Origin: Planctomycetota bacterium
Lineage (GTDB): Bacteria; Planctomycetota; UBA1135; JADKAF01
DNA: 64,000 nt
Reading direction: 5' to 3'
Assembly (NCBI GenBank): GCA_016793245.1
Contig: JAEUHW010000351.1
Location: 5,987-69,986, forward strand
Part shown: in pieces, positions 1 to 64,000 of the stretch
How positions within the stretch are numbered: position 1 is the stretch's first letter
Layout: every line of letters begins with the position of its first letter
Position numbers and translations under genes: made by a program
The notes under the pieces: generated by a model
The model's input: the letters and a program-made list of their open reading frames with translations, nothing else
The model's database searches: none
What the model was told of the DNA's origin: nothing

Positions 1-109
1 GCAGCGCGACGCCGTTCGATGCTTGGGCCGAGACCTGCGTCGTCGGGAAGGCGAGGAACGCGCTGAAGGCGCAGGCCAAGACGGCGGCGCGGCGAACGGC
101 GGAGAGCAT
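1..109 (-). CDS. N-terminal (signal peptide) end of a secreted protein; the gene runs off the left edge
   Basis: Minus-strand ATG at 107-109 opens MLSAVRRAAVLACAFSAFLAFPTTQVSAQASNGVAL. This is a classic n/h/c signal peptide with an AQA cleavage motif. GGAG lies about 11 nt upstream and the frame stays open to position 1. The ORF is too short for the ORF track. Confidence 0.4.
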   Translation of the reverse strand, partial: MLSAVRRAAVLACAFSAFLAFPTTQVSAQASNGVAL

Positions 110-211
110 GGGGCGGGAGCTCCGTGTGGGGAGGGGAGTCGGAAGAGCGCGATCCAATCTATCCGTCCTCGGCGAGAAGCCGGAAGAGCGCGCTCAGCCG
201 ACGCGCCGCGA

Positions 212-988
212 TCAATACTTGAAGCCTAGCTTCTTGCCCTCGCCCTTCGCCCACTCCTTGTAGAACTTCTTCTCCTTGAACTCGACGCTCGTGAGCTCCT
301 TCAGGGCCTTCGCGACGTCGAGACGCCAGACGTCCCACTTCTTCCAGCGCATCTCCCAGTACGAGGCCGGGGGGTTCGCGCCGTCGTCCACGTTCTCGGG
401 GATCGGCTCGTTCAGATTGTCGACGAGGAGGCGGAAGGCGCGCTTCTCCTTGCCCTTGCCGAAGAGCCGGACGATGCGCTGCTGCACGGCGGGCGGGGTC
501 GCGTCCTTCTCGAAGAGCGGCGCGAGGATCTCGTAGTGCGCAGGGTCGTATGCCTCGAAGAGCAGCGAGTCGAGCAAGGCGAGCAACACGACTTGCTGCT
601 CCTCGCCCTGGAGCCCTTTCAAGCACGCGGCGATGCCGACCTTCGCCTTGGCGCCGTCCTGCCGCCCCAGCGCCTTCGCCGCATCCGCGCGCACGATCGG
701 ATTGGGATCGGCCAGCACGATCTTCTGCAGCTCCGCCGCGAGGCGATCGCTGCGATGCGTGGAGAGCTTCTTCACGGCCTCGAGGCGTCGACCGAGGTCG
801 GCCGACTTGGTGTAGAGGCGCTTGAAGTCGGCGACCCGTTCGGCCGCCTCCTTGTCATCGAGTGCCGGCAGCGGCGGCGGCGGCTCGTCGGGCTTAGCCG
901 CCGGCGCCGGCTGCTGGGCCAACAAGACCGAGGAGAGCAGCGCGCTCAGGGCGAGAGCGGCGCACGCCTGGTTTCGGAAGAGGTACAT
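212..988 (-). CDS. secreted HEAT/ARM-like repeat protein (258 aa)
   Basis: ORF-track protein with a signal peptide (ALALSALLSSVLLAQQ), a Pro-rich linker, then HEAT-like helical repeats (e.g. ADPNPIVRADAAKALG). GGAG lies 5 nt upstream of the ATG. Confidence 0.75.
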   Translation of the reverse strand: MYLFRNQACAALALSALLSSVLLAQQPAPAAKPDEPPPPLPALDDKEAAERVADFKRLYTKSADLGRRLEAVKKLSTHRSDRLAAELQKIVLADPNPIVRADAAKALGRQDGAKAKVGIAACLKGLQGEEQQVVLLALLDSLLFEAYDPAHYEILAPLFEKDATPPAVQQRIVRLFGKGKEKRAFRLLVDNLNEPIPENVDDGANPPASYWEMRWKKWDVWRLDVAKALKELTSVEFKEKKFYKEWAKGEGKKLGFKY

Positions 989-1040
989 GGGGACTCCGCA
1001 GGGGAAGGAGCTGGGAGGGAGCGTTCGAGAGCTTCGGGCC

Positions 1041-2777
1041 TCACTCGATGTGCACGTGTCGGCCGCCGTTCTCGGTGGCGAGCCGCTTCATGAACACCGC
1101 GTCGTTCACATCGCCGAAGGTGATCGTGTGGATCACCACCTGGCTCAGTTGGTTCCGCTCGCGGACGTGGCGCAGGATCTCCTCGGTGTCGATCACCGGG
1201 CCGACCGTGGGGGCGCCGTCCGAGAGCAGGTAGATCGTATCGAATTCGGTCTCGTAGTAGCGATCGCGCAAGCCGCGCCCGGCGGCGCCTAGCGCCGCCT
1301 GCATCGCATCCCAGACGTTCGTCGCGCCCGCCGGCGCGGTGAGGCGCAGGAAGGTGACCAGCTCGGTCTTCGCGCGATCGTCGAGCGTCTGCATCGGCGG
1401 GCGATCGTCCTTGCCCATCTTCCAGACGCGCACGTCGTCGCTGAAGAAGATGAGGTTCGCCTGCGTGTCCGGAGACAGCGAGAGCACGAGGCGCTCGAGC
1501 TCCTTCTGCACGATCGCGAACTTGGTGTCGTTGGCCGCGAGATTCGCGTACTTGCCCTTCAGGTTCGCGGGCTCGAGCATCGAGCCGCTGCGGTCCACCA
1601 CGAAGAGCACGCGCTTCGACTTCACGTCGATGTTGAAGTAGCGCAGGTACTGGGAGTCGCCCTCGCTCTGCTTCGGCGCCTTCGCCGCGTCGAGGATCAC
1701 CATCGAGCTGCCGTTCTTCTTCCAGAACTCCTCCCACGCGCCGATCTGATCGCCGGGGATCTCCTGCCCGGTGAGCGAGTAGAGGGCGTCTTGCAGCCCC
1801 CCCATCACCTGGGCGGTCTTCTCCTTCGCGAGGCGGGCCTTCTCGGCCTTCAAGCCCTCGATCAGATAGGGCACGGCGAGGCGCGTCCGCAGCCGCAGGA
1901 GACAGCTCGAAGCCGCTTGGCGGATCTGCCACGATTTGTCCTGCACGAGGCGCTGCCCCACGGCGTCGACGACCTGTGTGCCCAGGAGAGCCGGCTCGGT
2001 CTTCCGCTCGGCGCCCTTCAGCGTCTCGTCGACGAAGGGACGCGCGGCACCGGCGAGCGCGTGGATCGCGCCCAGCTTCACCGGCAGATCGCCGGTCTTC
2101 AGCGCGCCGAGCAGGACCGTGACCAGCTCGGGATCACCGCCGGGAAAGGCCGCCAAGGCGCGGACCACCTCGAGCTGGACCGGCGCTTCGCGCACCGCGG
2201 CCAGCGCGAGCAGGCGCGAGCGCGCGCCGTCCCCGCCCACCATGCCGAGTACTTCGATCGCCGCGAGGCGCGGGTCGTCGGCCTCGGTCTTGCCGCGCTT
2301 TGCGAGCTGCTGATCGAGGAACGGGAGCAGCACCGCGGCCTCGAGCTTCGCCAGCCCTTCGCGTGCGCCCGTGCGCAGGAACCACGGCTGATTGCGGATC
2401 ACCAGAGCGCCCTGATCCGCCGTGGCATCGGCCTCGTACAGGGCCGCCTTCCAGAGGCGCTGCGCGGCCTCGAGCCCTCCGGGCTTCGCGACGAGGCGCT
2501 TCACCAACGCGAGGTACTCCTCGCGCTTCGCGGCGGCGCGCTTGCCGTCGCTCGCCTGGCCGTGCAAATCGATGACACCTTTCTCGAGCTCGCTCCAGAA
2601 CGCCGTCCACGCGCCGAGCGCGGCGGTGAGCTCGGGATCGGCCGGCGGCTCTTCCTGCGCGGGCTTCTTGCCGCGCTGCGCGTCGAGCGGGGCCGCGAGG
2701 AGTGCGCAGACCAGCGCGAGCACGAGGCCGCGCCCGAGAGGCCGAAGGGTATCCGCAGCAAACGACGTTCGGGACAT
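1041..2777 (-). CDS. secreted HEAT-repeat protein with a C-terminal von Willebrand factor A (vWA) domain
   Basis: 578 aa with a signal peptide (LVLALVCALLAAPLDAQ) and a long HEAT-like helical region. The C-terminal vWA domain has a MIDAS motif (VLFVVDRSGSM) and LSDGAPT, and the protein ends GGRHVHIE. Confidence 0.85.
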   Translation of the reverse strand: MSRTSFAADTLRPLGRGLVLALVCALLAAPLDAQRGKKPAQEEPPADPELTAALGAWTAFWSELEKGVIDLHGQASDGKRAAAKREEYLALVKRLVAKPGGLEAAQRLWKAALYEADATADQGALVIRNQPWFLRTGAREGLAKLEAAVLLPFLDQQLAKRGKTEADDPRLAAIEVLGMVGGDGARSRLLALAAVREAPVQLEVVRALAAFPGGDPELVTVLLGALKTGDLPVKLGAIHALAGAARPFVDETLKGAERKTEPALLGTQVVDAVGQRLVQDKSWQIRQAASSCLLRLRTRLAVPYLIEGLKAEKARLAKEKTAQVMGGLQDALYSLTGQEIPGDQIGAWEEFWKKNGSSMVILDAAKAPKQSEGDSQYLRYFNIDVKSKRVLFVVDRSGSMLEPANLKGKYANLAANDTKFAIVQKELERLVLSLSPDTQANLIFFSDDVRVWKMGKDDRPPMQTLDDRAKTELVTFLRLTAPAGATNVWDAMQAALGAAGRGLRDRYYETEFDTIYLLSDGAPTVGPVIDTEEILRHVRERNQLSQVVIHTITFGDVNDAVFMKRLATENGGRHVHIE

Positions 2778-2786
2778 CGATCCTTC

Positions 2787-4544
2787 TCAATCCATGTGCA
2801 CGTGACGACCACCGGAGCGCGTCGCGAGCTCGGCCACGAACTTCGCGTTGTTCTGATCCCCGAAGGTGATCGCGTGGATCTTCACCCGGCGCAGCACGTT
2901 GACCTCGTCGACGCGGCGCAGGATCTCGTCCTCGTCGATCACCGGCCCCGCCGTGGGCTTGCCGTCGGAGAGCAGGTAGATCGTATCGAATGCGGATTCG
3001 TACGCGCTGTCCTTGAGCCCCCGCCCCGCGATGTCGAGCGCGCGATCGAGCGCCGTGTAGAGGTTCGTGCCGCCGTTCGGCGCGATGTTGCGGACGTAGC
3101 GCACGATCTCGCTCTTGCCGCGCGTCGTGAGCGGGATCAGCTCCGGCCGCCCGCCCTCGGTCGTGCGGTACGCCTCGACGCCGTCGCCGAAGAACAGCAC
3201 GTTCACCTGCGTGGTCTCTGGCAGCGCCTGCAGCAGCGTCTCCAGCTCGTCCTGCACGTACGCGAACTTGCTCGAGGTCTGCCCGCTCTGCTTGCCGTAG
3301 CGATCGCGCCGCGCCGCGGGCTCGGCCATCGAACCGCTGCGATCGACGATGAAGAGGATGCGGTCGGAGGTGATCTCGAGCTGGAAGTACTGCAAGTAGC
3401 CGGCGTTCTTCGTCGCGCGGTCCTGCACCTTCGCCACGGCCTCGGCGACCGTGAAGCTCGCGCCGTTCTTCGCCCACCATTCCTTCCACCACTCGGGGCG
3501 ATCGGCGCCGATGCTCTGGCCGGTGACGCCCTCCAGCAGCGCGTGGATGCGGTTCCGCACCTCGACGCGCTCCCCCGCCGCGAGGCGCTCCGACTCGCGC
3601 GCGAACGCGGCGATCAGCATCTCGATCCCGGCGCGGCACTTCAGGCGCGCCAGCGCATCGGCCGCGGCGAGGCGCACTTGCCAGCTCGCGTCCTCGAGCG
3701 CGAGACGCCCGAGCTTCCCGACGAGGTCTTGCGCCTGCGCCTCGAGCAACGCGCGCCGCCCCTCCTTCTTCGTCTCGTCGATGCGCGGGGCCGCGAGCGA
3801 CGCCAGTGCATGCGCGAGGGCGCAGCGCTCCGCGATCGCCCCTTGGCCCGCGACGGCCAGCACCGCCGCGATGGCCTCGTCGTCTCCAGGGAGGGCGCGC
3901 GCGAGGTCGCTCGCGATCTCGATCCGCTCCTTCTCGTCGGCCTTGGCGAAGAGCGCGAGCAGCGGCGCCTTCACGCGATCGCCGCCGAGCAGCGCGAGGA
4001 TCTCGGACGCGGCGAGGCGCGGTGAGGACTCCTTCGCCTTGCCCTTCTTCTGGCCGTGCTCGAGCAACCAGGGCACGAGCTCGTCGGGCGGCAGAGTCGC
4101 CAGGGCCTTCCGCGCTTCGGTGCGCAAGAACCAGGGCGCGGCGCGCAAATGCGTCAGGCCGAGGTTGTGCTCCGGGTCGACCTCGAAGAGGGCGACCTTC
4201 CAGAGCATGGGCGCGACGTCCTTCACCTCGAGGCTCCGCGCGAGGTCGAGCAGCAACGCCGCCGCCTCGCGGCGCAGCGTGCGCGCCGGTTCGGGTCGGC
4301 GCTCGTCCCCCTGCAGGAGCAACTGCAGCCCGTCGACCTTCTTCCACCACTCCTCGAAGAGGCGCTTCTTCTCGCGCCAGAGCGCTCGTCCGCCGCGCTC
4401 TTCCTGTGCGCTCGCCGTCGGCGCGAGCAGCAGGAAGGCGCCGAGCAGAAGAGCGGCGCACCGCCGGAAGCGGGAGGTCGCGAGGAGTGGATCCGAAGCG
4501 TGCTCCGCCGGACGGGGAGGCGGAGCCGGGGCGCGATCGGGCAT
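2787..4544 (-). CDS. secreted HEAT-repeat + vWA protein, tandem paralog of 1041..2777
   Basis: 585 aa with the same architecture as its neighbour: a signal peptide (LLLGAFLLLAPTASAQ), HEAT-like repeats, and a vWA MIDAS motif (ILFIVDRSGSM, LSDGKPT). It ends GGRHVHMD. Only 9 nt separate its stop from the neighbour's start. Confidence 0.85.
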   Translation of the reverse strand: MPDRAPAPPPRPAEHASDPLLATSRFRRCAALLLGAFLLLAPTASAQEERGGRALWREKKRLFEEWWKKVDGLQLLLQGDERRPEPARTLRREAAALLLDLARSLEVKDVAPMLWKVALFEVDPEHNLGLTHLRAAPWFLRTEARKALATLPPDELVPWLLEHGQKKGKAKESSPRLAASEILALLGGDRVKAPLLALFAKADEKERIEIASDLARALPGDDEAIAAVLAVAGQGAIAERCALAHALASLAAPRIDETKKEGRRALLEAQAQDLVGKLGRLALEDASWQVRLAAADALARLKCRAGIEMLIAAFARESERLAAGERVEVRNRIHALLEGVTGQSIGADRPEWWKEWWAKNGASFTVAEAVAKVQDRATKNAGYLQYFQLEITSDRILFIVDRSGSMAEPAARRDRYGKQSGQTSSKFAYVQDELETLLQALPETTQVNVLFFGDGVEAYRTTEGGRPELIPLTTRGKSEIVRYVRNIAPNGGTNLYTALDRALDIAGRGLKDSAYESAFDTIYLLSDGKPTAGPVIDEDEILRRVDEVNVLRRVKIHAITFGDQNNAKFVAELATRSGGRHVHMD

Positions 4545-4769
4545 GGCGTGGCGCGAAGCGTGGGGTACGCGGGGGCCGAGCCGCGGCGGGGAGGTTGCGC
4601 GCTGAGCCTAGCCCGTGCTCGGCCGCAGGCAACGAAGGAAGACGGGAAATCACCGCGGCGCTCTCCCAAGCGCCTCGGCCCTGGTGCATCATCTCGCGCT
4701 CGTTCCGCCGGCAGGCGCAGCGCCGAGCGCGCGCCATCGGCCCTTTCCCCATCGTCCCGCCGGGTCTCG

Positions 4770-6638
4770 ATGTCCCAATCCGATTCCGCCGTCCGCCCCA
4801 CCCGCAAGGTCGAGACGCTCGACCAGGTCGTGATCCGCTTCGCCGGCGACTCCGGCGACGGGATGCAGCTCACGGGGAGCCAGTTCACGAACACCGCGGC
4901 GCTGATGGGCAACGATCTCGCGACGCTGCCCGACTTCCCGGCGGAGATCCGCGCCCCCGCCGGCACGCTCGCCGGGGTCTCGGGCTTCCAGCTCCGCTTC
5001 TCCAGCTACGACATCCACACGCCGGGTGACGCGCCCGATGTGCTCGTCGCGATGAATGCGGCCGCGCTGAAGGTGAACCTCGGCGATCTCCGCGCCGGCG
5101 GCCTGCTGATCGTGAACACCGGCGGCTTCGGCAAGAAGGAGCTGGACATGGCGGGCTACCCGAAGAGCCCGCTGGAAGGCGACGCGCTGCGCGCCTACCG
5201 CGTCGTCGCGGTCGATCTCAACGACCTCACCAAGCGCGCGCTCGAGGGCCTCGGGCTCTCGATGAAGGAGGCGCTGCGCTGCAAGAACTTCTTCGCGCTG
5301 GGCGTGTGCTGCTGGCTCTTCAGTCGCCCGCTGGACCCGACGGAGACCTGGATCAAGTCCAAGTTCGCGAAGAACGAGCAGATGGTCGAGGCGAACCTGC
5401 GCGTCTTGCGCGCGGGCTTCAACTTCGCCGACACGACCGAGCTCTTCCAGACGGTGTACGAGGTCCCGCCCGCGGCGATGCCGAAGGGCACCTACCGCAA
5501 CGTCATGGGCAACGAAGCGCTCTCGATGGGCTTCCTCGCCGCGAGCGAGCTCTCGGGGCTCGAGATCTTCCTCGGCTCCTATCCCATCACGCCGGCGAGC
5601 GACATCCTGCACACGCTCGCCGCGTACAAGAACTTCGGCGTCACGACTTTCCAGGCCGAGGACGAGATCGCGGCGATCACTTCCGCGATCGGCGCTTCCT
5701 ACGCCGGCAAGATCGGGATGACCACGACCAGCGGCCCGGGTGTCGCGCTGAAGACCGAGGCGCTCGGCCTCGCGGTCTCGCTGGAGCTGCCCCTCGTCCT
5801 CGTCAACGTGCAGCGCGGCGGCCCGAGCACCGGCTTGCCGACGAAGACCGAGCAGGCCGACCTGTTCCAGGCCGTGCTCGGCCGCAACGGCGAGGCGCCG
5901 ATCCCGGTGATCGCCGCAGCGTCGCCCTCCGACTGCTTCTATGCGGCGATCGAGGCCGTGCGCCTCGCGATCCGCTACATGACGCCGGTGATCCTGCTCT
6001 CCGACGGCTACATCGCGAACGGCTCCGAGCCCTGGCTGCTGCCGAAGGTCGCCGATCTGCCGAAGATCGAGGTGCGCTTCGCCGGCCAGAACGGCGAGCC
6101 GACTCCCGCGAATTTCCTCCCGTATCTGCGGGACGAGAAGACCTTGGCGCGCCCTTGGGCCGTGCCGGGCACGCCGGGCTACGAGCACCGCATCGGCGGC
6201 ATCGAGAAGGCCGACAAGACCGGCTCGATCTCCTACGACGCCGAGAACCATGAGCGCATGTGCAAGCTGCGGCAGGAGAAGGTGAACCGCATCGCCTCCG
6301 ATTGTCCGCCGCCCGAATTCGAAGGCGACGAAGACGCGGACCTGGTCGTTCTCGGCTGGGGCTCGACGCACGGCGCGATCACCGGCGCGGTGCGGCAAGC
6401 GCGCGCGAAGGGCCTCTCCGTCGCGCGCTGCCATCTGCGCCACGTCTGGCCGTTCCCCGTGGGACTGGGCCCGATCCTGAAGCGCGCGAAGAAGGTCCTG
6501 ATCCCCGAGATGAACCTCGGCCAGCTCTGGCGCCTCGTGCGCTCCGAATACCTGGTCGATGCCATCTCGTTGCCCAAGGTGCAGGGCCGACCGTTCACCA
6601 GCTCCGAGATCCTGGAGAAGATCCAGTCGCTGAGCTGA
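4770..6638 (+). CDS. korA: 2-oxoglutarate/2-oxoacid:ferredoxin oxidoreductase, fused alpha(+gamma) subunit
   Basis: ATG at 4770 in the frame of ORF 4056..6638; the upstream 238 codons are Arg/Ala-rich read-through. The protein begins MSQSDS...VVIRFAGDSGDGMQLTG, followed by a long alpha domain (GSYPITPASDIL, FQAEDEIAA). At 622 aa it resembles the mycobacterial KorA type. Confidence 0.9.
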   Translation: MSQSDSAVRPTRKVETLDQVVIRFAGDSGDGMQLTGSQFTNTAALMGNDLATLPDFPAEIRAPAGTLAGVSGFQLRFSSYDIHTPGDAPDVLVAMNAAALKVNLGDLRAGGLLIVNTGGFGKKELDMAGYPKSPLEGDALRAYRVVAVDLNDLTKRALEGLGLSMKEALRCKNFFALGVCCWLFSRPLDPTETWIKSKFAKNEQMVEANLRVLRAGFNFADTTELFQTVYEVPPAAMPKGTYRNVMGNEALSMGFLAASELSGLEIFLGSYPITPASDILHTLAAYKNFGVTTFQAEDEIAAITSAIGASYAGKIGMTTTSGPGVALKTEALGLAVSLELPLVLVNVQRGGPSTGLPTKTEQADLFQAVLGRNGEAPIPVIAAASPSDCFYAAIEAVRLAIRYMTPVILLSDGYIANGSEPWLLPKVADLPKIEVRFAGQNGEPTPANFLPYLRDEKTLARPWAVPGTPGYEHRIGGIEKADKTGSISYDAENHERMCKLRQEKVNRIASDCPPPEFEGDEDADLVVLGWGSTHGAITGAVRQARAKGLSVARCHLRHVWPFPVGLGPILKRAKKVLIPEMNLGQLWRLVRSEYLVDAISLPKVQGRPFTSSEILEKIQSLS

Positions 6639-6709
6639 GCTGAGCCGATCCAACTACCGCATCCTCCGCCGATTCGATTCGCTGTAGCTGACGCTGCGAG
6701 AAGAGCTCC

Positions 6710-7741
6710 ATGACCCCGACGACCGAGGCGACCGCGCCCACGTACACGAAGAAGGACTTCGAGAGCGACCAGACGATCCGCTGGTGCCCCGGCTGCGGGG
6801 ACTACGCGATCCTGGCCACCGTGCAGTCGGTGCTCGCTGGCCTCGGGATCCCGCGCGAGGAGTTCGCGGTGGTCTCGGGAATCGGCTGCTCCAGCCGCTT
6901 CCCCTACTACCTCTCGACCTACGGCTTCCACTCGATCCACGGCCGCGCGCCGGCGATCGCGACGGGGGTCAAGCTCGCGAATCCGAAGCTCTCGGTGTGG
7001 GTCGTCACCGGTGACGGCGACGGCCTCTCGATCGGCGGCAATCACCTGCTGCACGTGCTGCGCCGCAACGTGGACCTGAAGATCCTGATGTTCAACAATC
7101 GGATCTACGGGCTCACGAAGGGGCAGTACTCGCCGACCTCCGAGCAGGGCAAGGTCACGAAGTCGACGCCCTACGGTTCGGTCGACAACCCCGTCGACCC
7201 GGTGAACTTCGCCCTCGCCGCCGGTGCGACCTTCGTGGCGCGTTCGGTCGACGTCTTCCGCCAGCACCTCTCCGACACGGTCGCCGCGGCGGCGATGCAC
7301 CGCGGCGCCGCGTTCGTCGAGATCTACCAGAACTGCAACATCTTCAACGACGGCGCATTCGAGTCGCTGACCGCGAAGGCCACGCGCGAAGAGAAGGCGC
7401 TCTACCTCGAGCACGGCCAGCCGCTGCGCTACGGCCCGGAGAAGTCGATGGGCTTCGCGCTGAAGGGCGCGAGCCTCGAGAAGATCGACTTGAAGCAGCA
7501 CCCGGAGCGCGAGAAGGACCTGCTGATCTGGGATCAGGAAGAACCCTCGGGGACGCTCGGCATGTTGGCGAATCACCTGCCGAAGGATCCGGCCAACCCG
7601 GTGCCGCTCGGGATCTTCCGTCGCCTCGAGAAGCCGACCTTCGACGCCGGCATGCGCGCGCAGATCGACGCCGCGCGCGCGAAGCGCGGTCCGGGCAACC
7701 TGGAGAAGCTGCTCTACTCCGGGACGACCTGGACGGTGTAG
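6710..7741 (+). CDS. korB: 2-oxoglutarate/2-oxoacid:ferredoxin oxidoreductase beta subunit (TPP-binding)
   Basis: 343 aa with WCPGCGDYAIL and a TPP motif VVTGDGDGLSIGGNH. It sits directly downstream of korA. Confidence 0.92.
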   Translation: MTPTTEATAPTYTKKDFESDQTIRWCPGCGDYAILATVQSVLAGLGIPREEFAVVSGIGCSSRFPYYLSTYGFHSIHGRAPAIATGVKLANPKLSVWVVTGDGDGLSIGGNHLLHVLRRNVDLKILMFNNRIYGLTKGQYSPTSEQGKVTKSTPYGSVDNPVDPVNFALAAGATFVARSVDVFRQHLSDTVAAAAMHRGAAFVEIYQNCNIFNDGAFESLTAKATREEKALYLEHGQPLRYGPEKSMGFALKGASLEKIDLKQHPEREKDLLIWDQEEPSGTLGMLANHLPKDPANPVPLGIFRRLEKPTFDAGMRAQIDAARAKRGPGNLEKLLYSGTTWTV

Positions 7742-7768
7742 GCGGACCCGGCATCTAGAAGACTGCGA

Positions 7769-7818
7769 GCGACGAAACGCGGCGGGCCAGCGAATGCTGG
7801 CCCGCTGCGTTTCGTCGC
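7769..7818. terminator. long GC-rich hairpin between convergent korB and the 7848..8942 gene (putative bidirectional terminator)
   Basis: GCGACGAAACGCGGCGGGCCAGC-GAAT-GCTGGCCCGCTGCGTTTCGTCGC forms a 23-bp stem with one G-U pair. There is no clean U-tract outside the stem. Confidence 0.55.
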
Positions 7819-7847
7819 CCGGAGTCGTTCGTTGTGCGACGCGCGGG

Positions 7848-8942
7848 TCAGCGCGAGAGCAGCTCGCGCAAGTGGAACGCCGCGCCTTCGCGATCTTCCG
7901 CGGGTTCGAAGGCGAGGTCGTCGAGAGCCCAGCGGCCGTTCTTCTTCGACCATTCGACCAAGTAGGAGCCCGCGGGGGTCGCGACCTCGACGGAGCCGCG
8001 CGTCGCCGAGAGCGGGAGCGCCCCGGGTCGCACCCAGGAGCGCAGGCGCTCGTCGAGGCCGCCGAAGGAGCTCAGCGCTTCGGCCAGAGCCTTCCCGTCG
8101 GGGCGCTCGGCGCCCGCCTCCAAGTGCACCCCCGCGAGGAGCTCGGCGCCGTCCTTCGCCGCGATCGCGCGGCGCAGGTTCTCGACGAGCGGCCCGGCCG
8201 CGCTCGCCGGATCGAGCTCGAGAGCGGAGCTCGAGAGCACCTGCACCGCGAACGCGCTCGAGCCACGCCGCACGACCTCCTCGGGCGCGGTGCCGAACAT
8301 GAGCTCGCTCAAGCAACCCGTCAGCGTCATCGGCGCGAGATCCATCTCGGGAATGACGCGCCCCGTCGCCGGCTGCACGCTCTCGAACTCGATCTCGAAT
8401 TCCGCGACCGGCCAAGCTGCGGGGCCCTTCTCCTGCTCCTCGCGCGCGGCGCCGAAGCGCAGTCGCACGCCGTGCAGCAGCTCTTCCTTGCGCGCGGCGG
8501 GCCGCGGCTCGGACTTCCCTTCCTGGTGCTCTTCGGGGCGCAGCTCGTGCTCCGAGCGGATCTGGAGCTCCCAGTTCGCGACGACGTGCTGCGCGTCCGC
8601 GGGCAGGCCCTCGATCTTCGGGCTCTGCTCCAGCGCCGCGCGCTGGAACTTGCCGGCGTGCGAAGCGAGGAGCGCTCCGGCGTGCTTCAGGCCCTGGGCG
8701 AAGGCTTGCTGCTCTTCCTTGCCCATGCCCTCGCGCATCTCGCGAGGTTGGAACGGCAGCACCTTCGCGGCCTCGCCGCTCGCGAGAGCGTCGAGGAAGG
8801 CGCGCGCCTTCTCACCGAGGAACCCCGCGGGGAGGCTCTGCGCTCGCGGCTCCTGTGCCGCGAGCTCGCCGACGAAGAGAACCAGCGCGCCGAGCGCGCC
8901 GCCGATCGAGATCGTACGCATGCGCATTCCCATGATCGCCAT
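7848..8942 (-). CDS. secreted hypothetical protein (364 aa)
   Basis: N-terminal signal-like segment (RTISIGGALGALVLFVGELAAQEP) and a balanced, non-Arg-biased composition. No family recognised. It lies 72 nt downstream of the sigma-factor gene on the same strand. Confidence 0.7.
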   Translation of the reverse strand: MAIMGMRMRTISIGGALGALVLFVGELAAQEPRAQSLPAGFLGEKARAFLDALASGEAAKVLPFQPREMREGMGKEEQQAFAQGLKHAGALLASHAGKFQRAALEQSPKIEGLPADAQHVVANWELQIRSEHELRPEEHQEGKSEPRPAARKEELLHGVRLRFGAAREEQEKGPAAWPVAEFEIEFESVQPATGRVIPEMDLAPMTLTGCLSELMFGTAPEEVVRRGSSAFAVQVLSSSALELDPASAAGPLVENLRRAIAAKDGAELLAGVHLEAGAERPDGKALAEALSSFGGLDERLRSWVRPGALPLSATRGSVEVATPAGSYLVEWSKKNGRWALDDLAFEPAEDREGAAFHLRELLSR

Positions 8943-9013
8943 CCTCGCGCCAGCGCGCGTCGTGCTCGACGAGAGCTGGAACGACGCGGCGCGGCTATGT
9001 GCTCGCCGGCGGT

Positions 9014-10069
9014 TCAGATCTCGTCGACCTTGTGCTTCAACCTCTTCCGCAGACGCTCCATCAAGTTGGAGTGGATCTGGCAGACGCGCGACTCCGTGAT
9101 GTTCAGGCGCTCGCCGATCTCGCGCATCTTCAGCTCTTCCTTGTAGTAGAGCAGCAAGATCAAGCGCTCCTTGTCGGTGAGCCCTTCCAGCACCTTCTGG
9201 AAGCCGTCCTCGACCTCGAGCCGGCGCCCGGGCCGCAGGTCGGCGTCCTCGTGCGCCATCTCGGAGAACGGCTCCGAGCCGTCGCCTTCCTCCGCCTCCA
9301 CCTCGCCGTCGGTGAAGTTCTTCATCGAGTACGTGACGGCTTCGCGACTCTCGACCTGGAAGTCGGAAAGAGCGAGCCCCAAGTGCTCGGCCAGCTCGGG
9401 ATTCGTGGGCTCGCGTCCGAAGGCGCCGATCAGCTCCTCGCGCGCGCGATCAAAGCGCTGCGCCTTCACGCGCACGGCGCGCGGCACCCAATCCTGCGAG
9501 CGCAGCTCGTCCAGGATGGCGCCCTTGATGCGCGAGGCGCAGTAGGTCTTGAAGGTGCCGCCGCGCTCGGGGTCGTAGGCTTCGAGCGCGCGGTAGAGAC
9601 CGTGGATGCCGGCGCTCGAGAGCTCCTCGAGATCGACGCAGCGCGGAAAGCGCCGCAAGAGGCTCGACGAGACGTGCCGGACCATCGGGTAGTAGCACTC
9701 GAGGAGCGCGTTCCGCAGGTTCGGGTCGCCGGTCTTCTTGTACTCGTAGAAGAGCTCCTCGGTGCGGCGGTCCTCGAAGCGCGCCGTGGGGCACGCACCG
9801 TGCAATCCGAGGTCCGCGACGCGCTCTTCGCTCCAGCCGAGGCCGCGCAAGACATCGGCGCAGCGCCCGAGGCGTTCGACGCCGAGCACGGCGTGCAGAA
9901 GCAAGCCGCCATGGAGGCGGCGGAGCAGGAGCTGCGGATCGCGGCCCTCCGCGCCGGAGAAGAGCGCCGGGAGCGGCGCGCCCTTGCCGTTCTTCGGCGC
10001 GGCCGTCGCGCCCTCGTCCGAGCCCGCGTCGCGCGAGCCGCGCGAGCCCTTCGAGCCTTGCTTGTTCAT
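9014..10069 (-). CDS. FliA/WhiG-type (group 3) sigma-70 family RNA polymerase sigma factor
   Basis: Region 2 (YYPMVRHVSSSLLRRF...DLEELSSAGIHGLYRALEAYDPERGGTFKTYCASRIKGAILDELR), region 3, and a region 4 HTH (LLLYYKEELKMREIGERLNITESRVCQIHSNLMERLRK). The start was chosen at the ATG that forms an ATGA overlap with the upstream gene's stop. The roughly 100-aa N-terminal extension makes this start uncertain. Confidence 0.85.
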   Translation of the reverse strand: MNKQGSKGSRGSRDAGSDEGATAAPKNGKGAPLPALFSGAEGRDPQLLLRRLHGGLLLHAVLGVERLGRCADVLRGLGWSEERVADLGLHGACPTARFEDRRTEELFYEYKKTGDPNLRNALLECYYPMVRHVSSSLLRRFPRCVDLEELSSAGIHGLYRALEAYDPERGGTFKTYCASRIKGAILDELRSQDWVPRAVRVKAQRFDRAREELIGAFGREPTNPELAEHLGLALSDFQVESREAVTYSMKNFTDGEVEAEEGDGSEPFSEMAHEDADLRPGRRLEVEDGFQKVLEGLTDKERLILLLYYKEELKMREIGERLNITESRVCQIHSNLMERLRKRLKHKVDEI

Positions 10070-10662
10070 GCTTCGCGCACCCGATCGAGGAGCGCTTGCC
10101 GCGTGCGGCTCCAGCGCCGGAGAACTTCGTCGCGAGGAACGCCGCCCGCTCTCGCGACGGCGGAGGCGCGCTCGAGCTCGAGCTCGCAGCGCCGGTACAT
10201 CTCGAGGTCCACGGAGTCGATGTCGGCGAGCAGGCCGGCGATGCGATCCTTCGGCAGTCGCGGACGCACGTCCTGCACGGCGCTCTGCGCGAGCAGCGCT
10301 TGCTCGGCGAGGGTCTCCAGCGCGAGGCGCGCGATCGCATGCTCGGCGTCGTGGCGCGCTTCCACCTTCGCTTCGAGCTCGCCGGGCCCGTCGGCCACCG
10401 CGACGCTGCCCGCACCCTCGGCCTTGTCGCGGCTCTCGCGGCTCTCGCGACCGATGCCTCCGCTCTTCTCGCCGCTGATGCCTCCGCCCCTCTCGCCGCT
10501 GATGGCAGCGCGCCACGCCTTGTATTCGGCGCGCACCGTCTCGATCCAGCGCTCGCGATCGACGGCGGCCCGCAGCGCGGGCTCTTCGAGCACCGCGTCG
10601 TAGAGCACGTCCAGAAGTTGGCGCGCGCGGGGCGGTAACCCCGCGGTCCTCGCAGAGCTCAT
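10066..10662 (-). CDS. hypothetical helical/acidic protein (198 aa) start/stop-coupled to the sigma-factor gene
   Basis: Sub-ORF of 10066..11049 starting MSSARTAGLPPRARQLLDVLYDAVLEEP. The composition is protein-like, and there is an internal ISGERGGG/ISGEKSGG repeat. Its stop overlaps the sigma start (ATGA at 10066-10069). Confidence 0.6.
   Translation of the reverse strand: MSSARTAGLPPRARQLLDVLYDAVLEEPALRAAVDRERWIETVRAEYKAWRAAISGERGGGISGEKSGGIGRESRESRDKAEGAGSVAVADGPGELEAKVEARHDAEHAIARLALETLAEQALLAQSAVQDVRPRLPKDRIAGLLADIDSVDLEMYRRCELELERASAVARAGGVPRDEVLRRWSRTRQALLDRVREA
10451..10510. repeat. 24-bp tandem repeat (about 2.5 copies) inside the 198-aa ORF
   Basis: CCGATGCCTCCGCTCTTCTCGCCG / CTGATGCCTCCGCCCCTCTCGCCG / CTGATGGCAGCG. 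On the minus strand it encodes ISGE(R/K)xGG units. A GGCTCTCGC doublet lies just upstream (10431-10448). Confidence 0.7.
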
Positions 10663-10842
10663 CGGGTCTCCTCCACCGCCGTGACGACCGGACCAGCCGT
10701 TCCGGGCGCGCCCTGGGAGCCGACCGCCGCGGAACGTAGGAGCGCGACCTCGTGGAGGCGCCCTCGCCCTGCGAAGATGACAGCTCGCCCGAGGTGGCGC
10801 AACCCTCGGTCCGCGCGACCGACGCGGAACGGAGGCCCTGGG

Positions 10843-11214
10843 ATGGCGATCGAGGCAGGCGATGACGAGGAGGCGCGCGGTGACGCGGCGTCGAACCCTC
10901 CCGCCGGCTCGACCCACGCCGAGGCCCTGGCGCACTACCGCCGCGCCTCGGCGAGACCTGGCATGGCCGACGCGGGCCAGCGCATACGGAACCGCGCTTG
11001 CCCCGCGTGCCGCGGCGTGGTCCCCTTCGAGGAAGAGCGCTGCCGACATTGCGGAGCACCGCTGCCATCGGCGCGCTTCGACTACTTCAACTACACGGAC
11101 TTCGAGCCCGACCTCGAGGCGCGCGACCTGCGCCTGCTCCGCCGCACCTTCGGCGCGGCCGCGCTCCTCGGCGCGCTCTTCCTCGCGTGGCTCCTCGTGC
11201 GATGCAGCCCTTGA
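10843..11214 (+). CDS. small zinc-ribbon protein with a C-terminal transmembrane helix
   Basis: Sub-ORF of 10681..11214 containing CPACRG...CRHCG (two CxxC pairs) and a tail TM segment (AAALLGALFLAWLLV). There is an alternative start at 10963. Its 3' end overlaps the ThiF-like start by 13 nt. Confidence 0.5.
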   Translation: MAIEAGDDEEARGDAASNPPAGSTHAEALAHYRRASARPGMADAGQRIRNRACPACRGVVPFEEERCRHCGAPLPSARFDYFNYTDFEPDLEARDLRLLRRTFGAAALLGALFLAWLLVRCSP

Positions 11215-12245
11215 ACTCGGATCCGCTCGGACGCTATGCCCGCCAGATGCGCGTCCCGCAGATGGGACGCTCCGGTCAGGAGGCCCTCCGCGACGCGCGG
11301 GTCCTGCTGGTGGGCTGCGGCGCGCTCGGAACGCCGATCGCCGACCTACTCGTGCGCGCCGGCGTCGGATTCCTGCGCATCGCGGATCGCGACTTGGTCG
11401 AGCTCACCAATCTCCAGAGGCAGACGCTCTTCGACGAGCGCGACGCGCGCGAGAGCTGGCCGAAGGCGGAGGCGGCCGCGCGGCGCTTGCGCGAGGTGAA
11501 CGGCGCGGTCGAGATCGAAGCCTGCGTGCGCGATGTCGGCGCCGATGAGCTGGAGGAGTTGGCCCGCGACGTCGATCTGCTGCTCGACGGCACCGACAAC
11601 TTCGAGACGCGCTACCTGCTGAACGACTTCGCGGTGCGCGCCGGCAAGCCGTGGATCTACGGCGGCGCGGTCGCGGATCACGGTCTCGAGATGGCGGTGA
11701 TCCCCGGGCGCACCGCGTGCTTGCGCTGCATCTTCCCCGAGCCGCCGAGCGCCGGCGGGAGCGAGACCTGCGAGACGGCCGGCGTGCTGGGCCCGCTCAC
11801 CGCGCTGATCGCGGCGCTGCAGGCGAGCGACGCCTTGAAGATCCTGAGCGGTCATCCCGAGGCGATCACCTCGGAGCTCTTGCAGGTCGAGCTCTGGTCG
11901 CGCCGCGTGCAAGCCCTGCGCATCCCTCGGCAAGCGGACTGCGCGTGCTGCTCCCGGGGCGAGTTCCCGTACCTCGAGGGCGCCGCTGCCACGACGAGGG
12001 CGGAGAGCCTTTGCGGGCGGAACACCGTGCAGCTCCGCCCCGCGCCGCACGCGCGCCTCGATCTCGAGGCCTTGTCGGCGCGGCTCGCGCGCGAAGGGAT
12101 CGCGTGCGAGCACTCCCGCTTCTGGCTGCGCTTCCGAGCCGAGGAGCTGGAGCTCACCGCGTTCCCCGACGGAAGGATGCTGGTCCACGGCACCGACGAG
12201 CCCGCGCGCGCGCGCAGCTTCTACAGCCGCTGGTTCGGATCGTAG
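11202..12245 (+). CDS. ThiF/MoeB/HesA-family E1-like adenylyltransferase
   Basis: Starts MQPLNSDPLGRYARQMRV. It has a Rossmann GxGxxG motif (VLLVGCGALGTPIA), LVELTNLQRQ, DGTDNFETRYLLND, and Zn-site CxxC pairs (CLRC, CACC). Total length 347 aa including a C-terminal extension of about 90 aa. Confidence 0.85.
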   Translation: MQPLNSDPLGRYARQMRVPQMGRSGQEALRDARVLLVGCGALGTPIADLLVRAGVGFLRIADRDLVELTNLQRQTLFDERDARESWPKAEAAARRLREVNGAVEIEACVRDVGADELEELARDVDLLLDGTDNFETRYLLNDFAVRAGKPWIYGGAVADHGLEMAVIPGRTACLRCIFPEPPSAGGSETCETAGVLGPLTALIAALQASDALKILSGHPEAITSELLQVELWSRRVQALRIPRQADCACCSRGEFPYLEGAAATTRAESLCGRNTVQLRPAPHARLDLEALSARLAREGIACEHSRFWLRFRAEELELTAFPDGRMLVHGTDEPARARSFYSRWFGS

Positions 12246-12278
12246 ACTGCCGCGCTTTTCTGGAGCCGAGGATCACCC

Positions 12279-14381
12279 GTGCAGAGCCGCTGGAACGAGC
12301 GCGAGGCCGCGGAGGCCATCGAGCGCTGGAAGGATGTCGGAAACGATCTCGCCCTGCGCGTCTACACCTCGCGCTTGATCGGCGCCGAGCGCGCGCTCGT
12401 GCTCCACGGCGGCGGGAACACCTCGGTGAAGACGCGCCTCGCGGACGCCCTCGGCATCGAGCACGAGGTGCTCTGCGTGAAGGGCTCCGGCTGGGACCTG
12501 AAGACGATCGAGCCCGCCGGCCTGCCCGCGCTGGAGCTCGCGCCGCTGCGCGCGATGGAGCGCCTCTCACAGCTCGACGACGAGACGATGACCAACGAGC
12601 TCCGTCGACGCCTGCTCGACGTGCGCGCTCCCAATCCCTCCGTCGAGACGCTGCTGCACGCGTTCCTGCCCCACCGCTTCGTCGACCACACGCACGCCGA
12701 CGCGATCTGCGTGCTGACGAACCAGCCCGACGGCGAGCTACGCGTGCGCGAAGCGCTCGGCGACGAAGTGCTCGTGCTGCCGTGGATCATGCCCGGGTTC
12801 CCGCTCGCGAAGGCCGTCGCGGCGGCGCAGCGCGCCGCGCCGCGCTGCGTCGGCATCGTGCTGCGCCACCACGGGCTCTTCACCTTCGGCGATGACGCAC
12901 GCACGAGCTACGAGCGCACGATCGAGCTCGTCACCCGCGCCGAGCGCTATCTCGCCGCGCGCGGCGGCTCGCCGCCCCCGCTGCTCGCCGCGGCCCCGCG
13001 GAGCTCTGAACGCGAGGCGCGGCGCGAGCTCGCCGCCGCGCTGCCGCGCCTGCGCGGCGCGCTCGCGCGGCGCGATGCGCAAGGCGAGGTGACGACGCGC
13101 TTCCTCGCCGACGCGCGGACCGCCGACGACCTACGCGCCTTCAGCGCGGCCGAGGTGGCGCGCGCTCTCGTCGAGGACGAAGGCCCGCTCACTCCCGATC
13201 ACGTGCTGCGCACGAAGGGCCCGTATCTCTATCTCGCGCGCGCCGCGTGGAGCGACGCCGCCGCGACGCGCGCGGCCGTCGAACGCTTCGAGCAGCGCTA
13301 TCGCGCATACTTCGCCGCGCATCGCGCGCGCGTCGCGAAGCCGCGCGAGCTCGATCCGAAGCCGCGCGTCGCGGTGCTGGAGGATCTGGGCGTCGTCGGC
13401 TTCGGCGCCGACGCGAAGGCCGCCGCGATCGCCGCCGACATCGCGGAACACACCGTGCGCGGCAAGGCTCTCGGCGCGGCGCTGGGCACCTATCGCGCGC
13501 TCTCGCCCGGCGAGCTCTTCGAGATGGAGTACTGGTCGCTGGAGCAAGCGAAGCTCGGCGAGAAGAAGGCGCCGCCGCTGCAGGGCCGGGTGGCGCTCGT
13601 CACCGGCGCGGGCGGCGCGATCGGTCACGGCATCTGCGCCGAGCTGCTCGATGCCGGCGCGCACGTCGTCGCGACCGACTTCGACGCCGCGCTGCTGGAG
13701 CGCGCCGGCGCGCTGCTCCGCGCGACGCACGGCGACTCGCGCCTCCATCTGCTAGCGGGCATCGATGTCACCGACGAAGTCGCGCTCGCGCGCGCGTTCG
13801 ACGAAGCCACGTTGCGCTTCGGCGGCGTGGACATCGTCGTGCCGAACGCCGGCATCGCCTACGCCGCGCCGCTCGCCGAGCTCGAGGTCGCGCGCCTGCG
13901 CCGCGTATTGGAGGTAAACACGCTCGGCGTCGCGCTCACGCTACGCGCCGCGGCGCGCCACTTCGCGCTCGAGGGCAGCGGCGGCGACATCGTCGTGCAA
14001 GCTTCGAAGAACGTCTTCGCGCCGGGAGCCGGCTTCGGCGCCTACAGCGCCTCCAAGGCCGGCGCGCATCAGCTCGGCAAGATCGCGGCCTTGGAGCTCG
14101 CCCCCCTCGGGGTGCGCGTGAACCTCGTGCACGCCGACGCGGTCTTCGGCGGAGAAGTGCCGAGCGGACTCTGGGCCGAGATCGGCCCCGAGCGCATGCG
14201 CGCGCGCGGCCTCTCGGAGCACGAGCTGCGCGACTTCTATCGCGAGCGCAGCTTGCTGAAGCGCGAGGTCACGCCGCGGCACGTCGGCCGCGCGGTCGTC
14301 GCCTGCGTGCGCGATCTCACGCGCACGACGGGGGCGACTCTGCCCGTCGATGGCGGTCTGCCCGAGGCGTTCCCGCGCTGA
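12279..14381 (+). CDS. bifunctional class II aldolase/adducin-domain + short-chain dehydrogenase (SDR) protein
   Basis: 700 aa from a GTG start with GGAG/GAGG upstream. The N-terminal half resembles a class II aldolase (VLHGGGNTSVK). The C-terminal half is an SDR (TGAGGAIGHGIC, YSASKAG). Confidence 0.88.
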   Translation: MQSRWNEREAAEAIERWKDVGNDLALRVYTSRLIGAERALVLHGGGNTSVKTRLADALGIEHEVLCVKGSGWDLKTIEPAGLPALELAPLRAMERLSQLDDETMTNELRRRLLDVRAPNPSVETLLHAFLPHRFVDHTHADAICVLTNQPDGELRVREALGDEVLVLPWIMPGFPLAKAVAAAQRAAPRCVGIVLRHHGLFTFGDDARTSYERTIELVTRAERYLAARGGSPPPLLAAAPRSSEREARRELAAALPRLRGALARRDAQGEVTTRFLADARTADDLRAFSAAEVARALVEDEGPLTPDHVLRTKGPYLYLARAAWSDAAATRAAVERFEQRYRAYFAAHRARVAKPRELDPKPRVAVLEDLGVVGFGADAKAAAIAADIAEHTVRGKALGAALGTYRALSPGELFEMEYWSLEQAKLGEKKAPPLQGRVALVTGAGGAIGHGICAELLDAGAHVVATDFDAALLERAGALLRATHGDSRLHLLAGIDVTDEVALARAFDEATLRFGGVDIVVPNAGIAYAAPLAELEVARLRRVLEVNTLGVALTLRAAARHFALEGSGGDIVVQASKNVFAPGAGFGAYSASKAGAHQLGKIAALELAPLGVRVNLVHADAVFGGEVPSGLWAEIGPERMRARGLSEHELRDFYRERSLLKREVTPRHVGRAVVACVRDLTRTTGATLPVDGGLPEAFPR

Positions 14382-14397
14382 GCGCGGGCGCGCGCAC

Positions 14398-15048
14398 ATG
14401 CACGCACCCCTCGAGCTCGCGGTGGCGATCCTCGCCGCGGGTCGCGGGACGCGACTCGGCGGCCCGAAGGCCCTCTTCGAGCTCGCGGGAGAATCACTGC
14501 TCTTCCGCGTGCTGCGCACGCTCGACGCCGCGTTCCGCGAGCTCGCCGTGCCTGCGGAGATCGCCGTGGTGTGCGGCGCGGACGCCGAGCGCGTGCGTTC
14601 GCGCCTCGCGACCGCCCGGCTCGGGATCGCCGCGAGCGTCGTCGCGAACGAAGCCCCGGAGCGCGAGCGCACGCATTCGCTGCGCCTCGCAGCGGCGGCG
14701 TTGCCTCCGCAGCGAGCGCTCCTCGTCTGGCCCGTGGACGTGCCGCTCGTCGCTCCGGCGACGCTGCGCGCGCTCACGCGAGAGCCGGTCGCGGAGCGCG
14801 CCTATCGCAGCCCCTTCCACGGCGAACGCGGCGGCCATCCCGTCCTGCTCGGCGCGGCCTTGCGCGAGGAGCTGCTCGCGCTGCGCGACGACGAGACGCT
14901 GCGCGAGCTGCGCGATCGCGCGACGACGCTGCGCGAACGCATCGCGGTCGATGATCCCTTCGTCCTCCTGGATCTCGATACGCCGCACGACGTGCAGCGC
15001 GCGCTGCGAGACCTAGAGTCCTCGGGGCGCGAAAGTCGTAGTTCTTGA
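14398..15048 (+). CDS. MobA/MocA-like nucleotidyltransferase (molybdenum cofactor nucleotidylyltransferase family)
   Basis: Sub-ORF starting MHAPLELAVAILAAGRGTRLGGPKALFEL, which matches the LAAGxGxRxGxxK signature. 216 aa. Confidence 0.75.
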   Translation: MHAPLELAVAILAAGRGTRLGGPKALFELAGESLLFRVLRTLDAAFRELAVPAEIAVVCGADAERVRSRLATARLGIAASVVANEAPERERTHSLRLAAAALPPQRALLVWPVDVPLVAPATLRALTREPVAERAYRSPFHGERGGHPVLLGAALREELLALRDDETLRELRDRATTLRERIAVDDPFVLLDLDTPHDVQRALRDLESSGRESRSS

Positions 15049-15154
15049 GTCCGTCTCCGAACCCAAGGACCGGTCGATCTCGCTGCGCAGCAGAGCGGAC
15101 TCATCGCGCTACCGCCGCGCCGGCGGCGAACCAGTTTCGATCGACGTGGGTCGA

Positions 15155-15299
15155 GCGTCGACGACCGATCTCTCCGGTCGCATGAGCTCTGAAGCTCCCA
15201 CCTCCCGCGGGCTCCGGAAGGTCGAACGATGTCTTTCGACGTAGCGGAGCCGCATCCGGACGCGGCGCTTGCTTGGCCGGAGGGCTGGCGGAGCGGTCG
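15155..15299 (+). repeat. REP-like repeat, extra copy in the same orientation as the right arm
   Basis: GCGTCGACGACCGATCTCTCCGGTCGCATGAGCTCTGAAGCTCCCACCTCCCGCGGGCTCCGG...CGATGTCTTTCGACGTAGCGGAGCCGCATCCGGA...GCGGCGCTTGCTTGGCCGGAGGGCTGGCGGAGCGGTCG aligns by eye to 16588..16693 plus 16798..16835. Relative to the right arm it has a deletion of about 100 nt. Confidence 0.7.
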
Positions 15300-15386
15300 C
15301 AGCGGACGGCGCGCGCTTGAACGCAAGCAGCGAGGAGCGAGAGGCGTTCGAGCGCAAGACCGCGCAGGCGCTACGCCCGGCCCTAC

Positions 15387-15614
15387 GGCGAAGCAAGCGC
15401 CGCGCCCGACGCGCGCGTACCAAGTCGATGGTGTTCGAGCGACGACGCGCGAACGACGCGAGCGAGAAACGCGAAGCCTCGCGCGTCGTTCACGTCGCTT
15501 GCTGCGCCTCCGGGCGCGGCTCCGCTTCGTCGATGGAAGTCGTGCGCCGTTTCGGAGCCCGCTGGAGGCGGGGGCTCCGAAACTCATGCTACGGGAGAGA
15601 TCGGACGTCGACGC
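15387..15614 (-). repeat. left inverted-repeat arm of the RAYT locus
   Basis: The reverse complement aligns to 16588..16815. The core at 15540..15614 is near-identical and the outer part is more diverged, e.g. GGCGAAGCAAGCGCCGC (15387..15403) versus GCGGCGCTTGCTTCGCC. It contains the 12-bp-stem hairpin GTTTCGGAGCCC/GGGCTCCGAAAC. Confidence 0.75.
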
Positions 15615-15672
15615 GTGAACGACGTCGATGGACACGGGGTTCCACGCCCGCGCGGCGGCAGTGTGGTGCGGT

Positions 15673-16410
15673 TCAGCGCGAGTTCGCTCGGCGAATTGAT
15701 TGCGCGAGGTTCGCTGGGGGGCGACCGGCGTTCTTGTTGTGCGGAGTCGCGCGGATGTCGAGCAATCCGTGGCGACGCCAGCCGGCGGTGAGGAGCCAGG
15801 TCAAGGCGGGCGCGACGGTGGCCACCACCAGCGGAGCTGGGATCGATGCGATCGACGGGCGCTCCTTCCAACCCTCGAACACGGGCGCGCTCGAACAGAG
15901 ATCGATCGACGCTTGCGGCACGACTCCATGCTTCTTGCCGTTCTGCAGCACGTAGCGCAGCGCGTTCCGCGCCTGCGTCGGCGTCGTGATCACCTCGTCG
16001 TGATAGCGATCGGGGAACACCTTGCCGCGACGGCCCCAAAGCTTGTTCAACGCGCGTGCCAGTGGGCTCAGCAGAGCGTTCATGGCACGCGCGACGCACT
16101 CTCGATCGTCGGCCTCGACCAGGAAGTGCAAGTGGTTGCTTTGCACGGTGGTGTGGATGATCCGCATTCCGTGGCGATCGCTGCTCGCGCTGAGCGCCGC
16201 GAGCACGAGCTTCAGAGCACCGCCGCGGCGCAGCGACGGCAGGCCATCCGCCAGACGCACGGTGATCAAGAGAGGCTGGCCGCGCTTCTTCCTCGCGCGC
16301 TGACGGTGCGGCATGCCCGCCTCGGCATTCTTCGGCTTCCGTCCCGCGCCCTTCCGCTTGCCACCATGCTGACGAAAGTCGAACTCGAGCTGTTGAACCT
16401 TGCGGCGCAT
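15673..16410 (-). CDS. REP-associated tyrosine transposase (RAYT; IS200/IS605-like Y1 HUH transposase)
   Basis: 245 aa with an HUH motif (SNHLHFLVEA) and a catalytic Tyr helix (ARNALRYVLQNGKKHG). A strong SD (GGAGGAGGAGGAAG) lies 6 nt upstream of the ATG. The gene is flanked by the inverted REP-like arms. Confidence 0.85.
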   Translation of the reverse strand: MRRKVQQLEFDFRQHGGKRKGAGRKPKNAEAGMPHRQRARKKRGQPLLITVRLADGLPSLRRGGALKLVLAALSASSDRHGMRIIHTTVQSNHLHFLVEADDRECVARAMNALLSPLARALNKLWGRRGKVFPDRYHDEVITTPTQARNALRYVLQNGKKHGVVPQASIDLCSSAPVFEGWKERPSIASIPAPLVVATVAPALTWLLTAGWRRHGLLDIRATPHNKNAGRPPANLAQSIRRANSR

Positions 16411-16587
16411 GCGTCTTCCTCCTCCTCGTTACGCGTCGCCTTCCCCGATGTCGTTCCAGCATGGAGAACGCAGAATGGGCCTCTTGGGTTTCCTAGCAAG
16501 TCGGAAACTTGATACGGCGACGTTGTTCGCTGCCCGAACTCGCTGCACCGCGCGGGCGACGAACCGATGTCTCTCGACGCGGACCTC

Positions 16588-16836
16588 GCGTCGACGTCCG
16601 ATCTCTCCCGTAGCATGAGTTTCGGAGCCCCCGCCTCCCGCGGGCTCCGAAACGGCGCACGATGTCTTTCGACGCAGCGGAGCCGCATCCGGAGGCGATG
16701 CAATCGACGTGACCGCCGCGCTCGCTCACGAATCGCGTTCGACGTCGTGCACGCTCCGACGCGCGGTGTCGTTCGACGTCCTTCACGCGCGGCGGGCGCG
16801 GCGCTTGCTTCGCCGGAGGGCTGGCGGAGCGGTCGT
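16588..16836 (+). repeat. right inverted-repeat arm of the RAYT locus
   Basis: The core is GCGTCGACGTCCGATCTCTCCCGTAGCATGAGTTTCGGAGCCCCCGCCTCCCGCGGGCTCCGAAACGGCGCACGA (16588..16662), with a hairpin at 16619..16653. Extended similarity to both left-side copies continues to about 16836. Confidence 0.75.
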
Positions 16837-17107
16837 CGCGAACCTCGCGTTCGAAGGTTCGCGCGCGTCCCGGGTTCGGGTGCCATCCGCGCGTCGACGA
16901 TGCGGATTCAACGGCTTGAGCCGTTCTGCCAGCGAACACGCTGACAGCGTGATCCGTTGCACCAGCCAACGTGCTAGCAGGGCTCGGTCGAAGCCCCGCT
17001 AGTGGTCTGATCTACGCTAGCCTCGCGCATCGACCGAGCGCCTTCGCGACGGAAGCGAAGACACATCGCAGCGCACGATCCGCGGAGCGGAACTCCGCGA
17101 GCTTCGC

Positions 17108-18790
17108 TCAGCGCCCCACGTAGCTCTCTACCGTCGCCCGGAAGGGCCTCGCCTTCAGCCAGAACGCGAGGTCGGCGTAGTAATCCGAGGTCTTCGCGAG
17201 CGGCGGCAGCGGATCGTCGCTCGGCAGGAAGAGGTCGTTCGGCCCCGGGTCGCGCGGATCATCGACCTCCCGCACGCGCAGCTCGTCGAAGGGCAGCGCC
17301 TCGTGTCCCAAGGCGCTCGTGGCGAGATGGTGCACCGCTAGATCGCGCCACGCGCGCGGATCCACGCCGCGGCGCAGCGCGAGCGCAGCCCCCACGCGAC
17401 GCAGCGTGGAGGCATCGACGGCGCCCCTCGCATGCAGCGTGGCGAGACGCAGGATCAGGGATAGCCCACTCGCGCTGCGGGCCAAGGCTTCGGTAGAGAA
17501 CGGCAGCGGACGACCGTGCAGGAGCAAGGCCAGCGCCGCTTCGGCCGCGCCCTCCGCCGTTCGCTCATCGAGATGTCGCGCCGCGCTGAGCAACACGGGA
17601 TCGGCCGCGCGCAAGCGCTCTGGATCCGCTTCGAAGAGCGCTTCCCCGGGCGCGAGCTCGCAGCAGCGCAACGCGATCAGCGCCGCGAAGTCCATCGCGC
17701 GCTCGCGCGCATCGATCGGGGTACGACCGTGCACCGCGGCGACGATGCGCGGAGAGCGCAGCGCGACGCCCGCCTGCAGCAGCGGCGAGCGCGTGCGCAA
17801 GGCGAGCTCGCTCGCGCGCTCGAGGAGCAGCGCTTCGGCGCGCGGCAATCGAGAAGCCGCGAGCGCCATAGCCCAGCCACCGACGACCTCGGGACGCCGC
17901 TCGGCCTGGATTCGCTGCGCGAGCGCATCGACCTCGGTCGCATCGCGCGGCACGCAGGCGAGCGCAGCGCAGAGCGCGAGCACGACCCCGCGGCCCTCGA
18001 TCTCCCGCAGAGCTTCGGGCAACGATCCCCGACCCGCGTCGGCGAGCGCGAGCCACGCCGCCGCGCGCAACCAATCGGACTTCGAACGCAGCGCGAGCTC
18101 CGTGATCGAGGGCAGCGACTCGGGCTCCGCTCGCGCGAGGTATAGAGCGAGCGCGCCGCGCAGCTTCACCGAGCTCGCGTTCGCGAGCAGGGAGCGCAGG
18201 GCACCGGCTTCGGCGCCGCGCGTTCGCAGGCGCACGAGCGCGAAGGCCGCGACTTCGGCGAGCGGCCCCGCACCTGCAGCGATCCGACCGAGACGCGCCG
18301 CGCGCTCGACGCGTTCCGCCTCGATGCCGAATGGCGCACCGAGCTCGAGCAGAGCGAACGCGCGGCGATCGAAGGCGAGGTTCGCACTCTCCGCCCACGA
18401 CCAGGAGAGCTCCACCGCCGCCGGGGCAGGTCCCGCGAGGAACAACGCGCGCAGGCCGGAGCGCCGCACCACCGCCGAACCGGACGCTCCGAGCTCTCGG
18501 AGCAACGCCACCTCGGCCGGAGCGCCGAGCTCGGCGAGCTCGCGCGCGGCTCGGTCGCGATCGAGCGCGCTGACGGCCTGCAGATCGCGCACGGCCTTGC
18601 GCACGGCTTCCTCGACCGCGGCGCGCGCGGCCGAGTCGAGGAATGCCTCGACGGGCGGAGCAGAGGGGTTCGACTGCCCGCGGGCCGGGGCGAGCGTCGC
18701 GAGCGCGACGAGCAAGGCGCAGAGCGCCCGCGCGGAGCGGCGCTCCTGTTCACCCGCTGCGCGCCCGAGTCGAGGTGTCCACTTGTTCAC
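17108..18790 (-). CDS. secreted HEAT/ARM-like helical repeat protein (560 aa)
   Basis: Signal peptide (ALCALLVALATLAPARGQ) followed by Ala/Leu-rich repeats with recurring LxxLG/ALRAL patterns. It is transcribed divergently from the DUF4388 gene. The + strand ORF covering it (17319..) is Ser/Arg/Ala junk in this stretch. Confidence 0.7.
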   Translation of the reverse strand: MNKWTPRLGRAAGEQERRSARALCALLVALATLAPARGQSNPSAPPVEAFLDSAARAAVEEAVRKAVRDLQAVSALDRDRAARELAELGAPAEVALLRELGASGSAVVRRSGLRALFLAGPAPAAVELSWSWAESANLAFDRRAFALLELGAPFGIEAERVERAARLGRIAAGAGPLAEVAAFALVRLRTRGAEAGALRSLLANASSVKLRGALALYLARAEPESLPSITELALRSKSDWLRAAAWLALADAGRGSLPEALREIEGRGVVLALCAALACVPRDATEVDALAQRIQAERRPEVVGGWAMALAASRLPRAEALLLERASELALRTRSPLLQAGVALRSPRIVAAVHGRTPIDARERAMDFAALIALRCCELAPGEALFEADPERLRAADPVLLSAARHLDERTAEGAAEAALALLLHGRPLPFSTEALARSASGLSLILRLATLHARGAVDASTLRRVGAALALRRGVDPRAWRDLAVHHLATSALGHEALPFDELRVREVDDPRDPGPNDLFLPSDDPLPPLAKTSDYYADLAFWLKARPFRATVESYVGR

Positions 18791-18986
18791 GGGGCAGAGC
18801 TTAGCCGGGAGGCGCGGCGCAGGTCGACCAAGGCGCAGGGGGCCGCGAAGCGACCCCTCCAGCAGGAGGCCCCCGGGGGACCTCGTCAGGCGCGAAAAGC
18901 GCTCCTCCCGCGCCGTGCCGGCTCAACCCTCCACCCCTCCCCGGTCGATGGTCGCACGGGCATCTCCCTCGAGCGGACTCGGCGAC

Positions 18987-21900
18987 ATGGGCCTGACTGG
19001 CGACCTCTCCAAGCTGAAGATGGGCGATCTCTTCCAGACCCTGGAAGGGAGTCGCCAGGTCGGCGTGCTCAAGGTCTGGCGCGAAGGCGAATCGCGCGAG
19101 CTCTTCTTCGGCCCGCAGGGCGTGTCGCTGCTGCATCTCGCGACGCTCTGCACCGATCGCCTGGCGGAGCGCTTCCGCAACGCGGGCGAGATCTCGGCCG
19201 AGGACATCGCCAGCGCGAAGCGCCACGCCGAGACGCACGGCTCGACCTTCGGTCAGGTCCTGGCGCAGCGGAACCTGGTCTCCAGCGAAGCGGTCGAAGA
19301 AGCAGTCCAGGAGCAGGCCGAAGAGCTGCTCTACGACATGTTCGGCTGGACGCAGGGCAACTTCGAGTTCTTCGACGACAAGAAGCCCGACGCCGCGACG
19401 ATCGGCCCCTATGTCATCGACCCGCTCCCCATCGGACCGATGCTGCTCGAAGGAGCACGGCGGATCGACGAGTGGGGTGAGATCAAGCGCCAGGTCCCGG
19501 ACCGCGGCGAGGTCTTCGTCGCCGCGCCGCTGTCGGCGGCCGAGCGAGCCGATCTCGAGGACGATGAGCAGCTCGTCATCGAGGCCATCGACGGGAAGAC
19601 CGATCTCCGCGTCCTGGCCGACCGCACGCTCGGCTCCTTGTTCGATACGGCGAAGGTCGTCGCCGCGCTCGCCGACCGCGAGCTCGTGCGTCTGGCGACC
19701 CTGGACGAGCTCGTCTCCAACGCCGAGATCGAATTCGCGCAAGGGCGCCGGGAGAACGCGCGCGCGCTCCTCGACCTCGCCGTCGATCGCCGCGCGCCGC
19801 GCCTGCGGCGCAACCTGGATCAGATCGCGCGTCTCTACGAGTCGATGGAGGAGAAGGAGCGCGCTTGCGATCTGCGCTCCTACGTCGCGGGGCAGATGAT
19901 CGCGACGGAGTGCTACGAGGATGCGCGCGAGCTGCTGCAGCAGATCCTCGAGCTCTGCCCCGAGCACCTGAACTCGAACAAGCGCCTGATGCAGGTGCTC
20001 GACGAGATCGAACGCGACAGCGCCGCGGCGTTCGCGCAGCGAGTGCGCGTGGTCGAGCTCCTCTCGTCGCAACGCGAGACCGAGAACGAAGCGCGGCAGT
20101 ATTCCGGCATGCTCACGGCGGCGCCTCCGCGCGACGCCGTGCTCGTGCGAAGAGCGGCGAACGCGGCCATGAAGGCCGGCACCAAAGACGTCGCGCTGAA
20201 CCTGCTGCACTTCGCCGCCAACGTCGATCGCGAAGGCGGACAGCGGCAGCGCTTGATCGAGACCTATCGGGAGATCCTGAAGCTCGACCGCGGCAACAAG
20301 GAGATCGCCCAGGCTCTTCGACAGATCCTGATCTCCCAGCAAGCGCGTCGGCGCCGCCGCGCGCTCGTCACCGCCGCCATCCTGCTCGGCGTCGGCGCGA
20401 GTTGCCTCTGGCTCACCGCGGCCTGGAACGAATCCAACGCCGCGGCGCTCCTGCAGGAAGCCGAGGAGCTCGGTCGACGCGACGCGCAAGCCGCTCTGCT
20501 CGCGCTGAACCAGCTCGACGAGAGCTACTCGGGCAGCATGGGCGCCGGCGAGGTCATCGAAGCGGCCGCCCGCGCACGTCAGGGCTACCAACGCCGCCTC
20601 GCCGACGAGCAACGCCGCAAGGACGAGGACAGCCAGCGTCTGCTCTCCTCGCGCCTCACCGAAGCGGGAGCGCACATCGATGCCTCGCGCTACCAAGAGG
20701 CGTTCCCGATCTACCGCGAGCTGCTCGCGCAGACCCTCTCGAAGGGCGAGCAAGAGACGATCCGCTTCCGCATCCAGAGCGCCATCGAGGCGTTGACGCA
20801 GTGGGACACGCGCATGCAGGAGCTGCTCCAGCGCGCCTCACCGGAGCACATCGCGCGACTCTCCTCGAAGGAGATCGAAGCGCTGCGAGCCGAGCTCGTG
20901 GCGGAGCTCCAGCGCGTGAACGCCGCGTCGATGGGCGGATTGCGAGACGGCCTCACCGACCCGGCCATCGCGAAGCTCCTGCCGAAGCAACGGAACCTCC
21001 TCGACGAGGCCCTGTTCACCCGCGTCGGCATGCAGCAGGTCCAAGGTGAGCTGCTCGCGGAGGAGCTCGGCAAGCGCATCGAAGCGTACTCGCGCACCGA
21101 TGAGCTCGAGAACCTGCTCGAGGAAGCCTCCAAGGCCGAGCGCGAGAACCGCTGGGGCGCCGCCGCCGAGCTCTATCGCCTGCTGGCGCAGAGCAGCGTC
21201 GAGAGCGGCCTACAGGCGCAGTTCGTCACGCAGGCCGAGCGCCTGGAGAAGATCGTCGGACAGCTCCGCGCCATCGCGAAAGCCACCGAGCAACGCGACT
21301 TCGCCGCGGCGGTCACGGCCTATCAGTCCTTGGTCGAAGAGGCTCCCGACCTCGACCTCCGCGGACATGTGCGCCTGCCGTTCCTCCTGCGCTCGATCCC
21401 CAGCGGCGCCGAAGTCCGCGAAGGTACCCAAGTCCTCGGCCTGACGCCTTTGCCGGTCGAGTACGACCCGTTTCGAGCTGCGACGCTGATCGTGAAGAGC
21501 GAAGGCTTCGAGCGCGAGGTGATCCAGGTCACCGGCTTCGAGCGCGGCGACGCCACGCTCGTCTTGCGCACGCCGCCGCTCTGGCGCGTGCCGGGACATG
21601 GCCCCGTCGCGAGCGCGCCGATGCTCCAAGGGGAGCGCTGCTTCGTCGCGGATCGCGGGGGCCACCTGCGCGCCCTCGATCTCGCGCAGCGCAAGGTGAT
21701 CTTCGATCGCGTGGTGACCGCGGAGATGGGCGGTCTGCGCGCCGCTCCGTTCGCGTGCGAGAAGGGCATCGGCGTCGCGAGTTGGGAAGGCCGGCTTTTC
21801 GAGCTCGATCCGCGCGATGGTGATCCGCGCGAGCTCGGTCGCTTGCCGGCCGAGGGGCAGTGGCTCGGACCGATCTACACCGATGGGCTCGTTTGGCTGT

Positions 21901-22538
21901 CGCGCGGCTCCGAGCTCTTGCATCGAGCGCTGGATCGCAGCGCTGCGGAATCGGCGCGCCGCGGGCTCGATCACCCGATCGTCCGGCTCCACGCGCTACC
22001 GAAAGGCGCGCTCGTCGGCTTGCAGGGCGGACGCGTCGAGCGCCACGGCGCCGCTTCCACGCGCGCTCTCTGGAGCTCGGAGACGCGGCTCACGATCCTG
22101 CACCTCGTTTCCTCGGGCGATGCGGCGTGGATCTTCGGTGCCGACGGCAGCATCGTCCGTCTCGACCTCGAGAGCGGCAGCGAACGCGCGCGCTGGAAGA
22201 TCGCCAGCGCACCTGCGCAGGAGTCGACCTACGCCGCCGGACGCTTGTACATCCCGATGGCGAAGGAAGTGCTCTGCCTCGACGCCGCGGATGGACGCGA
22301 GCTCCTGCGCTGGTCGCTCGAAGGACTCCAGGTCACGGCGGCGCCGGCGGTGGATCTCGAGAGAGCTCGGCTCTTCGTCGCGACCGACAAGGGCCTCGAG
22401 GTCCTCGACCTCGAGAAGCCGCGAACCGCGTGGCGCCACGCGACGGCGAGCGCCCTCACGGCAGCGCCGCTCCTGACGCCACACGGTGTGCTCGTCGCGT
22501 TGGGCGACGGCGGGCTCGAGCTGCTCCCGCGGCGCTGA
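18987..22538 (+). CDS. large multidomain protein: N-terminal DUF4388 (PatA-like), TPR-like repeats, one TM helix, coiled coil, PEGA domain, C-terminal PQQ/BamB-like beta-propeller
   Basis: The real start MGLTGDLSKLKMGDLFQTLEGSRQVGVLKV (DUF4388 signature) lies 556 codons into ORF 17319..22538. The TM helix ALVTAAILLGVGASCLWLTAAW is at about 20362-20425. A PEGA-like segment (LRSIPSGAEVREGTQVLGLTPLPVEYDP...LIVKSEGFE) is at about 21390-21540. Repeated hydrophobic-strand/Gly-Asp turn units run to the C-terminus. Confidence 0.85.
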   Translation: MGLTGDLSKLKMGDLFQTLEGSRQVGVLKVWREGESRELFFGPQGVSLLHLATLCTDRLAERFRNAGEISAEDIASAKRHAETHGSTFGQVLAQRNLVSSEAVEEAVQEQAEELLYDMFGWTQGNFEFFDDKKPDAATIGPYVIDPLPIGPMLLEGARRIDEWGEIKRQVPDRGEVFVAAPLSAAERADLEDDEQLVIEAIDGKTDLRVLADRTLGSLFDTAKVVAALADRELVRLATLDELVSNAEIEFAQGRRENARALLDLAVDRRAPRLRRNLDQIARLYESMEEKERACDLRSYVAGQMIATECYEDARELLQQILELCPEHLNSNKRLMQVLDEIERDSAAAFAQRVRVVELLSSQRETENEARQYSGMLTAAPPRDAVLVRRAANAAMKAGTKDVALNLLHFAANVDREGGQRQRLIETYREILKLDRGNKEIAQALRQILISQQARRRRRALVTAAILLGVGASCLWLTAAWNESNAAALLQEAEELGRRDAQAALLALNQLDESYSGSMGAGEVIEAAARARQGYQRRLADEQRRKDEDSQRLLSSRLTEAGAHIDASRYQEAFPIYRELLAQTLSKGEQETIRFRIQSAIEALTQWDTRMQELLQRASPEHIARLSSKEIEALRAELVAELQRVNAASMGGLRDGLTDPAIAKLLPKQRNLLDEALFTRVGMQQVQGELLAEELGKRIEAYSRTDELENLLEEASKAERENRWGAAAELYRLLAQSSVESGLQAQFVTQAERLEKIVGQLRAIAKATEQRDFAAAVTAYQSLVEEAPDLDLRGHVRLPFLLRSIPSGAEVREGTQVLGLTPLPVEYDPFRAATLIVKSEGFEREVIQVTGFERGDATLVLRTPPLWRVPGHGPVASAPMLQGERCFVADRGGHLRALDLAQRKVIFDRVVTAEMGGLRAAPFACEKGIGVASWEGRLFELDPRDGDPRELGRLPAEGQWLGPIYTDGLVWLSRGSELLHRALDRSAAESARRGLDHPIVRLHALPKGALVGLQGGRVERHGAASTRALWSSETRLTILHLVSSGDAAWIFGADGSIVRLDLESGSERARWKIASAPAQESTYAAGRLYIPMAKEVLCLDAADGRELLRWSLEGLQVTAAPAVDLERARLFVATDKGLEVLDLEKPRTAWRHATASALTAAPLLTPHGVLVALGDGGLELLPRR

Positions 22539-22725
22539 GCTCGAATCTCAGAGGGGCGTTCCGGATCGGGTGGAGCTCGCTCCGCAGGCGACGAGCCGGC
22601 CGGAACGCGAGTTCCGACAGACTCCTCGCCGCGGAGCGGATCCGCCTGGCGATGGTGCTCGCGCACGTGCGATCCGAAGCGCGCCAGCGTCGGGATCACG
22701 AGTGCCCTTCTCCCACGCCTCGCGC

Positions 22726-23958
22726 TCAGCCGATGCGCAAGGTCCAAGGCGTCGACGCCGACCACGAACCGAGGTCCAGCGCCTGCAGCGTGAGGTCGAA
22801 CGGCGCCGACAACAGCGGCTCGCCGCGCACGGGGAACACCGCTCGTCCTTGCGCATCGAAGACGCCGAGCAGCTCGTTCCAGCGCGCTGCGAAGCTCAGG
22901 AACACCGGGTCGTTGGCATCGACGAGCAGCGCACCTGCTCCGCCGAGCTCGGGCTGAACGCGGAGCTCTCCGAGGCGCGTACCGAGCACGAGCAGGAAGA
23001 GCCCGCTCGGCGTCCCGCCTTCGATCGTGCAGCCACCGAAATTCCCGAGGCCGAGAGAGGAAGGCGTGCAGCGCAAGCGAGGCGCCGGCGAGCACCGTCC
23101 GCGCCAGAGCGTCAACGCATCGAGCTCGACCGCCGAGGTGAAGCCCCAATCCGCCTCCTGGAAGCCCGCGACGAAGCGCCCATCCACGCGGATCGCCGAG
23201 CCGTCGATGTCGCTCGGCGACTGCACGATGAACGCGAGCACACCATCGGCGGGATCGAAGCTGAGCGCGATGCAGTCGAGGATCGCGGAGAGCGCCGTGC
23301 CCTTCGCTGTCTCGGCGAAGCGCTGCAGGTCGGCCTCGGTGTAGGCCCGGCGCAGGCCTTGCAGCGCATCGATCACGAGCACGTCCCCATCCGCGATGGG
23401 ACCGAGCACCGAGCTGCTGAGATCGGAGGCCAGGCTGAACCAGATCTCCTGCTGCGGACCGATCTCGAGCGCATCGACGTCGACCGCGGTGCTCGTCGTG
23501 CCGAGCGCGGTGCGCAGATCCGCCTCGGTGAGCCAGGCCTCGATCCTTCCATCGCTCCTGCGACGCAGGAGATCACCATCTTCGAAGCCACCTTCGTCGG
23601 CGAGGAGCGAGAAGACGATCTCGGAGGGCGCCAAGTCGCTTCCGGGATCGAGGACCGAGAGAGCGTCGATGTCGCCCGGGGTGTCCCAGCGACCATCACC
23701 GCTCCAGTCCCCCACGAACGACGGCCAACCTCCTGCGAGGAGCCATGGCCGACCGAGCGCCTCGGAGGCGCACTTCGCGACGAGGTCTTGATCCTCGATC
23801 GCCCCGTGCGATCCGAGAGTCGCCGTGGACGACGGCGAGGCGAGCCCGAGCGTCTCGGAGCCCACCTGGGCCACCGCCGGAGCCGACAGCGCGCCGAGGT
23901 AGGTGGCGAGGCAGAGCAGACGAGCGGGCGCGAGAGAAGAGAGAGCGAGAGATTGCAT
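22726..23958 (-). CDS. secreted hypothetical protein (410 aa)
   Basis: Signal peptide (LLCLATYLGALSAPAVAQ), an Asp/Gly-rich body with a recurring [DE][IVL]DAL motif, and no Arg bias. No family recognised. Confidence 0.7.
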   Translation of the reverse strand: MQSLALSSLAPARLLCLATYLGALSAPAVAQVGSETLGLASPSSTATLGSHGAIEDQDLVAKCASEALGRPWLLAGGWPSFVGDWSGDGRWDTPGDIDALSVLDPGSDLAPSEIVFSLLADEGGFEDGDLLRRRSDGRIEAWLTEADLRTALGTTSTAVDVDALEIGPQQEIWFSLASDLSSSVLGPIADGDVLVIDALQGLRRAYTEADLQRFAETAKGTALSAILDCIALSFDPADGVLAFIVQSPSDIDGSAIRVDGRFVAGFQEADWGFTSAVELDALTLWRGRCSPAPRLRCTPSSLGLGNFGGCTIEGGTPSGLFLLVLGTRLGELRVQPELGGAGALLVDANDPVFLSFAARWNELLGVFDAQGRAVFPVRGEPLLSAPFDLTLQALDLGSWSASTPWTLRIG

Positions 23959-24106
23959 GCAGTGTAGTCCTCCTGCGCACTCCGACCGCGGAGCGCGCTC
24001 GGCGGCCCTGACGCCTGCATTCGGAGGCGGTCACGCGTCGATCGTTTTTCCTCGCGGCGCCTCCTCTCCGACGCCTCGCTGAGTCGATCGAGAACGCCGA
24101 AGCGTC

Positions 24107-24319
24107 ATGCTCCTCTCCGCCTCTGCCCCGCACGCGCTCCCGCTGCTCTTGGCGGGCGCCGGCTTCGTGCTGCTCGCCGCAGCGCTGCGACGGCGCCGCT
24201 GGCAGCGCCTGCGACGACCGCGCGATCCGTTGCGCTTCGGCGGCGTTCGCCCGCGACGCTCGAGCCGCACGCTCGCCGAGCTCCTGCCACCGGCGGGTGA
24301 GCTCGACGACTACGAGTGA
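24107..24319 (+). CDS. possible small membrane protein (70 aa)
   Basis: MLLSASAPHALPLLLAGAGFVLLAAALRRRRW contains a hydrophobic helix followed by an Arg cluster, and third-position GC is high by eye. There is no obvious SD, and the ORF overlaps the 3' end of cca by 10 nt. Weak call. Confidence 0.3.
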   Translation: MLLSASAPHALPLLLAGAGFVLLAAALRRRRWQRLRRPRDPLRFGGVRPRRSSRTLAELLPPAGELDDYE

Positions 24320-25584
24320 GGTGCGCGCGGCTCCTCGGCGATCAGCGCGCACGCCCTCGCCGCGTCCAGCGTCGGATCGTCGAGCCAGGCCTCGCGAACG
24401 CGCTCCAACGCGCGACCGAGACTCCTCCCCGGAGGGAATCCGAGCGCCATGAGATCGCTCGCGCGGAGCGGCTCGCCTCGGGCGATCGCCGCGCGCGCGG
24501 CCTCGACTCGCAGCGCGAGCCCCGGCACGGCGGCGAGAGCGAAGTGCAGCGCATCACCGACTTCGGCACCACCGCGATGCAGGGCGGCGCGCAGCTCGCG
24601 GTCACTCGGCCCATGCGCGCTCTCCCATGCGTTCTCCAACGCGATCGCGCGGAGAACGCGCTGTGCGACTTCGCGCGGGACACCGAGCCGCTCCATCACC
24701 TGCTCCGCATCGCTCCCCAGAACGGCGAGCAACGCTCGCCCGACGCGCGTGGCGAAGTCCTCCGACGCGCCGAGCGTCTCCACCGAACGCAGGCGCTCGA
24801 CGGCGCGCTCCTGCAGAGCCCCGAGCCAGCGCGCCGAAGCCGGATGCTCGAGGAGCAGCATCAACGCGCGCGCCGCGCCGCGCCCCGTCAGCGCGCCGCG
24901 CTTGGTCTCGAGCTTGCCGAGGAGCTCTTCGCGGACACGCGCCCCGCTCAGCTTGCGTTCGAAGAGCGGCGCGAGCTCCTCGTGAGCCGCTTCCACGTCC
25001 CAATCCACGGGGAGCTCGAAGTCGAGCTGTGCCGCGAAGCGCACGCCGCGGAAGAAGCGCAGGGGATCCTGGCGCAGCGACTCGCCGAGCGGGATCGGCG
25101 TGCGCAGGCGGCGCTCCGCGAGATCCGCGAGCCCGTGTCCGCAAGGATCGACTACGACGCCGGAGTCGAGCTCGAGATACAGCGCGTTGATCGTGAAGTC
25201 CCGCCGCGCCGCGTCTTCTTCGAGGGACGCCTCGGCGCCGGCGAGCGCGGGGATGCGCGAGCCCTCGTCGTAGCTCTCGCGCCGCAGGCGCGCGAAGTCC
25301 ACGTGCACGCCTTCCAAGAAGGCTTGCCCGTTCTTCAGATGCGCGGCGGGTCCGCCGTGGCCGCGGGGATGCGCGTCCGCGCCGAGGCCGCGTGCGAAGG
25401 CGAGCCCATCGATGCCCGAGACCGCGAGATCCAGCTCGCGGCCCGGCTCGCGGCCGAGCAATCGATCGCGCGGATAGCCGCCGACGATCCAAGCACGCAC
25501 GCCGCTGCCGTGCGCGCGGGCCGCCGCGCGCAGGCGCTCGAAGAGCCGCCGCTCTTCGCGGCGCGGCTCGACCTTCGAGATCAT
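24310..25584 (-). CDS. cca: CCA-adding tRNA nucleotidyltransferase / poly(A) polymerase family protein
   Basis: Sub-ORF starting MISKVEPR. Motifs: VGGYPRDRLLG, ELDLAV and RRDFTINALY. The start forms an ATGA overlap with the stop of the upstream epimerase gene. Confidence 0.85.
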   Translation of the reverse strand: MISKVEPRREERRLFERLRAAARAHGSGVRAWIVGGYPRDRLLGREPGRELDLAVSGIDGLAFARGLGADAHPRGHGGPAAHLKNGQAFLEGVHVDFARLRRESYDEGSRIPALAGAEASLEEDAARRDFTINALYLELDSGVVVDPCGHGLADLAERRLRTPIPLGESLRQDPLRFFRGVRFAAQLDFELPVDWDVEAAHEELAPLFERKLSGARVREELLGKLETKRGALTGRGAARALMLLLEHPASARWLGALQERAVERLRSVETLGASEDFATRVGRALLAVLGSDAEQVMERLGVPREVAQRVLRAIALENAWESAHGPSDRELRAALHRGGAEVGDALHFALAAVPGLALRVEAARAAIARGEPLRASDLMALGFPPGRSLGRALERVREAWLDDPTLDAARACALIAEEPRAPHS

Positions 25585-26600
25585 CCGCGCGCCGCGGTGG
25601 GAACGGCGCCGATCCCCCGAGCGTCGGGCAGGTGGATCTCGCCGCGCGGGATGGTCGCTCCGGAGTAGGGATCCTCGGCGAGCAGCGCCGCGCCATCGAG
25701 ATCCAGCACATCGACGAACGGCGCGAGGTGCGCGGCGGCGGTGATGCCGAGCGAAGACTCGATGAAGCACCCCACCATCACGTGCAAGCCGAGCTCGCGC
25801 GCGCGCTGGATCATCCGGCACGCCGGCTCGAGTCCGCCGCACTTGCTGAGCTTGATGTTGATCCCGTCGACGGCGTCGGCGAGCTTCTCCACGTCCTCCG
25901 GTCCGACGCAGCTCTCGTCGGCGTAGATCGGGATCTGCACGCGCCCTCGCAGCGCTCGGTAGCCCTCGAGATCGTGCTTCGGCAGGGGCTGCTCGATCAG
26001 CTCGATGCCGAGCTCCACCAAACGCGAAGAGAGGTCCAGCGTCTGCTCGACGGTCCACGCGGCGTTGGCATCGACGCGCAGCACCGCCTTCGAGACCGAG
26101 CGGATCGCCGCGAGCAACGCGAGGTCGTCGGAGCTGCCGAGCTTCACCTTCAGGATCGGATAGCTCGCCGCCTCCAAGGTCTTCTCGCGCACCTTGTCAG
26201 GGGCATCGATGCCGATCGTGAACGAGGTGCGCGGCCAGCGCTTCTGCGCGCGCAGACCGTAGCGCGAAGCGAGCCACTCGTGCAGCGCCACCCCGTCGCG
26301 CTGCGCCCAGAGATCGTGCAGCGCCAGATCGAGCGCGCAACGCGCGGACGCGGGTCCGCTCTCGCGCCGCAGCTCCTCCGGCGCGGCCGGCAACCCACCG
26401 GCGGAGGCGCGGGCCTCGAGCCACGAGAGCGCCGCTTCGGGCGTCTCGGCGTAGTAGGAGCGCGGCGCGCCTTCGCCGCGTCCGACGAGGCCGCCGTCCT
26501 CGAGCCGCAGCTCGACGTTCTTCCATTGCGCCGAGCCGCCGCGCGCGATGGTGAAGGTGTGCCTCGTCCGCAGCTCGAGCCATCCGCTGGTCATCTTCAT
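25581..26600 (-). CDS. enolase-superfamily dipeptide epimerase (L-Ala-D/L-Glu epimerase-like / DgcA-like)
   Basis: MLE-subgroup motifs: ILKVKLG (KxK), RVDANAAW, IEQPL, YADES and NIKLSKCGG. The start at 26600 (MKMTSGW) forms an ATGA overlap with the DUF1611 stop. Confidence 0.88.
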   Translation of the reverse strand: MKMTSGWLELRTRHTFTIARGGSAQWKNVELRLEDGGLVGRGEGAPRSYYAETPEAALSWLEARASAGGLPAAPEELRRESGPASARCALDLALHDLWAQRDGVALHEWLASRYGLRAQKRWPRTSFTIGIDAPDKVREKTLEAASYPILKVKLGSSDDLALLAAIRSVSKAVLRVDANAAWTVEQTLDLSSRLVELGIELIEQPLPKHDLEGYRALRGRVQIPIYADESCVGPEDVEKLADAVDGINIKLSKCGGLEPACRMIQRARELGLHVMVGCFIESSLGITAAAHLAPFVDVLDLDGAALLAEDPYSGATIPRGEIHLPDARGIGAVPTAARG

Positions 26601-27673
26601 CGCGCGGTGCTCCGGAAGCGCTCGCACGCCGCGAGCAGCGAACCATCGGGCCAGCGCACCGTGTCCTCGACCGGCAACCCGGTTTCGTCCGCCGCGGCGC
26701 GGAGTGCTTCGCGGGCGCTCCGCTCGTCGAGCTGGTGCGTGGCGAGCGAGACGCCGAGCACGCGCGCCGGCTTGATCCAGCCGGCGGCTTCTTCGTAGAT
26801 CGCGCGCAAGCGCGTCAGCGAAGGGATCGCGATGTGCTCGGCGTGGCGCACGGCTCGGCGACCTGCGACGTGGCAGAGCAACAGCGCGTCGGGCGCGCTC
26901 CCGTGGAGCAGCCCCAGCGTCACTCCGCTATAGAACGGATGGATCAAGCTGCCCTGCCCCTCGACCAGGATCGCTTCGGCACCGCTCGCGGCTTCTACGA
27001 CGATCCGCTCCATCGCTCCGGCGACGAAGTCCGAGATCACCCGATCCACTGCTAGACCGCGGCCGTGGTTCAGCAGCACGCCGGTCTGGCCGGTCGCGAC
27101 GAAGGCGTAGCGCAAGCCGCGCTGCTCCGCTTGGCGCGCGATCTCCCAGGTCACGGTCATCTTGCCGACGTTGCAATCGGAGCCGACGGCGGTGATCACC
27201 GGGACCTTCACCGCGGCGCGCGAGCCGTTCGGCGTCGAGAGGTCGTCGGGCACGGCTCGCAAGTCGACGAGCTTGCGACCGCAGCGCCGCGCGGCCTCGA
27301 CGAGTACGGGATCGGCGCTCAGGAAGTCGTGCAGTCCGCCCCACAGATCGAGCCCGGCTTCGAGCGCGCGCAGCAGCATCGGGCGCCACGCCGCGGGTAG
27401 CTTGCCGCCCGGGCCGGCGATGCCGATCAGCAACCGATCGGGACGCAGCGGCAGCGCTTCTTCGATCGAGCCCACGACCGGAACGGCTCCGCCGAAGCCC
27501 ACGACGTCCTGCGCCGTGCGCCCGCGGTTCGTCGAGTCGAGGATGGCCACCACCTCCTCGGGACGATAGCGGAGGAAGCACGACGCGGTCTTCGCGGCGT
27601 GCACGTTGAACGAACCTTCGACGAGGAGGACGGTGCGCGAAGCAGCGCGCACGGGAGCGGCAGTCGACGACAC
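26597..27673 (-). CDS. DUF1611-family protein (DgcN-like putative N-acetyltransferase)
   Basis: Protein-like from VSSTAAPV (GTG at 27673) onward. It has the DUF1611 hallmark VGSDCNVGKMT plus GQGSLIHPFYSGVTLGLLHG. The upstream part of ORF 26597..28153 is Arg-rich junk. Confidence 0.8.
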   Translation of the reverse strand: MSSTAAPVRAASRTVLLVEGSFNVHAAKTASCFLRYRPEEVVAILDSTNRGRTAQDVVGFGGAVPVVGSIEEALPLRPDRLLIGIAGPGGKLPAAWRPMLLRALEAGLDLWGGLHDFLSADPVLVEAARRCGRKLVDLRAVPDDLSTPNGSRAAVKVPVITAVGSDCNVGKMTVTWEIARQAEQRGLRYAFVATGQTGVLLNHGRGLAVDRVISDFVAGAMERIVVEAASGAEAILVEGQGSLIHPFYSGVTLGLLHGSAPDALLLCHVAGRRAVRHAEHIAIPSLTRLRAIYEEAAGWIKPARVLGVSLATHQLDERSAREALRAAADETGLPVEDTVRWPDGSLLAACERFRSTAR

Positions 27674-27759
27674 GAGGAGACCTCTGCGACGGACGGAGCG
27701 GGAGGGCCGAGCGCCGCGCGACAGTATGCGAGGTGGAACCCGGGCGATCGAGGATCGCC

Positions 27760-28638
27760 TCAGCGGGCGGAGCCGAGCGCGCCGCGGAGGAGCTCGCCTT
27801 CGCGCGGCTCCGCGGGCGGCGCGCCGACGCGCTCGAAGCGGAAGGGAATGCTGCGCCAGCCGTGACGCGCATCGGCGAGCGCGACCGCGAAGTGCAGGTG
27901 CGGCTCCCCCATCCAACCGGAGCTCCCCGTGCGCCCGAGCGCCGCGCCGGCGGTCACGCGCTGTCCGAGCTCGACCTCGACACCGTTTCGCGCGAAGTGC
28001 GCGTAGAAGCCCAGCGTGCCATCGGCGTGCAGCAGGCGCACGAAGTTCGCCTCGTCGCGGAGCGCCGGATCGGCGCCACCGCGATCGCTGTCCTCGCGCA
28101 ACTCCACGACGAGCCCGGAGCGCGCCGCGTGAACGGCGGTCCCGAGCGGGCACTGCAGATCGACGGCATAGGCATCGGCGCCGCGATGGCTGGGCTCGCC
28201 GTGGAAGCCCTGCACCACTCGAGCGGGAATCGCGAGCGGCGAGCGGTAGGCGCTCTCGGGATCCGGTGTCGCGTCACGCGCGCCGGCCCACCACTGCTCC
28301 CGCCAGCGATAGCGGTACGGCGCGCTGCCCCGCAGCGGCGCGACGCGGCCGAGCAGCGCCACGCCGCGCGGCGGCACCACCACGCCGAGGCCGTCGCCCT
28401 CCCACTGGGCGCGCGCGTTCTCCGCCTCTTCCAGCTCGATCGAGACGGTGACGGGGAAGTCGAGCGCGCTGCGCGCCAGCAGGAGCTCGCCGCCGGCCGT
28501 GGCGACGACGCGTTCGATCTCGAGCTGCGGGTGGCGCGCGACCTCGCGAGGCGCGAACGGCGCTGCGAGGATGCAAGTCGCGATCGCGCAGGCTAGCTTC
28601 AGCAGCGGCATGAGCGGTTCTCGAAGGGTGCGCGGCAT
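27760..28638 (-). CDS. M23 family metallopeptidase (LytM-like), secreted
   Basis: HxxxD (HRGADAYAVD) and HxH (PHLHFAV) motifs, plus a signal-like MPLLKLACAIATCILAAPFA. Alternative start at 28611. Confidence 0.8.
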   Translation of the reverse strand: MPRTLREPLMPLLKLACAIATCILAAPFAPREVARHPQLEIERVVATAGGELLLARSALDFPVTVSIELEEAENARAQWEGDGLGVVVPPRGVALLGRVAPLRGSAPYRYRWREQWWAGARDATPDPESAYRSPLAIPARVVQGFHGEPSHRGADAYAVDLQCPLGTAVHAARSGLVVELREDSDRGGADPALRDEANFVRLLHADGTLGFYAHFARNGVEVELGQRVTAGAALGRTGSSGWMGEPHLHFAVALADARHGWRSIPFRFERVGAPPAEPREGELLRGALGSAR

Positions 28639-28687
28639 CGTCGCGCACGAGAGCGGCTCGCGACAAGCGCGGACGGTGGACCAAGCG

Positions 28688-29524
28688 ATGAGCGCGCAGC
28701 ACGAGGCCTGGGCAGCGGAGATCCGCGCGGCGATGGCCGATCCGCGCCGATCGGACCAGCCCGCGTGCGTCGCGGTCGTGGACGCGGTGATGAACGCGCT
28801 CGACCGCGGTGAGCTGCGCGCGGCCGAGCCTTCGCCCGAAGGCACCTGGCACGTGGTGCGCTGGGTTCGCGATGCGCTCCTGCTCTACTTCCGGAACGCC
28901 CCGTTCCACACCTACTCGTCGCCGCCCTTCGAATGGCGCGACAAGGTCCCGCTGAAGTCGGATCTCGAGGCCGCGGGCCTGCGCGTGGTGCCCCCGGCAG
29001 CGCTGCGTCGCGGCGCCTTCATCGATCGCTCGGCGGTGCTCTTGCCGTGCTTCGTGAATCTCGGCGCGCGCATCGGCGCGCGCTCGATGATCGACACGTG
29101 GGCGACGATCGGCTCGTGCGCGCAGATCGGCGCCGACGTGCACGTCTCGGGAGGTGTGGGCATCGGCGGCGTTCTCGAGCCGCCGCAGGAGCGGCCGGTC
29201 GTCATCGAGGACGGGGCCTTCATCGGCTCGCGCAGCGTGATCGTCGAAGGCGTGCACATCGAGCGCGAAGCAGTGCTCGGCGCGAACGTCGTGCTCACCG
29301 CTTCCACGGCGATCCTCGACGTCACGGGTCCGAGCGAGAAGCTCATGCGCGGCCGCGTGCCCGCTCGCGCCGTGGTGATCCCGGGAACCCGCGCGCGCGC
29401 GTTTCCCGCCGGCGAGTATCAGATCCCCTGCGCGCTCATCGTCGGGTGGCGCAATGCGGGCACCGATCGCAAGACCGCGCTCGAGCTCGCCCTGCGCGAG
29501 CTGCCCTCCGACCTGCGCTCGTAG
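28688..29524 (+). CDS. dapD: 2,3,4,5-tetrahydropyridine-2,6-dicarboxylate N-succinyltransferase
   Basis: 278 aa from MSAQHEAW with left-handed beta-helix hexapeptide repeats (IGARSMIDTWATIGSCAQIGADVHVSGGVGIGGVLEP...IEDGAFIGSRS). An alternative upstream ATG lies at 28610. Confidence 0.88.
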   Translation: MSAQHEAWAAEIRAAMADPRRSDQPACVAVVDAVMNALDRGELRAAEPSPEGTWHVVRWVRDALLLYFRNAPFHTYSSPPFEWRDKVPLKSDLEAAGLRVVPPAALRRGAFIDRSAVLLPCFVNLGARIGARSMIDTWATIGSCAQIGADVHVSGGVGIGGVLEPPQERPVVIEDGAFIGSRSVIVEGVHIEREAVLGANVVLTASTAILDVTGPSEKLMRGRVPARAVVIPGTRARAFPAGEYQIPCALIVGWRNAGTDRKTALELALRELPSDLRS

Positions 29525-30972
29525 CGGCGCCCGAGGAAGTCGTCGGCGCTCCCGCGGTTCGCGATGCCGTGGAGACGCCCGCTGCGCAGGCGAGCATCGA
29601 TCGAGGGACCGAGCGAGGTGCACAGCGCCGCGATGGCGCAAAGCGCGGCGGCCGCCCAGCGAGGCCAGCGCGCGCCGACGAACAGCGCTTCCGCCGCGCG
29701 CCGTCGCTGCGCGAGCCGCTGCAGCCGCAGCAAGCCGAACAGGCCGAGCGCGCCGCCGCCGAGCCACTCGACAGCGAGCCCCACGTGGAGCCATGGCGTG
29801 CTCGCTTCGCTCGCGAGCTCGAAGATCGCGCTGCGCGCCTGCGCACCCAGCAAGGTCGGCAGCGGCAGCGCGAGCGCGAGCGCGCATCCGCCGAGCCACC
29901 ACGGCGCGGCGGAGAGGGGCTCTCTGCGCTCGACCGCCAAGGCCGCGTGCACGAGCGCGCCTTGCACCGCGAGCAGGCAGCCGGCGACGGCCGCGCCGCG
30001 CAAGCCCGCCCCGCTCGTCGAGAGCAAGGCGAGTGGCGCCAGAGCGGCCCCGGCGCAGAGCGTGCCTCGCCCCCAGCTCGCCAGATCGCGCGCGCGCCAC
30101 TGGAGCCAATGCGCGCGCATCGCGAAGAGGAAGCCGGCGAGGCCGCAGACGGGTCCGACCCAGGCCGCGTTCTCCGCGAGCGCGAAGCTCGCTTCGCTCG
30201 CGCGTTCGAAGAGCAGCGCACCGCTGATCCGTAGAGCCACGGCGATCCAGGCGAGGCGCAGCCCGATGTCGCGCCAGAAGCGAGGGGCTCCCGGCGCGCC
30301 GCGCCGCAGATGCGCGGCCGACCCGACGCGCGCTTCCTGGGCGAACCACGCGACCAACCAGACACAGATCGTCCCAGTCGCGACCTTCGACTGGCCGCGC
30401 AGATCCGGTTCCGGCTCGAGCGATCCGCCCTGCCCTAGCCAAGCGACCAGCGCCAGCAAGAGCGCGAGCAGCGCACCGGCGACGGCGATCTCGAGGCGCC
30501 GCCGGCTCCCAGGCGTCGAGCTGACGACGTGCGCGACGAAGAGCGCCAGAACCGCGAGGGTGACTTGCGCGGCGGCGACGGCGACGCTCGCCGCCAGCGC
30601 CGAAGCGAGCAAGCGCTCGATCTCTCGTCCGCGTCCCCCGCTGCTCAGCGCCGCAAGACAGAGCGCCGCGCCGAGCACGCTCGCGATCCAGGCCTTGCCG
30701 AGCGCGGCGGTGGCATCGGCGAACCAGCAGAGGGCGATCACGCGCTCTCCACCGCCGGCTCGCTGGTGCAGGTCGAGCTGCTGCATTTCCAGCAAGAGGA
30801 AGGCGCTCGCGCCGAACCACGCCGCGCCCGCGACGAGCACGGTGGGCAACACCCCGCTCCGGCGACAACAAGCGAGCGCCACCGCGAGCCCGAGCGCGAG
30901 CGCGAGCTCGAAACGCAAACGCACGATGTCGACGGCGGCGAACTCCGCGGTGCCGAGGAGCGCGTGCAACAC
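29419..30972 (-). CDS. polytopic integral membrane protein, unknown function (517 aa)
   Basis: At least 10 hydrophobic segments rich in Ala/Leu/Gly/Trp. The last 35 or so codons are Arg/Ser-rich because the frame reads antisense through the dapD 3' end (106-nt convergent overlap). Confidence 0.7.
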   Translation of the reverse strand: MLHALLGTAEFAAVDIVRLRFELALALGLAVALACCRRSGVLPTVLVAGAAWFGASAFLLLEMQQLDLHQRAGGGERVIALCWFADATAALGKAWIASVLGAALCLAALSSGGRGREIERLLASALAASVAVAAAQVTLAVLALFVAHVVSSTPGSRRRLEIAVAGALLALLLALVAWLGQGGSLEPEPDLRGQSKVATGTICVWLVAWFAQEARVGSAAHLRRGAPGAPRFWRDIGLRLAWIAVALRISGALLFERASEASFALAENAAWVGPVCGLAGFLFAMRAHWLQWRARDLASWGRGTLCAGAALAPLALLSTSGAGLRGAAVAGCLLAVQGALVHAALAVERREPLSAAPWWLGGCALALALPLPTLLGAQARSAIFELASEASTPWLHVGLAVEWLGGGALGLFGLLRLQRLAQRRRAAEALFVGARWPRWAAAALCAIAALCTSLGPSIDARLRSGRLHGIANRGSADDFLGRRYERRSEGSSRRASSSAVLRSVPALRHPTMSAQGI

Positions 30973-30973
30973 C

Positions 30974-31360
30974 TCAGCGCTCGAAGTGGAACGCGCGCGG
31001 CAGCAGCGCCGAGAGCTCGGCTTCTTCTTCCGCCCCGCCGGCGCAACCGAGGCTGATCGGCAGCTCGCGAGCGAACTCGCTCAGGAACTGGCGACATGCG
31101 CCACAAGGAGTGAACGGCCGCGGCGTCGAGGACCACACCGCGGCCGCGACGAAGGTCGAGACGCCCTCCGAGATCGCCTTGGTGGCGGCCACGCGCTCCG
31201 CGCAGATCGTGAGCCCATAGCTCGCGTTCTCCACGTTGCAGCCGGTGAAGACGCGCCCGTCCGGGGCGCGCAGCGCCGCACCGACGCAGACCCTCGAGTA
31301 CGGGGAGTGTGCGCGCGCCGCCGCGCGTTCGGCCAAGGTCAGCAACTCGCGATCGATCAT
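30974..31360 (-). CDS. cdd: cytidine deaminase
   Basis: 128 aa with the zinc motifs CAER and PCGACRQ. Confidence 0.9.
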   Translation of the reverse strand: MIDRELLTLAERAAARAHSPYSRVCVGAALRAPDGRVFTGCNVENASYGLTICAERVAATKAISEGVSTFVAAAVWSSTPRPFTPCGACRQFLSEFARELPISLGCAGGAEEEAELSALLPRAFHFER

Positions 31361-31425
31361 CGTCCGGCTCCGTTCGCGTCGGCGCAGAGGCTACTCCGTC
31401 GCGGCCGCACCGCGGAGCGCGCGCC

Positions 31426-31857
31426 CTAGAAGGGCGCGTCGGCGGGATCCGGCGCCGTGCGGGCATCGTGACGTTCGTAGCCCGCGAACGCGACCTTGGG
31501 CACGAGGCGGCGCTCCTGCGTCGCGGGGTCCAGGTACTCCTCGTGCTTGACGGTGACCCACGCGCGCGCGCCCTCGAGCTCGCGCGGCTCCACGCGCAAC
31601 GCCCCGTCGACAGAGAAGCCCAGGCGGCCGAGGACGAACTTCACACGAGGGAGACCGCGCTCGTTGAAGTTGAGCCCGTCCCACGCCGCCAACCTCCCCG
31701 CCAGGGGGCCCGCGGCGACGTGCCAACGCAGCGCCCAGCGCTGGCTCCCGTCCGGACGTTCGGAGACGCGCACCTCGGCCACCTCGCAGAGATGCCGACC
31801 GGCCGGTACGGAGGTGAATTGCTCGAGGTCGCCCACCGAAGAGAAATCGCATTCCAT
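31426..31857 (-). CDS. DUF669-like protein (family typical of phage replication/recombination modules)
   Basis: Sub-[32 protein letters not shown]...[27 protein letters not shown]...YE. Length (143 aa) and motif spacing (F..VPAG, GR..x..LN, L.G...V.V) resemble DUF669 as I recall it. Not verified by search. Confidence 0.6.
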
Positions 31858-32207
31858 GGCTGTGCTCCACTGCTGGGTACATGCGGCCGGAGAGGCGGCC
31901 GCCGCGCGGCAGGACGAGGCCAGAGTCTCGGGGTCACGGCGCCGTGGAGATTCCGTGGAGCGGCGCTGCCAAGATGACAGAGGCGCGGGCGCCCTCGCAT
32001 GCGGAGGTGCCAAGTTGACAGGGTTCGCGCGCGCTCCGCGGCGCGCCGCCCCGCCGCCGAGCGCGCCGAGGCGGGCGGGACGCCGAGTCGCTCGCGAGCT
32101 TCGGCCCGTTCACCGGATCCCGGCATGGCTCTTGCTAAGCGCGAGGGATCGCCGTGCCCGACGCTGGGTGCGATCCCTTCTCCGGAGCTGCGCTCCCCGG
32201 TGCCGCG

Positions 32208-32642
32208 ATGGTGCGAGCCCCTCGCTTGCTGATCCTCGACGACGACGATGCGCTGCGCGACAGCCTCGTCGAGGTCTTCGATCGCGAGGGCTACTGCATC
32301 TTCGCCGCGGACTGCGCTCGTTCGGCGCTGGAGATCGTGCGCTTCCGCAGCATCGATTGCGGCGTGCTCGATCTGCATCTGCCCGATGCGGACGGCCTCG
32401 GCGTGCTGCGCGAAGCGGTGCGCCTCCGGCCGGGGTTGCGAGCCATCCTCACCTCCGCGGCCGGGACACCGGCCGTGCGCGGTGCGGCGATCGAAGCCGG
32501 AGCCTACTTCTTCTTGGACAAGCCCTTCCCGCCTCAGCCCCTCGTCGGCCTCGTCGCTCGCGCGCTGCGCGGCGACTCGCGCCCCGAGCTGCCCGCCCGC
32601 GGGCAGACCGGACGCGGTCAGACCGATCGCGGGCCGGCCTAG
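32208..32642 (+). CDS. stand-alone CheY-like response regulator receiver protein
   Basis: [14 protein letters not shown]...[11 protein letters not shown] (phospho-acceptor Asp)...ILTSA...FLDKPF. No output domain. The C-terminal tail is low-complexity. Confidence 0.8.
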
Positions 32643-32701
32643 GGCCGCGGACCTACGAAGCGCAGGGACCAGCAGACCCGCAGGCACGACACCCGCCAGC
32701 A

Positions 32702-32741
32702 CGCGCCCACCAGAACGCGCCACCAGAACGCGCCATCAGAA
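32702..32741. repeat. 13-14 nt direct repeat x3 in the groES upstream region
   Basis: CGCGCCCACCAGAA / CGCGCCACCAGAA / CGCGCCATCAGAA, contiguous. It lies 60 nt after the response-regulator stop and 140 nt before the groES ATG. Confidence 0.6.
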
Positions 32742-32881
32742 CGACAGCAACGGGGCACGCAGCGCCCCGATCCAACGCATTCGGAAGCACCGCATCGCCA
32801 CTCCGCGAACGCGGCGCTTCGACTCTCTCTCACCAAACGCAACCCTCGACCGACGCCATCCAAGGCAGGAGACCCATCGCC

Positions 32882-33193
32882 ATGGCCAAGACCCAGACCA
32901 AGGTCGGCATCAAGCCCCTCGGTGACCGCGTGCTGATCCAGCGCCTCGAAGCCGAAGAGAAGACGAGCGGCGGCATCGTGCTGCCCGACTCGGCGAAGGA
33001 AAAGCCGAAGGAAGGCATCGTCCTCGCTCTCGGCCCGGGCAAGCTCCTCGAAGACGGCAAGCGCAGCACCTTCTCCGTCGCGACGGGGAATCGCGTGATC
33101 TTCTCCTCCTACGCCGGCACGGAAGTGAAGTGGCAGGGCGAGGAGTATCTCCTCATGTCCGAAGAGGACATCCTCGCGGTCGTCGAGAGCTGA
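32882..33193 (+). CDS. groES: co-chaperonin GroES
   Basis: [45 protein letters not shown], 103 aa, with GGAGA SD upstream. Confidence 0.95.
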
Positions 33194-33364
33194 GCTTTCG
33201 TCCCGCTCGCGCGAGCTCGCTCTCGCGCGACCCATGACGCGAGGTCGGAGCGCCGGATTCTTCCGCGGCCGCTTCCCGACCTCGCGATTCCCCGCACGCT
33301 TCGCGCCGCGGCCCTTGCCGCCGAGCGCCCCCCCGCATCGCATCCCCTGAGGAGACGCAGAGCC

Positions 33365-35026
33365 ATGACGGCCAAGAAGATCGCCTACGACCAGGAAGCA
33401 CGCGAGCACATCCGGCTCGGCGTGCGCAAGCTGGCGCAGGCCGTGAAGGTCACCCTCGGCCCCCGCGGCCGCAACGTCATCATCGAGAAGTCCTTCGGCT
33501 CGCCCACGGTCACCAAGGACGGTGTCACCGTCGCGAAGGAGATCGAGCTCGAGAACTCGTACGAGAACATGGGCGCGCAGATGGTGAAGGAGGTCTCCTC
33601 GAAGACCTCCGACGTCGCCGGTGACGGCACCACCACTGCGACCGTGCTCGCCGAGGCCATCTTCGAAGAGGGCCTGAAGAACATCACCGCCGGCGCGAAC
33701 CCGGTGGCCCTGAAGCGCGGCATCGAGAAGGCCGTCGCGGCCGTCGTCGCCAAGCTGAAGACGATGAGCAAGGAGGTCGAGAGCCGCGACGAGATCGCGC
33801 AGGTCGGGGCGATCGCCTCGAACAACGACCCCGAGATCGGCGAGATCTTCGCGAAGGCGATGGACAAGGTCGGCAAGGACGGCGTCATCACCATCGAGGA
33901 AGGCAAGGCGCTCGAGACCGAGGTCGAGTGGGTCGAGGGGATGCAGTTCGACAAGGGCTACCTCTCGCCGCACTTCGTGACCAACGTGCAGGAGATGGAG
34001 TGCGTCCTCGACGACCCCTTCATCCTGATCCACGAGAAGAAGATCTCGAGCGTGAAGGACCTGGTTCCGCTGCTCGAGAAGGTCGCTCAGGCCGGGAAGC
34101 CCCTGCTGATCATCGCCGAGGAAGTCGAGGGCGAAGCGCTCGCGACCTTCGTGGTGAACAAGCTGCGCGGCATCTTCTCGTCCTGCGCGGTGAAGGCCCC
34201 CGGCTTTGGTGATCGCCGCAAGGCCATGCTGGGCGACATCGAAGTCATGACCGGCGGCAACGCCGTGTTCGAAGACCTCGGCCGCGATCTCGCGTCGCTC
34301 GAGCTCTCCGACCTCGGTCGCGCGAAGAAGGTCGTCGTCACGAAGGACAACACGACCATCATCGAAGGCGCCGGCACGACGACCGCGATCCAGGGCCGCA
34401 TCGCCCAGATCAAGGCCGAGATCGATCGCACGACGAGCGACTACGACAAGGAGAAGCTCACCGAGCGTCTCGCGAAGCTCGCCGGCGGCGTCGCCCAGAT
34501 CAACGTGGGCGCCGCGACCGAAGCCGAGATGAAGGAGAAGAAGATGCGCGTCGAGGACGCGCTCTACGCGACGCGCGCCGCGGTCCAGGAAGGCATCCTT
34601 CCCGGCGGCGGTGTGGCGCTCCTGAAGGCGCGCGAAGTGATCAACACCCTCGGCTTGAACGAGGACGAGAAGATCGGCGCGCAGATCGTCTTCCGCGCGC
34701 TCGAGGCTCCGCTGCGCCAGATCGCGGAGAACGCGGGCGTCGACGGCGCGATCGTCGTGGATCGCGTGCGCAACAACGCCGCGCAGAGCTTCGGCTACAA
34801 CGCCGCGACCGGCGTGTACGAAGACCTGGTCAAGTCCGGCGTCATCGACCCGACGAAGGTCGTGCGCACGGCGCTCCAGAACGCGGCCTCGGTCTCCTCG
34901 CTGCTCCTCACCACCGATGCGCTGGTGAGCGAGATCCCCGAGGAGAAGCCGGCCGGCGCTGGTGGCCATCACGGCCACGGCCATGGCGGCGGGATGGGCG
35001 GCATGGGCGGGATGGGCGGCTTCTGA
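33365..35026 (+). CDS. groEL: chaperonin GroEL
   Basis: 553 aa: [38 protein letters not shown]...[12 protein letters not shown]. The C-terminal tail is [23 protein letters not shown]. Confidence 0.97.
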
Positions 35027-35054
35027 GCTTCTCCCGCAGCTGCGGCCTCTGAAT

Positions 35055-35096
35055 GCAGCGGGCCCCGCACGGCGCAAGCCGTGCGGGGCCCGCTGC
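35055..35096. terminator. strong hairpin terminator between convergent groEL and the DUF1570 gene
   Basis: GCAGCGGGCCCCGCACGGC-GCAA-GCCGTGCGGGGCCCGCTGC forms a perfect 19-bp stem with a GNRA-type loop, followed by GTTTCC. Confidence 0.7.
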
Positions 35097-35109
35097 GTTT
35101 CCAGCGCCC

Positions 35110-36189
35110 TCAGCGCGCCTCGCCCTTCACCGGCGGCTTCTCGGCGGGCGGCTTATCGATCGGCGGCTTGGGCGGATCGACCTTGGCCGGCTTCTCCCAT
35201 GGGAGACGCTGCACGAGCACCCAAGCGATCCAGTCTTCCTCGAGCTTGGCGAGATCGATGCCGCGGAACGCGCGCTTCGTCACGTCGTCGACGTTGCCGT
35301 CCTTCTCGATCAACTTGATGAAGTCCGGGATGATCTTCCGGTACTCCGGGTTCTCGCTGTGGAGGAGGAACTGGCAGAGAGCCCAGCCCTCGGCGTAGCA
35401 GACGCCGGGGTTCGCGTAGTACTCGCGCTGGGAGTAGCCGAGGATCTTCTCGATCGGCACGTGCTTCTTGCGCTTCACGGCCGAGCGGATCACCGGCAGG
35501 CGCATCTCGTTCATGCGCCCGAGCTCGGCAGGGATCTTCTTGCCCGACTGCTCGAGCGGCTTCGCCGCATAGAAGTAGTCGCCCATCCCCTCGTTGATCC
35601 AAGAGGGCAGCTCGATCCACGAGGTCACGTACCAGTGGAAGAACTGGTGCCAGCCTTCGTGCGCCGCGGCGCCGAGGATGTCCATCGTCGAGCGCGCCTG
35701 CATCTGGCGCACCATGCTCTCCAAGTCCTCCCCTTCGCCGGCGGAGGTCTCGGTCAGCGGCTCGTCCATCCACTTGCCCGTGTCGTAGCAGACCATCTCG
35801 CGGTCCACCGGGCTGTAGTAGGCGCCAGCGCCAGGCGGCGCGCCATACGCGAGGAACTCGCGGTGATCGCCGAAGAGCTTCACCGCGAAGCGCTTGAACG
35901 CGCGCCCGCGCGGGAAGAGCCGCTTGTAGACCGTGAGCATGGTCTCCATGTGCTCGGCGAGGCGTTCGGCCTTCTCGGCGCCGGCGTGCGACTGGATCTG
36001 ATAGTGCTTGCTGGTGTGCACCACCCAGCTCGGCGGCGCGTCCTTCGGGTCCCACGGACCGCGCTTCAAGTCCTTCATGCCCTGGGCCGCGGCGTTGGGT
36101 GCAGCACAAGCGAGGAGCGCGGCCACCGACAGGGCATGGACGAGCGGACGTAGAGCGCCACACGGGCGCGAGGCGGAGCGAGAGTTCAT
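35110..36189 (-). CDS. secreted DUF1570-like putative zinc metallopeptidase (HExxH)
   Basis: Signal peptide (ALSVAALLACAAPNAAAQG), an HExxH motif (AAHEGWHQFFHW), and a Lys/Pro-rich C-terminal tail. Confidence 0.8.
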   Translation of the reverse strand: MNSRSASRPCGALRPLVHALSVAALLACAAPNAAAQGMKDLKRGPWDPKDAPPSWVVHTSKHYQIQSHAGAEKAERLAEHMETMLTVYKRLFPRGRAFKRFAVKLFGDHREFLAYGAPPGAGAYYSPVDREMVCYDTGKWMDEPLTETSAGEGEDLESMVRQMQARSTMDILGAAAHEGWHQFFHWYVTSWIELPSWINEGMGDYFYAAKPLEQSGKKIPAELGRMNEMRLPVIRSAVKRKKHVPIEKILGYSQREYYANPGVCYAEGWALCQFLLHSENPEYRKIIPDFIKLIEKDGNVDDVTKRAFRGIDLAKLEEDWIAWVLVQRLPWEKPAKVDPPKPPIDKPPAEKPPVKGEAR

Positions 36190-36234
36190 GGCGGTCCTCG
36201 ACGGGCGTGCCGTTCGGTCGCGGACGCCGTCAAG

Positions 36235-37128
36235 CTAGCAGAGTTCGCCGCCGGAGAAGAGCGCGGCCTTCGAGCGGAGATCGCCGTGGGATCCGGTGTA
36301 GAGGTCCGCGAACGCGACGCGTTCCTCCAAGTGGCGCGCGAAGACATCCGGGGGCACGTCGAGGAGCAGCATCAGCTCGTTCTCGCGCGTCTCGAGGGCC
36401 TGCTCGGCGCCGCCGCTCATCCAAGCCTCGTCGAAGCGATCGTGCATGCGCACCAAGCGCTCGAGCGGGGCGACCTCGGCCAAGAGCTCGACATGGTGGT
36501 GCCGCTCCACCGCGACGGCGATGGACTCGGGGAGACGCCACTGCCGGAGGATCCAGGAGCCATAGGCCGCGTGATCGAGCCCGAAGGCCTCGCGCTCGAC
36601 TTCGAGCAGGATCTCCTCGTCGCCGCCGCTGGCATCGAGGACCTCGCCGTAGGTCGTCGGATCCGCGTTCGCGAGCGCGATCTGCCCGACATCGTGCAGG
36701 AGCCCCGTGGCATAGGCCTGCTCAGGGTCGACGCAACGCGCTTGAGAGAGGGCCGCGAGCTCGCGACACGAGGTCGCCGTGCGCACGGCATGGCCGAAGA
36801 AGCCGTCGAGATCGAAGTCGTCGCTGAGGTGCGCGAAGGCACGAGTGAGCCCGGCCTCGAGCAGCACGTTCCCCACGGCCGAGACGCCCATCAACATGAC
36901 CGCCTGGCGAATCGAGCAGACTTCGGACGCCGGCGCGTAGCGCGCGGAGTTCGACGCCCGCAGGACGCGCGCGGCGATCGCCGGATCGCCTTCGATCACT
37001 CGCGCCACCTCCGCCGCCGAGGCCTCCGGCTCGGAGAGCACGGCGCGCAATCGCTCGAAGAGCGCCGGCACCGGCGGAAGCGCGGACTGGAGGCGCTGGG
37101 AGTGGCGACTGGCGACGAGGGTGTTCAT
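36235..37128 (-). CDS. HDOD domain signalling protein
   Basis: Start at MNTLVASRH. The HDOD pattern is present (SAAEVARVIEGDPAIAARVLRASNSARYA...SIRQAVMLMG...GLLHDVGQIAL...ERHH). Confidence 0.8.
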   Translation of the reverse strand: MNTLVASRHSQRLQSALPPVPALFERLRAVLSEPEASAAEVARVIEGDPAIAARVLRASNSARYAPASEVCSIRQAVMLMGVSAVGNVLLEAGLTRAFAHLSDDFDLDGFFGHAVRTATSCRELAALSQARCVDPEQAYATGLLHDVGQIALANADPTTYGEVLDASGGDEEILLEVEREAFGLDHAAYGSWILRQWRLPESIAVAVERHHHVELLAEVAPLERLVRMHDRFDEAWMSGGAEQALETRENELMLLLDVPPDVFARHLEERVAFADLYTGSHGDLRSKAALFSGGELC

Positions 37129-37243
37129 CAGGGCGAGGCTCCGGGGAGAGGATCGAGGAGGCACCCGCCCTCCCCACCTCGCGCTCATCGACGAGCGCCC
37201 CGACGCGACTTGAATCGATAGGGCCGCGTCGGCGCGCGATCGC

Positions 37244-38527
37244 TCAGAGCCTGACCGCGTCGATCGGCCCGACCAGAGCCGCTTGCAAGCCCTCCGGATG
37301 CAAGCAGGCGCGAGCGGCCTCGAGGACCTCGTCGGCTTGCACCGCTCGCAAGCGCTCGGGGAAGAGCTCGACCTCGTCGCTCGGCAGGAGCAGGCGCTCG
37401 GCCGCGAGCAGCCAGCGCGCGCGCTGGGAGTTGCGCTCGAAGCGGAAGGGCCAGGAGCCGAGCAAGTAGCTCTTCGCGAGCTCGAGCTCGGCGGGGCTCG
37501 GAGCCTCGCGGCGGATGCGCTCGAACTCCTCGAGCATGCCGTCGATCGCCTGCTGCACCTTGTCGGGGGAAGTCCCGATGTAGGCGAGGAAGGTCCCCGG
37601 TTCGCGCCCGGCGGAGGACGAGATCGTCGCGTAGACGGAGTACGCGAGCCCCCAGTCGTCCCGCAGCCGCTTCGAGAGTCGATCGGTGAAGCCCGAGCCA
37701 GTGCCCAACACGTGGTCGAGCAGCATGAGCGCCGGGAAGCGCGGGTCGACGCGACGCACGCCGAGGTGACCGAGATAGAGGTTCACCTGCGAACGGTCCT
37801 CGCGCTGGATCTCCACGCGGCGCGAGCTCGCGAGCTCGAGCTCGGGATACGGAGGCAGCGGCAGCGCTCCGGGATTCGACCACGCGCCGAAGGCGCTCGC
37901 GAGGGCGGCCTCCAGCCGCGCGGGATCGAGGATCCGCCCCGAGACCACGACGACGCAGCGCGCCGGCGCGAACCACTCGGCGTGGAAGCGCTGCACGTCC
38001 TCGAGGGTCGCCAGCGCGACGCTCTCTTCATTGCCCTGCGTCGGTCGACCGAACGGATGCTGGTCGCCGTACACCATGCGGCGGAAGCGCAGCAGCGCCT
38101 GCGTGCGCGGCTCATCGAGCTCCGCCTGGATCTCGGAGAGCTGCAGCTCCTGCTGGCGCTCGAAGGCCTCCTCGTCGCAGCTCGAGTGCAGCAGCGCATC
38201 GGAGAGCACGTCGATCGCGAGCGCCCAATCCTCGGCGTTCACTTCGACCGCGAGGCCGTCGCCGTCGGCTTCGAGCGTGCCGCCCACGCCCTCGATGGCG
38301 CGCGAGAGCGCTTGCCCTGGATAGCGCTCGCTGCCCTCCTCGAGCACGCGGATCGCGAGCTGGGCGATGCCTGCGCGCTCGCGCTCCTCACAGCGCGCTC
38401 CCGCGTCGATGCTCGCGAGGAGGAAGAGCTTGCTCGAGTGCGCCTGCTCGGCGAAGACGAGCACGACGCCGTTCTCGAGAACCACGCGTCGATGGGGCAG
38501 ACGCACCGTATTCGCGGTCGAGCTCAC
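37244..38527 (-). CDS. M16 (pitrilysin) family peptidase, non-catalytic-type subunit
   Basis: 427 aa with an M16 fold pattern. No HxxEH motif is visible at the N-terminus. ATGA overlap with the upstream M16 gene. Confidence 0.85.
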   Translation of the reverse strand: MSSTANTVRLPHRRVVLENGVVLVFAEQAHSSKLFLLASIDAGARCEERERAGIAQLAIRVLEEGSERYPGQALSRAIEGVGGTLEADGDGLAVEVNAEDWALAIDVLSDALLHSSCDEEAFERQQELQLSEIQAELDEPRTQALLRFRRMVYGDQHPFGRPTQGNEESVALATLEDVQRFHAEWFAPARCVVVVSGRILDPARLEAALASAFGAWSNPGALPLPPYPELELASSRRVEIQREDRSQVNLYLGHLGVRRVDPRFPALMLLDHVLGTGSGFTDRLSKRLRDDWGLAYSVYATISSSAGREPGTFLAYIGTSPDKVQQAIDGMLEEFERIRREAPSPAELELAKSYLLGSWPFRFERNSQRARWLLAAERLLLPSDEVELFPERLRAVQADEVLEAARACLHPEGLQAALVGPIDAVRL

Positions 38528-39900
38528 GAGCGCACCTCCTCGTGGAGCGGACCGTTCGTCGAAGCCCCGCCCGTGCTCTCCTCTTCCCAGGCGAGAGGCG
38601 GGAGTGCTAGGTGCAGCGAACTCGGCGCACGCGCATCGAGATGGTCTTCGGGATCGCGGCCGACCGGCGCCAGGACCAACGTCCGCCGCGCCGGCTGGAG
38701 CACCAAGCGCGCCGCGGCCTCCACGGCCTCGACCGTCAGCGCGTCGATGCGAGCTTCTTCGCCGGTGAGCTCGTCGAGCGCCTCGAGCGCCGCAAGACGA
38801 CCGATGCGCACGGCGAGGCCGGAGACCGACTCCTGCTCGTCGCGCAGCTCGGACTTCAGGATCGACTTCGCGCGCGCGAGCTCTGAGGCGCTCACCGGAC
38901 GAGAGAGGAAGCCCTCGATCTGCTCGAGCAGCGCTTCTTCCGCGTGCACCGGGTCGGCGTCATCGCGCACCTCGATCCAGGCCCAGAAGAGCCCGTCGTC
39001 GCGGCGCAGATCGACTTCGACATCCACGGTGGCGGCCAGCTCCTCGCCCTGCACGAGCGCTTCGTAGAGGCGGCTCGAACGACCGGAGCCGAGCATGACC
39101 TCCAGCGCCTCCAACGCGAGACGCTCCGGAGCGCGCCACGGCACGGCGCGCCAAGCGCAGGCGAGGCGCGCGACGTTGGAATCGCGCTCGAGCTCCACGC
39201 GTCGCGTCCCCCGCTGCGCCGGCTCGGCGGGAACGCTGCGGCGCACGACGCGCGGCTCCGGTGCCGCGATTGCGCCGAGCGTGCGCTGCACGGCCTCCAC
39301 GACGCGCTCGGCATCGACGTCACCCACGATGACGGCGATCGCGTTGTCCGGACGATAATGCCGCTCGTACCAGGAGCGCATGCGCGCGACGTCGACGGCG
39401 CGCAGGTCGTCGGCCCAGCCGATGATCGGATGGTGATAGGGATGCGTGACGAACGCGTGCGCGACGACTTCGTCCTGCACGTCGTTCCACGGATCGTCCT
39501 TCCCCATCGCGAGCTCCTCGAGCACGACCTGCTTCTCGGCCTCGAACTCCGTCGGATCGAGCAAGCACGAGCGCATGCGATCGGCCTCGATCTCGAGCGC
39601 CTGCTCCCAGCGATCCGCGGCGAAGTCGAAGAAGTAGGCCGTGTAGTCGTGGCTCGTGAACGCGTTGTTCGAACCACCTCCGCTCGCGGTCAGGCGATCG
39701 ATCTCGCCCTTCGCGAAGCGCGCGGAGCCCTTGAACATCATGTGCTCAAGGAAGTGCGAGAGCCCGGTATCACCCAGGCCTTCGTCGCGCGAGCCCACGC
39801 GATACCAGACCATGCTGGTCACCAGGGGATGCGCGTGGCGCTCGAGCACGTGCAGCTCGAGGCCGTTCGGGAGATGCAAGCTCTTCAATCCGTCCGTCAT
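38524..39900 (-). CDS. M16 (pitrilysin) family zinc peptidase, catalytic-type subunit
   Basis: 458 aa with the inverted zinc motif HxxEH (GLSHFLEHMMFKG). Confidence 0.9.
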   Translation of the reverse strand: MTDGLKSLHLPNGLELHVLERHAHPLVTSMVWYRVGSRDEGLGDTGLSHFLEHMMFKGSARFAKGEIDRLTASGGGSNNAFTSHDYTAYFFDFAADRWEQALEIEADRMRSCLLDPTEFEAEKQVVLEELAMGKDDPWNDVQDEVVAHAFVTHPYHHPIIGWADDLRAVDVARMRSWYERHYRPDNAIAVIVGDVDAERVVEAVQRTLGAIAAPEPRVVRRSVPAEPAQRGTRRVELERDSNVARLACAWRAVPWRAPERLALEALEVMLGSGRSSRLYEALVQGEELAATVDVEVDLRRDDGLFWAWIEVRDDADPVHAEEALLEQIEGFLSRPVSASELARAKSILKSELRDEQESVSGLAVRIGRLAALEALDELTGEEARIDALTVEAVEAAARLVLQPARRTLVLAPVGRDPEDHLDARAPSSLHLALPPLAWEEESTGGASTNGPLHEEVRS

Positions 39901-39963
39901 CGAGGATCTGGGGCGAGGTCGTTCGGGGAGGCGTAGACAGAGAACGGAGGCGCGAACTCGAAC

Positions 39964-40968
39964 TCAACGCGGGCGCCGCGGAGGGCGATCCTTCGCGCGC
40001 GGCGGTCGATCCGCGGGAGCGCCGCCCTTCGCCGCGGCCTTGCGGCGGGGAGCTCGCGGTGCCTCCGCTCCTCCTCCCGCCTGTGGAAGCCCTACGCCGC
40101 GGCGCTTGCCTTCGAAGGCGCGCCGTTTGCGCTCCGCTTGCTCCTGCTTCTGCTTCCGCCGGACCAGCCCCGGCGGCGGCGCGCTCTCCTGCGCGGAAGA
40201 CTCGAGCAGCTCGCGCACCTCACTCTTGCGCAGCGGGCGGTAGCCGCCGCGGCGAAGGCCGGTGGTCGTCAAGGTCCCGATGCGGACGCGCACGAGCGAC
40301 TTCACTTGATGGCCGAGGCGCGCGAACACGCGCCGGATCTCGCGGTTGCGGCCTTCGCGCAACGTGACCAGCAAGTTCGACGAGGTCGCGCCGCGGCGCA
40401 GCACTTTGATCTTCGCACCCGCGGTGCGCCCCTCGGCGAGGTGGATGCCGCGCTGGGCGCGCTCGACCGCCGCTCCGTCGATGTTGCCCTGGACCTTCAG
40501 GTGATAGGTCTTCGGGACTTGATGGCGAGGGTGCGAGATGCGCTGCGCGAAGGCGCCGTCGTTCGTGACGACGATCAGGCCTTCGCTGTCTTCGTCGAGC
40601 CGACCGACGCAGTAGACGCGCTCTTGCACGCGCGGCTTCAGGAGGTCGATCGCGCGCGGACGGCCGTGGGAGACGCCGTTCGTGCAGACGACCCCCTTCG
40701 GCTTGTAGAGCAGGAAGTAGACCTTCGGCTCGACTGCGAGCACGTCGTCGTCGACCTGCACTTCGTCGGCGGCGGGATCGACCTTCACACCCAGATCGCT
40801 CACGACGCGGCCGTTCACGCGCACGCGCCCTTCGCTGATCAGCTCGTCACACGCGCGCCGGGAGGCGACGCCGTGATCGGCGAGGTACTTGTTCAAGCGC
40901 ACCTTCGGCAGCGCGTGCTCTTCGCCATCGCGCTCGTCGTCGGCCGCGCTCAGTTCGCGCTCGGTCAT
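39964..40968 (-). CDS. rluB: 23S rRNA pseudouridine synthase RluB-type (RsuA/RluB family)
   Basis: Start at MTERELS. It has an S4 domain (RLNKYLADHGVASRRACDELISEGRVRVNG), a catalytic motif VGRLDEDSEGLIVVTNDG, and a basic Arg/Lys-rich C-terminal tail. Confidence 0.88.
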   Translation of the reverse strand: MTERELSAADDERDGEEHALPKVRLNKYLADHGVASRRACDELISEGRVRVNGRVVSDLGVKVDPAADEVQVDDDVLAVEPKVYFLLYKPKGVVCTNGVSHGRPRAIDLLKPRVQERVYCVGRLDEDSEGLIVVTNDGAFAQRISHPRHQVPKTYHLKVQGNIDGAAVERAQRGIHLAEGRTAGAKIKVLRRGATSSNLLVTLREGRNREIRRVFARLGHQVKSLVRVRIGTLTTTGLRRGGYRPLRKSEVRELLESSAQESAPPPGLVRRKQKQEQAERKRRAFEGKRRGVGLPQAGGGAEAPRAPRRKAAAKGGAPADRPPRAKDRPPRRPR

Positions 40969-41918
40969 CGCAGCTCCGTGGGGGTTCCCTCGAGGAAGAG
41001 GGCGTCCGGGCCCGCTTCGATCGCGTAAGTCTCTTGGCAGGCGGGGACGAGCGCCGTGTCGCCCGCGCGCAGCGTCACGGGTGCGCCGCTCGCTCCGTGC
41101 AGCACCCCGCCATCGCGGAGCGCGAGGAAGACGCGGGGCACATCGCCGACGGGCCGCGCGCCGTGTCCACCGCGGTGGAGCGCCATCGCGAAGCGCTCGC
41201 AATGCAGCAGCTCGCGGCTCGTCCCCGGCGCGGGCTCGCCGCCGCGCAGCGGTCCCTGGTGTGCGGCAATCGTCGCTACTTCCAGGGCTTGGCGCACATG
41301 CAGCGTGCGACCGACGCGGCCCCAGTCGTAGAGGCGATAGGTCACGTTGGAGTTCTGCTGCACCTCGGCGAGCACGATGCCGGGGCCGATGGAATGCACC
41401 GTGCCCGCGGGGACGAAGATCACGTCCAGAGGTCGAACCTCGTGCGACGCGAGGAGGTGCTCGACCTCACTCGTCGCCGCCTTCTCGCGCCACTCGCGCT
41501 CGCTGACCCCGGCGCGGAAGCCGGCGATCACGCGTGCCCCCGGCTCGGCGTGGAGGATCAGCCACGCTTCGGTCTTCCCGGCGTCGCCCTCGTGCTCGCG
41601 CGCATACGCGTCGTCGGGGTGCACCTGCACGGAGAGCGGCGCCGCCGCGTGGATGAACTTGAAGAGCAACGGGAAGCGCCCGAAGTCGTTCGGCTTCGCG
41701 CGTCCGAGCACCTCGTTTCCATGCCGCTCCATCAGGGCGCGCAGCGTTCCCGCGCGCGGCGCCTCGACCGAAGTCATGCCGGCGTCGTGATCGGCGAGCT
41801 CCCAGGTCTCGCCGATCCGCTTCTCCGGTGGCAAGGCGATCCCGGGCACGCGCTCGAGCTGCCGTCCGCCCCAAGCGGTCTCCACGGCGACGCGCACCAT
41901 CTTCAGCAGCGGCAGCAT
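40965..41918 (-). CDS. manA: class I (type I) phosphomannose isomerase
   Basis: Start at MLPLLKM. Motifs: LSVQVHPDD, KTEAWLIL and VPAGTVHSIGPG. The stop overlaps the rluB start (ATGA), and the start lies 1 nt after the recN stop. Confidence 0.85.
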   Translation of the reverse strand: MLPLLKMVRVAVETAWGGRQLERVPGIALPPEKRIGETWELADHDAGMTSVEAPRAGTLRALMERHGNEVLGRAKPNDFGRFPLLFKFIHAAAPLSVQVHPDDAYAREHEGDAGKTEAWLILHAEPGARVIAGFRAGVSEREWREKAATSEVEHLLASHEVRPLDVIFVPAGTVHSIGPGIVLAEVQQNSNVTYRLYDWGRVGRTLHVRQALEVATIAAHQGPLRGGEPAPGTSRELLHCERFAMALHRGGHGARPVGDVPRVFLALRDGGVLHGASGAPVTLRAGDTALVPACQETYAIEAGPDALFLEGTPTELR

Positions 41919-41919
41919 C

Positions 41920-43713
41920 TCAGGACCTCGCCTTCTCGGCGCCCTTCTCGGCAGCGCCTTCGCGTGTCGCGCGGCTCGCGCGCTTCGCCTTCGCGCGCGG
42001 GGCGGCTTCGCGCGGCGCGCCTTCGCGATAGAGGCGCAGCATCTCGCGCGCTTGCGTGCGAGCGGCCTCATCGACCGCATCCCCCGCGATCATCTCCGCG
42101 AGCTCCTCCACGCGAGCTGCGCCTTCCAGCAAGTCGATCTGCGAGAAGGTGCGTCCGTCGCGCACGACCTTCGAGACGCGGAAGTGATGCTGTGCGGCGG
42201 CGGCGACCACCGGCAGATGCGTGATGCAGATCACTTGATGTTCCGCGGCCGCGCGCTCGAGGCGCTCGCCGACGACGCGCCCGAGCCGAGCGCCGATCTC
42301 GGCGTCGATCTCGTCGAAGAAGAGCGTCGGGTACGCATCGACCTCCGACAGCACGCCCTTCAGCGCCAGCATGGTCCGCGCCATCTCGCCACCGGAAGCG
42401 ACCTCCGAGAGCGCGCGAGCGGGTTCGCCCGGGTTCGCGGCGAAGCGAAACTCGACGCGATCCAGGCCCTGCGGTCCGACCTCGTCCGGTCGCTCGGGAT
42501 CGAGCGGGAGCACCACGACTTCGAAGTGAGCCTCCGGGAGCCCGAGCTCGCGCAGCGGCTCCAAAACCGCGGCGGCCAATCCATGCGCCGCCTCGCAGCG
42601 CTTCGCGCGGAGCTCCCGCGCTCGCGCGAGAAGCGCCGCACGCCGGCGCTCGAGATCCGCGCAGCGCTTCGGAAGCTCTTCCTCCGCGTTCGCGGCGCCG
42701 TCGAGCTCGAGCTCGAGCTCGGACGCGAGCTCGAGCAGACCCGCTTCGTCGCGGTCGTGGCGCGCCATCAAGCGCTCGAGCTGCGCGAGGCGCGACTCGA
42801 TCTCCTCCAGACTCGCTCCTTCGCGACCGCCGTCTTCGAGCAGATCGCGCAGCGCCGGAACGGCCTCTTCGAGATGGAGCCGCGCTTGCTCTATGTGATC
42901 GAGCGCGCCGTCGAGCTTCCCGCGGACCTGCGCCAAGCCCTCCAGCGAGCGCTGGATCCGCCCGAGCTCCGAGAGCATGTCGCCCTCGCCTTCTTGCAGT
43001 CGATCGAGCGCCGCGCCGACGCATTCCGTGATGCGCTCGCGATGGAGGCGCAGCGCGCGCTCCTCGCGCAGCGACTCGCGCTCACCGGGCCGCGGCGCGA
43101 GCTCGCGGATCTCCTGCAGATGGAAGCGGCAGAGATCCTCGCGATCGCGCTGCGCGCGCAGGGCCGCGCGATCGCGCTCGATGTCGCGCTCGCGCGCCAA
43201 GAGCTCCGTGCGTTCCGCGGCGACGGCCTGCCGCTCGTCGCGCACGCCGGCGAACGCGTCGAGGAGCTCGAGCTGCACGCCGGCGCGGAGCAAGCTCTGG
43301 TTCTCGCGCTGACCGTGCACGTCGATCAGCAGGCCGGCGATCGCGGCGACGCCTTCGCGCGATACGAAGCGGTTGTTCACGTAGGAGCGCGAGCGTCCGC
43401 CGGCGTCGAGCACGCGCGTCAGCGCGAGCAGGCCGTCCTCGGGCACGCCGCCGAGGATCTCTTGCACGGCTTCGCGCACGCGCGCGCCGCGCACGTCGCG
43501 CGGCACGGCGAAGACGCCTTCGATCCAGGCCTCCTTCGCGCCCGCGCGAATCCAGTCCGGTTGGATCCGGCCGCCGAGCAGGACCTGGATCGAGCGCGCG
43601 AGCAGGGACTTCCCCGCGCCGGTCGGACCGGTCACCGCGTTCAGGCCCTCGCCCCACGCGATCCGCGCGGACTCGACGACGGCGAGGCCTTGGATGTTGA
43701 GCTCGATCAGCAT
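41920..43713 (-). CDS. recN: DNA repair protein RecN
   Basis: 597 aa: MLIELNIQGLAVVE...VTGPTGAGKSLL (Walker A), a long coiled coil, a C-terminal SGGE signature (ASGGEMARTMLAL) and Walker B (LFFDEIDA). Confidence 0.93.
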   Translation of the reverse strand: MLIELNIQGLAVVESARIAWGEGLNAVTGPTGAGKSLLARSIQVLLGGRIQPDWIRAGAKEAWIEGVFAVPRDVRGARVREAVQEILGGVPEDGLLALTRVLDAGGRSRSYVNNRFVSREGVAAIAGLLIDVHGQRENQSLLRAGVQLELLDAFAGVRDERQAVAAERTELLARERDIERDRAALRAQRDREDLCRFHLQEIRELAPRPGERESLREERALRLHRERITECVGAALDRLQEGEGDMLSELGRIQRSLEGLAQVRGKLDGALDHIEQARLHLEEAVPALRDLLEDGGREGASLEEIESRLAQLERLMARHDRDEAGLLELASELELELDGAANAEEELPKRCADLERRRAALLARARELRAKRCEAAHGLAAAVLEPLRELGLPEAHFEVVVLPLDPERPDEVGPQGLDRVEFRFAANPGEPARALSEVASGGEMARTMLALKGVLSEVDAYPTLFFDEIDAEIGARLGRVVGERLERAAAEHQVICITHLPVVAAAAQHHFRVSKVVRDGRTFSQIDLLEGAARVEELAEMIAGDAVDEAARTQAREMLRLYREGAPREAAPRAKAKRASRATREGAAEKGAEKARS

Positions 43714-44120
43714 GGATCAGGAGTCGCAGCGACTGCGGAGCGCAGCATGTTGAAGCGCGCGAAGGCGAGCTGCAACGCCGCGCCCCGGGGAAGAGCCCCT
43801 TCGCCACCTGCGGAGAACGAGCCTCGGGCAGGCGAACGCGCGTCGTTCGCGCTCCTCGAGTCTCGCATCGAAACGCGCTCCGGGCGCGCCGCGGAAACGA
43901 GAAGAGGACGGACGAGCCGTGGGCTCGCCCATCCTCCTCGGATGCACTACCGACGCGTCGCGACGGCTCCGGTCACAAGGGCCGGACTAGAGTCCTAGGG
44001 CCACAATTGTCGTTGGACTCGAGTCGTGCTTCCCGCTCAAGGACTCGCGTCTCAACGGCGTCAGCCGTTGAACCAGCCAACATCGGCTGGGGCGCAGCCC
44101 CGCGCCGCGCGACGAACGGC

Positions 44121-44603
44121 TCACTCGCCGGTGTCGTGCAGGTGCAGGATCGCCTTGCCGTTCTCGTAGGAGAGGCTCAGCAGCACGCCGCGGAGCTCCA
44201 TGGCATCGACGACCTTCGACCAGAACTGGATGCCGAAGTCCTCGCTCATCGGCAGCGCGATCTTCGGCGCTTCGACGGCGAGCTCTTCCTCCACTTCTTC
44301 GGCGGGACGAGCGCGCTTCTTCTCGGCGGCCTCGACGACGCCGCGACGGGCGGCGACGACTACGCGCTTCTGACCGCTGGTCGGAGCAGTGATGCCCGAC
44401 CGGCTCATGCTGCGGCGAACCTTCATGCCGTTATCCTCCATCCAATCGAGGACGGCCGCCCGGCTCACCGAGTCCAGCCCCTCGCGGGTCTTGTAGATGT
44501 GAAACGGGAAGCTGCTCGCGCGCTTCCACTGGTAGATCGCCCCCTTGCTCTTGCCAGTGAGCCGGGCGAATTCCTTCATGTCGAGCAGATCTTGGGGCTT
44601 CAT
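44121..44603 (-). CDS. AlpA/excisionase-like HTH DNA-binding protein (160 aa)
   Basis: Sub-ORF MKPQDLLDMKEFARLTGKSKGAIYQWKRASSFPF, which fits the AlpA-type pattern (L..E...LTG.S...IY.W.....FP). A strong SD (GGAGGAAG) lies 6 nt upstream. The upstream 130 codons of ORF 44121..44993 are not protein-like. Confidence 0.65.
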   Translation of the reverse strand: MKPQDLLDMKEFARLTGKSKGAIYQWKRASSFPFHIYKTREGLDSVSRAAVLDWMEDNGMKVRRSMSRSGITAPTSGQKRVVVAARRGVVEAAEKKRARPAEEVEEELAVEAPKIALPMSEDFGIQFWSKVVDAMELRGVLLSLSYENGKAILHLHDTGE

Positions 44604-44817
44604 CGCTTCCTCCGTCCGCACGCGTCGCCACGCCGGAGACGATGGACGAGATCCCGAGGGCAGGGCCGAGAATGCGCCGGGCTCGCGAGGAGGCACGCCT
44701 CGCGGATCCGGCGGATCCACCTGCTCCCCTGCTCGCTCCTCGACGGGCAACGCCGAACCGGAGCAAAGCGGGGGTTTCCACCGCCGGCGATGCCTCGCGG
44801 CACCACCTAGATGTTGT

Positions 44818-44846
44818 GGTGTAACGGGCTTCCACCCCCGAGTCAA
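44818..44846 (-). promoter_or_regulatory. candidate sigma-70-like promoter for the HTH gene
   Basis: On the minus strand: TTGACT (44846..44841), a 17-nt spacer, then TACACC (44823..44818). It sits in a locally less GC-rich stretch and would give a leader of about 200 nt. Pattern match only. Confidence 0.25.
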
Positions 44847-44923
44847 TGGGGTATGCCGCGCCAGCGCCCCAGAAATCTCGGTCTCGCCCCGGCCGCCGAT
44901 CGGTCCCGCGCCGGGCCCGAAAC

Positions 44924-44954
44924 GAACCCAGGCGAGCCTCGGCTCGCCTGGTTC
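44924..44954 (-). terminator. putative intrinsic terminator downstream of the 45034..46020 gene
   Basis: On the minus strand: GAACCAGGCGAGC-CGAG-GCTCGCCTGGGTTC (13 bp with one bulge) followed by GTTTCGGG. A second small hairpin GCATCT-TTGC-AGATGC lies at 44958..44973. Confidence 0.4.
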
Positions 44955-45033
44955 GATGCATCTGCAAAGATGCGACTTCCTTCCGCGCGACACCGCTGGC
45001 CGCGCGGCGCCCTCTCGCTCGCGCGCTCAGCCG

Positions 45034-46020
45034 TTATCCGGCAGCGCTCCCGTTGCCCCCTCCGGCCGGCGGAGTTTCACCGCTCACCGGAGTCGGCGCC
45101 GGCGTCTCGGCGGGCTTCGCCTCGCCTTCCTTCGCCGCGCCGCCCTGGCCCACTTCCGCAGGAGCGTCTCCGGCCGGCGTCTCGCTCTTCGGCGGTTCCA
45201 GGAACTCGGGAGCTTCCGGAGCCGGCGGGCTCTGGCTCTCCTCGGTCGCCGGAGCCGGGGCCGGGGCCGGATTCTGGTGCTCGATCAGCGCGAGACGATC
45301 GCGCTCGCGGCGAGCCTCCTTGCACTGGGGATCGAGCCCGAGGACCTGCTCCCACGTCGCGCAGGCGCCGGCGGTGTCGCCGAGCTTCTCCTGGATGCGC
45401 GCGGAGAGTCCGAGCGCTTGCACGCGGTGGTGGTTCGGCAGCGGCGCCTGCAGCGCGCGATTGACCTCGCCTTGCGCGATCGAGTAGTTGCCGCGCTCGG
45501 CCTGATCGCTCGCGTGGTAGAGGTGCCGGAGCGAGCCCATCGAGAGCGACGACTCCTCCTTCCGGACGCTCAGCACCTCGATCCACGGTTTCCCGCGGAA
45601 CGTGTCCTGAACCATCACTTCCACGGCGAAGCGATCGAAGCGCTTCGCATCGGCGAAGTGATCGCAGATCGGCGTCGTCCGGCGCGCGAAGAGCAGCGGA
45701 TAGCTCTTCAGGTACTCCTCCTTGCGCCAGATCGGCTGGAGGTCGTCCCACGCCGAGAAGTTCATGTAGTTGTTGTTCGTGAAGCGCGTGAAGAACGGGT
45801 TCTCCAGCTTGCCGAGATCGCTGAACGCGATCGTCGTGCGCACCGTGAGGCCGCGATAGGCCTCCGGAGATCGCAGCAGATCTCCGAGCGTGACCATGCG
45901 CGGCAGGGTCAGCGCCTCGAGCAGCGGGTCGTTCTTCAGCAGTTCGCGATACTGCTGGCCTACGGCGGGTACGGCCGCCAGCGCGAGTGCGGTGAGCGTG
46001 GTGAATCCGAAGCGTCGCAT
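45034..46020 (-). CDS. secreted protein with a TPR-like segment and a Pro/Glu/Ala-rich C-terminal tail
   Basis: Signal peptide (FTTLTALALAAVPAVGQQ), a globular region rich in aromatic residues, a TPR-like region (GNYSIAQGEVNRALQ...ATWEQVLGLDPQCKEA), and a low-complexity tail (PAPAPAPATEESQSPPAPEAPE). Confidence 0.75.
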   Translation of the reverse strand: MRRFGFTTLTALALAAVPAVGQQYRELLKNDPLLEALTLPRMVTLGDLLRSPEAYRGLTVRTTIAFSDLGKLENPFFTRFTNNNYMNFSAWDDLQPIWRKEEYLKSYPLLFARRTTPICDHFADAKRFDRFAVEVMVQDTFRGKPWIEVLSVRKEESSLSMGSLRHLYHASDQAERGNYSIAQGEVNRALQAPLPNHHRVQALGLSARIQEKLGDTAGACATWEQVLGLDPQCKEARRERDRLALIEHQNPAPAPAPATEESQSPPAPEAPEFLEPPKSETPAGDAPAEVGQGGAAKEGEAKPAETPAPTPVSGETPPAGGGNGSAAG

Positions 46021-46284
46021 CTTCTTCTCCGCGGAATCGCGGGCACGGTCCGCGATCTCCTCTCGCTTCGAGGCGTGCGCCCCTGCGCTCGTCTCGCGCG
46101 GCCGTGCTCCAGCTCTGCTATCGAGCGCACCGGGGCGCGCGCTTGACCTGGATCTCGCGCCGGAAGTAGCGCCGGCCCCTCGCGCGGGCTCGCTGGCACC
46201 TCCGAAGGGTCTGCGCCGGGGGCGGAGCTCGGGCTGCTCCTCGCCGCGGCTCGCGCCGGTCTTCGAAGCAAACTAGCCCGAGAG

Positions 46285-47451
46285 CTAGGGCGATCCAGGC
46301 ACGGCGCAACCGTCGATCCAGACGCCGTCGAGGCCGCCATCCGCGGCGAGCAGCAGCGCATCGGCGAGGCCGCCGGGCAGCAGATCCGCGCGCAACCCGA
46401 GCTCGCGCGCCGGCCAGAAGCTCGCCATCCCGATCGCCGCGTGAAGCTCGAAGGTCCCGTCGGCGACGCGCGAGCGGATCATCTCGAGCAGACAGAGCTT
46501 CGCTCCCGCGAGCATCCCCTGCTCCGCCCACATCGCATCCGCGCCCTGGCGGATGCGCTTGCCCCCCGCTTCGAACTCGAGCACGTCGGAGCCGGCCGGC
46601 CAGAGCGCATCCGAGATCATCACCACGCCGCGGGCGCCGCGAGTTTCATGCACGAAGCGCAGCACTTCCGGCGCGACGTGCACGCCGTCGCAGATCAGCT
46701 CGGGCACGAGCTCCGGGATCTCGAGCGCCGCCAGCGCCAACCCCGGCTCGCGATGATGCACTCCGCGCATCGCGTTGAAGAGGTGCGTCACCGCCAGCGG
46801 CCCCAGCTTGGCGGCGACTTCGGCTTCGCGACACGTGCAGTCGCTGTGGCCCAAGCTCGGGCGCACGCCGTGATCGAGCAGCAGACGCAGGAGCTCATGC
46901 GCGCCGGTGAGCTCGGGGGCGATCGTGATCCGGCGCACGACGCCGGGGTGCTCGCGCAGCCAGGTGCGCACTTCCGCGAGATCGGGATCGCGGAGGCACT
47001 CGGGCTCGAGCGCGCCCGCGCGTTTGCGGCTCACGAACGGCCCCTCGAGGTGCAGCCCCTCCACGCGCGCGCCGCGCGGCGCTTCGCCCCGCTGCTCGCG
47101 GAGCAGCTCGTCGTAGGCCGCGATCAGCGCGCGCAGCCGCTCGGGCGGCGAGGGATAGAGCGTCGCGAGGAAGCGCGTCGTGCCGGCGCGCGCGAGGGCG
47201 GAGGCCACGAGGCGCGCCGCGACGGGGCCCCCGCTCGTCACGTCATGGCCGGCGTAGCCGTGAAGGTGCACGTCGACCAGGCCGGGGACGAGCTTCCGGC
47301 CGCGCCCCTCGACGATCGTGCGCGCCTCGCATGCGTCGGCGAGCCCCGCGCCGCGGGCGAGGACGGCCCTCGTCCCCAGCGCGAGATCCGTTCGCTCCCA
47401 GCCCGCGGGGCTCCAGGCCTCGACGTCGCGGAAGAGCACTTCAGCTCGCAT
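46285..47451 (-). CDS. nagA: N-acetylglucosamine-6-phosphate deacetylase
   Basis: Start at MRAEVLF, 988 codons into ORF 46285..50415. Amidohydrolase motifs: GLVDVHLHGYAGHD, EGPF, LGHSD, THLFNAM and ISDAL. Confidence 0.85.
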   Translation of the reverse strand: MRAEVLFRDVEAWSPAGWERTDLALGTRAVLARGAGLADACEARTIVEGRGRKLVPGLVDVHLHGYAGHDVTSGGPVAARLVASALARAGTTRFLATLYPSPPERLRALIAAYDELLREQRGEAPRGARVEGLHLEGPFVSRKRAGALEPECLRDPDLAEVRTWLREHPGVVRRITIAPELTGAHELLRLLLDHGVRPSLGHSDCTCREAEVAAKLGPLAVTHLFNAMRGVHHREPGLALAALEIPELVPELICDGVHVAPEVLRFVHETRGARGVVMISDALWPAGSDVLEFEAGGKRIRQGADAMWAEQGMLAGAKLCLLEMIRSRVADGTFELHAAIGMASFWPARELGLRADLLPGGLADALLLAADGGLDGVWIDGCAVPGSP

Positions 47452-48094
47452 CTCGATCGCCCTCGGCTCCCGGCTCGTCCTGGTCCACGCGGCTCGCGGC
47501 GCCCTCGGAGTCCGCGGGCGGCGACGAGAGGCCGCCGATCTCGAAGAGCGCGATCTCGGTCGTGCCCCAGGCGCGCCGGTCGCAGTCGCCGATCGCCGCC
47601 AGCTCGGTCGCGTCGAGCAGGTCGCGGGGATAGTGGAACGCGAGGAGCCCGGTGGCCGCGAGGCGCTCCGCGAACAGGCGCCGCGCGAGATCGAGGGTGC
47701 CGCGGCGACGCGAAGGCGAGCGCAGTTCCGAGTACGGCGGATCGAAGAACACGAGCTCGTAGCGCTCCTCCGGCGGGCGCTCGAGCTGCTCCTCGACGCG
47801 CCCGCGCACGATGCGCGAGCGCTCGCCGAAGCCGAGCGCCGCGACGTTCGCGGAGAGGCACTCGAGCGCGCTGCGATCGCGCTCGACGAAGACGCAGGAA
47901 GCCGCGCCGCGGGAGAGGGCTTCCAGACCGATGCTGCCCGTCCCCGCATAGAGGTCGAGCACGCGCGCGCCATCGACGCGGTCGCCGAGGATGGAGAAAA
48001 GTGCCTCGCGCACCCGATCCAGGAGAGGACGAGTGCGCTCCCCTGGTGGGGACGCGAGCTTCCGACCGCGAGCCGTACCGGCGATGATCCGCAT
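47441..48094 (-). CDS. rsmD: 16S rRNA (guanine966-N2)-methyltransferase RsmD
   Basis: MRIIAGTARGRKL...RPLLDRVREALFSIL...VLDLYAGTGSIGLEALSRGA...VFFDPPY. Confidence 0.88.
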   Translation of the reverse strand: MRIIAGTARGRKLASPPGERTRPLLDRVREALFSILGDRVDGARVLDLYAGTGSIGLEALSRGAASCVFVERDRSALECLSANVAALGFGERSRIVRGRVEEQLERPPEERYELVFFDPPYSELRSPSRRRGTLDLARRLFAERLAATGLLAFHYPRDLLDATELAAIGDCDRRAWGTTEIALFEIGGLSSPPADSEGAASRVDQDEPGAEGDRDAS

Positions 48095-48243
48095 GCTGCA
48101 ACGCGCAGCCCAGAGCAGGGCCGCCTACCTCGGGCACAGTAGACCACGCGCGCGGAGCCGGGCCAATTTGTGAGGAGCGGCGGCCGCCTTACGACGTAAG
48201 AGCCATACTGGACCGGCCTTCGAAGCCACCTCCCCAATCGTCG

Positions 48244-50115
48244 ATGTCCCAACGCACCCACGAGCCGGCCGGGAAGATTGCACTGAGCTTCCGGCTGCTC
48301 GTCGGCAGCAAGGAAGCTCCGCTCGCCATGCCCCTGCCGCTCGGGCGCGTGGTGACGGTCGGCAGCGATCCCTCCTGCGAGCTGCGCTTCGCGCATCCGA
48401 CGCTCGCCGGGCGCCATGCCCAGCTCGAGGCGCGCCTCGACGCGATCGCGGTCCGCGACCTGGAGGGCAGCAGCGGGACCTGGGTCGGCGAGCGGCGCAT
48501 CGGACATCCGCGGCTCGCGTACGCCGGTGAGCGCCTGCGCTTCGGCGACGTCGAGGCGCTCCTGGTCGGCGTGCCGCTGGCGGAAGACTCGCAGCGCTCG
48601 CGAGCGCTGGCCTCGCTGCTGCATCCCGACATCTGGAGCATCAGCGTTCCGCGCCTCGCCGAGCAGGAGTCGCCGGAGTTCGCCGAGGTCCTGGCCGCGG
48701 AGTTGAAGAAGGCTCCCTGGTTCGCGATCTCCGTCGCGGCACATGCGCTCGTGCTCTTCGTCGCGTGGCTGGCCTTCGCTCTGCCGCAGCGCGTCGTACC
48801 GGAAGCGCCGCAGCCGCTGCGCTTCAGTTCCGCCCCGATCGAAGAAGCTCACGACGGCGTCGACGAGCTCGTGACGGAGGAGACGATCGAAGCCGAGGCG
48901 CCGACGGAGAGCGCGAACGAAGAGACCGCCAGCGAGACGAGCGCCGAACCGCCGGACGAGCCGCTCGAGGTCGAAGAGCCCTCCAGCGGTTCCTTCGGCG
49001 CTCCGGGCATCGGCCGCTCGCCCATCGGCGACTTCGGCGAACCGCGCCTCGGACCGAGCACGAAGCGCGGACGCGGACGCGATCGCGGCTTGGAAGGCCT
49101 GCTCGGCGACGAGAAGGTGCGCGGGACCTTGCGCTCCATGCGCCAGAACGGCCTCGAAGTCGTGATGGTCTTCGATTCCACCGGAAGCATGGGCGGGATC
49201 CTCGACCAAGCGAAGCAACGCATGGACGAGATGATCTCGGTGCTCGAGATCCTGGTGCCCGGCGTGCGCGTGGGACTGGTGACCTATCGAGACCGCGGGC
49301 GCGAGGAATACGTGACGCGCGAGTGCCCGCTCACGCGCAGCCGTTATCGCCTGCGGGACTTCATCGATGGCGTGAGCGCGGGCGGCGGCGACGACATCCC
49401 CGAAGCGGTGCTCGACGGGGTCGATGCCGCATTCCGCAAGATGGACTGGTCCAAGTCGGCGTTCCGCTTCGTGACCGTGATCGGCGACGCGCCGCCCCAC
49501 AAGGGCGATCGAACCAAGGTGAAGAACCTCGTGCGCCGCTTCGCGCGCGAGCACGGCATGACCTCGATGGTCTCGACGATCTACACCGGAGGCGGCTTCG
49601 CCCGGGATCAAGAGGCGATCGACGCCTTCCGCGAGATCGCGGACGAAGGCGGTGGCGTTTTCGTGGAGCTCGAGCAGCAGGAGCGCGTGCTCCGCGAGAT
49701 CGTCGCCATGGTGTTCGGGCGCCAATTCGAGAGCGGCCTCGCGGATCTCTACCGCCACGTGCAATCGCTGCAGCGCCTGGGAGACACCGAGCGCCGTTGG
49801 ATCCAGGACCTCGACATCTCCGCGATGGTCGAGGAGGGGTTGGTCCCCACGCGCCAACGTTCGATCGCACCCGAGGTCGTCGACTCGCTGATCGGCATGG
49901 GCCGCAGCAGCGTGAAGCGCAGCGAAGTGATCGAGACGACCGTGCAGCTCCTGCAGCGCGGAGATCTCACCGAGGAGACGCTCTTCGCCGCGCGCTGGAT
50001 CCTCCGCCACATCAGCAACGGCGAGATCGACTTCGATCCGACGGCTCCGACGACGCGCCGCATCCAAGAGCTGAAGCGCCTGCGCCCTCGCGCGCGCGAT
50101 ACGAGCGGTCGCTGA
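48244..50115 (+). CDS. transmembrane FHA-vWA protein (N-terminal FHA, single TM helix, acidic linker, C-terminal vWA domain plus helical domain)
   Basis: FHA pattern (LPLGRVVTVGSDPSCELRFAHPTLAGRHAQLE...GSSGTWVGERRI...GERLRFGDV). TM helix PWFAISVAAHALVLFVAWLAFAL. vWA MIDAS motif VVMVFDSTGSMGG, plus VTVIGDAPPH. Confidence 0.85.
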   Translation: MSQRTHEPAGKIALSFRLLVGSKEAPLAMPLPLGRVVTVGSDPSCELRFAHPTLAGRHAQLEARLDAIAVRDLEGSSGTWVGERRIGHPRLAYAGERLRFGDVEALLVGVPLAEDSQRSRALASLLHPDIWSISVPRLAEQESPEFAEVLAAELKKAPWFAISVAAHALVLFVAWLAFALPQRVVPEAPQPLRFSSAPIEEAHDGVDELVTEETIEAEAPTESANEETASETSAEPPDEPLEVEEPSSGSFGAPGIGRSPIGDFGEPRLGPSTKRGRGRDRGLEGLLGDEKVRGTLRSMRQNGLEVVMVFDSTGSMGGILDQAKQRMDEMISVLEILVPGVRVGLVTYRDRGREEYVTRECPLTRSRYRLRDFIDGVSAGGGDDIPEAVLDGVDAAFRKMDWSKSAFRFVTVIGDAPPHKGDRTKVKNLVRRFAREHGMTSMVSTIYTGGGFARDQEAIDAFREIADEGGGVFVELEQQERVLREIVAMVFGRQFESGLADLYRHVQSLQRLGDTERRWIQDLDISAMVEEGLVPTRQRSIAPEVVDSLIGMGRSSVKRSEVIETTVQLLQRGDLTEETLFAARWILRHISNGEIDFDPTAPTTRRIQELKRLRPRARDTSGR

Positions 50116-50296
50116 GAAGCGGAGCAGCGATCGAGGAGACCGGCCCTCTGGTCTTCTCGCGCTTCCCGTCGTAGTGCTGCCGCTCGCTGCCAGCAGAGTC
50201 TGGCTCATGCTCCGAGACGAGCTCCCCGTGTGCAGAGATTGCAGTCGGGGCTCGGCTTGCCTACGGTACGCGATCCAAGAGCGTACCGAGGTCTTC

Positions 50297-52714
50297 ATGA
50301 GCTGCGACGACGTGCCGGCCCTGCAGCGCCTGCCGCCCGAGAGGTTGCGATGGCGCTGTCCGCGCGAATGGGTGCCGTTCTCCGACACGAGAGAAGTCGC
50401 TGCCGAGCCCGGCATCGTCGGTCAAGACGAAGCCATCGAGACGCTGCGCTACGGCCTCGAGATCGACGGCCCCGGGCAGAACGTCTTCGTGCGCGGGCTC
50501 GACAGCAGCGGCCGTTCGACGCTGGTGCAACGCCTCCTGGAAGAGCTGGCGCCGACCTGTCAGCTCACCTGCGATCGCGCGTACGTGCCGGACTTCGATG
50601 CGCCGGACCGCCCGCGTTGGGTCGAGCTGCCGCGCGGCAGCGGCGCGCTGTTCGCGCGCGCGATGCGGGGCTTCGCGCGCCGCGTGCGCCGCGATCTACC
50701 GGTCGTGCTGCGCGGGGAAGCTCTCGCGGCGGAGACCGCGCGCTTCGAATCCGACTGGCAACGCCGCGCCGGCGAGCTCGAGCGCGGCTTCCAGGCCGAG
50801 ATCGCGCCGAGCGGACTCTCGCTGGTCAGGATCGAGCAGGAGGGCGGCGCACAACTCGCGATGGTGCCCACGCACGAAGGGCGAGCGCTGGGGCTCGAGG
50901 AGCTTGCGGCTCGGGAGCGCTCGGGTCCGCAAGGGGCCGCGGAGGTACAGCGCTGGCAATCGGCCTTGATCGAGAAGCGCGCGCGCTTCCAGGAGTTCGT
51001 CCTGGATCTGCAGGAGCTGCACGAGGAGCGCGCCGCGGCGCTGCAGGTGATGCGCGCGGAGGCCGCGCGCGCCGCGATCGAGCGCTACGTCGAGCGCCTC
51101 CGCAAGCGCTTCCCCCACCCGAGCGTCCAGCGCTATCTCGACGGCGTCGTGCGCGACGTGATCGAGAATCGCCTCGACGAGCTCGACGCCGAGGAGGACT
51201 TCACGGAGGACTACCTGCCGAACCCGATCCAAGCACGCGAGCGCGAAGCGGATTGCCCGATCGTCGTGGAGAGCATCCCCAGCGTGGCGAATCTGCTCGG
51301 CAGCATCGAGAGCGAAGCGCTCGCCGGCGGCGGCAACTACAGCGATCACCGCTCGATCCGCGGCGGCGCGCTGCTGCGCGCCGATGGCGGCTTCCTCATC
51401 CTGGAAGCGCGCGAGCTCCTGGCGGAGCCGGAGTCGTGGCGCGCGCTCGTCCGCGCGCTGCGGAGCGGCAAGGTCGAGATCCTGCCGCGCGAGGGCCATC
51501 CCGGACCGCTGGTGAAGCCCGAGCCGATCCCGATCCGCACGAAGGTGATCCTGATCGGCGATCCGGAGCTCTATCAGGTCCTCGACGCCGAGGACGCCTA
51601 CTTCCCCTCGCTGTTCAAGGTGCTCGTCGACTTCGAAGGGCATATCCCGCGCGACGCGCGCGGCGCTCGCCAATACGCCGGCGTGATCGCGCGCTTCGCG
51701 CAGGATGCGCAGCTCCGCCCCTTCACCTGGTGCGCCGTCGCGCGCCTCATCGAACACGGCTCGAGCCTGGCCGCGTGCGAAGGCCTCTCCACTCGCCTCG
51801 GGCGCATCGCGGATCTCATGCGCGAGACGGACTTCTGGGCGCGGCGCGCCGGCGCCGAACGCTGCGAACGCGAGCATGTGCGCACCGCGCTGCGACAGGC
51901 GCGTCGACGAGCCGATCTACCGGCCCGCCGCTTTCGGCGCATGGTGAAGGACGGCTTGCTCACCATCGAGGTGCGCGGCCGGCGCGAAGGACAGATCAAC
52001 GGGCTCGCGACGCTGAGCGCCGGCTCCCTGCTCTACGGCATCCCCGCGCGGATCACCGCCAGCGTCGGTCCCGGCGAGCGCGGCGCGATCGACATCGAAG
52101 GGCTCTCGGAGCTCGGCGGCTCCATCCATACGAAGGGCTTCCACATCCTCCAGGGATTGCTCCAGAACCTGCTGCGCGTACATCACCCGCTGGCCTTCAC
52201 GGCGTCGCTCGCCTTCGAGCAGACCTATGGCGGGATCGACGGGGATTCGGCTTCGGCGGCGGAGATCTGCTGCTTGATCAGCGCGCTCTCGGAGGTGCCG
52301 CTGCGCCAGGATCTCGCGCTCACGGGCGCCGTGGACCAGCACGGGCGCATCCAGGCCATCGGAGCCGTGAACGAGAAGATCGAGGGCTTCTTCGATGTCT
52401 GCGTCGAGCTCGGAGCGCTGGAGCCGACGAGCGCGAACCACGTGCGCGGCGTCGTGATCCCCGCCGCGAACGTGGCCGAGCTCATGCTGCGCGAGGAGGT
52501 CGTCGAAGCGTGCGCGCGAGGCGCCTTCGCGATCTACGCCGCGAGCGACGTGCGCGGCGTCCTCGAGCTCTTCACCGACTTGTCGTTCGGGACCTGCTCC
52601 GCCGATGCCGCCCCCGAGCCGGAGAGCCTGCTCGCGCGAGCGCGCCGCCGAGCCGAGGAGCTCTGGCGCGCGAGCCGCAGCGTGGAATTGGACCGGCCGC
52701 GCAACCGCACGTAG
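50297..52714 (+). CDS. Lon-family protease of the LonC/COG1067 type (AAA-like domain with degenerate Walker motifs and a coiled-coil insertion; C-terminal S16 Ser-Lys protease domain)
   Basis: Start at MSCDDVPALQRL. It has GQDEAIETLRYGL and a Walker-A-like VRGLDSSGRST (Arg where Lys is expected), followed by an insertion of about 170 aa that appears helical by eye. The Walker-B-like motif is GGFLILEAREL. The protease motifs are GIDGDSASAAEICCLISAL (Ser) and AVNEKIEGFF (Lys). Confidence 0.88.
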   Translation: MSCDDVPALQRLPPERLRWRCPREWVPFSDTREVAAEPGIVGQDEAIETLRYGLEIDGPGQNVFVRGLDSSGRSTLVQRLLEELAPTCQLTCDRAYVPDFDAPDRPRWVELPRGSGALFARAMRGFARRVRRDLPVVLRGEALAAETARFESDWQRRAGELERGFQAEIAPSGLSLVRIEQEGGAQLAMVPTHEGRALGLEELAARERSGPQGAAEVQRWQSALIEKRARFQEFVLDLQELHEERAAALQVMRAEAARAAIERYVERLRKRFPHPSVQRYLDGVVRDVIENRLDELDAEEDFTEDYLPNPIQAREREADCPIVVESIPSVANLLGSIESEALAGGGNYSDHRSIRGGALLRADGGFLILEARELLAEPESWRALVRALRSGKVEILPREGHPGPLVKPEPIPIRTKVILIGDPELYQVLDAEDAYFPSLFKVLVDFEGHIPRDARGARQYAGVIARFAQDAQLRPFTWCAVARLIEHGSSLAACEGLSTRLGRIADLMRETDFWARRAGAERCEREHVRTALRQARRRADLPARRFRRMVKDGLLTIEVRGRREGQINGLATLSAGSLLYGIPARITASVGPGERGAIDIEGLSELGGSIHTKGFHILQGLLQNLLRVHHPLAFTASLAFEQTYGGIDGDSASAAEICCLISALSEVPLRQDLALTGAVDQHGRIQAIGAVNEKIEGFFDVCVELGALEPTSANHVRGVVIPAANVAELMLREEVVEACARGAFAIYAASDVRGVLELFTDLSFGTCSADAAPEPESLLARARRRAEELWRASRSVELDRPRNRT

Positions 52715-52802
52715 ATTCTGCTCGCCGACAAGGACCACGACCTCGCGCCGCAGCGCGGCGCTCTTCATGCCCCGATCTCCCATCACCTCGAGCTCCGACT
52801 CC

Positions 52803-53759
52803 ATGGGCGTCTCCGACGCCGTGGCTCCGCTCCGCAGCGCCTGGAGCGCCCTCGCTCATCGTCGCCTCCTGGAGCATCTCCAAGGGCTCGAGCGCTGCAA
52901 GCGCGCGGCTCTCGAGGACTTCGATCCCCACGCCGTGCTGAAGCTGCGCGCTCACGCGCGCCGCATAGAGCTCGCCGCGCTCGCGTTCACGCCCGAGATC
53001 GAAGCGTCCCCGTGCCGCCCCGAGCTCGAAGCGCTGCGCGCCTTGGCCGAAGAGGTCGTGCTCGCGACGACGGCCCTGCGAGCGCACGATCTCGCGACGG
53101 ATTACTTCCACGCGGTCCATCGCGGACTCGGCGAGTCGACCGCCGCGGAGGCGGCCGAGATCTACTCCGACTGGCTCTACGAAGAACGCCGAGACCCCGT
53201 CATCGACGCCACGGAGGCGGCGCTGCGCGCGCTCTCGATGCGCGCCGCGACGCGAGCGAAGAAGGTGCTGCGAGAGCTGAGCGCCATCGACGCCGAGCCG
53301 CCTTCGACGGCCTCGGCGGCCGAACGCGTGCGCGAGGCGGGCCAGCGCGCGTGGAGCGCCTTGCGCCCGCTCGTCGAGAGCTTCGACCAGAGCGCGATCG
53401 CCGCGGCGCGCGTGGAAGTGCGCGCGCTGCGCTACACGTGGAAGGCGCTGAAGCCCTGCTTCTCCGCCGAGACCTACACGCTGAACCACGGTCACGCGCA
53501 CCGCTTGCAGACGCTGCTTGGACAAGCCGGCGACATCGAGCGCTGGGTGCTGGACGCGGAGTCCTTCGCCGATCATCCCGCGGCTCGTCGCGCGGGCGTT
53601 CGTCCGCAGGACTGGGACCGCGTCCTGCGCTACGCCTGGGCACAGCGGTTGAATCTGCTGCAACAGGTCGGCCGCCACGCGCTCGTGCGCCACTGGCTCG
53701 CTCGCGACGGGGTGAGCGCCGGCACCTTCCGTCCCGTGCGACCCGATCTCACCGGGTAG
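52803..53759 (+). CDS. CHAD domain protein
   Basis: Start at MGVSDAV. All-helical, with CHAD-like conserved basic motifs (HAVLKLRAHARRIELAALAF; VEVRALRYTWKAL). Confidence 0.7.
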   Translation: MGVSDAVAPLRSAWSALAHRRLLEHLQGLERCKRAALEDFDPHAVLKLRAHARRIELAALAFTPEIEASPCRPELEALRALAEEVVLATTALRAHDLATDYFHAVHRGLGESTAAEAAEIYSDWLYEERRDPVIDATEAALRALSMRAATRAKKVLRELSAIDAEPPSTASAAERVREAGQRAWSALRPLVESFDQSAIAAARVEVRALRYTWKALKPCFSAETYTLNHGHAHRLQTLLGQAGDIERWVLDAESFADHPAARRAGVRPQDWDRVLRYAWAQRLNLLQQVGRHALVRHWLARDGVSAGTFRPVRPDLTG

Positions 53760-53971
53760 GCCCACCTCCGCCGCCGAGCGCAGAAGCGCTCGGCCTGCAG
53801 ATTGCGCCGGCGCGTTCACGCGAGTCCCCGCGGCCACTCCGTCCGAAGGAAAGGAACGTCGTCCTCGCGACTTCGGCTCATCTCGGCCCCGCCGGACCGT
53901 CGATAGCACCCGACCAGAGCGTTCCCGCGGAGGAGCGCCTGGCTCTCCGGTCGCTGCGCTCGATACCAGTC

Positions 53972-54379
53972 ATGCAGAAGAAGGAACGTCGACGGGCTCG
54001 CCGTGTTCGGCTCACCTTCCAGGACCCCGTGCCCTGTCAGGTGTATCGCCCCGACGATGACGAGGGGCTGGCTGGCGTGGTCGTCGATCTCAGCGAAGCC
54101 GGCGCGGGCATCAAGGTCGAGGAGTCGACGCGCGCTTGGCGCGAAGGCGAGGAGATCCTCCTCCGCGTCCGGCTGCCCGGCGTGCTCGGGCCGATCCGCC
54201 TGAGCGGCGAGATCCGCCATCATCGCTCGCTCGGCCCCGGCACCGGCGCGTTCCTGGGCGTCCAGCTCATCGGCACGCAATCGGCCTCGCACTACGCGCT
54301 GCAGGTCTCGCGCTTGAAGCGCTTCCTCAGCGCGCGTGCGCCGATCAACGCGAGCGAGCTCGAGAGCCGCATCATCTGA
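53972..54379 (+). CDS. PilZ domain protein (c-di-GMP receptor type)
   Basis: MQKKERRRARRVRL carries the RxxxR motif, and VVVDLSEAGAGIKV carries the D/NxSxxG motif. 135 aa. Confidence 0.75.
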   Translation: MQKKERRRARRVRLTFQDPVPCQVYRPDDDEGLAGVVVDLSEAGAGIKVEESTRAWREGEEILLRVRLPGVLGPIRLSGEIRHHRSLGPGTGAFLGVQLIGTQSASHYALQVSRLKRFLSARAPINASELESRII

Positions 54380-55352
54380 ACCAGCTCTCGTGCTCGCGTT
54401 CGTCGAGCACGACGCGCTCGCGCGGAACCGCCTCCAGCGCGAAGCGCGGCAGCAGATCTCGGAGTGAAAGCTCCGCGCCGGTCGGAGCGAAGCCGCAAGT
54501 CTCGGCGACCCATCCGATCAGTCGCTCCGGCGCGATGCCGGCTTCGCGGTAGCGCGCGATCCGTGTATCGCCGTGGCGCTTCGCCAATCGCCGTCCGTCG
54601 CTGCCGACGACGAGGGGCACGTGCGCAAAGCGCGGCGCGCGTAGACCGAGCGCGCGGTAGAGCAAGAGCTGACGCGCGGTCGACGTGAACAGATCGTCGC
54701 CGCGCAGCACTTCGTCGATCGCCATCGCGGCGTCATCGACCACGACCGCGAGCTGATAGGCGCAGTCTCCGCGCCAGACGACGAAGTCTCCGACGCCCGC
54801 CTGCACGTCGTGAGCCGAGAGACCGCGCACCAAGTCTTGCCACTGCAGCTCTTCGTGCGGCGCTCGAAAGCGCCACGCGATCTCGCGGCCGCCCGCCGCC
54901 GCGCGCGCGACGGCTTCGTCGGCGTAGCGTCCCGCGCAGGTCCCCGGGTAGCGCGCACCTTCATCGGCGGGGCCGTTCGGCGCGGAGAGCGCCGCTTCGA
55001 TCTCGCGCCTCGAGCACACGCACGGATACACCGTTCCCAGCGCGCGCAAGTGATCGAGGGCTGCGGCGTAGAGCGCTCGCCGCTCGGTCTGCACGTACGG
55101 TCCGCGTGCGCCACCGACGTCGGGACCTTCCTCCCAATCGAAGCCGAGCCAGCGCAGATCCGAGATCAACTGCGCCGCGGCTCGCGGCTTCACGCGCGGT
55201 CCATCGAGGTCCTCGATGCGCAGCACCACGGTGCCACCGCGGGATCGGAGCGAGAGCCAAGCGAGCGCGAAGGTGCGCAGATTGCCGAGGTGCAGCGCAC
55301 CCGTCGGCGAAGGCGCGATGCGACCGCGCGGCGCTGCGGAAGTGGAGCTCAT
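54372..55352 (-). CDS. gluQ: tRNA glutamyl-Q(34) synthetase GluQRS
   Basis: Start at MSSTSAAPRGRIAPSPTGALHLGNLRT. It is a truncated GluRS-like catalytic domain (326 aa) with DFVVWRGD...AYQLAVVVDD and RLAKRHG. There is an 8-nt convergent overlap with the PilZ gene. Confidence 0.88.
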   Translation of the reverse strand: MSSTSAAPRGRIAPSPTGALHLGNLRTFALAWLSLRSRGGTVVLRIEDLDGPRVKPRAAAQLISDLRWLGFDWEEGPDVGGARGPYVQTERRALYAAALDHLRALGTVYPCVCSRREIEAALSAPNGPADEGARYPGTCAGRYADEAVARAAAGGREIAWRFRAPHEELQWQDLVRGLSAHDVQAGVGDFVVWRGDCAYQLAVVVDDAAMAIDEVLRGDDLFTSTARQLLLYRALGLRAPRFAHVPLVVGSDGRRLAKRHGDTRIARYREAGIAPERLIGWVAETCGFAPTGAELSLRDLLPRFALEAVPRERVVLDEREHESWFR

Positions 55353-55584
55353 CGCCGCTCCATCTTCCACCAATGGAAAGCGACGCCCGCCCTTCCACAT
55401 TCCTGCCCGCTGTTCGACGGGCCCGCAGCGACAACCCAGGTCGCGGCGAGAAGGTTCCGTCGAGTTGATGTGGTCGGGTGAAGCGTCGCGCGGAGCTCAC
55501 GTCGCTGCGAGTCCCTTCCCGCAACGGCGCATCGAGCTGCCGTGTACGAGGTGCGCGCGCAGCGCTCGACCGTTGCAGCAGGGC

Positions 55585-56604
55585 TCATTTTTTTTCGGTC
55601 TCCCGCGCGGCTCCCTCGCGCTCTCGCAACGCGCGCGCGAGAAACGCCGAGCCGAACCAAGCCGCGATCACGAGGTAGATCCCGTAGGACCAGAAGCGCC
55701 AGAGGAGGATCAGTGATGCCGCGGCCTCCGCGGGCCACGCGCCCCCCGCGGCCATCGGCAGTCCCGCTTCGAACAGTCCGCTCCCTCCGGGAGTCGGAAA
55801 GACGAACGCGACGACTTGCACGACGTGCTGGACGACCAGCAACGCCGCCCAGGAGACCTCGAGCCCGAGCGTCCACGCCGCCGTCGGCAGCACGGCGTAG
55901 ATGCCGAGCCACTCGATCGCCGTGAGGAAGAGCATCCCCACATGAAAGCTCGGCGGAGCTCGGCGCAGCTCGCCGATCGCCGCAGCCGCTCGCAGGAGGG
56001 GCGGGAGCGCGCGGCGCCGCAGGCGCGGCGTCGGCGCGAGCAGCACACCGATCCAGCGCACGGCGAGGCGGGGAGCCCCGACGAGCAGCGATCCGAACAC
56101 GAGCGCCCCGGCGCTCAGACCGAGCGCCGTGAGCAGGAGCCCCAAGGGCAGCTCCCCCCCGACGATGCGCACGTACACCGGCAGCACGGCCGGAACGGTC
56201 ACCGCGAAGAGGAGCGCATCCAGAGCGGTGGTGTACGCGGCGACCGCCATCGCGCGAGGTCCGGGCACGCCGCTGCGCCAGAGATACCAGAGATAGGCCG
56301 GCGAAGCGCCCGAAGCCGCGGGCGTCACCGCGGCGCCACAGATCCCGGTGAGCTGGAGCTCGAAGCTCGAGCGCCAACCGAAGGGGCTCCCCCAGCGCGC
56401 GAGCAACCAGCGGAACTTGAGCGTGGCAGAGCCCCAGCGCAACCCGAGCGCCCCGGCGATCCCCAGCAGTCCGAGCGCGCTCGGGGCGAGGAGGCGCGCG
56501 AATCCTCCGTCGTCGCCATAGTGCAAGACGACGAAGACGGCAGCCCCCGCCGCACAGAGGAGCGGCAGGAGGAGCGGCTGGTTGGCCAGACGCCTCGAGC
56601 TCAT
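55585..56604 (-). CDS. UPF0104 / lysylphosphatidylglycerol-synthase-TM-region-like (flippase-like) membrane protein
   Basis: Start at MSSRRLANQPLLLPLLCAAGAAVFVVL, 357 codons into ORF 55585..57675. It has about 8 TM helices, a conserved-looking PTPGGSGLFEAG motif, and ends ...ETEKK. Confidence 0.75.
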   Translation of the reverse strand: MSSRRLANQPLLLPLLCAAGAAVFVVLHYGDDGGFARLLAPSALGLLGIAGALGLRWGSATLKFRWLLARWGSPFGWRSSFELQLTGICGAAVTPAASGASPAYLWYLWRSGVPGPRAMAVAAYTTALDALLFAVTVPAVLPVYVRIVGGELPLGLLLTALGLSAGALVFGSLLVGAPRLAVRWIGVLLAPTPRLRRRALPPLLRAAAAIGELRRAPPSFHVGMLFLTAIEWLGIYAVLPTAAWTLGLEVSWAALLVVQHVVQVVAFVFPTPGGSGLFEAGLPMAAGGAWPAEAAASLILLWRFWSYGIYLVIAAWFGSAFLARALREREGAARETEKK

Positions 56605-56861
56605 CCTGTCCTCAAGCGCAAGCCCGACCGTTTGGCGGCCTCGGGCGCGCGCCGATCGGAGGGGAGCAAAAAAAACGCGGAGCCTTCGTCGCCGACGCGG
56701 GATCCCGGTGTACAGGAACCCCACCCCGGAGTCGCAGCGCGGCACACCGACCGCGAAGGAACCCAGGGTACGAAATCCGAGCCGCGAAATCCTGACCGAC
56801 CTGCCTCCGCGATCTGCACTCGGTCGATCACCTAGGAACCCTTGCCGGGCTCGAAGCCAGG

Positions 56862-58025
56862 ATGAGCCAACACCTCCTCGATCGCTGCAGCTCCGCGGAA
56901 GCGCTGGTGGCCGCGAGAATCCTCGAAGGCGCGGATGCGCGCGACGAGGCCGCGGAGCTGTTGCGCCTCGCTCTGGCCGAACGCGGGGAGAACCATCCCG
57001 ACGCGCGTCGCGCGCGCTGGCTGCTCGCCCTGGCGACGGTGCTCGGCTCGGCCGCGCCGGTGCGTCTCGGAGCGGAGCTGCGCGAGGCCCTCGAAGGCGC
57101 GCGCGACGAACGGCCCGTCGAGGGCACGGCCCTGGACGCGGCGCTCCAGCGAGCGCGGAACGTGCTCGACGCCGAGGAAGCGCTGGACGATGCTCGCGCC
57201 GCGACCGAGAGCGGGGAGTTCGATCGCTGCGAAGCCTCGCTCTCGCTGGCCCTCGCCGATGCCGGCTCGTGCGGATTGCGAGAAGAAGCTCGCCGCAGCG
57301 AGCGCGCGGCGGAGATTCTCGCCCTCCGCCGAGAAGAGACCCGCGTCGACAGCTTGCTCCGCGATGCTCGCGAGCGCTGGGCCGCCGCCGGAGAAGCGGC
57401 GCGCGCTCACGCCGTGGCGCTGCGCCTAGGCGACAGAGCCTGGAAACGGGGAGAGCTGGCGCTGGCCACGCGCACCTACGATGAAGCTCGCGCGATCGCG
57501 CGAGCCGAGACACACCCGCTCTCCGAGGTCTCCGCGCTGCGCCGCCTGCTCGGCCTCGCCGCGCAGCGCCGCGACCCGCGCGCGACGCAGCGCCTCGGCG
57601 AAGAGCTGGAACTCCGACTCGCGGCGCTGCCGAGCGAAGAACAGCGCGAGCGCGCCGTATCGCACTGGGTCGCATTCAGCGTGTTGCGCCGGGCCGGAGA
57701 TCGCGCGCGCGCTTTGCTGGCGTTGAAAGCGGCGTTGAGCGAAGCCGAGATCGCCCGCGACATGCCGCTCGCTTGGCTGGCCGCGGCACAGCTCGGCGAA
57801 CCCCTCCCCACCGAGCTCGTCCGGCGCTTGCAGCGCCCGCCGATCGACGCGGAGCAGCTCTGCGAGAGCGCCTCGCGAGCCGCGGTCGACGGAGCGGATC
57901 CCGATCTGCAACTCGGCCTCTGGGAAGGAGCGATGCGCTGGAACGACGCGCATCAGGACGCCGATCCGGCGCTCCGCGCGCGCTGCGAACGCGCGATCGC
58001 CGAGCTCGCCTTCCTCGCGATCTGA
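56862..58025 (+). CDS. hypothetical all-helical (TPR-like) protein, 387 aa
   Basis: Ala/Leu/Glu/Arg-rich helical repeats with hydrophobic periodicity and several Trp/Cys residues. It is more protein-like than the overlapping minus-strand ORFs. No family recognised. Confidence 0.55.
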   Translation: MSQHLLDRCSSAEALVAARILEGADARDEAAELLRLALAERGENHPDARRARWLLALATVLGSAAPVRLGAELREALEGARDERPVEGTALDAALQRARNVLDAEEALDDARAATESGEFDRCEASLSLALADAGSCGLREEARRSERAAEILALRREETRVDSLLRDARERWAAAGEAARAHAVALRLGDRAWKRGELALATRTYDEARAIARAETHPLSEVSALRRLLGLAAQRRDPRATQRLGEELELRLAALPSEEQRERAVSHWVAFSVLRRAGDRARALLALKAALSEAEIARDMPLAWLAAAQLGEPLPTELVRRLQRPPIDAEQLCESASRAAVDGADPDLQLGLWEGAMRWNDAHQDADPALRARCERAIAELAFLAI

Positions 58026-58245
58026 ACGCCGACGTTCTTCGCTCCCACGCGAAGATCCACTCCGCGCGATGCGCCGCCTGCGCGAAGCAGACCGCCGCGA
58101 AATCTGTGCGTCTGCATCCTCTTGCTCACGAGCGACGAACTTCGCCTCGTCTGCGTGATGCGCCGCGTTTCTCGATCTCGCGCGCATCCGATCGCAACCC
58201 AGGCGCTCCATCGACTCTGCGCCGAACGAGAGGAACACGACTCCG

Positions 58246-59193
58246 ATGCTGACCATCTCCCTGCTCGCACTCTGCTCGCTCTTGCCCCAGGACCAGTGCC
58301 CGGCGGCCGCCTCGAAGGCCGTTCTCACGAAGCTCCCTTCGACCGCGCAGAACGCGGAGAAGGACATCGTGGCGACGGCGATCGACGCGGGCTCGTTCCC
58401 GACGCTCGTCGCAGCGCTGAAGGCGGCCGACCTCGTCGGCGCGCTGCAGGCCAAGGGCCCGTTCACGGTCTTCGCTCCGACCGAAGCGGCCTTCGCCAAG
58501 CTGCCGAAGGGCACCGTCGAGAACCTGCTGAAGCCCGAGAACAAGGCGCAGCTCCAGGCCATCCTGAAGTACCACGTGCTCGCCGGTAAGGTCGATGCCG
58601 CCGCGGCGATGAAGACGAGCTGCGCCGCGACCCTCGAGGGTCAGCGCTGCACGATCACCACGAAGGACGGCAAGGTGATGATCGATGGCGCGAACGTGGT
58701 GAAGGCCGACATCGCGTGCAGCAACGGCATCATCCACGTCATCGACACGGTGATCCTGCCCTCCTCGAAGGACCTCGTCGAAGTCGCCGTGGGCGCGGGC
58801 TCGTTCCAGACGCTCGCCGCCGCGCTGAAGGCCGCAGACCTCGTCGACGCGCTGAAGGGCCCGGGGCCGTTCACGGTGTTCGCTCCGACCGACGAAGCGT
58901 TCGCCAAGCTCCCGAAGGGCACCGTCGAGAACCTGCTGAAGCCCGAGAACAAGGCGCAGCTCCAGGCCATCCTGAAGTACCACGTCGTCTCGGGCCGCAT
59001 CTACTCCGACGCCGCGCTCGCCGCTGGCAAGGCGCAGACCCTGCAGGGCTCCGCGATCACCATCGCGGTGAAGAACGAGCAAGCCTGCGTGAACGACGCG
59101 AAGCTGGTGAAGCTCGACATCCAGGCCAAGAACGGCGTGATCCACGTCATCGACACGGTCATCCTGCCGCCCGCCGCCGGCGATAAGCACTGA
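58246..59193 (+). CDS. secreted protein with two tandem fasciclin (FAS1) domains
   Basis: Signal peptide ([13 protein letters not shown]). FAS1 motifs appear twice ([39 protein letters not shown]; [13 protein letters not shown] / [13 protein letters not shown]). Confidence 0.9.
58504..58577 (+). repeat. 74-nt exact intragenic repeat, copy 1 (FAS1 domain 1)
   Basis: CCGAAGGGCACCGTCGAGAACCTGCTGAAGCCCGAGAACAAGGCGCAGCTCCAGGCCATCCTGAAGTACCACGT is identical to 58912..58985. The offset is 408 nt (136 codons). Confidence 0.85.
58912..58985 (+). repeat. 74-nt exact intragenic repeat, copy 2 (FAS1 domain 2)
   Basis: Identical by eye to 58504..58577. The flanking DNA is similar but diverged. Confidence 0.85.
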
Positions 59194-60697
59194 TCGAACG
59201 AGCGCTCCGAGCGCGCACGAAGCACGCCGCGAGCCAGGCCACGGCCGCTGCGAGCACGAGCCAACGTCCGAGAGGACGCTGCTCGCGCTCGAAGCGGCCG
59301 TCGCTCGTTTCGGAGCGCGAGCTGCCGCGCAGCGCAGCGCTGGTCTCGCCGAGATCGAGCGGAGCACCGCGCGTCCGTTCCACCTCGGGCGCGCGCAGAC
59401 GCGGACGCACGGCATCCACCAGCAGCGCGCAGAGCAGGGGCAGCTCGGCGCGCGCGGAGGCGCTCTGCGCGAGCTCGAGCGCGTCGAGCGCACAGTGCAG
59501 CTCGCCTTCCTCGAGCGCGATCGCCAGGCGCCCGCTCGGCGTAGCACGCGCGAGCGGGGTTCCGCGATCGAGCTCGCGCAGCGGCCACGGAGCAGGTGCG
59601 AGGCGCTGCCAGAGAGCGTCGCTCTCGGCATCCTCCCAGCGCAGGCTCTCGACGCGCGCTTCCCCGCGCCCCGCGCCGAAGCGCAGCGCGCAGCTCGGGT
59701 CCTCCGATGCCGGACGAGCGGCCCCGTCGATCAAGAGCTCGATCGACGTTCCGGCTCCGAAGTCCAGCCGCTCGTCGGCCTCGAACGCGCGCTGCAGCGC
59801 CGGCGGGAGTGCGCGCGCTACCGCGGAGATCGGTCGCAGATCGAGCTGGAGAGCGACCACGTCGTCCAGCGCGATCTCATCGGCGCCGCTCGCGGAGACG
59901 AGGCGCAGCGCACGCCATGCGGGATCCACCTCGAGGCGCAATGCGCGACGCTCGCCGGGCTCCAGCGCGAATGCGGAGAGTGTTCGATCGCCGGGCTCGA
60001 CGCGCACCTCGAGCTCGCGGCGCTCGACTCCGGCGCCGGCCGCGACGAGCCAGAGCTCGCGCTCTGCGGAGAAGCTCGCCGAGACCCAGCCCGCATTGCG
60101 CTGCAGCGGCGCTCCGACCGCGAAGAACGCCGCCGCGCGCGGGAGTTCCTCCGGCTCGCGATCCCCCACCCACCAGAGACGCTCCGCGCCGAGCTCGCCG
60201 AGCGTCGGACCTTCCTCCGCACCGGCGAGACGCGTCTCCTCGATGCGCTCGAGCGCGCGCACGAGCTCGGTCGCGGTGCCTCGTGCACCGAGCTCCGCTG
60301 CGGGCCAGAGCCAGAGCTCGCAAGAGGTCTCTCGCGGCTCCGCGTCGAGCTCTCGAGCGAGGCGCTCCTTCGCCTCCGCGAGTCGCGTCGCGCCGCCCGC
60401 GGATCGCGCGCTCATGCTGGCGCTGCGATCGAGCCAGATGCGCAGCGGGAGCGGTTGCTCGCGGACGAGCGCCGGCGCGGCGAGAGCCGCGATCGCCGCG
60501 CTCACGGCGAGCAAGGCGAGCCACGCGTGCAAGGGCAAGCGCCGCCGCTGCTGCGTCGGTCGAGCGGGGAGCTCGCGCGGCCAGAAATCGAGCGCCGGCG
60601 CGCGGCGAGAGCGCGGGCGCTCCCCCGTCGCGAGCCACCACGCCAGCGGCGCGAGACCCAGCAGCAGCCAGAGGAAGTGCGGCTCGGCGAAGCTCAC
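59159..60697 (-). CDS. BatA-like protein: aerotolerance-regulator N-terminal TM domain + vWA-like MIDAS + long C-terminal region ending in a TM helix
   Basis: GTG start at 60697 ([22 protein letters not shown] is a BatA_N-type motif). There is a second TM helix, a MIDAS-like [14 protein letters not shown], and a C-terminal TM helix [20 protein letters not shown] overlap with the DUF58 stop, and a 35-nt convergent overlap with the fasciclin gene. Confidence 0.7.
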
Positions 60698-61587
60698 CGC
60701 GCGCTCCGCGAGCGCTCGAAGCGCACGAGCTCCGCGAGATCCTGCGCCGGCTCGGAGAGCTCGCGCAGCGGCAGGCGATGGCGCTCGGCGAGTTGGCGCA
60801 AGCGCTCCGCGTGCGCGGCGAAGCGCTGCGCATAGCCGGCGAGCGCCACCTCGGGATCGCTCGCGATCCAGCGCTCTCCGGTCTCGGCGTCGATCCACTC
60901 GACGGGCTCCGTGAGCGAAGGCGAGCGCTCCTCCGGATCGAGGATGCGCAGCAGGCGCGGATGCAATGCGCGCGCGCTGAGCTGCTCCGAGAACTGCGCC
61001 CAACCGGCGAGGGCATAGAGATCCGAGAGGATCCAAGCGCGCGGCGCGCGCGCGAGCGAACGCCGCTCCAGCAGACGCAGTCGTGCGCGATGCAGCTCGT
61101 CCTCGTCGGCCGTCGCTCTCCAGCGTTCGAGCGTCGCGAGCAACTCGCGCGCTCCCGCGAGCCGTTCCAAGCGCACGGGCCCGAGCGCCTCCTCCGCGCC
61201 GAGAGGGATGATCTCGGCGCTCGCGCCGCGCGCGGCGAGCGCGAGGGCGAGAGCCGCGGCGATCCGCAGCGCGCGGTCCACCTTCGGCTCCGCGCCGAAA
61301 TCCATGGAGGCGCTGAGGTCGACCAGCACGAGCTCGCGCTGCGCTTCCTGGATGCGCTGCACCTTGAGGAACGGCTTCTTCGTGCGCGCGAAGACCTGCC
61401 AGTCGACGCGCGCCAAGTCATCGCCGGGCCGATAGGCGCGATGCTCTTCGAACTCGAGTCCGGCGCCGTGGCGCCCCGCGCGCTCGCCCGTGCCGCCGGC
61501 TCCGCGCCGCGGGAGCGCGCCCCAGGGCAGCGCGAGCACGCGATCGACGAAGTCGGGAGGGAAGCGCACGAGGTTCTGGGCGCTCAA
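60694..61587 (-). CDS. DUF58 family protein (vWA-like; usual partner of MoxR ATPases)
   Basis: DUF58 hallmark GAGLEFEEHRAYRPGDDLARVDWQVFARTKKPFLKV, then LVLVDLSASMDFG. The start is uncertain. I propose the TTG at 61587, which forms a TTGA overlap with the upstream stop. The only upstream ATG (61719) would add 44 junk-like codons. Confidence 0.75.
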   Translation of the reverse strand: MSAQNLVRFPPDFVDRVLALPWGALPRRGAGGTGERAGRHGAGLEFEEHRAYRPGDDLARVDWQVFARTKKPFLKVQRIQEAQRELVLVDLSASMDFGAEPKVDRALRIAAALALALAARGASAEIIPLGAEEALGPVRLERLAGARELLATLERWRATADEDELHRARLRLLERRSLARAPRAWILSDLYALAGWAQFSEQLSARALHPRLLRILDPEERSPSLTEPVEWIDAETGERWIASDPEVALAGYAQRFAAHAERLRQLAERHRLPLRELSEPAQDLAELVRFERSRSAR

Positions 61588-62939
61588 GCCCAGTAGCGCG
61601 GTACCTCGAAGGCGATCGGCTTGCCGCGCGGCCGACCGAGCTTCTTCCCCTTCTCCATCACGCGCTCTCCGCGGAGGAAGATGCACTCGATGCCGGTGCG
61701 CAGGCGCAACCCCGCCCACGGTGAGAAGTCGGACGCCGAAGGCAGCTCCGCCGCATCGATCACGCGCTCTTCTCCGGGCGGCGCGAGCACGACGAGATCG
61801 GCGTCATTGCCGATCTCGATCTCGCCCTTCTGCATGAGGCAGAAGGTCTCCGCCACGTGATGCGTCGCCGCTTCGAGCAGCTTCGGCAGCAAGATGCCTT
61901 CCCGGCGCGAGATGTAGTGCAGGAGCGGATAGAAGAGATCGACGCCCGGGACTCCTTCCAGCGCCTCCGCGTACGGCACGCGCTTCTGCGCCGCCGAGCA
62001 GGGCTGATGACCGCTGGTCACGATCTCGATCGCGCCGGAGTCGACGCCTTCCAGCAGCCGCCGCCGATCGCGCGGCCCCTTGATCGAAGGCCAGACCACG
62101 AGCTCGTTGCCGCGCGCAGCGACGTCGTCATGAGTGAACAGCAGGTACTGCGCACACGTCGATCCGGAGACCGGCAAGCCGTGTCGCTTCGCTTCGTCGA
62201 TGAGGTCGACGCCGCGCGCGGTCGACACCTGGAAGAAGTGCACTTCGCACTCCGCCTCGGCCGCCATCTCGATCGCGGCGGCGATCGCCACGGTCTCCGC
62301 GGCCGCCGAGCGCCGCAGATGATGCGCGCTGGCCTCGGCGGGATGCGCGCGCCCGTCCGAGGCGAGGATCGCCGGATCCTCGGCCTGTACGACGACTTGC
62401 CGACCCGCCGCGCCCGCGGCTTGGAAGAGCTCGCGCATCAGGCCGTGATCCCAGCTCCGCTCGCCGAGATTCGCCCCATACATGACGAGGTGGAAGCCCG
62501 GCGCGAGCGGCGCCATCTCGCGCAGATGCGAGGCCGAGCGCTCGACCAAGCTCGGATACAGCCCGAAGTCGACGTGCGAACGTCCGCTCGCGCGCGCGAT
62601 GCGCGCGGAGTAGCTCGAAGCATCGACGCTGTACGGCGGGCTCGCGCTGATCTCGAGCACGCTCGTGACCGCCCCGTGTAGCGCGCCGGACGACCCGCTC
62701 GTCCAGCCTTCGCGCCGCGCGGCCTCGCTGCGACCGACGGGCTCGTGGAACGCCACCTGCGCATCGACGAGGCCGGGGATGATCTCGCGTCCCCGCGCAT
62801 CGTAGTGCTCCTCGTCGGCGCTCGGCGTGTAGAGGCCGTGAGGAGCGAGCTCTTGGATGACGCCCTGGTTGTCCCAGACGACATCGAGCTCGCGGAAGTG
62901 GCCTTGGAAGAAGACGCGGCCACCCGTGAGAAGACCCAT
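61584..62939 (-). CDS. dihydroorotase/allantoinase-like cyclic amidohydrolase-fold protein with apparently degenerate metal-binding motifs (pseudo-enzyme candidate)
   Basis: 451 aa with overall amidohydrolase layout (IPGLVDAQVAF..., GFHLVMYG, VVVQAEDP, EVHFFQVST, IVTSGHQP, GNDADLVVL). At each position where I expect a His, Lys or Asp metal ligand, a different residue is present. See the findings. Confidence 0.8.
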   Translation of the reverse strand: MGLLTGGRVFFQGHFRELDVVWDNQGVIQELAPHGLYTPSADEEHYDARGREIIPGLVDAQVAFHEPVGRSEAARREGWTSGSSGALHGAVTSVLEISASPPYSVDASSYSARIARASGRSHVDFGLYPSLVERSASHLREMAPLAPGFHLVMYGANLGERSWDHGLMRELFQAAGAAGRQVVVQAEDPAILASDGRAHPAEASAHHLRRSAAAETVAIAAAIEMAAEAECEVHFFQVSTARGVDLIDEAKRHGLPVSGSTCAQYLLFTHDDVAARGNELVVWPSIKGPRDRRRLLEGVDSGAIEIVTSGHQPCSAAQKRVPYAEALEGVPGVDLFYPLLHYISRREGILLPKLLEAATHHVAETFCLMQKGEIEIGNDADLVVLAPPGEERVIDAAELPSASDFSPWAGLRLRTGIECIFLRGERVMEKGKKLGRPRGKPIAFEVPRYWA

Positions 62940-63006
62940 CGATCGCGCTCCGCGAAGCTGGAGTTCCGAAAGCCCAGACGAGATACGGCCCAGACGAGAT
63001 CTGGCG

Positions 63007-64000
63007 CTAGCCGCCAGAACGGGCGCGATGCAAGGCCACGGCAGTGAGATCGTCGTCGACCTTCTCGGCCGTGCTGCGCACGGCTTGCACGACGGCTTCG
63101 AGCGCGACCTTCGCGGACTTGCCCGCGCACTGTCGCAGCACGTTCTTCACGCGCTCCATCCCGAAGAGCTCCTCCGAGCTCACGTGCGACTCCGGGATCC
63201 CGTCGGTCAGACAGAAGAGCAGGTCGCCGGGCTCCAACATCACCGGCACACCGGTCTCGTAGGTCGCGCTGTCGATGACGCCGAGCATGAAGCCCGTCGC
63301 GGCGAGCTCCTCCACGCGCCCGTCGGCGCGCATGAGGAGCGGGGCTGGATGGCCGGCGTTCACGAAATCGATACGCCCGCTCGGCGGGTCGAAGATCGCC
63401 GCGAACATGGTCATGAAGTGCTCGTCGCTCGAGGCCGCGCAGAGGTCCTGGTTCAACCAGGTGATCACGCTCGAGAGATCCTGGCAGACGCGGAGGTAGG
63501 AGCGCAGGCTCGCGCGCGCGGTCGAGGTGAGCAGCGCCGGCCCGATGCCGTGCCCGGAGACGTCCCCGATCACGAGCGCCCAGCGGCCGTCCTCGAGAGC
63601 GATGAAGTCGTAGGTGTCTCCGCTCGCCTCTTCGGCCGGCTCGCACCAACCGTGGAGGTCGTAGCCTCGGATCGCCGGCGCCTTCGTGGGCAGGAGCCCG
63701 CGCTGGATCTGACCGGCGATGCGCAGCGACTGCTCGAGGCGCGTCTTCTCCAGCGAATCGAGCACGAGCCGCGCGTTGGTGATCGCGATCGCGATCTGCC
63801 GCGACAGCGCGTCGAAGAACGCGAGGTCGCTGCGCGAGAACTCGCGCGTCGCCGCGCGCGAATCGACGAGCAGCACGCCGAGCAGGTCGTCGCCGACGGT
63901 GAGCGCCGTGCACATCACGGCGCGGAGCTTCAGGTCGTAGACCGAGCGCGAGAGGTCCAGCGCTTCGGCGTCCGAGCGCACCATCGTGCGCACCGGGCGG
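63007..64000 (-). CDS. GAF domain + PP2C-type (SpoIIE/RsbU-like) serine phosphatase; the 5' end lies beyond the right edge
   Basis: C-terminal part of a GAF domain (LGVLLVDSRAATREFSRSDLAFFDALSRQIAIAITNARL), then a SpoIIE-type PP2C domain (AGQIQRGLLP...GDTYDF...VIGDVSGHGIGPALL...TMFAAIFD...NAGHPAPLL...TDGIPE...DDLT). The frame is open to position 64000. Confidence 0.85.
   Translation of the reverse strand, partial: RPVRTMVRSDAEALDLSRSVYDLKLRAVMCTALTVGDDLLGVLLVDSRAATREFSRSDLAFFDALSRQIAIAITNARLVLDSLEKTRLEQSLRIAGQIQRGLLPTKAPAIRGYDLHGWCEPAEEASGDTYDFIALEDGRWALVIGDVSGHGIGPALLTSTARASLRSYLRVCQDLSSVITWLNQDLCAASSDEHFMTMFAAIFDPPSGRIDFVNAGHPAPLLMRADGRVEELAATGFMLGVIDSATYETGVPVMLEPGDLLFCLTDGIPESHVSSEELFGMERVKNVLRQCAGKSAKVALEAVVQAVRSTAEKVDDDLTAVALHRARSGG

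Follow-up and report, generated by a model that had tools for sequence, protein, structure and literature searches.

A RAYT-like transposase gene between long inverted arms in a Planctomycetota genome: probably one copy of a repeated whole unit and not a REP/REPIN system

Introduction

The standard example of domestication among bacterial transposases is the RAYT, with one gene per genome beside hundreds of short REP/REPIN repeats. The rise of the RAYT state from an IS200-like ancestor has been inferred and not observed. In the 64-kb window (the whole stretch of Planctomycetota DNA that was analysed), a gene for a RAYT-like enzyme lies between inverted hairpin arms, and the initial annotation proposed that it founds a REP family with a REPIN-like third arm copy next to it. 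The locus raises the question of what is being repeated here, the hairpins alone or the gene together with its arms. Units of this type, about 1.6 kb in length, are currently annotated as 'transposase' only.

On one side lies a MobA-like NTP transferase gene, which was recognized from the start and is assigned by Pfam (E 2e-26). The protein on the other side, described initially as a secreted HEAT protein, has only a weak, sub-threshold HEAT match. A scan of the locus for sigma-70-type promoters returned none, and terminator-like sites occur at chance level. No tRNA genes were found nearby, so the locus is not a tRNA-targeted island.

Layout of the repeat unit and its truncated neighbor

An alignment of 14 copies, comprising 13 copies from a related Planctomycetota metagenome-assembled genome (MAG; JADKAF01) and the only gene copy within the window, places a single copy of a dispersed ~1.6-kb repeat at positions 15309-16903, with its gene on the minus strand. 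The order of parts is fixed across copies: a 5' terminal segment, a 5' arm, a leader, an ORF of ~245 aa, a 3' arm and a (TTCTCGC)n tail. In the window these parts, all read on the minus strand, are the 5' terminal or outer segment (16850-16903, delimited by the alignment and by blastn of the segment), the non-coding 5' arm of ~300 nt (16548-16849), a conserved leader from the 5' arm to the start codon (16411-16547, from the alignment), the 245-aa ORF of the RAYT-like Y1 HUH transposase (15673-16410), the 3' arm of ~280 nt (15377-15655) and the 3' terminal segment (15309-15376). The 5' arm and the 3' arm correspond to the right arm and the left arm of the initial annotation, respectively.

Similarity between the window and the other copies ends at the unit edges (15309-16899). 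The 5' terminal segment ends in the terminal motif CGTCGACGCGCGG... (16880-16899 on the plus strand), at which conservation among copies begins. Within the subfamily formed by the window copy, L004 and L010, weak similarity runs on to about position 17012, and this upstream part is shared at 72-76% identity with L004 and L010 only. The 3' terminal segment consists of GGGCGTAGCGCC..., a degenerate heptamer tail (CTCTCGCTCCTCGC) and then TTCAAGCGCGCGCC; the heptamer tail of other copies is (TTCTCGC)n with n ranging from 1 to ~12. Moreover, the leader holds a small inverted repeat (GTTTCC-N9-GGAAAC, 16488-16508) that is similar to the foot of the main hairpin, and the motif GTCGACGCGAGAAC recurs in the motif map, appearing in a small inner hairpin and at the 5' terminus of the element.

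Directly adjacent to this unit lies a third, more diverged arm copy. It is real, has the orientation of the right arm and has suffered an internal loss of ~95 nt, much as first described. Its limits, given then as 15155-15299, extend from ~15068 to ~15308. It is composed of 5'-arm-type sequence followed by the first ~45 nt of the leader, its hairpin is decayed (z +0.85), and it breaks off close to the end of the MobA-like gene, whose stop codon is at 15048. Because it carries diagnostic features of the 5' arm together with the start of the leader, and because intact tandem pairs (L003, L007) and stumps (L001, L004, L007) elsewhere share this layout, the third copy represents what is left of a second element, namely its truncated 5' end, which once stood in tandem, head-to-tail with the first element on the minus strand. 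Hence, its description as REPIN-like is not borne out.

The arms and their hairpins

When 15540-15614 is compared with the reverse complement of 16588-16662, 74 of 75 positions agree, so the central observation is exact. Each core contains a main hairpin with a 12-bp stem (GTTTCGGAGCCC/GGGCTCCGAAAC) and an 11-nt loop, and the corresponding pattern GTTTCGGAGCCC-N11-GGGCTCCGAAAC has exactly two occurrences in the 64-kb window, one in the 3' arm (15549-15583, within the ~75-nt patch 15540-15614) and one in the 5' arm (16619-16653), compared to 0 expected from shuffled sequence. As single-stranded DNA of either strand, the main hairpin is predicted to fold at -17 to -21 kcal/mol (z -2.8 to -3.95). 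The main hairpins sit ~200 nt inside the outer ends of the unit. Inverted similarity reaches well beyond the cores: 15377-15655 matches 16548-16824 at 80% over ~280 nt, and the right arm extends to 16849. The arms were correctly seen as inverted, and they are ~280-300 nt long and not ~230-250 nt; a supposedly separate inverted fragment at 15387-15403 belongs to the left arm, whose outer tip it forms. All 14 copies have arms of 277-302 nt that are 80% complementary. The 5' arm of the window shares 82-93% identity with its counterparts in the other 13 copies, and the window's 3' arm, ~80% complementary to the 5' arm, is 85-98% identical to 3' arms elsewhere.

Two further structures can be placed in the 5' arm. 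A small inner hairpin is apparent by direct reading (TCGACGCG-GACCT-CGCGTCGA, 16574-16594), and a long-range interrupted stem spans 16694-16814, in which 16694-16721 pairs with 16787-16814 and encloses a variable loop. The 12-bp hairpin and the long interrupted stem are maintained in the arms through compensatory changes. In the arm alignment, 99.2% of cells are paired, whereas slid controls reach 35-52%, and the consensus across copies reveals compensatory changes at three base pairs of the arm structure. These include TA to CG changes in the main hairpin of other copies and one pair of the long stem that switches from CG in 5' arms to AT in 3' arms. Variable sites in the arms lack the codon periodicity that variable sites of the CDS display, and an ORF running through the 5' arm has zero matches in the protein collection, which agrees with non-coding arms. 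A search of Rfam with the hairpins gave sub-threshold matches only (Xanthomonas sRNA sX12, 24 bits compared to a gathering score of 106). The foot of the hairpin is conserved as CATGAG, and a GTAG occurs 7 nt upstream of the stem in one subfamily only.

The transposase

The 245-aa protein carries the HUH and Tyr motifs reported for it, with HLH at residues 93-95 and the catalytic-type Tyr at residue 153 in RYVLQN. H93, H95, and Y153 are invariant in the family alignment. The Tyr motif reads YVLQNG or YVLNNA (Y---N[GA]) and hence keeps the Asn of the class-2 motif Y---NP, while the Pro is absent. Further conserved features are NHLH, an N-terminal GGKRKGAGRKPK motif, CSS at position 172 and a Trp-rich C-terminal region; the N- and C-terminal regions are family-specific. 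Pfam recognizes Y1_Tnp (22.7 bits), and at E <= 0.1 no other domain is reported for the query or for 21 family members, and neither an HTH nor a DnaA_C-like C-terminal domain was detected.

Both specific NCBIfam models score below their cut-offs, REP_Tyr_transpos at 50.6 bits (cut-off 80) and the IS200 model NF033573 at 15.2 bits (cut-off 55). The AlphaFold model has a core pLDDT of 80-94 and a C-terminal region of low confidence. A fold search with it retrieved 30 PDB chains of Y1 transposases at E < 1e-3, among which E. coli TnpA_REP (4ER8) is the top match (E 2.3e-6) and IS608, ISDra2, and IS200 are close seconds. A search of PDB sequences with the single sequence retrieved nothing relevant, and the family profile gave borderline matches only (ISDra2 TnpA, E 0.03; 4ER8, E 0.1). 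The higher score of the RAYT model and the top fold match to 4ER8 thus support a Y1 HUH transposase that is nearer to RAYTs than to IS200. The alternative named in the initial annotation, that the protein groups with ordinary IS200 TnpA, does not apply to it, and its core proposal of a RAYT-like enzyme between inverted hairpin arms agrees with these data and with the RAYT geometry of the locus.

Copies in other genomic contexts

At least 13 copies are present at 11 loci in unrelated contexts on contig JADKAF010000001 (7.06 Mb) of the related MAG. All of these loci show the 5' arm, the gene and the 3' arm, with arms 74-93% identical to those of the window, and at least 12 protein clusters derive from this contig. 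A second paralogue is located on the window's own contig, outside the window (P0001 and P0002 share one contig of 88,389 nt). Sharp unit edges and unrelated flanks were observed at 12 sites, and copies commonly stand in head-to-tail tandem, with intact pairs at L003 and L007 and stumps at L001, L004, and L007. Hence, the whole unit including its gene is repeated in unrelated genomic contexts, often as a head-to-tail tandem. The possibility raised earlier of a solitary IS-like relic does not apply to a multi-copy element.

These observations bear directly on a classical REP/REPIN-RAYT system, in which a domesticated, near-single-copy RAYT would seed intergenic DNA with its flanking hairpins, while left arm and third copy would make up a REPIN doublet. 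These two do stand tail to tail, the inverted hairpins flanking the gene match REPtron geometry, the RAYT model outscores the IS200 model, and the best fold match is a TnpA_REP bound to a REP hairpin. However, the gene itself occurs at least 13 times in 7 Mb, and every copy has arms of its own. The hairpin core (up to 2 mismatches per half) was found solely in arms beside these genes or gene remnants in ~290 kb sampled around the genes (228 kb of JADKAF01 and the 64-kb window), where REP-rich genomes would yield dozens of copies. Apparent orphan pieces in L008 represent an arm that a retroelement insertion has divided and the remnant of a tandem neighbor. Furthermore, the repeat unit comprises 280-300 nt plus a gene instead of 20-40 nt, the stem has no conserved GTAG foot, and the third copy runs on into the leader as expected for a truncated element. 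A scan of metagenome contigs for the exact hairpin core CGGAGCCCCCGCCTYC-N0-1-GCGGGCTCCG likewise gave 0 matches. A REP/REPIN family, as proposed initially, is therefore very unlikely; what repeats is the 1.6-kb unit.

A metagenome protein scan retrieved relatives at <=49% identity only, and tblastn against plasmids detected no homologue. The distant homologues L018, L044, and L024 likewise lie between long, self-complementary inverted arms; long arms are absent from most distant homologues examined. Homologues in other MAGs are often found at contig ends, which is typical of repeats. Neither an empty site nor an excision junction nor a general target duplication was established among the copies. 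L011 has a direct repeat of ~17 nt, GGAA(C)GCGTCGACGCGA, at both ends, while other copies show diverged neighbor stumps instead.

Age, selection and homogenization

Pairwise DNA identity among copies ranges from 72 to 92%. Since no pair reaches 95% and the protein collection contains no relative of the window protein at >=90% identity, there is no sign of recent movement. Most ORFs are intact (11/14) and under purifying selection, with a median dN/dS of 0.21 among paralogues. Exceptions are L010 and L011, which carry stops or frameshifts, and L004, which has lost its 3' part. According to a neutral-decay test, 45-65% of copies would be expected to be stop-free anyway, so that intact ORFs on terminal branches are weakly informative. 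The ratio is 0.31-0.33 for nearest neighbors compared to 0.17-0.2 for distant pairs. The arms evolve two to three times slower than synonymous sites (0.10-0.14 vs. a mean synonymous difference of 0.31).

Homogenization also occurs between the arms of one element. The core of the 3' arm is 92.5% identical to the 5' arm of its own element, compared to an average of 85.9% with 3' arms from other elements, and the inner ~120 nt of an element's two arms are homogenized in patches, which accounts for the 74/75 core in the window. A selected, full-length 'panhandle' pairing of both arms was rejected: over the whole arms, own pairs average 81.0% and off-diagonal pairs 79.5%, and only the inner ~120 nt are homogenized. 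In the tandem pair L003a/L003b, the leaders are identical even though the genes differ at a dS of 0.32.

Old copies under selection might suggest that the units are not, or are no longer, transposons. They could instead form a long-lived multi-copy family with a host function, e.g., the processing of single-stranded DNA, spread by duplication and recombination, with arms that serve as cis-regulatory or RNA/DNA structural elements. The age of every copy and the simultaneous purifying selection on many paralogues fit this explanation, tandems and mosaic patches (the L003a/L003b leaders, the homogenization within elements) point to recombination and gene conversion, and RAYTs are generally seen as domesticated (PMC5581495). 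However, segmental duplication does not explain sharp edges with unrelated flanks at 12 sites, the stops and frameshifts of L010 and L011 and the 3' loss of L004 are expected of decaying mobile DNA, dN/dS rises among nearest neighbors as in transposon families, and contig ends, where repeats are typically found, are also the position of many homologues from other MAGs. We consider a host-function family unlikely.

Relation to known systems

We conclude that the locus is a copy of a whole-unit repeat in TIRtron/TIRYT arrangement together with a tandem stump, and not a REP/REPIN system, and assign this reading a probability of about 0.7. The closest described kind is the TIRYT or TIRtron (TIR-associated tyrosine transposase), a RAYT-like gene between long terminal inverted repeats (Di Nocera et al., 2013; PMC3733652), which has largely been equated with TnpA-Y1 subclass 2.1 (Quentin et al., 2018; PMC6006769). 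Shared features are a RAYT-like Y1 HUH gene flanked by long TIRs unrelated to GTAG REPs, the partial or complete self-complementarity of some described TIRs, a protein that exceeds core RAYTs in length (245 aa; subclass 2.1 median 238) and a CSS serine motif that follows the catalytic Tyr. In contrast to TIRYTs, the arms described here measure 280-300 nt and have conserved stem structures, two or more in number, but not the GGGGWSAS motif that is reported for many TIRs. The whole unit is present at least 13 times per genome and often in tandem, whereas TIRYT genes are described as one to few per genome. Moreover, the C-terminal HTH-like domain of TIRYT/subclass 2.1 proteins (Bac_DnaA_C, HTH_23, HTH_28) was not detected in the family, and its Tyr motif lacks the Pro of Y---NP.

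REPtrons, i.e., RAYT/TnpA_REP with REP/BIME/REPIN in E. coli, Pseudomonas, and Stenotrophomonas (PMC3116915; PMC5581495; PMC8266576), resemble the unit in the Y1 HUH fold with 4ER8 as top match, in the inverted hairpins that flank the gene and in the putative substrate, which is probably folded single-stranded DNA. They differ from it in that its hairpins are not independently dispersed, its gene is multi-copy (RAYT ~1-2 per genome), a conserved GTAG foot is missing and what is repeated is tenfold longer. TnpA-Y1 subclass 2.3 of Chromatiales/Alteromonadales comprises multi-copy, diverged class-2 TnpA proteins (PMC6006769) and shares the added N- and C-terminal domains. Its proteins, however, are ~325 aa long with NHYH/YVDLNP and two core insertions, as opposed to 245 aa with NHLH/YVLQNG, and no flanking secondary structures are reported for it, whereas structured arms are conspicuous here.

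An ordinary insertion sequence of the IS200/IS605 type (IS608, ISDra2), which moves as a single strand by 'peel and paste', would account for the multiple copies, the Y1 HUH fold, the set-back hairpins as probable recognition elements, the weak match of the family profile to ISDra2 TnpA (E 0.03) and the IS608, ISDra2, and IS200 structures as close seconds in the fold search. It would not account for ends that are inverted copies over ~280 nt, as IS200/IS605 hairpins lie on the same strand without terminal inverted repeats. The protein has Y---N[GA] and not Y---Q as its Tyr motif (PMC6006769, Table 1), the IS200 model reaches 15 bits only, and the copies are old and 72-92% identical compared to ~99% for IS200 subclass 1.1 (PMC6006769). 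In addition, a tnpB gene is absent, and a replication-strand bias of the IS608 type was not found in 12 copies, in which the local GC skew of the gene-sense strand is positive in 5 and negative in 7. We therefore regard an IS200/IS605 element as extremely improbable.

Possible mechanism and implications

For the TIRtron-like unit, we propose, by analogy to E. coli TnpA_REP and IS608 TnpA, that the enzyme recognizes and binds the hairpins of the arms when the DNA is single-stranded. Cutting and rejoining via a 5'-phosphotyrosine link at Tyr153 might mobilize, or might once have mobilized, the whole unit. The location of GTCGACGCGAGAAC both next to the main hairpins and at the 5' terminus suggests that it may help to choose the cleavage site or the target, and landing beside an existing copy may generate tandem arrays. 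Against such a scheme stand the inverted arms, since excising the unit as a single strand in the manner of IS608 would require cuts on opposite strands, and the position of the hairpins well inside the outer ends.

More tentatively, and with doubts that outweigh our confidence, the units may be persistent, mostly vertically inherited autonomous RAYT elements, each of them in effect a REPIN with its transposase gene still enclosed by the two inverted halves. Copies would be kept functional and would insert preferentially beside old ones, and the family would represent a living intermediate between an IS200-like element and a domesticated, single-copy RAYT/REPIN system. It would then probably constitute an undescribed TnpA-Y1 subclass characterized by Y---N[GA], the GGKRKGAGRKPK N-terminus and the Trp-rich C-terminus.

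A lineage in which a RAYT-like gene is itself repeated and flanked by selected long inverted arms provides a concrete system for two questions, namely how a Y1 enzyme handles inverted ends and whether such elements can persist over long periods without copying bursts. Finally, MAG assemblies from this group of Planctomycetota will be interrupted by repeats of 1.6 kb that often stand in tandem.

The Repeated Entity Is a Gene-Bearing Unit

A protein search with the 245-aa product of the minus-strand ORF at window positions 15673-16410 returns 3016 relatives, including dozens at 78–87% identity from Planctomycetota MAGs. At least 12 protein clusters come from a single 7.06-Mb contig of a related MAG, JADKAF010000001, and the 88-kb contig that holds the window carries a second paralogue (P0002) beyond it. 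The 11 loci fetched from JADKAF010000001 (L001–L011) hold 13 copies, all with one layout: a 5' terminal segment (~75 nt), a 5' arm (~300 nt), a leader (~160 nt), the ORF, a 3' arm (~280 nt) and a 3' segment (~50 nt) that ends in a heptamer microsatellite, (TTCTCGC)n plus TTCACGC. Similarity between the window and these loci is restricted to window 15309-16899 and the flanks are unrelated. Thus, the repeated entity is the whole 1.6-kb unit with its gene.

The initial annotation had read the locus as a REP/REPIN family with its RAYT. A RAYT-like transposase is indeed present, but the REP family has to be rejected, as the repeat is the gene-bearing unit and, in the sequence sampled, the core is confined to arms. 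With two mismatches per half allowed, no hairpin core is found outside arms in the 228 kb of JADKAF01 sampled and the 64-kb window, suggesting that the arms do not occur independently in these ~290 kb sampled around the genes. One apparent orphan pair, at L008, resolves into a 5' arm split by an insertion and the remnant of an upstream tandem neighbour. Metagenome scans gave no close match.

The microsatellite at the 3' end of every unit varies in length (window 15323-15345; L003:11060-11160; L007:11040-11120; L009 ~11070-11130). It is mostly (TTCTCGC)n with n from 1 to ~12, and in L009 (TTCTCGC)n is followed by (CA)n(CT)n. At the opposite end, the ~110 nt past the usual 5' boundary (window 16900-17012) have counterparts, at 72–76% similarity, only in the matching flanks of L004 and L010, and include small hairpins, e.g., AACGGCT-TGA-GCCGTT. 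This stretch is an extension of the element specific to a subfamily, or else an older remnant shared by these copies.

Structure and Evolution of the Arms

The near-identical inverted hairpin cores first noticed around the transposase gene are confirmed, with 74 of 75 positions identical between 15540-15614 and the reverse complement of 16588-16662. The sequence GTTTCGGAGCCC-N11-GGGCTCCGAAAC occurs twice in the window (15549-15583 and 16619-16653), where shuffled sequence predicts no occurrence, and its 12-bp-stem hairpin folds from either strand as single-stranded DNA (-17 to -21 kcal/mol, z -2.8 to -3.95). The inverted arms are real but longer than the ~230–250 nt initially estimated, with 80% identity over ~280 nt (15377-15655 versus 16548-16824), and the 5' arm extends further, to 16849. 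An "inverted fragment" at 15387-15403, previously taken for a separate piece, is the outer tip of the 3' arm (repeat I6). The arms are non-coding: codon periodicity is absent from their variable sites (0.31/0.43/0.44 and 0.34/0.39/0.35) in contrast to the clearly periodic gene (0.33/0.23/0.59), and a search of the protein collection with the ORF through the 5' arm found no homologues.

In the consensus from an alignment of all 25 arms, each arm contains the main hairpin and a long interrupted stem closing a ~70-nt variable loop. In the main hairpin and long stem, 99.2% of cells are paired, compared to 35–52% when partner columns are slid as a control. Changes on both sides are seen at three pairs, namely TA to CG at two main-hairpin positions (3' arms of L006 and L011, both arms of L010) and, at one pair of the long stem, CG in every 5' arm versus AT in every 3' arm. 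These apparently compensatory changes lend the structure moderate support because they represent few independent events. Co-evolution between the two arms of an element does not extend over their whole length. Their inner ~120 nt are often more alike than expected (100% in L002, 97.6% in L010), and the window core shows 92.5% own-arm identity versus a mean of 85.9%. The 74/75 core is one such homogenised patch.

At L008, a ~2-kb insertion (7711-9748) interrupts the 12-bp main hairpin of the 5' arm within its left half. It encodes, on the opposite strand, a 507-aa group II intron-type reverse transcriptase (7790-9313; RVT_1 E 3.8e-33, weak GIIM, YADD motif). This hairpin appears to have been targeted by a retroelement.

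Tandem Copies and the Third Copy

Two loci (L003 and L007) each contain two complete head-to-tail units with the microsatellite exactly at the junction. At L001, L004, and L007, a complete unit is directly followed by a stump that consists of the 5' terminal segment and the first 20–60 nt of a 5' arm. At least two adjacent copies are indicated at about half of 12 sites. This pattern bears on the decayed third copy in the window, which had been placed at 15155-15299 and called REPIN-like. The copy, its right-arm orientation and its internal deletion (~95 nt) are real, but it spans ~15068-15308 and its hairpin no longer folds. It carries diagnostic 5'-arm sequence (GCATCCGGA; GGGCTGGCGGAGCGGTCG) and extends inward to cover the start of the leader (CTCTGCTGCGCAGCGAGATCG), ending beside the MobA-like gene. 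Because 5'-arm-type sequence is joined to the start of a leader, following the same pattern as the stumps, it is the remnant of a second tandem element rather than half of a REPIN.

The Transposase and Its Age

The 245-aa protein scores 22.7 bits against Pfam Y1_Tnp (slightly below the cut-off of 23), 50.6 bits against NCBIfam REP_Tyr_transpos (cut-off 80) and 15.2 bits against the IS200 model. In an alignment of 21 family members, H93, H95, and Y153 are invariant. Equally constant are the Tyr motif (YVLQNG/YVLNNA), a basic motif near the N-terminus (GGKRKGAGRKPK), a CSS motif following the Tyr helix and a C-terminal region rich in Trp. In the AlphaFold model, confidence is restricted to the core (residues 45–165). 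The best-matching solved structure is TnpA_REP of E. coli in complex with a REP hairpin (4ER8; E 2.3e-6, rmsd 3.3 Å over 135 columns), ahead of the IS200, IS608, and ISDra2 transposases. No HTH or other additional Pfam domain is found in any family member. Taken together, the model scores, conserved residues, fold match and lack of an extra domain identify a Y1 HUH enzyme closer to RAYTs than to IS200.

Copies are 72–92% identical across the unit, none reaching 95%, and no protein in the collection is ≥90% identical to the window protein. The ORF is intact in 11 of 14 copies, a count that is not decisive by itself given that 45–65% of copies are expected to be stop-free under neutrality; L010 and L011 have stops or frameshifts and L004 lacks the 3' part. 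The pairwise median dN/dS is 0.21 (nearest neighbours 0.31–0.33). The mean synonymous difference is 0.31 versus 0.10–0.14 in the arms, whose conservation thus exceeds the neutral expectation. Leaders differ little or not at all among L003a, L003b, and L005, whereas the dS among their genes is 0.25–0.32; such patches suggest that copies have exchanged sequence by gene conversion.

A Possible Mechanism

By analogy with 4ER8 and the IS608 and ISDra2 complexes, the enzyme most likely binds the arm hairpins in single-stranded DNA and would then cut and rejoin via Tyr153. In vitro work on TnpA_REP provides a further basis for this scheme (PMC8266576). The IS608 scheme does not fit in full, as the unit has inverted ends and its hairpins are set back ~200 nt from the termini. 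In folded DNA, the long stem of each arm would bring the outer end near the hairpin, which may matter. Unlike IS200/IS605, the units show no orientation bias relative to local GC skew (12 copies), which fits symmetric ends. Neither an empty site nor an excision junction could be demonstrated, nor could a target duplication common to the copies. A ~17-nt direct repeat, GGAA(C)GCGTCGACGCGA, at both ends of L011 (9470-9497 and ~11075-11100) is the sole candidate for a target duplication or repeated target among the copies.

Every unit carries three to four occurrences of a motif, GTCGACGCGAGAAC(G/C), which lie at its extreme 5' end and, in both arms, within or close to a small hairpin next to the main one (window 16880-16899, 16574-16594, and 15606-15628; e.g., L011 9481, 9785, 10775, and 10942). 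The 5' terminus of the unit resembles the left half and loop of this small hairpin, and GTCGACGCGAGAAC at the terminus may stand in a cleavage-site or guide relationship to the small hairpins. Upstream of the start codon, the conserved leader includes a short inverted repeat, GTTTCC-N9-GGAAAC (16488-16508), which is similar to the foot of the main hairpin (GTTTCG...CGAAAC) and could be a third binding site or an operator.

Relation to Known Systems

Among described systems, the units come closest to the TIRtron/TIRYT of Di Nocera et al., in which RAYT-like genes lie not between REPs but between long terminal inverted repeats, some of them self-complementary (PMC3733652). Quentin et al. largely equated these with TnpA-Y1 subclass 2.1 (PMC6006769). 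In the window protein, the Y---NP signature of class 2 is missing its Pro, and the HTH found at the C-terminus in subclass 2.1 is absent (PMC6006769, Table 1). With subclass 2.3, the units have in common the behaviour of "many diverged copies" but neither protein architecture nor arms.

Long inverted arms also flank distant homologues with 36–42% identity in a Polyangia MAG (L018; 9653-9884 and 10551-10781, 233 nt), a soil contig (L044; 555-712 and 1468-1626, ≥159 nt, strongly self-complementary, ~-50 kcal/mol) and a gammaproteobacterial MAG (L024; 9908-9978 and 10583-10653, 71 nt, strongly self-complementary, ~-28 to -30 kcal/mol). Most other distant homologues examined have no long flanking inverted arms. 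The Gammaproteobacteria MAG IRC1_bin_7 contains seven homologues with 41–50% identity (L014, L016, L025, L028–L031), mostly at contig ends, which suggests that in unrelated lineages, too, members of the wider protein family form multi-copy repeats.

The locus is a RAYT-like, TIRYT-type unit in an old multi-copy family. The defining TIRtron/TIRYT arrangement is shared by the Planctomycetota units; what sets them apart is the length and structure of the arms, the copy number and tandem habit, the missing HTH tail and the different Tyr motif.

Follow-up and report, generated by a model that had tools for sequence, protein, structure and literature searches.

The locus described here raises the question of whether a DUF58 protein and a BatA-like membrane protein can be encoded together without a nearby MoxR ATPase, and what the dihydroorotase-like protein encoded in the upstream slot may contribute. 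The literature has so far assigned no function to DUF58 (PMC12067865; PMC5700661), and its role and its relation to MoxR were described as still unclear in a 2025 review (PMC12067865). A literature search found no paper mentioning DUF58 together with dihydroorotase (DHOase), and DUF58 is not covered in a 2026 preprint on DUF interactions.

Three tightly linked minus-strand genes are present, as originally predicted, at positions 59159-62939 of a 64,000-nucleotide stretch of Planctomycetota DNA (GCA_016793245.1 JAEUHW010000351.1:5987-69986), referred to here as the window. The genes encode a DHOase-family protein of 451 aa (61584-62939), a DUF58 protein of 291 aa (60694-61569) and a membrane protein of 512 aa with a GTG start, a BatA_N domain and a divergent vWA domain (59159-60697), respectively. 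The family assignments were borne out by Pfam (Amidohydro_1, 33.7 bits; DUF58, 88.5-89 bits; BatA_N, 35.7-39.6 bits). At the GTGA junction the DUF58 stop overlaps the start of the BatA-like gene by 4 nt, and this overlap is retained in the related loci L004, L001, L005, L086, L088, L090 and L091. The TTGA overlap proposed between the first two genes is also present in the sequence and the coupling holds, but this TTG is not conserved, reading CTG in L004, and is probably not the DUF58 start. The annotated alternative at TTG 61587 gives a protein of 297 aa. Comparison with orthologues makes GTG 61569 (M-RFPPDFVDR), located 14 nt past the upstream stop and matching L004, L005, L001, L002 and L003, the more likely start.

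The next upstream gene is, as predicted, a GAF-SpoIIE/PP2C Ser/Thr phosphatase gene truncated by the window edge (3' part at 63007-64000, minus strand; Pfam SpoIIE 161.6 bits and a partial GAF domain); its orthologues are 436-484 aa long. A minus-strand spacer of 67 nt (62940-63006) separates its stop from the start of the DHOase-family gene, and prediction gave neither a sigma-70-like promoter nor a terminator there. The promoter and terminator scan and Rfam gave no matches at the locus, and PADLOC gave no defence-system match among the cassette proteins. The proposal that the amidohydrolase gene heads the operon was not upheld, because the PP2C gene heads it in relatives; judged from this gene order, the GAF-PP2C gene is a member of the same conserved cassette and stands at its head. 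At the other side, a convergent plus-strand gene encoding two fasciclin domains (58246-59193; Pfam Fasciclin 266 bits) shares 35 nt with the 3' end of the BatA-like gene and marks where the operon ends. This gene also adjoins the cassette in L004.

No MoxR gene was found in the window, in keeping with the original prediction. The Walker-B motif DEINR does not occur in any reading frame, tblastn with eight MoxR proteins gave no match (best E 0.023), and Pfam detected no AAA_3 domain among 21 large open reading frames of the window. A MoxR gene just past the right edge was likewise not found in the syntenic loci L004, L001 and L005, to about 9 kb; the genes located there encode STAS, M61 peptidase, NUDIX, hydrolase and McsB-like proteins. 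Motif and tblastn searches of the cassette loci L001-L005 and the Pfam lists of L086-L093 contained no MoxR or AAA_3 protein within 2-10 kb. MoxR status was determinable in 49 related DUF58 loci. MoxR is located upstream in 38 of them, with one gene between MoxR and DUF58 in 15 of the 38, and 11 (about 22%) are without MoxR, so that the absence of MoxR alone is not rare. The upstream genes of these 11 other MoxR-less loci are unrelated, and an amidohydrolase-like gene was found in none of 80 other DUF58 loci.

The cassette of GAF-PP2C, DHOase-family, DUF58 and BatA_N membrane protein genes was identified in at least eight Planctomycetota contexts. The DHOase-family and DUF58 genes are followed by a BatA_N-like gene in the window, L004, L001, L005, L086, L088/L089, L090 and L091; the sequences of L002 and L003 end in or just after DUF58, and L093 contains the DHOase-family and DUF58 genes with a cut open reading frame and without PP2C. 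Recurrence of the arrangement in relatives extends down to about 20-37% identity, with identities to the window proteins falling to 34-42% (DHOase family), 20-35% (DUF58) and 21-28% (BatA-like). The core of the original prediction, a conserved DUF58 and BatA-like pair without nearby MoxR and with a dihydroorotase-like gene in the upstream slot, stands. The junctions within the cassette range from -23 to +47 nt, the majority being overlaps of 4 nt; a single junction, in L086, measures 105 nt. PP2C lies directly upstream of the DHOase-family gene in L001, L002, L003, L004, L005, L086, L088, L090, L091 and L092, with -16 to +172 nt between the two genes (between -16 and +24 nt in L086, L088, L090 and L091), and L092 contains PP2C and a degenerate DHOase-family gene without DUF58 or BatA. 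A divergent STAS gene, outside the window, is present upstream in L001, L002, L005, L086, L090, L091 and L092. An McsB-like gene also recurs near the cassette, and some of the conservation may thus reflect synteny inherited as a block.

The dihydroorotase-like gene does lie directly upstream of DUF58, but the loss of its catalytic site had been overlooked. The protein matches 77 PDB sequences, with an E value of 1.5e-31 to 8HFD across residues 43-429, and its full-length homology with solved allantoinases, DHOases and hydantoinases identifies the DHOase/allantoinase fold, here without a metal centre. All six metal ligands (HxH, carboxylated Lys, His, His and Asp) are replaced: the pattern HHKHHD, present in 134 of the 170 homologues compared, reads QAHQQG. 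In the alignment to E. coli allantoinase (3E74/8HFD) and to cassette relatives with HVHFREPG, codons 61-63 (Q-V-A; 62751-62759, minus strand) stand in place of the HxH metal-binding motif. In place of the HFREPG, VQNNxP and TDHAPH of cassette relatives, the window protein reads AFHEP, ISASPP and SGHQPC, and the substrate-binding Arg (HxHxREPG) and Asn (QNN) and the His of DHAPH are all replaced. With its binuclear metal centre and substrate-binding residues lost, the protein cannot be a hydrolase; in this lineage it is a pseudoenzyme devoid of catalysis (hereafter pseudo-DHO). Every NCBIfam cut-off is missed by this protein, the best score being 212.6 against 452 (NF002668), followed by the allantoinase model (210.7 against 357.85) and TIGR00857 (181.3 against 279.05).

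An allantoinase identity, despite the best PDB matches, was rejected because cassette relatives carry the DHOase-type motif HxHxREPG. Cassette relatives elsewhere retain an intact DHOase site including HVHFREPG, and five cassette homologues with intact ligands (P0025, P0027, P0028, P0030 and P0032) exceed the TIGR00857 pyrC_multi cut-off. In a neighbour-joining tree the window clade and P0004/P0024 are separate from P0033, which suggests that the metal site was lost at least twice independently. An exact-sequence look-up of the pseudo-DHO and the BatA-like protein returned no record, and an initial scan of metagenomes, made with an alignment of the pseudo-DHO, returned no relatives. P0059 (883 aa), considered as a PP2C-DHO or PyrB-DHO fusion, is an unrelated M20 peptidase-amidohydrolase fusion.

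The pseudo-DHO gene shows the strongest purifying selection among the genes tested, with the lowest dN/dS (0.057-0.11), compared with 0.31-0.55 for the fast-evolving DUF58 and BatA-like genes; all three values are below 1. A decaying pseudogene was ruled out by the pseudo-DHO range of 0.06-0.11. The former active-site loops have decayed within the pseudo-clade. The segments that once formed the site (residues 60-120 and 301-340) show 22% identity between two pseudo-subclades, against 69% for residues 1-59, and the six ligand positions read QAHQQG in one subclade and QRSR[VC]D in the other, differing at five. The pseudo-clade has 45 clade-specific residues, including F444, E445, R448, Y449 and W450; conserved residues specific to the clade were gained in the beta-sandwich region at the N-terminus and in an FExPRYW tail at the C-terminus.

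The DUF58 protein contains an intact MIDAS motif, Dx[ST]xS, at residues D84-S88 (61306-61320, minus strand), in which D84 and S88 are invariant and S86 is nearly invariant among 89 DUF58 homologues, and the motif is retained in every cassette DUF58 protein. A search of PDB sequences with the DUF58 profile gave no significant match. The structures closest to its AlphaFold2 model (pLDDT 88.9) are the BatB vWA domain (3IBS), the MIDAS domain of MDN1 (8QL1) and NorD in NorQD (9QHG), and the fold, as modelled, is vWA/MIDAS.

The BatA-like protein is 100% identical to MBL8900294.1 and matches Pfam BatA at residues 1-75 as well as TIGR02226. Its proposed vWA domain was supported by profile-profile comparison and by MIDAS residues, but searches of Pfam, NCBIfam and PDB sequences were negative. 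Comparison by hhalign with BatA_N+VWA_2 relatives gave 99.1% (E 5e-19). The MIDAS motif D90-R-S-A-S94 (60416-60430, minus strand) is likewise intact, and in a 27-sequence family alignment D90, S92, S94 and D179 are invariant; the motif is lost in L090 and L091. The BatA-type combination of an N-terminal double-TM domain and a vWA domain is thus present, the latter recognized through hhalign and the MIDAS residues only. A hydrophobic helix near the C-terminus (residues about 477-494; 59216-59269, minus strand) is followed by a basic tail. The protein had been called atypical for its 512 aa and C-terminal TM, a description that does not hold: a length of about 580-720 aa is usual among DUF58-linked relatives, others forming a second class near 1450 aa, and the family as a whole shares the C-terminal TM consensus. 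On sequence grounds the protein belongs, as a short and divergent representative, to a common DUF58-linked BatA_N+VWA family, and the positive-inside rule places its large domain in the periplasm. AlphaFold2 with a 3-sequence alignment gave an unusable model (pLDDT 39).

The cassette resembles the BatI/MRP-type operons (Bacteroides fragilis BatI, Borrelia bb0170-0176, Mycobacterium moxR1-Rv1480-Rv1481 and Rhizobium RL3499-3502) in the order of a MIDAS DUF58 gene and a gene for a BatA_N and vWA inner-membrane protein, in their start/stop overlap, and in the match of the DUF58 model to the solved BatB vWA domain. It differs in that the cassette loci are without a nearby MoxR AAA+ gene, the BatB, C, D and E genes are absent from the window, DHOase-family and GAF-PP2C genes lie upstream instead, and the window vWA domain is too divergent for Pfam. 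RavA-ViaA with LdcI, NorQ-NorD and CbbQ-CbbO are AAA+/vWA pairs dedicated to one enzyme and dependent on a MoxR-class ATPase. The window cassette likewise ties a MIDAS/vWA protein genetically to one enzyme-fold protein, and the DUF58 model counts NorD among its structural neighbours, but there is no linked ATPase and the "enzyme" is catalytically dead. In the Bifidobacterium PFNA cluster, which encodes the Ser/Thr kinase Pkb2, FN3, MoxR, DUF58 and a transglutaminase (PMC12067865), a DUF58 gene also accompanies a Ser/Thr phospho-signalling enzyme; that enzyme is a kinase and not a PP2C, MoxR is present, no DHOase-family gene occurs, and the phylum is another. The sensor-domain PP2C (GAF and SpoIIE) with an adjacent STAS gene corresponds to RsbU/RsbV-type partner-switching, whereas no RsbW-type HATPase_c kinase/anti-sigma factor occurs among the called genes of L001, L005 and L086-L092. 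The PyrC'/pDHO proteins (class A2 ATCase of Pseudomonas and the pDHO domain of fungal Ura2) are also DHOase homologues without zinc ligands and under selection, and the close relatives of the window protein resemble active "multifunctional complex type" DHOases. The window gene, by contrast, is located in a PP2C-DUF58-BatA operon and not beside pyrB, and its product falls below the TIGR00857 cut-off.

The reading preferred here, with a probability of roughly 0.4, is a MoxR-independent operon of a Planctomycetota group in which the pseudo-DHO works with the DUF58/BatA pair as a non-catalytic scaffold or adaptor subunit. DUF58 would be the cytoplasmic vWA/MIDAS protein and the BatA_N-vWA protein the membrane protein of the same operon. 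The partners of the pseudo-DHO would be these two MIDAS proteins, made from one mRNA with it and presumably in physical association with it; with such partners it would fill the cytoplasmic-partner position that belongs to MoxR in canonical Bat/MRP operons. Phospho-regulation may come from the PP2C/STAS pair. Gene content, the recurrence of the cassette, the lack of a nearby MoxR, the lost active site and the pattern of selection are shown by the data, whereas the association with DUF58/BatA and any output of it are inferred. It is possible, though doubtful, that DUF58 and BatA-type vWA proteins form an envelope module, independent of MoxR, in which a (pseudo)dihydroorotase is the dedicated cytoplasmic partner under GAF-PP2C/STAS phospho-control. 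Several observations weigh against the scaffold reading. The intact-site cassette relatives resemble ordinary PyrC, and the gene may therefore be a housekeeping gene that is merely co-transcribed; L092 has no DUF58/BatA and L093 no PP2C; DUF58 and BatA-like change fast, with the BatA-like MIDAS motif gone from L090 and L091; and the McsB-like neighbour allows for block synteny. The window protein could quite conceivably be a PyrC'-type structural subunit of a class A ATCase, with which it would form a dodecamer, as in Pseudomonas, with a second, active DHOase encoded elsewhere and DUF58 and BatA-like proteins functionally unrelated to it despite the shared mRNA. The inactive pDHO required by Pseudomonas ATCase is a precedent (PMC7053772), repeated metal-site loss is expected if only a structural role is needed, and the very strong purifying selection and the DHOase-type motifs of the intact homologues, five of them past TIGR00857, agree with such a subunit. 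However, a search of the window and of L001-L005 turned up no pyrB-like open reading frame with SxRTR together with HPxQ, the Pfam lists of L086-L093 include no ATCase family, and the window protein reaches 181 bits on TIGR00857, under the cut-off of 279. The new clade-specific conserved surfaces would be needless for an ancestral ATCase interface, and the coupling to DUF58/BatA across 20-30% identity would be left unexplained. If the protein is only such a subunit, class A2 ATCase organisation would be extended to Planctomycetota, a modest result.

An ordinary Bat/MRP system served in trans by a MoxR encoded elsewhere, with the DHOase-like gene as an unrelated insertion, is unlikely. The upstream MoxR in most related loci indicates that the family normally works with MoxR, and the single intervening gene in 15 of 38 indicates that the slot tolerates other genes. 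Against this, the cassette loci examined come from several assemblies and metagenomes and none has MoxR within 2-10 kb, the DHOase-family gene has kept its place across deep divergence and is no recent insertion, and the slot holds unrelated genes in the other MoxR-less loci. The dead DHOase might also act through its old pocket, binding carbamoyl-aspartate, dihydroorotate or a related ureide there and signalling to the PP2C/STAS partner-switching pair. Such a sensor would suit the recurrent divergent STAS gene and the PP2C-DHOase adjacency, which is the most persistent link and is kept in L092, but it is improbable given that conservation within the pseudo-clade is lowest in the former pocket, that most ligand positions differ between subclades, that the substrate-binding Arg and Asn are gone and that cassette loci contain no RsbW-type kinase. 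That there is no operon at all, only genes adjacent by chance or an artefact of annotation, finds room in the uninformative promoter and terminator scans and is scarcely credible: synteny contradicts it, with the same order and overlaps in at least eight independent contexts, as do the significant Pfam matches and purifying selection on all three genes.

DUF58 and BatA proteins are very widespread, and a cassette without MoxR that pairs them with one specific protein offers a concrete, experimentally testable partner. The pseudo-DHO is a clean natural experiment: the gene kept its operon and remained strongly constrained although its catalytic function disappeared, apparently on two or more occasions, and this points to a non-catalytic role of this dihydroorotase lineage. 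If the envelope-module reading is true, DUF58 would have a defined partner outside the AAA+ proteins for the first time, and the fold of a pyrimidine-pathway enzyme would have been recruited as a scaffold for MIDAS proteins.

A cluster of three minus-strand genes was identified at 59159-62939 of the window, the G+C content of which is about 70%. The first gene (61584-62939, minus) encodes a 451-aa amidohydrolase-like protein (Pfam Amidohydro_1, 33.7 bits). It is directly followed by a DUF58 gene (88.5 bits) and then by a BatA-like gene, the product of which, read from the proposed GTG, carries the BatA N-terminal double-TM domain (profile positions 1-77 on residues 1-75). The next gene upstream, truncated by the window edge, encodes a GAF-SpoIIE/PP2C phosphatase according to Pfam, as anticipated, and the operon ends downstream at a convergent fasciclin gene, which overlaps the BatA-like gene at its 3' end. 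MBL8900294.1, a protein of a 'Planctomycetes bacterium' MAG, has the same sequence as the BatA-like protein (100% identity). Among species representatives, the closest is the Planctomycetota MAG contig JADKAF010000001.1 (7.06 Mb); 21 kb of it are collinear with the window, with a nucleotide identity of 81-88%.

The overlap of the DUF58 stop with the BatA-like start was read in the sequence as GTGA, as proposed. The corresponding TTGA is also present at the amidohydrolase stop, but its TTG is not conserved as a DUF58 start (CTG in the syntenic relative L004). In the five junctions compared, all orthologues start just before the conserved motif RFP(P/A/T/K)(D/E/N)F(V/I/L)DR, and the comparison favours GTG 61569, which lies 14 nt past the amidohydrolase stop and would give a protein of 291 aa, over TTG. 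The NCBI annotation of the window DUF58 (60694-61587) uses TTG (297 aa), and the orthologue in the nearest genome (JADKAF01) has 291 aa. The spacing is tiny with either start and leaves no room for a separate promoter.

MoxR adjoins the DUF58 and vWA proteins in known operons (PMC5700661), whereas it is missing from the cassette described here. The absence of MoxR from the window, claimed from the sequence at the outset, was borne out by three approaches. No ORF in any frame of the window contains the MoxR-type Walker B motif (DE[IVLM]NR); tblastn of eight diverse MoxR proteins, taken from the survey loci described below, gave no match in the window or in five relatives, L001-L005 (best E 0.023); and a Pfam scan of a selection of 21 large ORFs with high GC3, all upstream of 53 kb, found no AAA_3 domain, the sole AAA+ protein among them being a Lon-like protease (50075-52711). 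The region past the right edge, as read in relatives in synteny (L004, L001 and L005), contains a divergent STAS gene and genes for an M61 peptidase, a NUDIX protein, a hydrolase, an unknown protein and a McsB-like kinase, and no MoxR gene; in these relatives the operon therefore does not continue into a MoxR gene just beyond the window. A MoxR encoded farther away may act in trans, the stretch read in the related genome being +/-10 kb.

Several other window genes were recorded. The start of the Lon-like protease gene (plus strand, 879 aa; AAA_32, LonB lid, LonC helical, Lon_C) shares 38 nt with the gene of a 675-aa FHA + vWA protein (48088-50112, plus). This makes a second AAA+/vWA pairing, of a different kind, and PADLOC gave no match to it. 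A 1784-aa ORF at 17184-22535 (plus) contains DUF4388 and a C-terminal PQQ-like beta-propeller. The long minus-strand ORF at 55585-57675, in which the LPG_synthase_TM domain is confined to the C-terminal half, overlaps a 387-aa plus-strand ORF (56862-58025) with no Pfam match, and gene boundaries are uncertain there.

The survey covered 80 metagenome loci with relatives of the window DUF58 (26-40% identity), of which 49 had enough upstream sequence. MoxR lies directly upstream of DUF58 in 23 of the 49 and is separated from it by one gene in 15, with a MoxR-DUF58 gap of about 1.5 kb in 13 of these 15. It is absent within at least 3.3 kb in the other 11, where unrelated housekeeping genes lie upstream (AAA_3 in 0/11). 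Absence of MoxR is thus a minority state (about 22%) and not unique. No amidohydrolase-like gene was found in any of the 80 loci, and the distinguishing trait of the cassette is the conserved, coupled dihydroorotase (DHO)-family gene in the MoxR slot. No mention of DUF58 together with dihydroorotase was found in the literature searched; according to a 2025 review, the role of DUF58 remains unclarified, and one cluster with DUF58 includes a Ser/Thr kinase (PMC12067865). The loci with the gap of about 1.5 kb (L008, L012, L017, L018, L019, L022, L027, L038, L046, L056, L059, L074 and L080) look like a distinct operon subtype; in L018, L022, L038 and L059, which were inspected, the gap encodes a membrane protein of about 485 aa, and in these four and L008 DUF58 is followed by a gene for a BatA_N-VWA protein about 1450 aa long.

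The cassette itself is conserved and MoxR-less. The order GAF-PP2C, DHO-family, DUF58 and BatA_N-like (420-534 aa) was found in L086/L087, L088/L089, L090 and L091 (DHO proteins P0024, P0025, P0026 and P0027, respectively), preceded by a divergent STAS gene in L086, L090 and L091. L003 has the order PP2C-DHO-DUF58, and L093 (P0031) has DHO-DUF58 and a truncated ORF without PP2C. No cassette or partial locus (L003, L086-L093) contains MoxR. Identity to the window across the cassette loci is 44-55% for PP2C, 34-47% for DHO, 20-35% for DUF58 and 21-28% for the BatA-like protein. Junctions nevertheless range from -23 to +47 nt and are mostly 4-nt overlaps, with one exception of 105 nt in L086. In L092 (P0033), STAS and PP2C are followed by a degenerate DHO (HSAREG), but DUF58/BatA are missing downstream, so the PP2C-DHO link outlasts the DUF58 link. 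This second degenerate gene (L092 6001-7290, GCA_040758315.1) is apparently independent, and polA is convergent there. A McsB-like ATP:guanido phosphotransferase gene recurs in four divergent loci at a distance of 2-6 genes on the upstream side of the cassette (L001 2-715, L005 1-912, L091 1634-2689 and L093 2865-3959), which hints at a larger conserved block; the McsB family includes protein arginine kinases.

The window DHO-family protein (pseudo-DHO) aligns over its full length to solved allantoinases, hydantoinases and dihydroorotases (E 1e-31) and falls under every cut-off of the curated NCBIfam models. The metal-ligand HxH is replaced by Q61-x-A63, the carboxylated Lys by H150, the ligand His residues by Q185 and Q237, and the Asp by G310, and the DHOase substrate-binding Arg, Asn and His are missing (AFHEP, ISASPP, SGHQPC). 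Judged from these substitutions, the protein is a predicted pseudoenzyme, catalytically dead. The ligands were compared in 170 sequences, made up of the window protein, 20 earlier matches and the best matches of a profile search that covered 1.84 billion representatives exhaustively; 134 of the 170 carry the ligand set HHKHHD. QAHQQG or HAHQQG is found in the window clade and QRSR[VC]D in its sister P0004/P0024 (46% identity); together the window clade and its sister form only two 50%-identity clusters. Other degenerate cyclic-amidohydrolase homologues from this search are P0130 (AREHRG), P0041 (HHKFPG) and P0169 (RHKHPG). HHKHHD and the DHOase-type motifs (HVHFREPG, VQNNxP, TDHAPH) are intact in P0025, P0026, P0027, P0028, P0030, P0031 and P0032, five of which pass TIGR00857 pyrC_multi and none an equivalog model; of these seven, the gene contexts of P0025, P0026, P0027 and P0031 were covered. 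In a neighbour-joining tree (no bootstrap), these DHO proteins together are separate from an allantoinase-like outgroup, and the window clade and P0004/P0024 are monophyletic with P0033 elsewhere, which points to loss of the metal site on two or more occasions.

The dN/dS of pseudo-DHO (Nei-Gojobori) is 0.057 against L004, 0.109 against L005 and 0.099 against L002, for which dS is close to saturation, and the gene is therefore not decaying. PP2C has values of 0.13-0.16, two neighbouring genes have 0.18-0.19, DUF58 has 0.31-0.42 and the BatA-like gene has 0.35-0.55. Conservation within the pseudo-clade is lowest in the former active-site segments, residues 60-120 and 301-340 (22% identity), and reaches 69% identity in residues 1-59. 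The clade-specific residues number 45 and include a C-terminal F-E-x-P-R-Y-W tail missing from relatives with an intact site. The old pocket has decayed, and the new, clade-specific conservation lies elsewhere in the protein.

Of the DUF58 MIDAS residues, D84 and S88 do not vary among 89 homologues and S86 hardly does; many of these homologues also match VWA_2 or VWA_CoxE, and Dx[ST]xS is kept by every cassette DUF58 protein. The best matches of the AlphaFold2 model (pLDDT 88.9, pTM 0.83) are the BatB vWA domain (3IBS), the MDN1 MIDAS domain (8QL1), NorD in NorQD (9QHG) and an aerotolerance protein of B. fragilis (4JDU). The model of the BatA-like protein has a pLDDT of 39. Its proposed vWA domain had no direct match in Pfam, NCBIfam or PDB searches, but hhalign of the window clade with the survey BatA_N-VWA family aligned residues 1-342 (probability 99.1%), and D90, S92, S94 and D179 are invariant. 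DUF58 is followed in 33 of 38 survey loci by the gene of a long protein that has DxSxS around residue 95; these proteins mostly have about 580-720 aa, with a second class near 1450 aa. All 24 members scanned match both BatA and VWA_2, and the C-terminal TM helix is common to the family. The BatA-like protein is thus not atypically long, contrary to the original reading; within a common family it is a divergent member and a short one. Among the cassette members, those of the window clade, L086 and L088 retain the MIDAS motif, and those of L090 and L091 have lost it.

The DHO-fold protein is dead yet strongly constrained, and DUF58 and the BatA-like protein are two MIDAS proteins with predicted translation from one mRNA. 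Pseudo-DHO may act as a non-catalytic scaffold or adaptor. DUF58/BatA are its most likely partners, with a probability of roughly 0.4; this is favoured because translational coupling persists into twilight-zone divergence and because MIDAS domains are modules for protein binding. The strongest rival, possible if somewhat doubtful, is that pseudo-DHO is a structural subunit of class A aspartate transcarbamoylase (ATCase), like the inactive dihydroorotase PyrC'. A subunit of this kind is found in the Pseudomonas class A ATCase (PMC7053772). Such a role accounts for the strong constraint and for catalysis being lost repeatedly, but leaves the conserved operon and the new clade-specific surfaces unexplained, and no pyrB was found near the pseudo-DHO gene. 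Partnership with DUF58/BatA and a PyrC'-like role are mutually compatible. The arrangement is real and conserved; it varies the Bat/MRP theme in a new way by combining it with a PyrC'-like pseudoenzyme.
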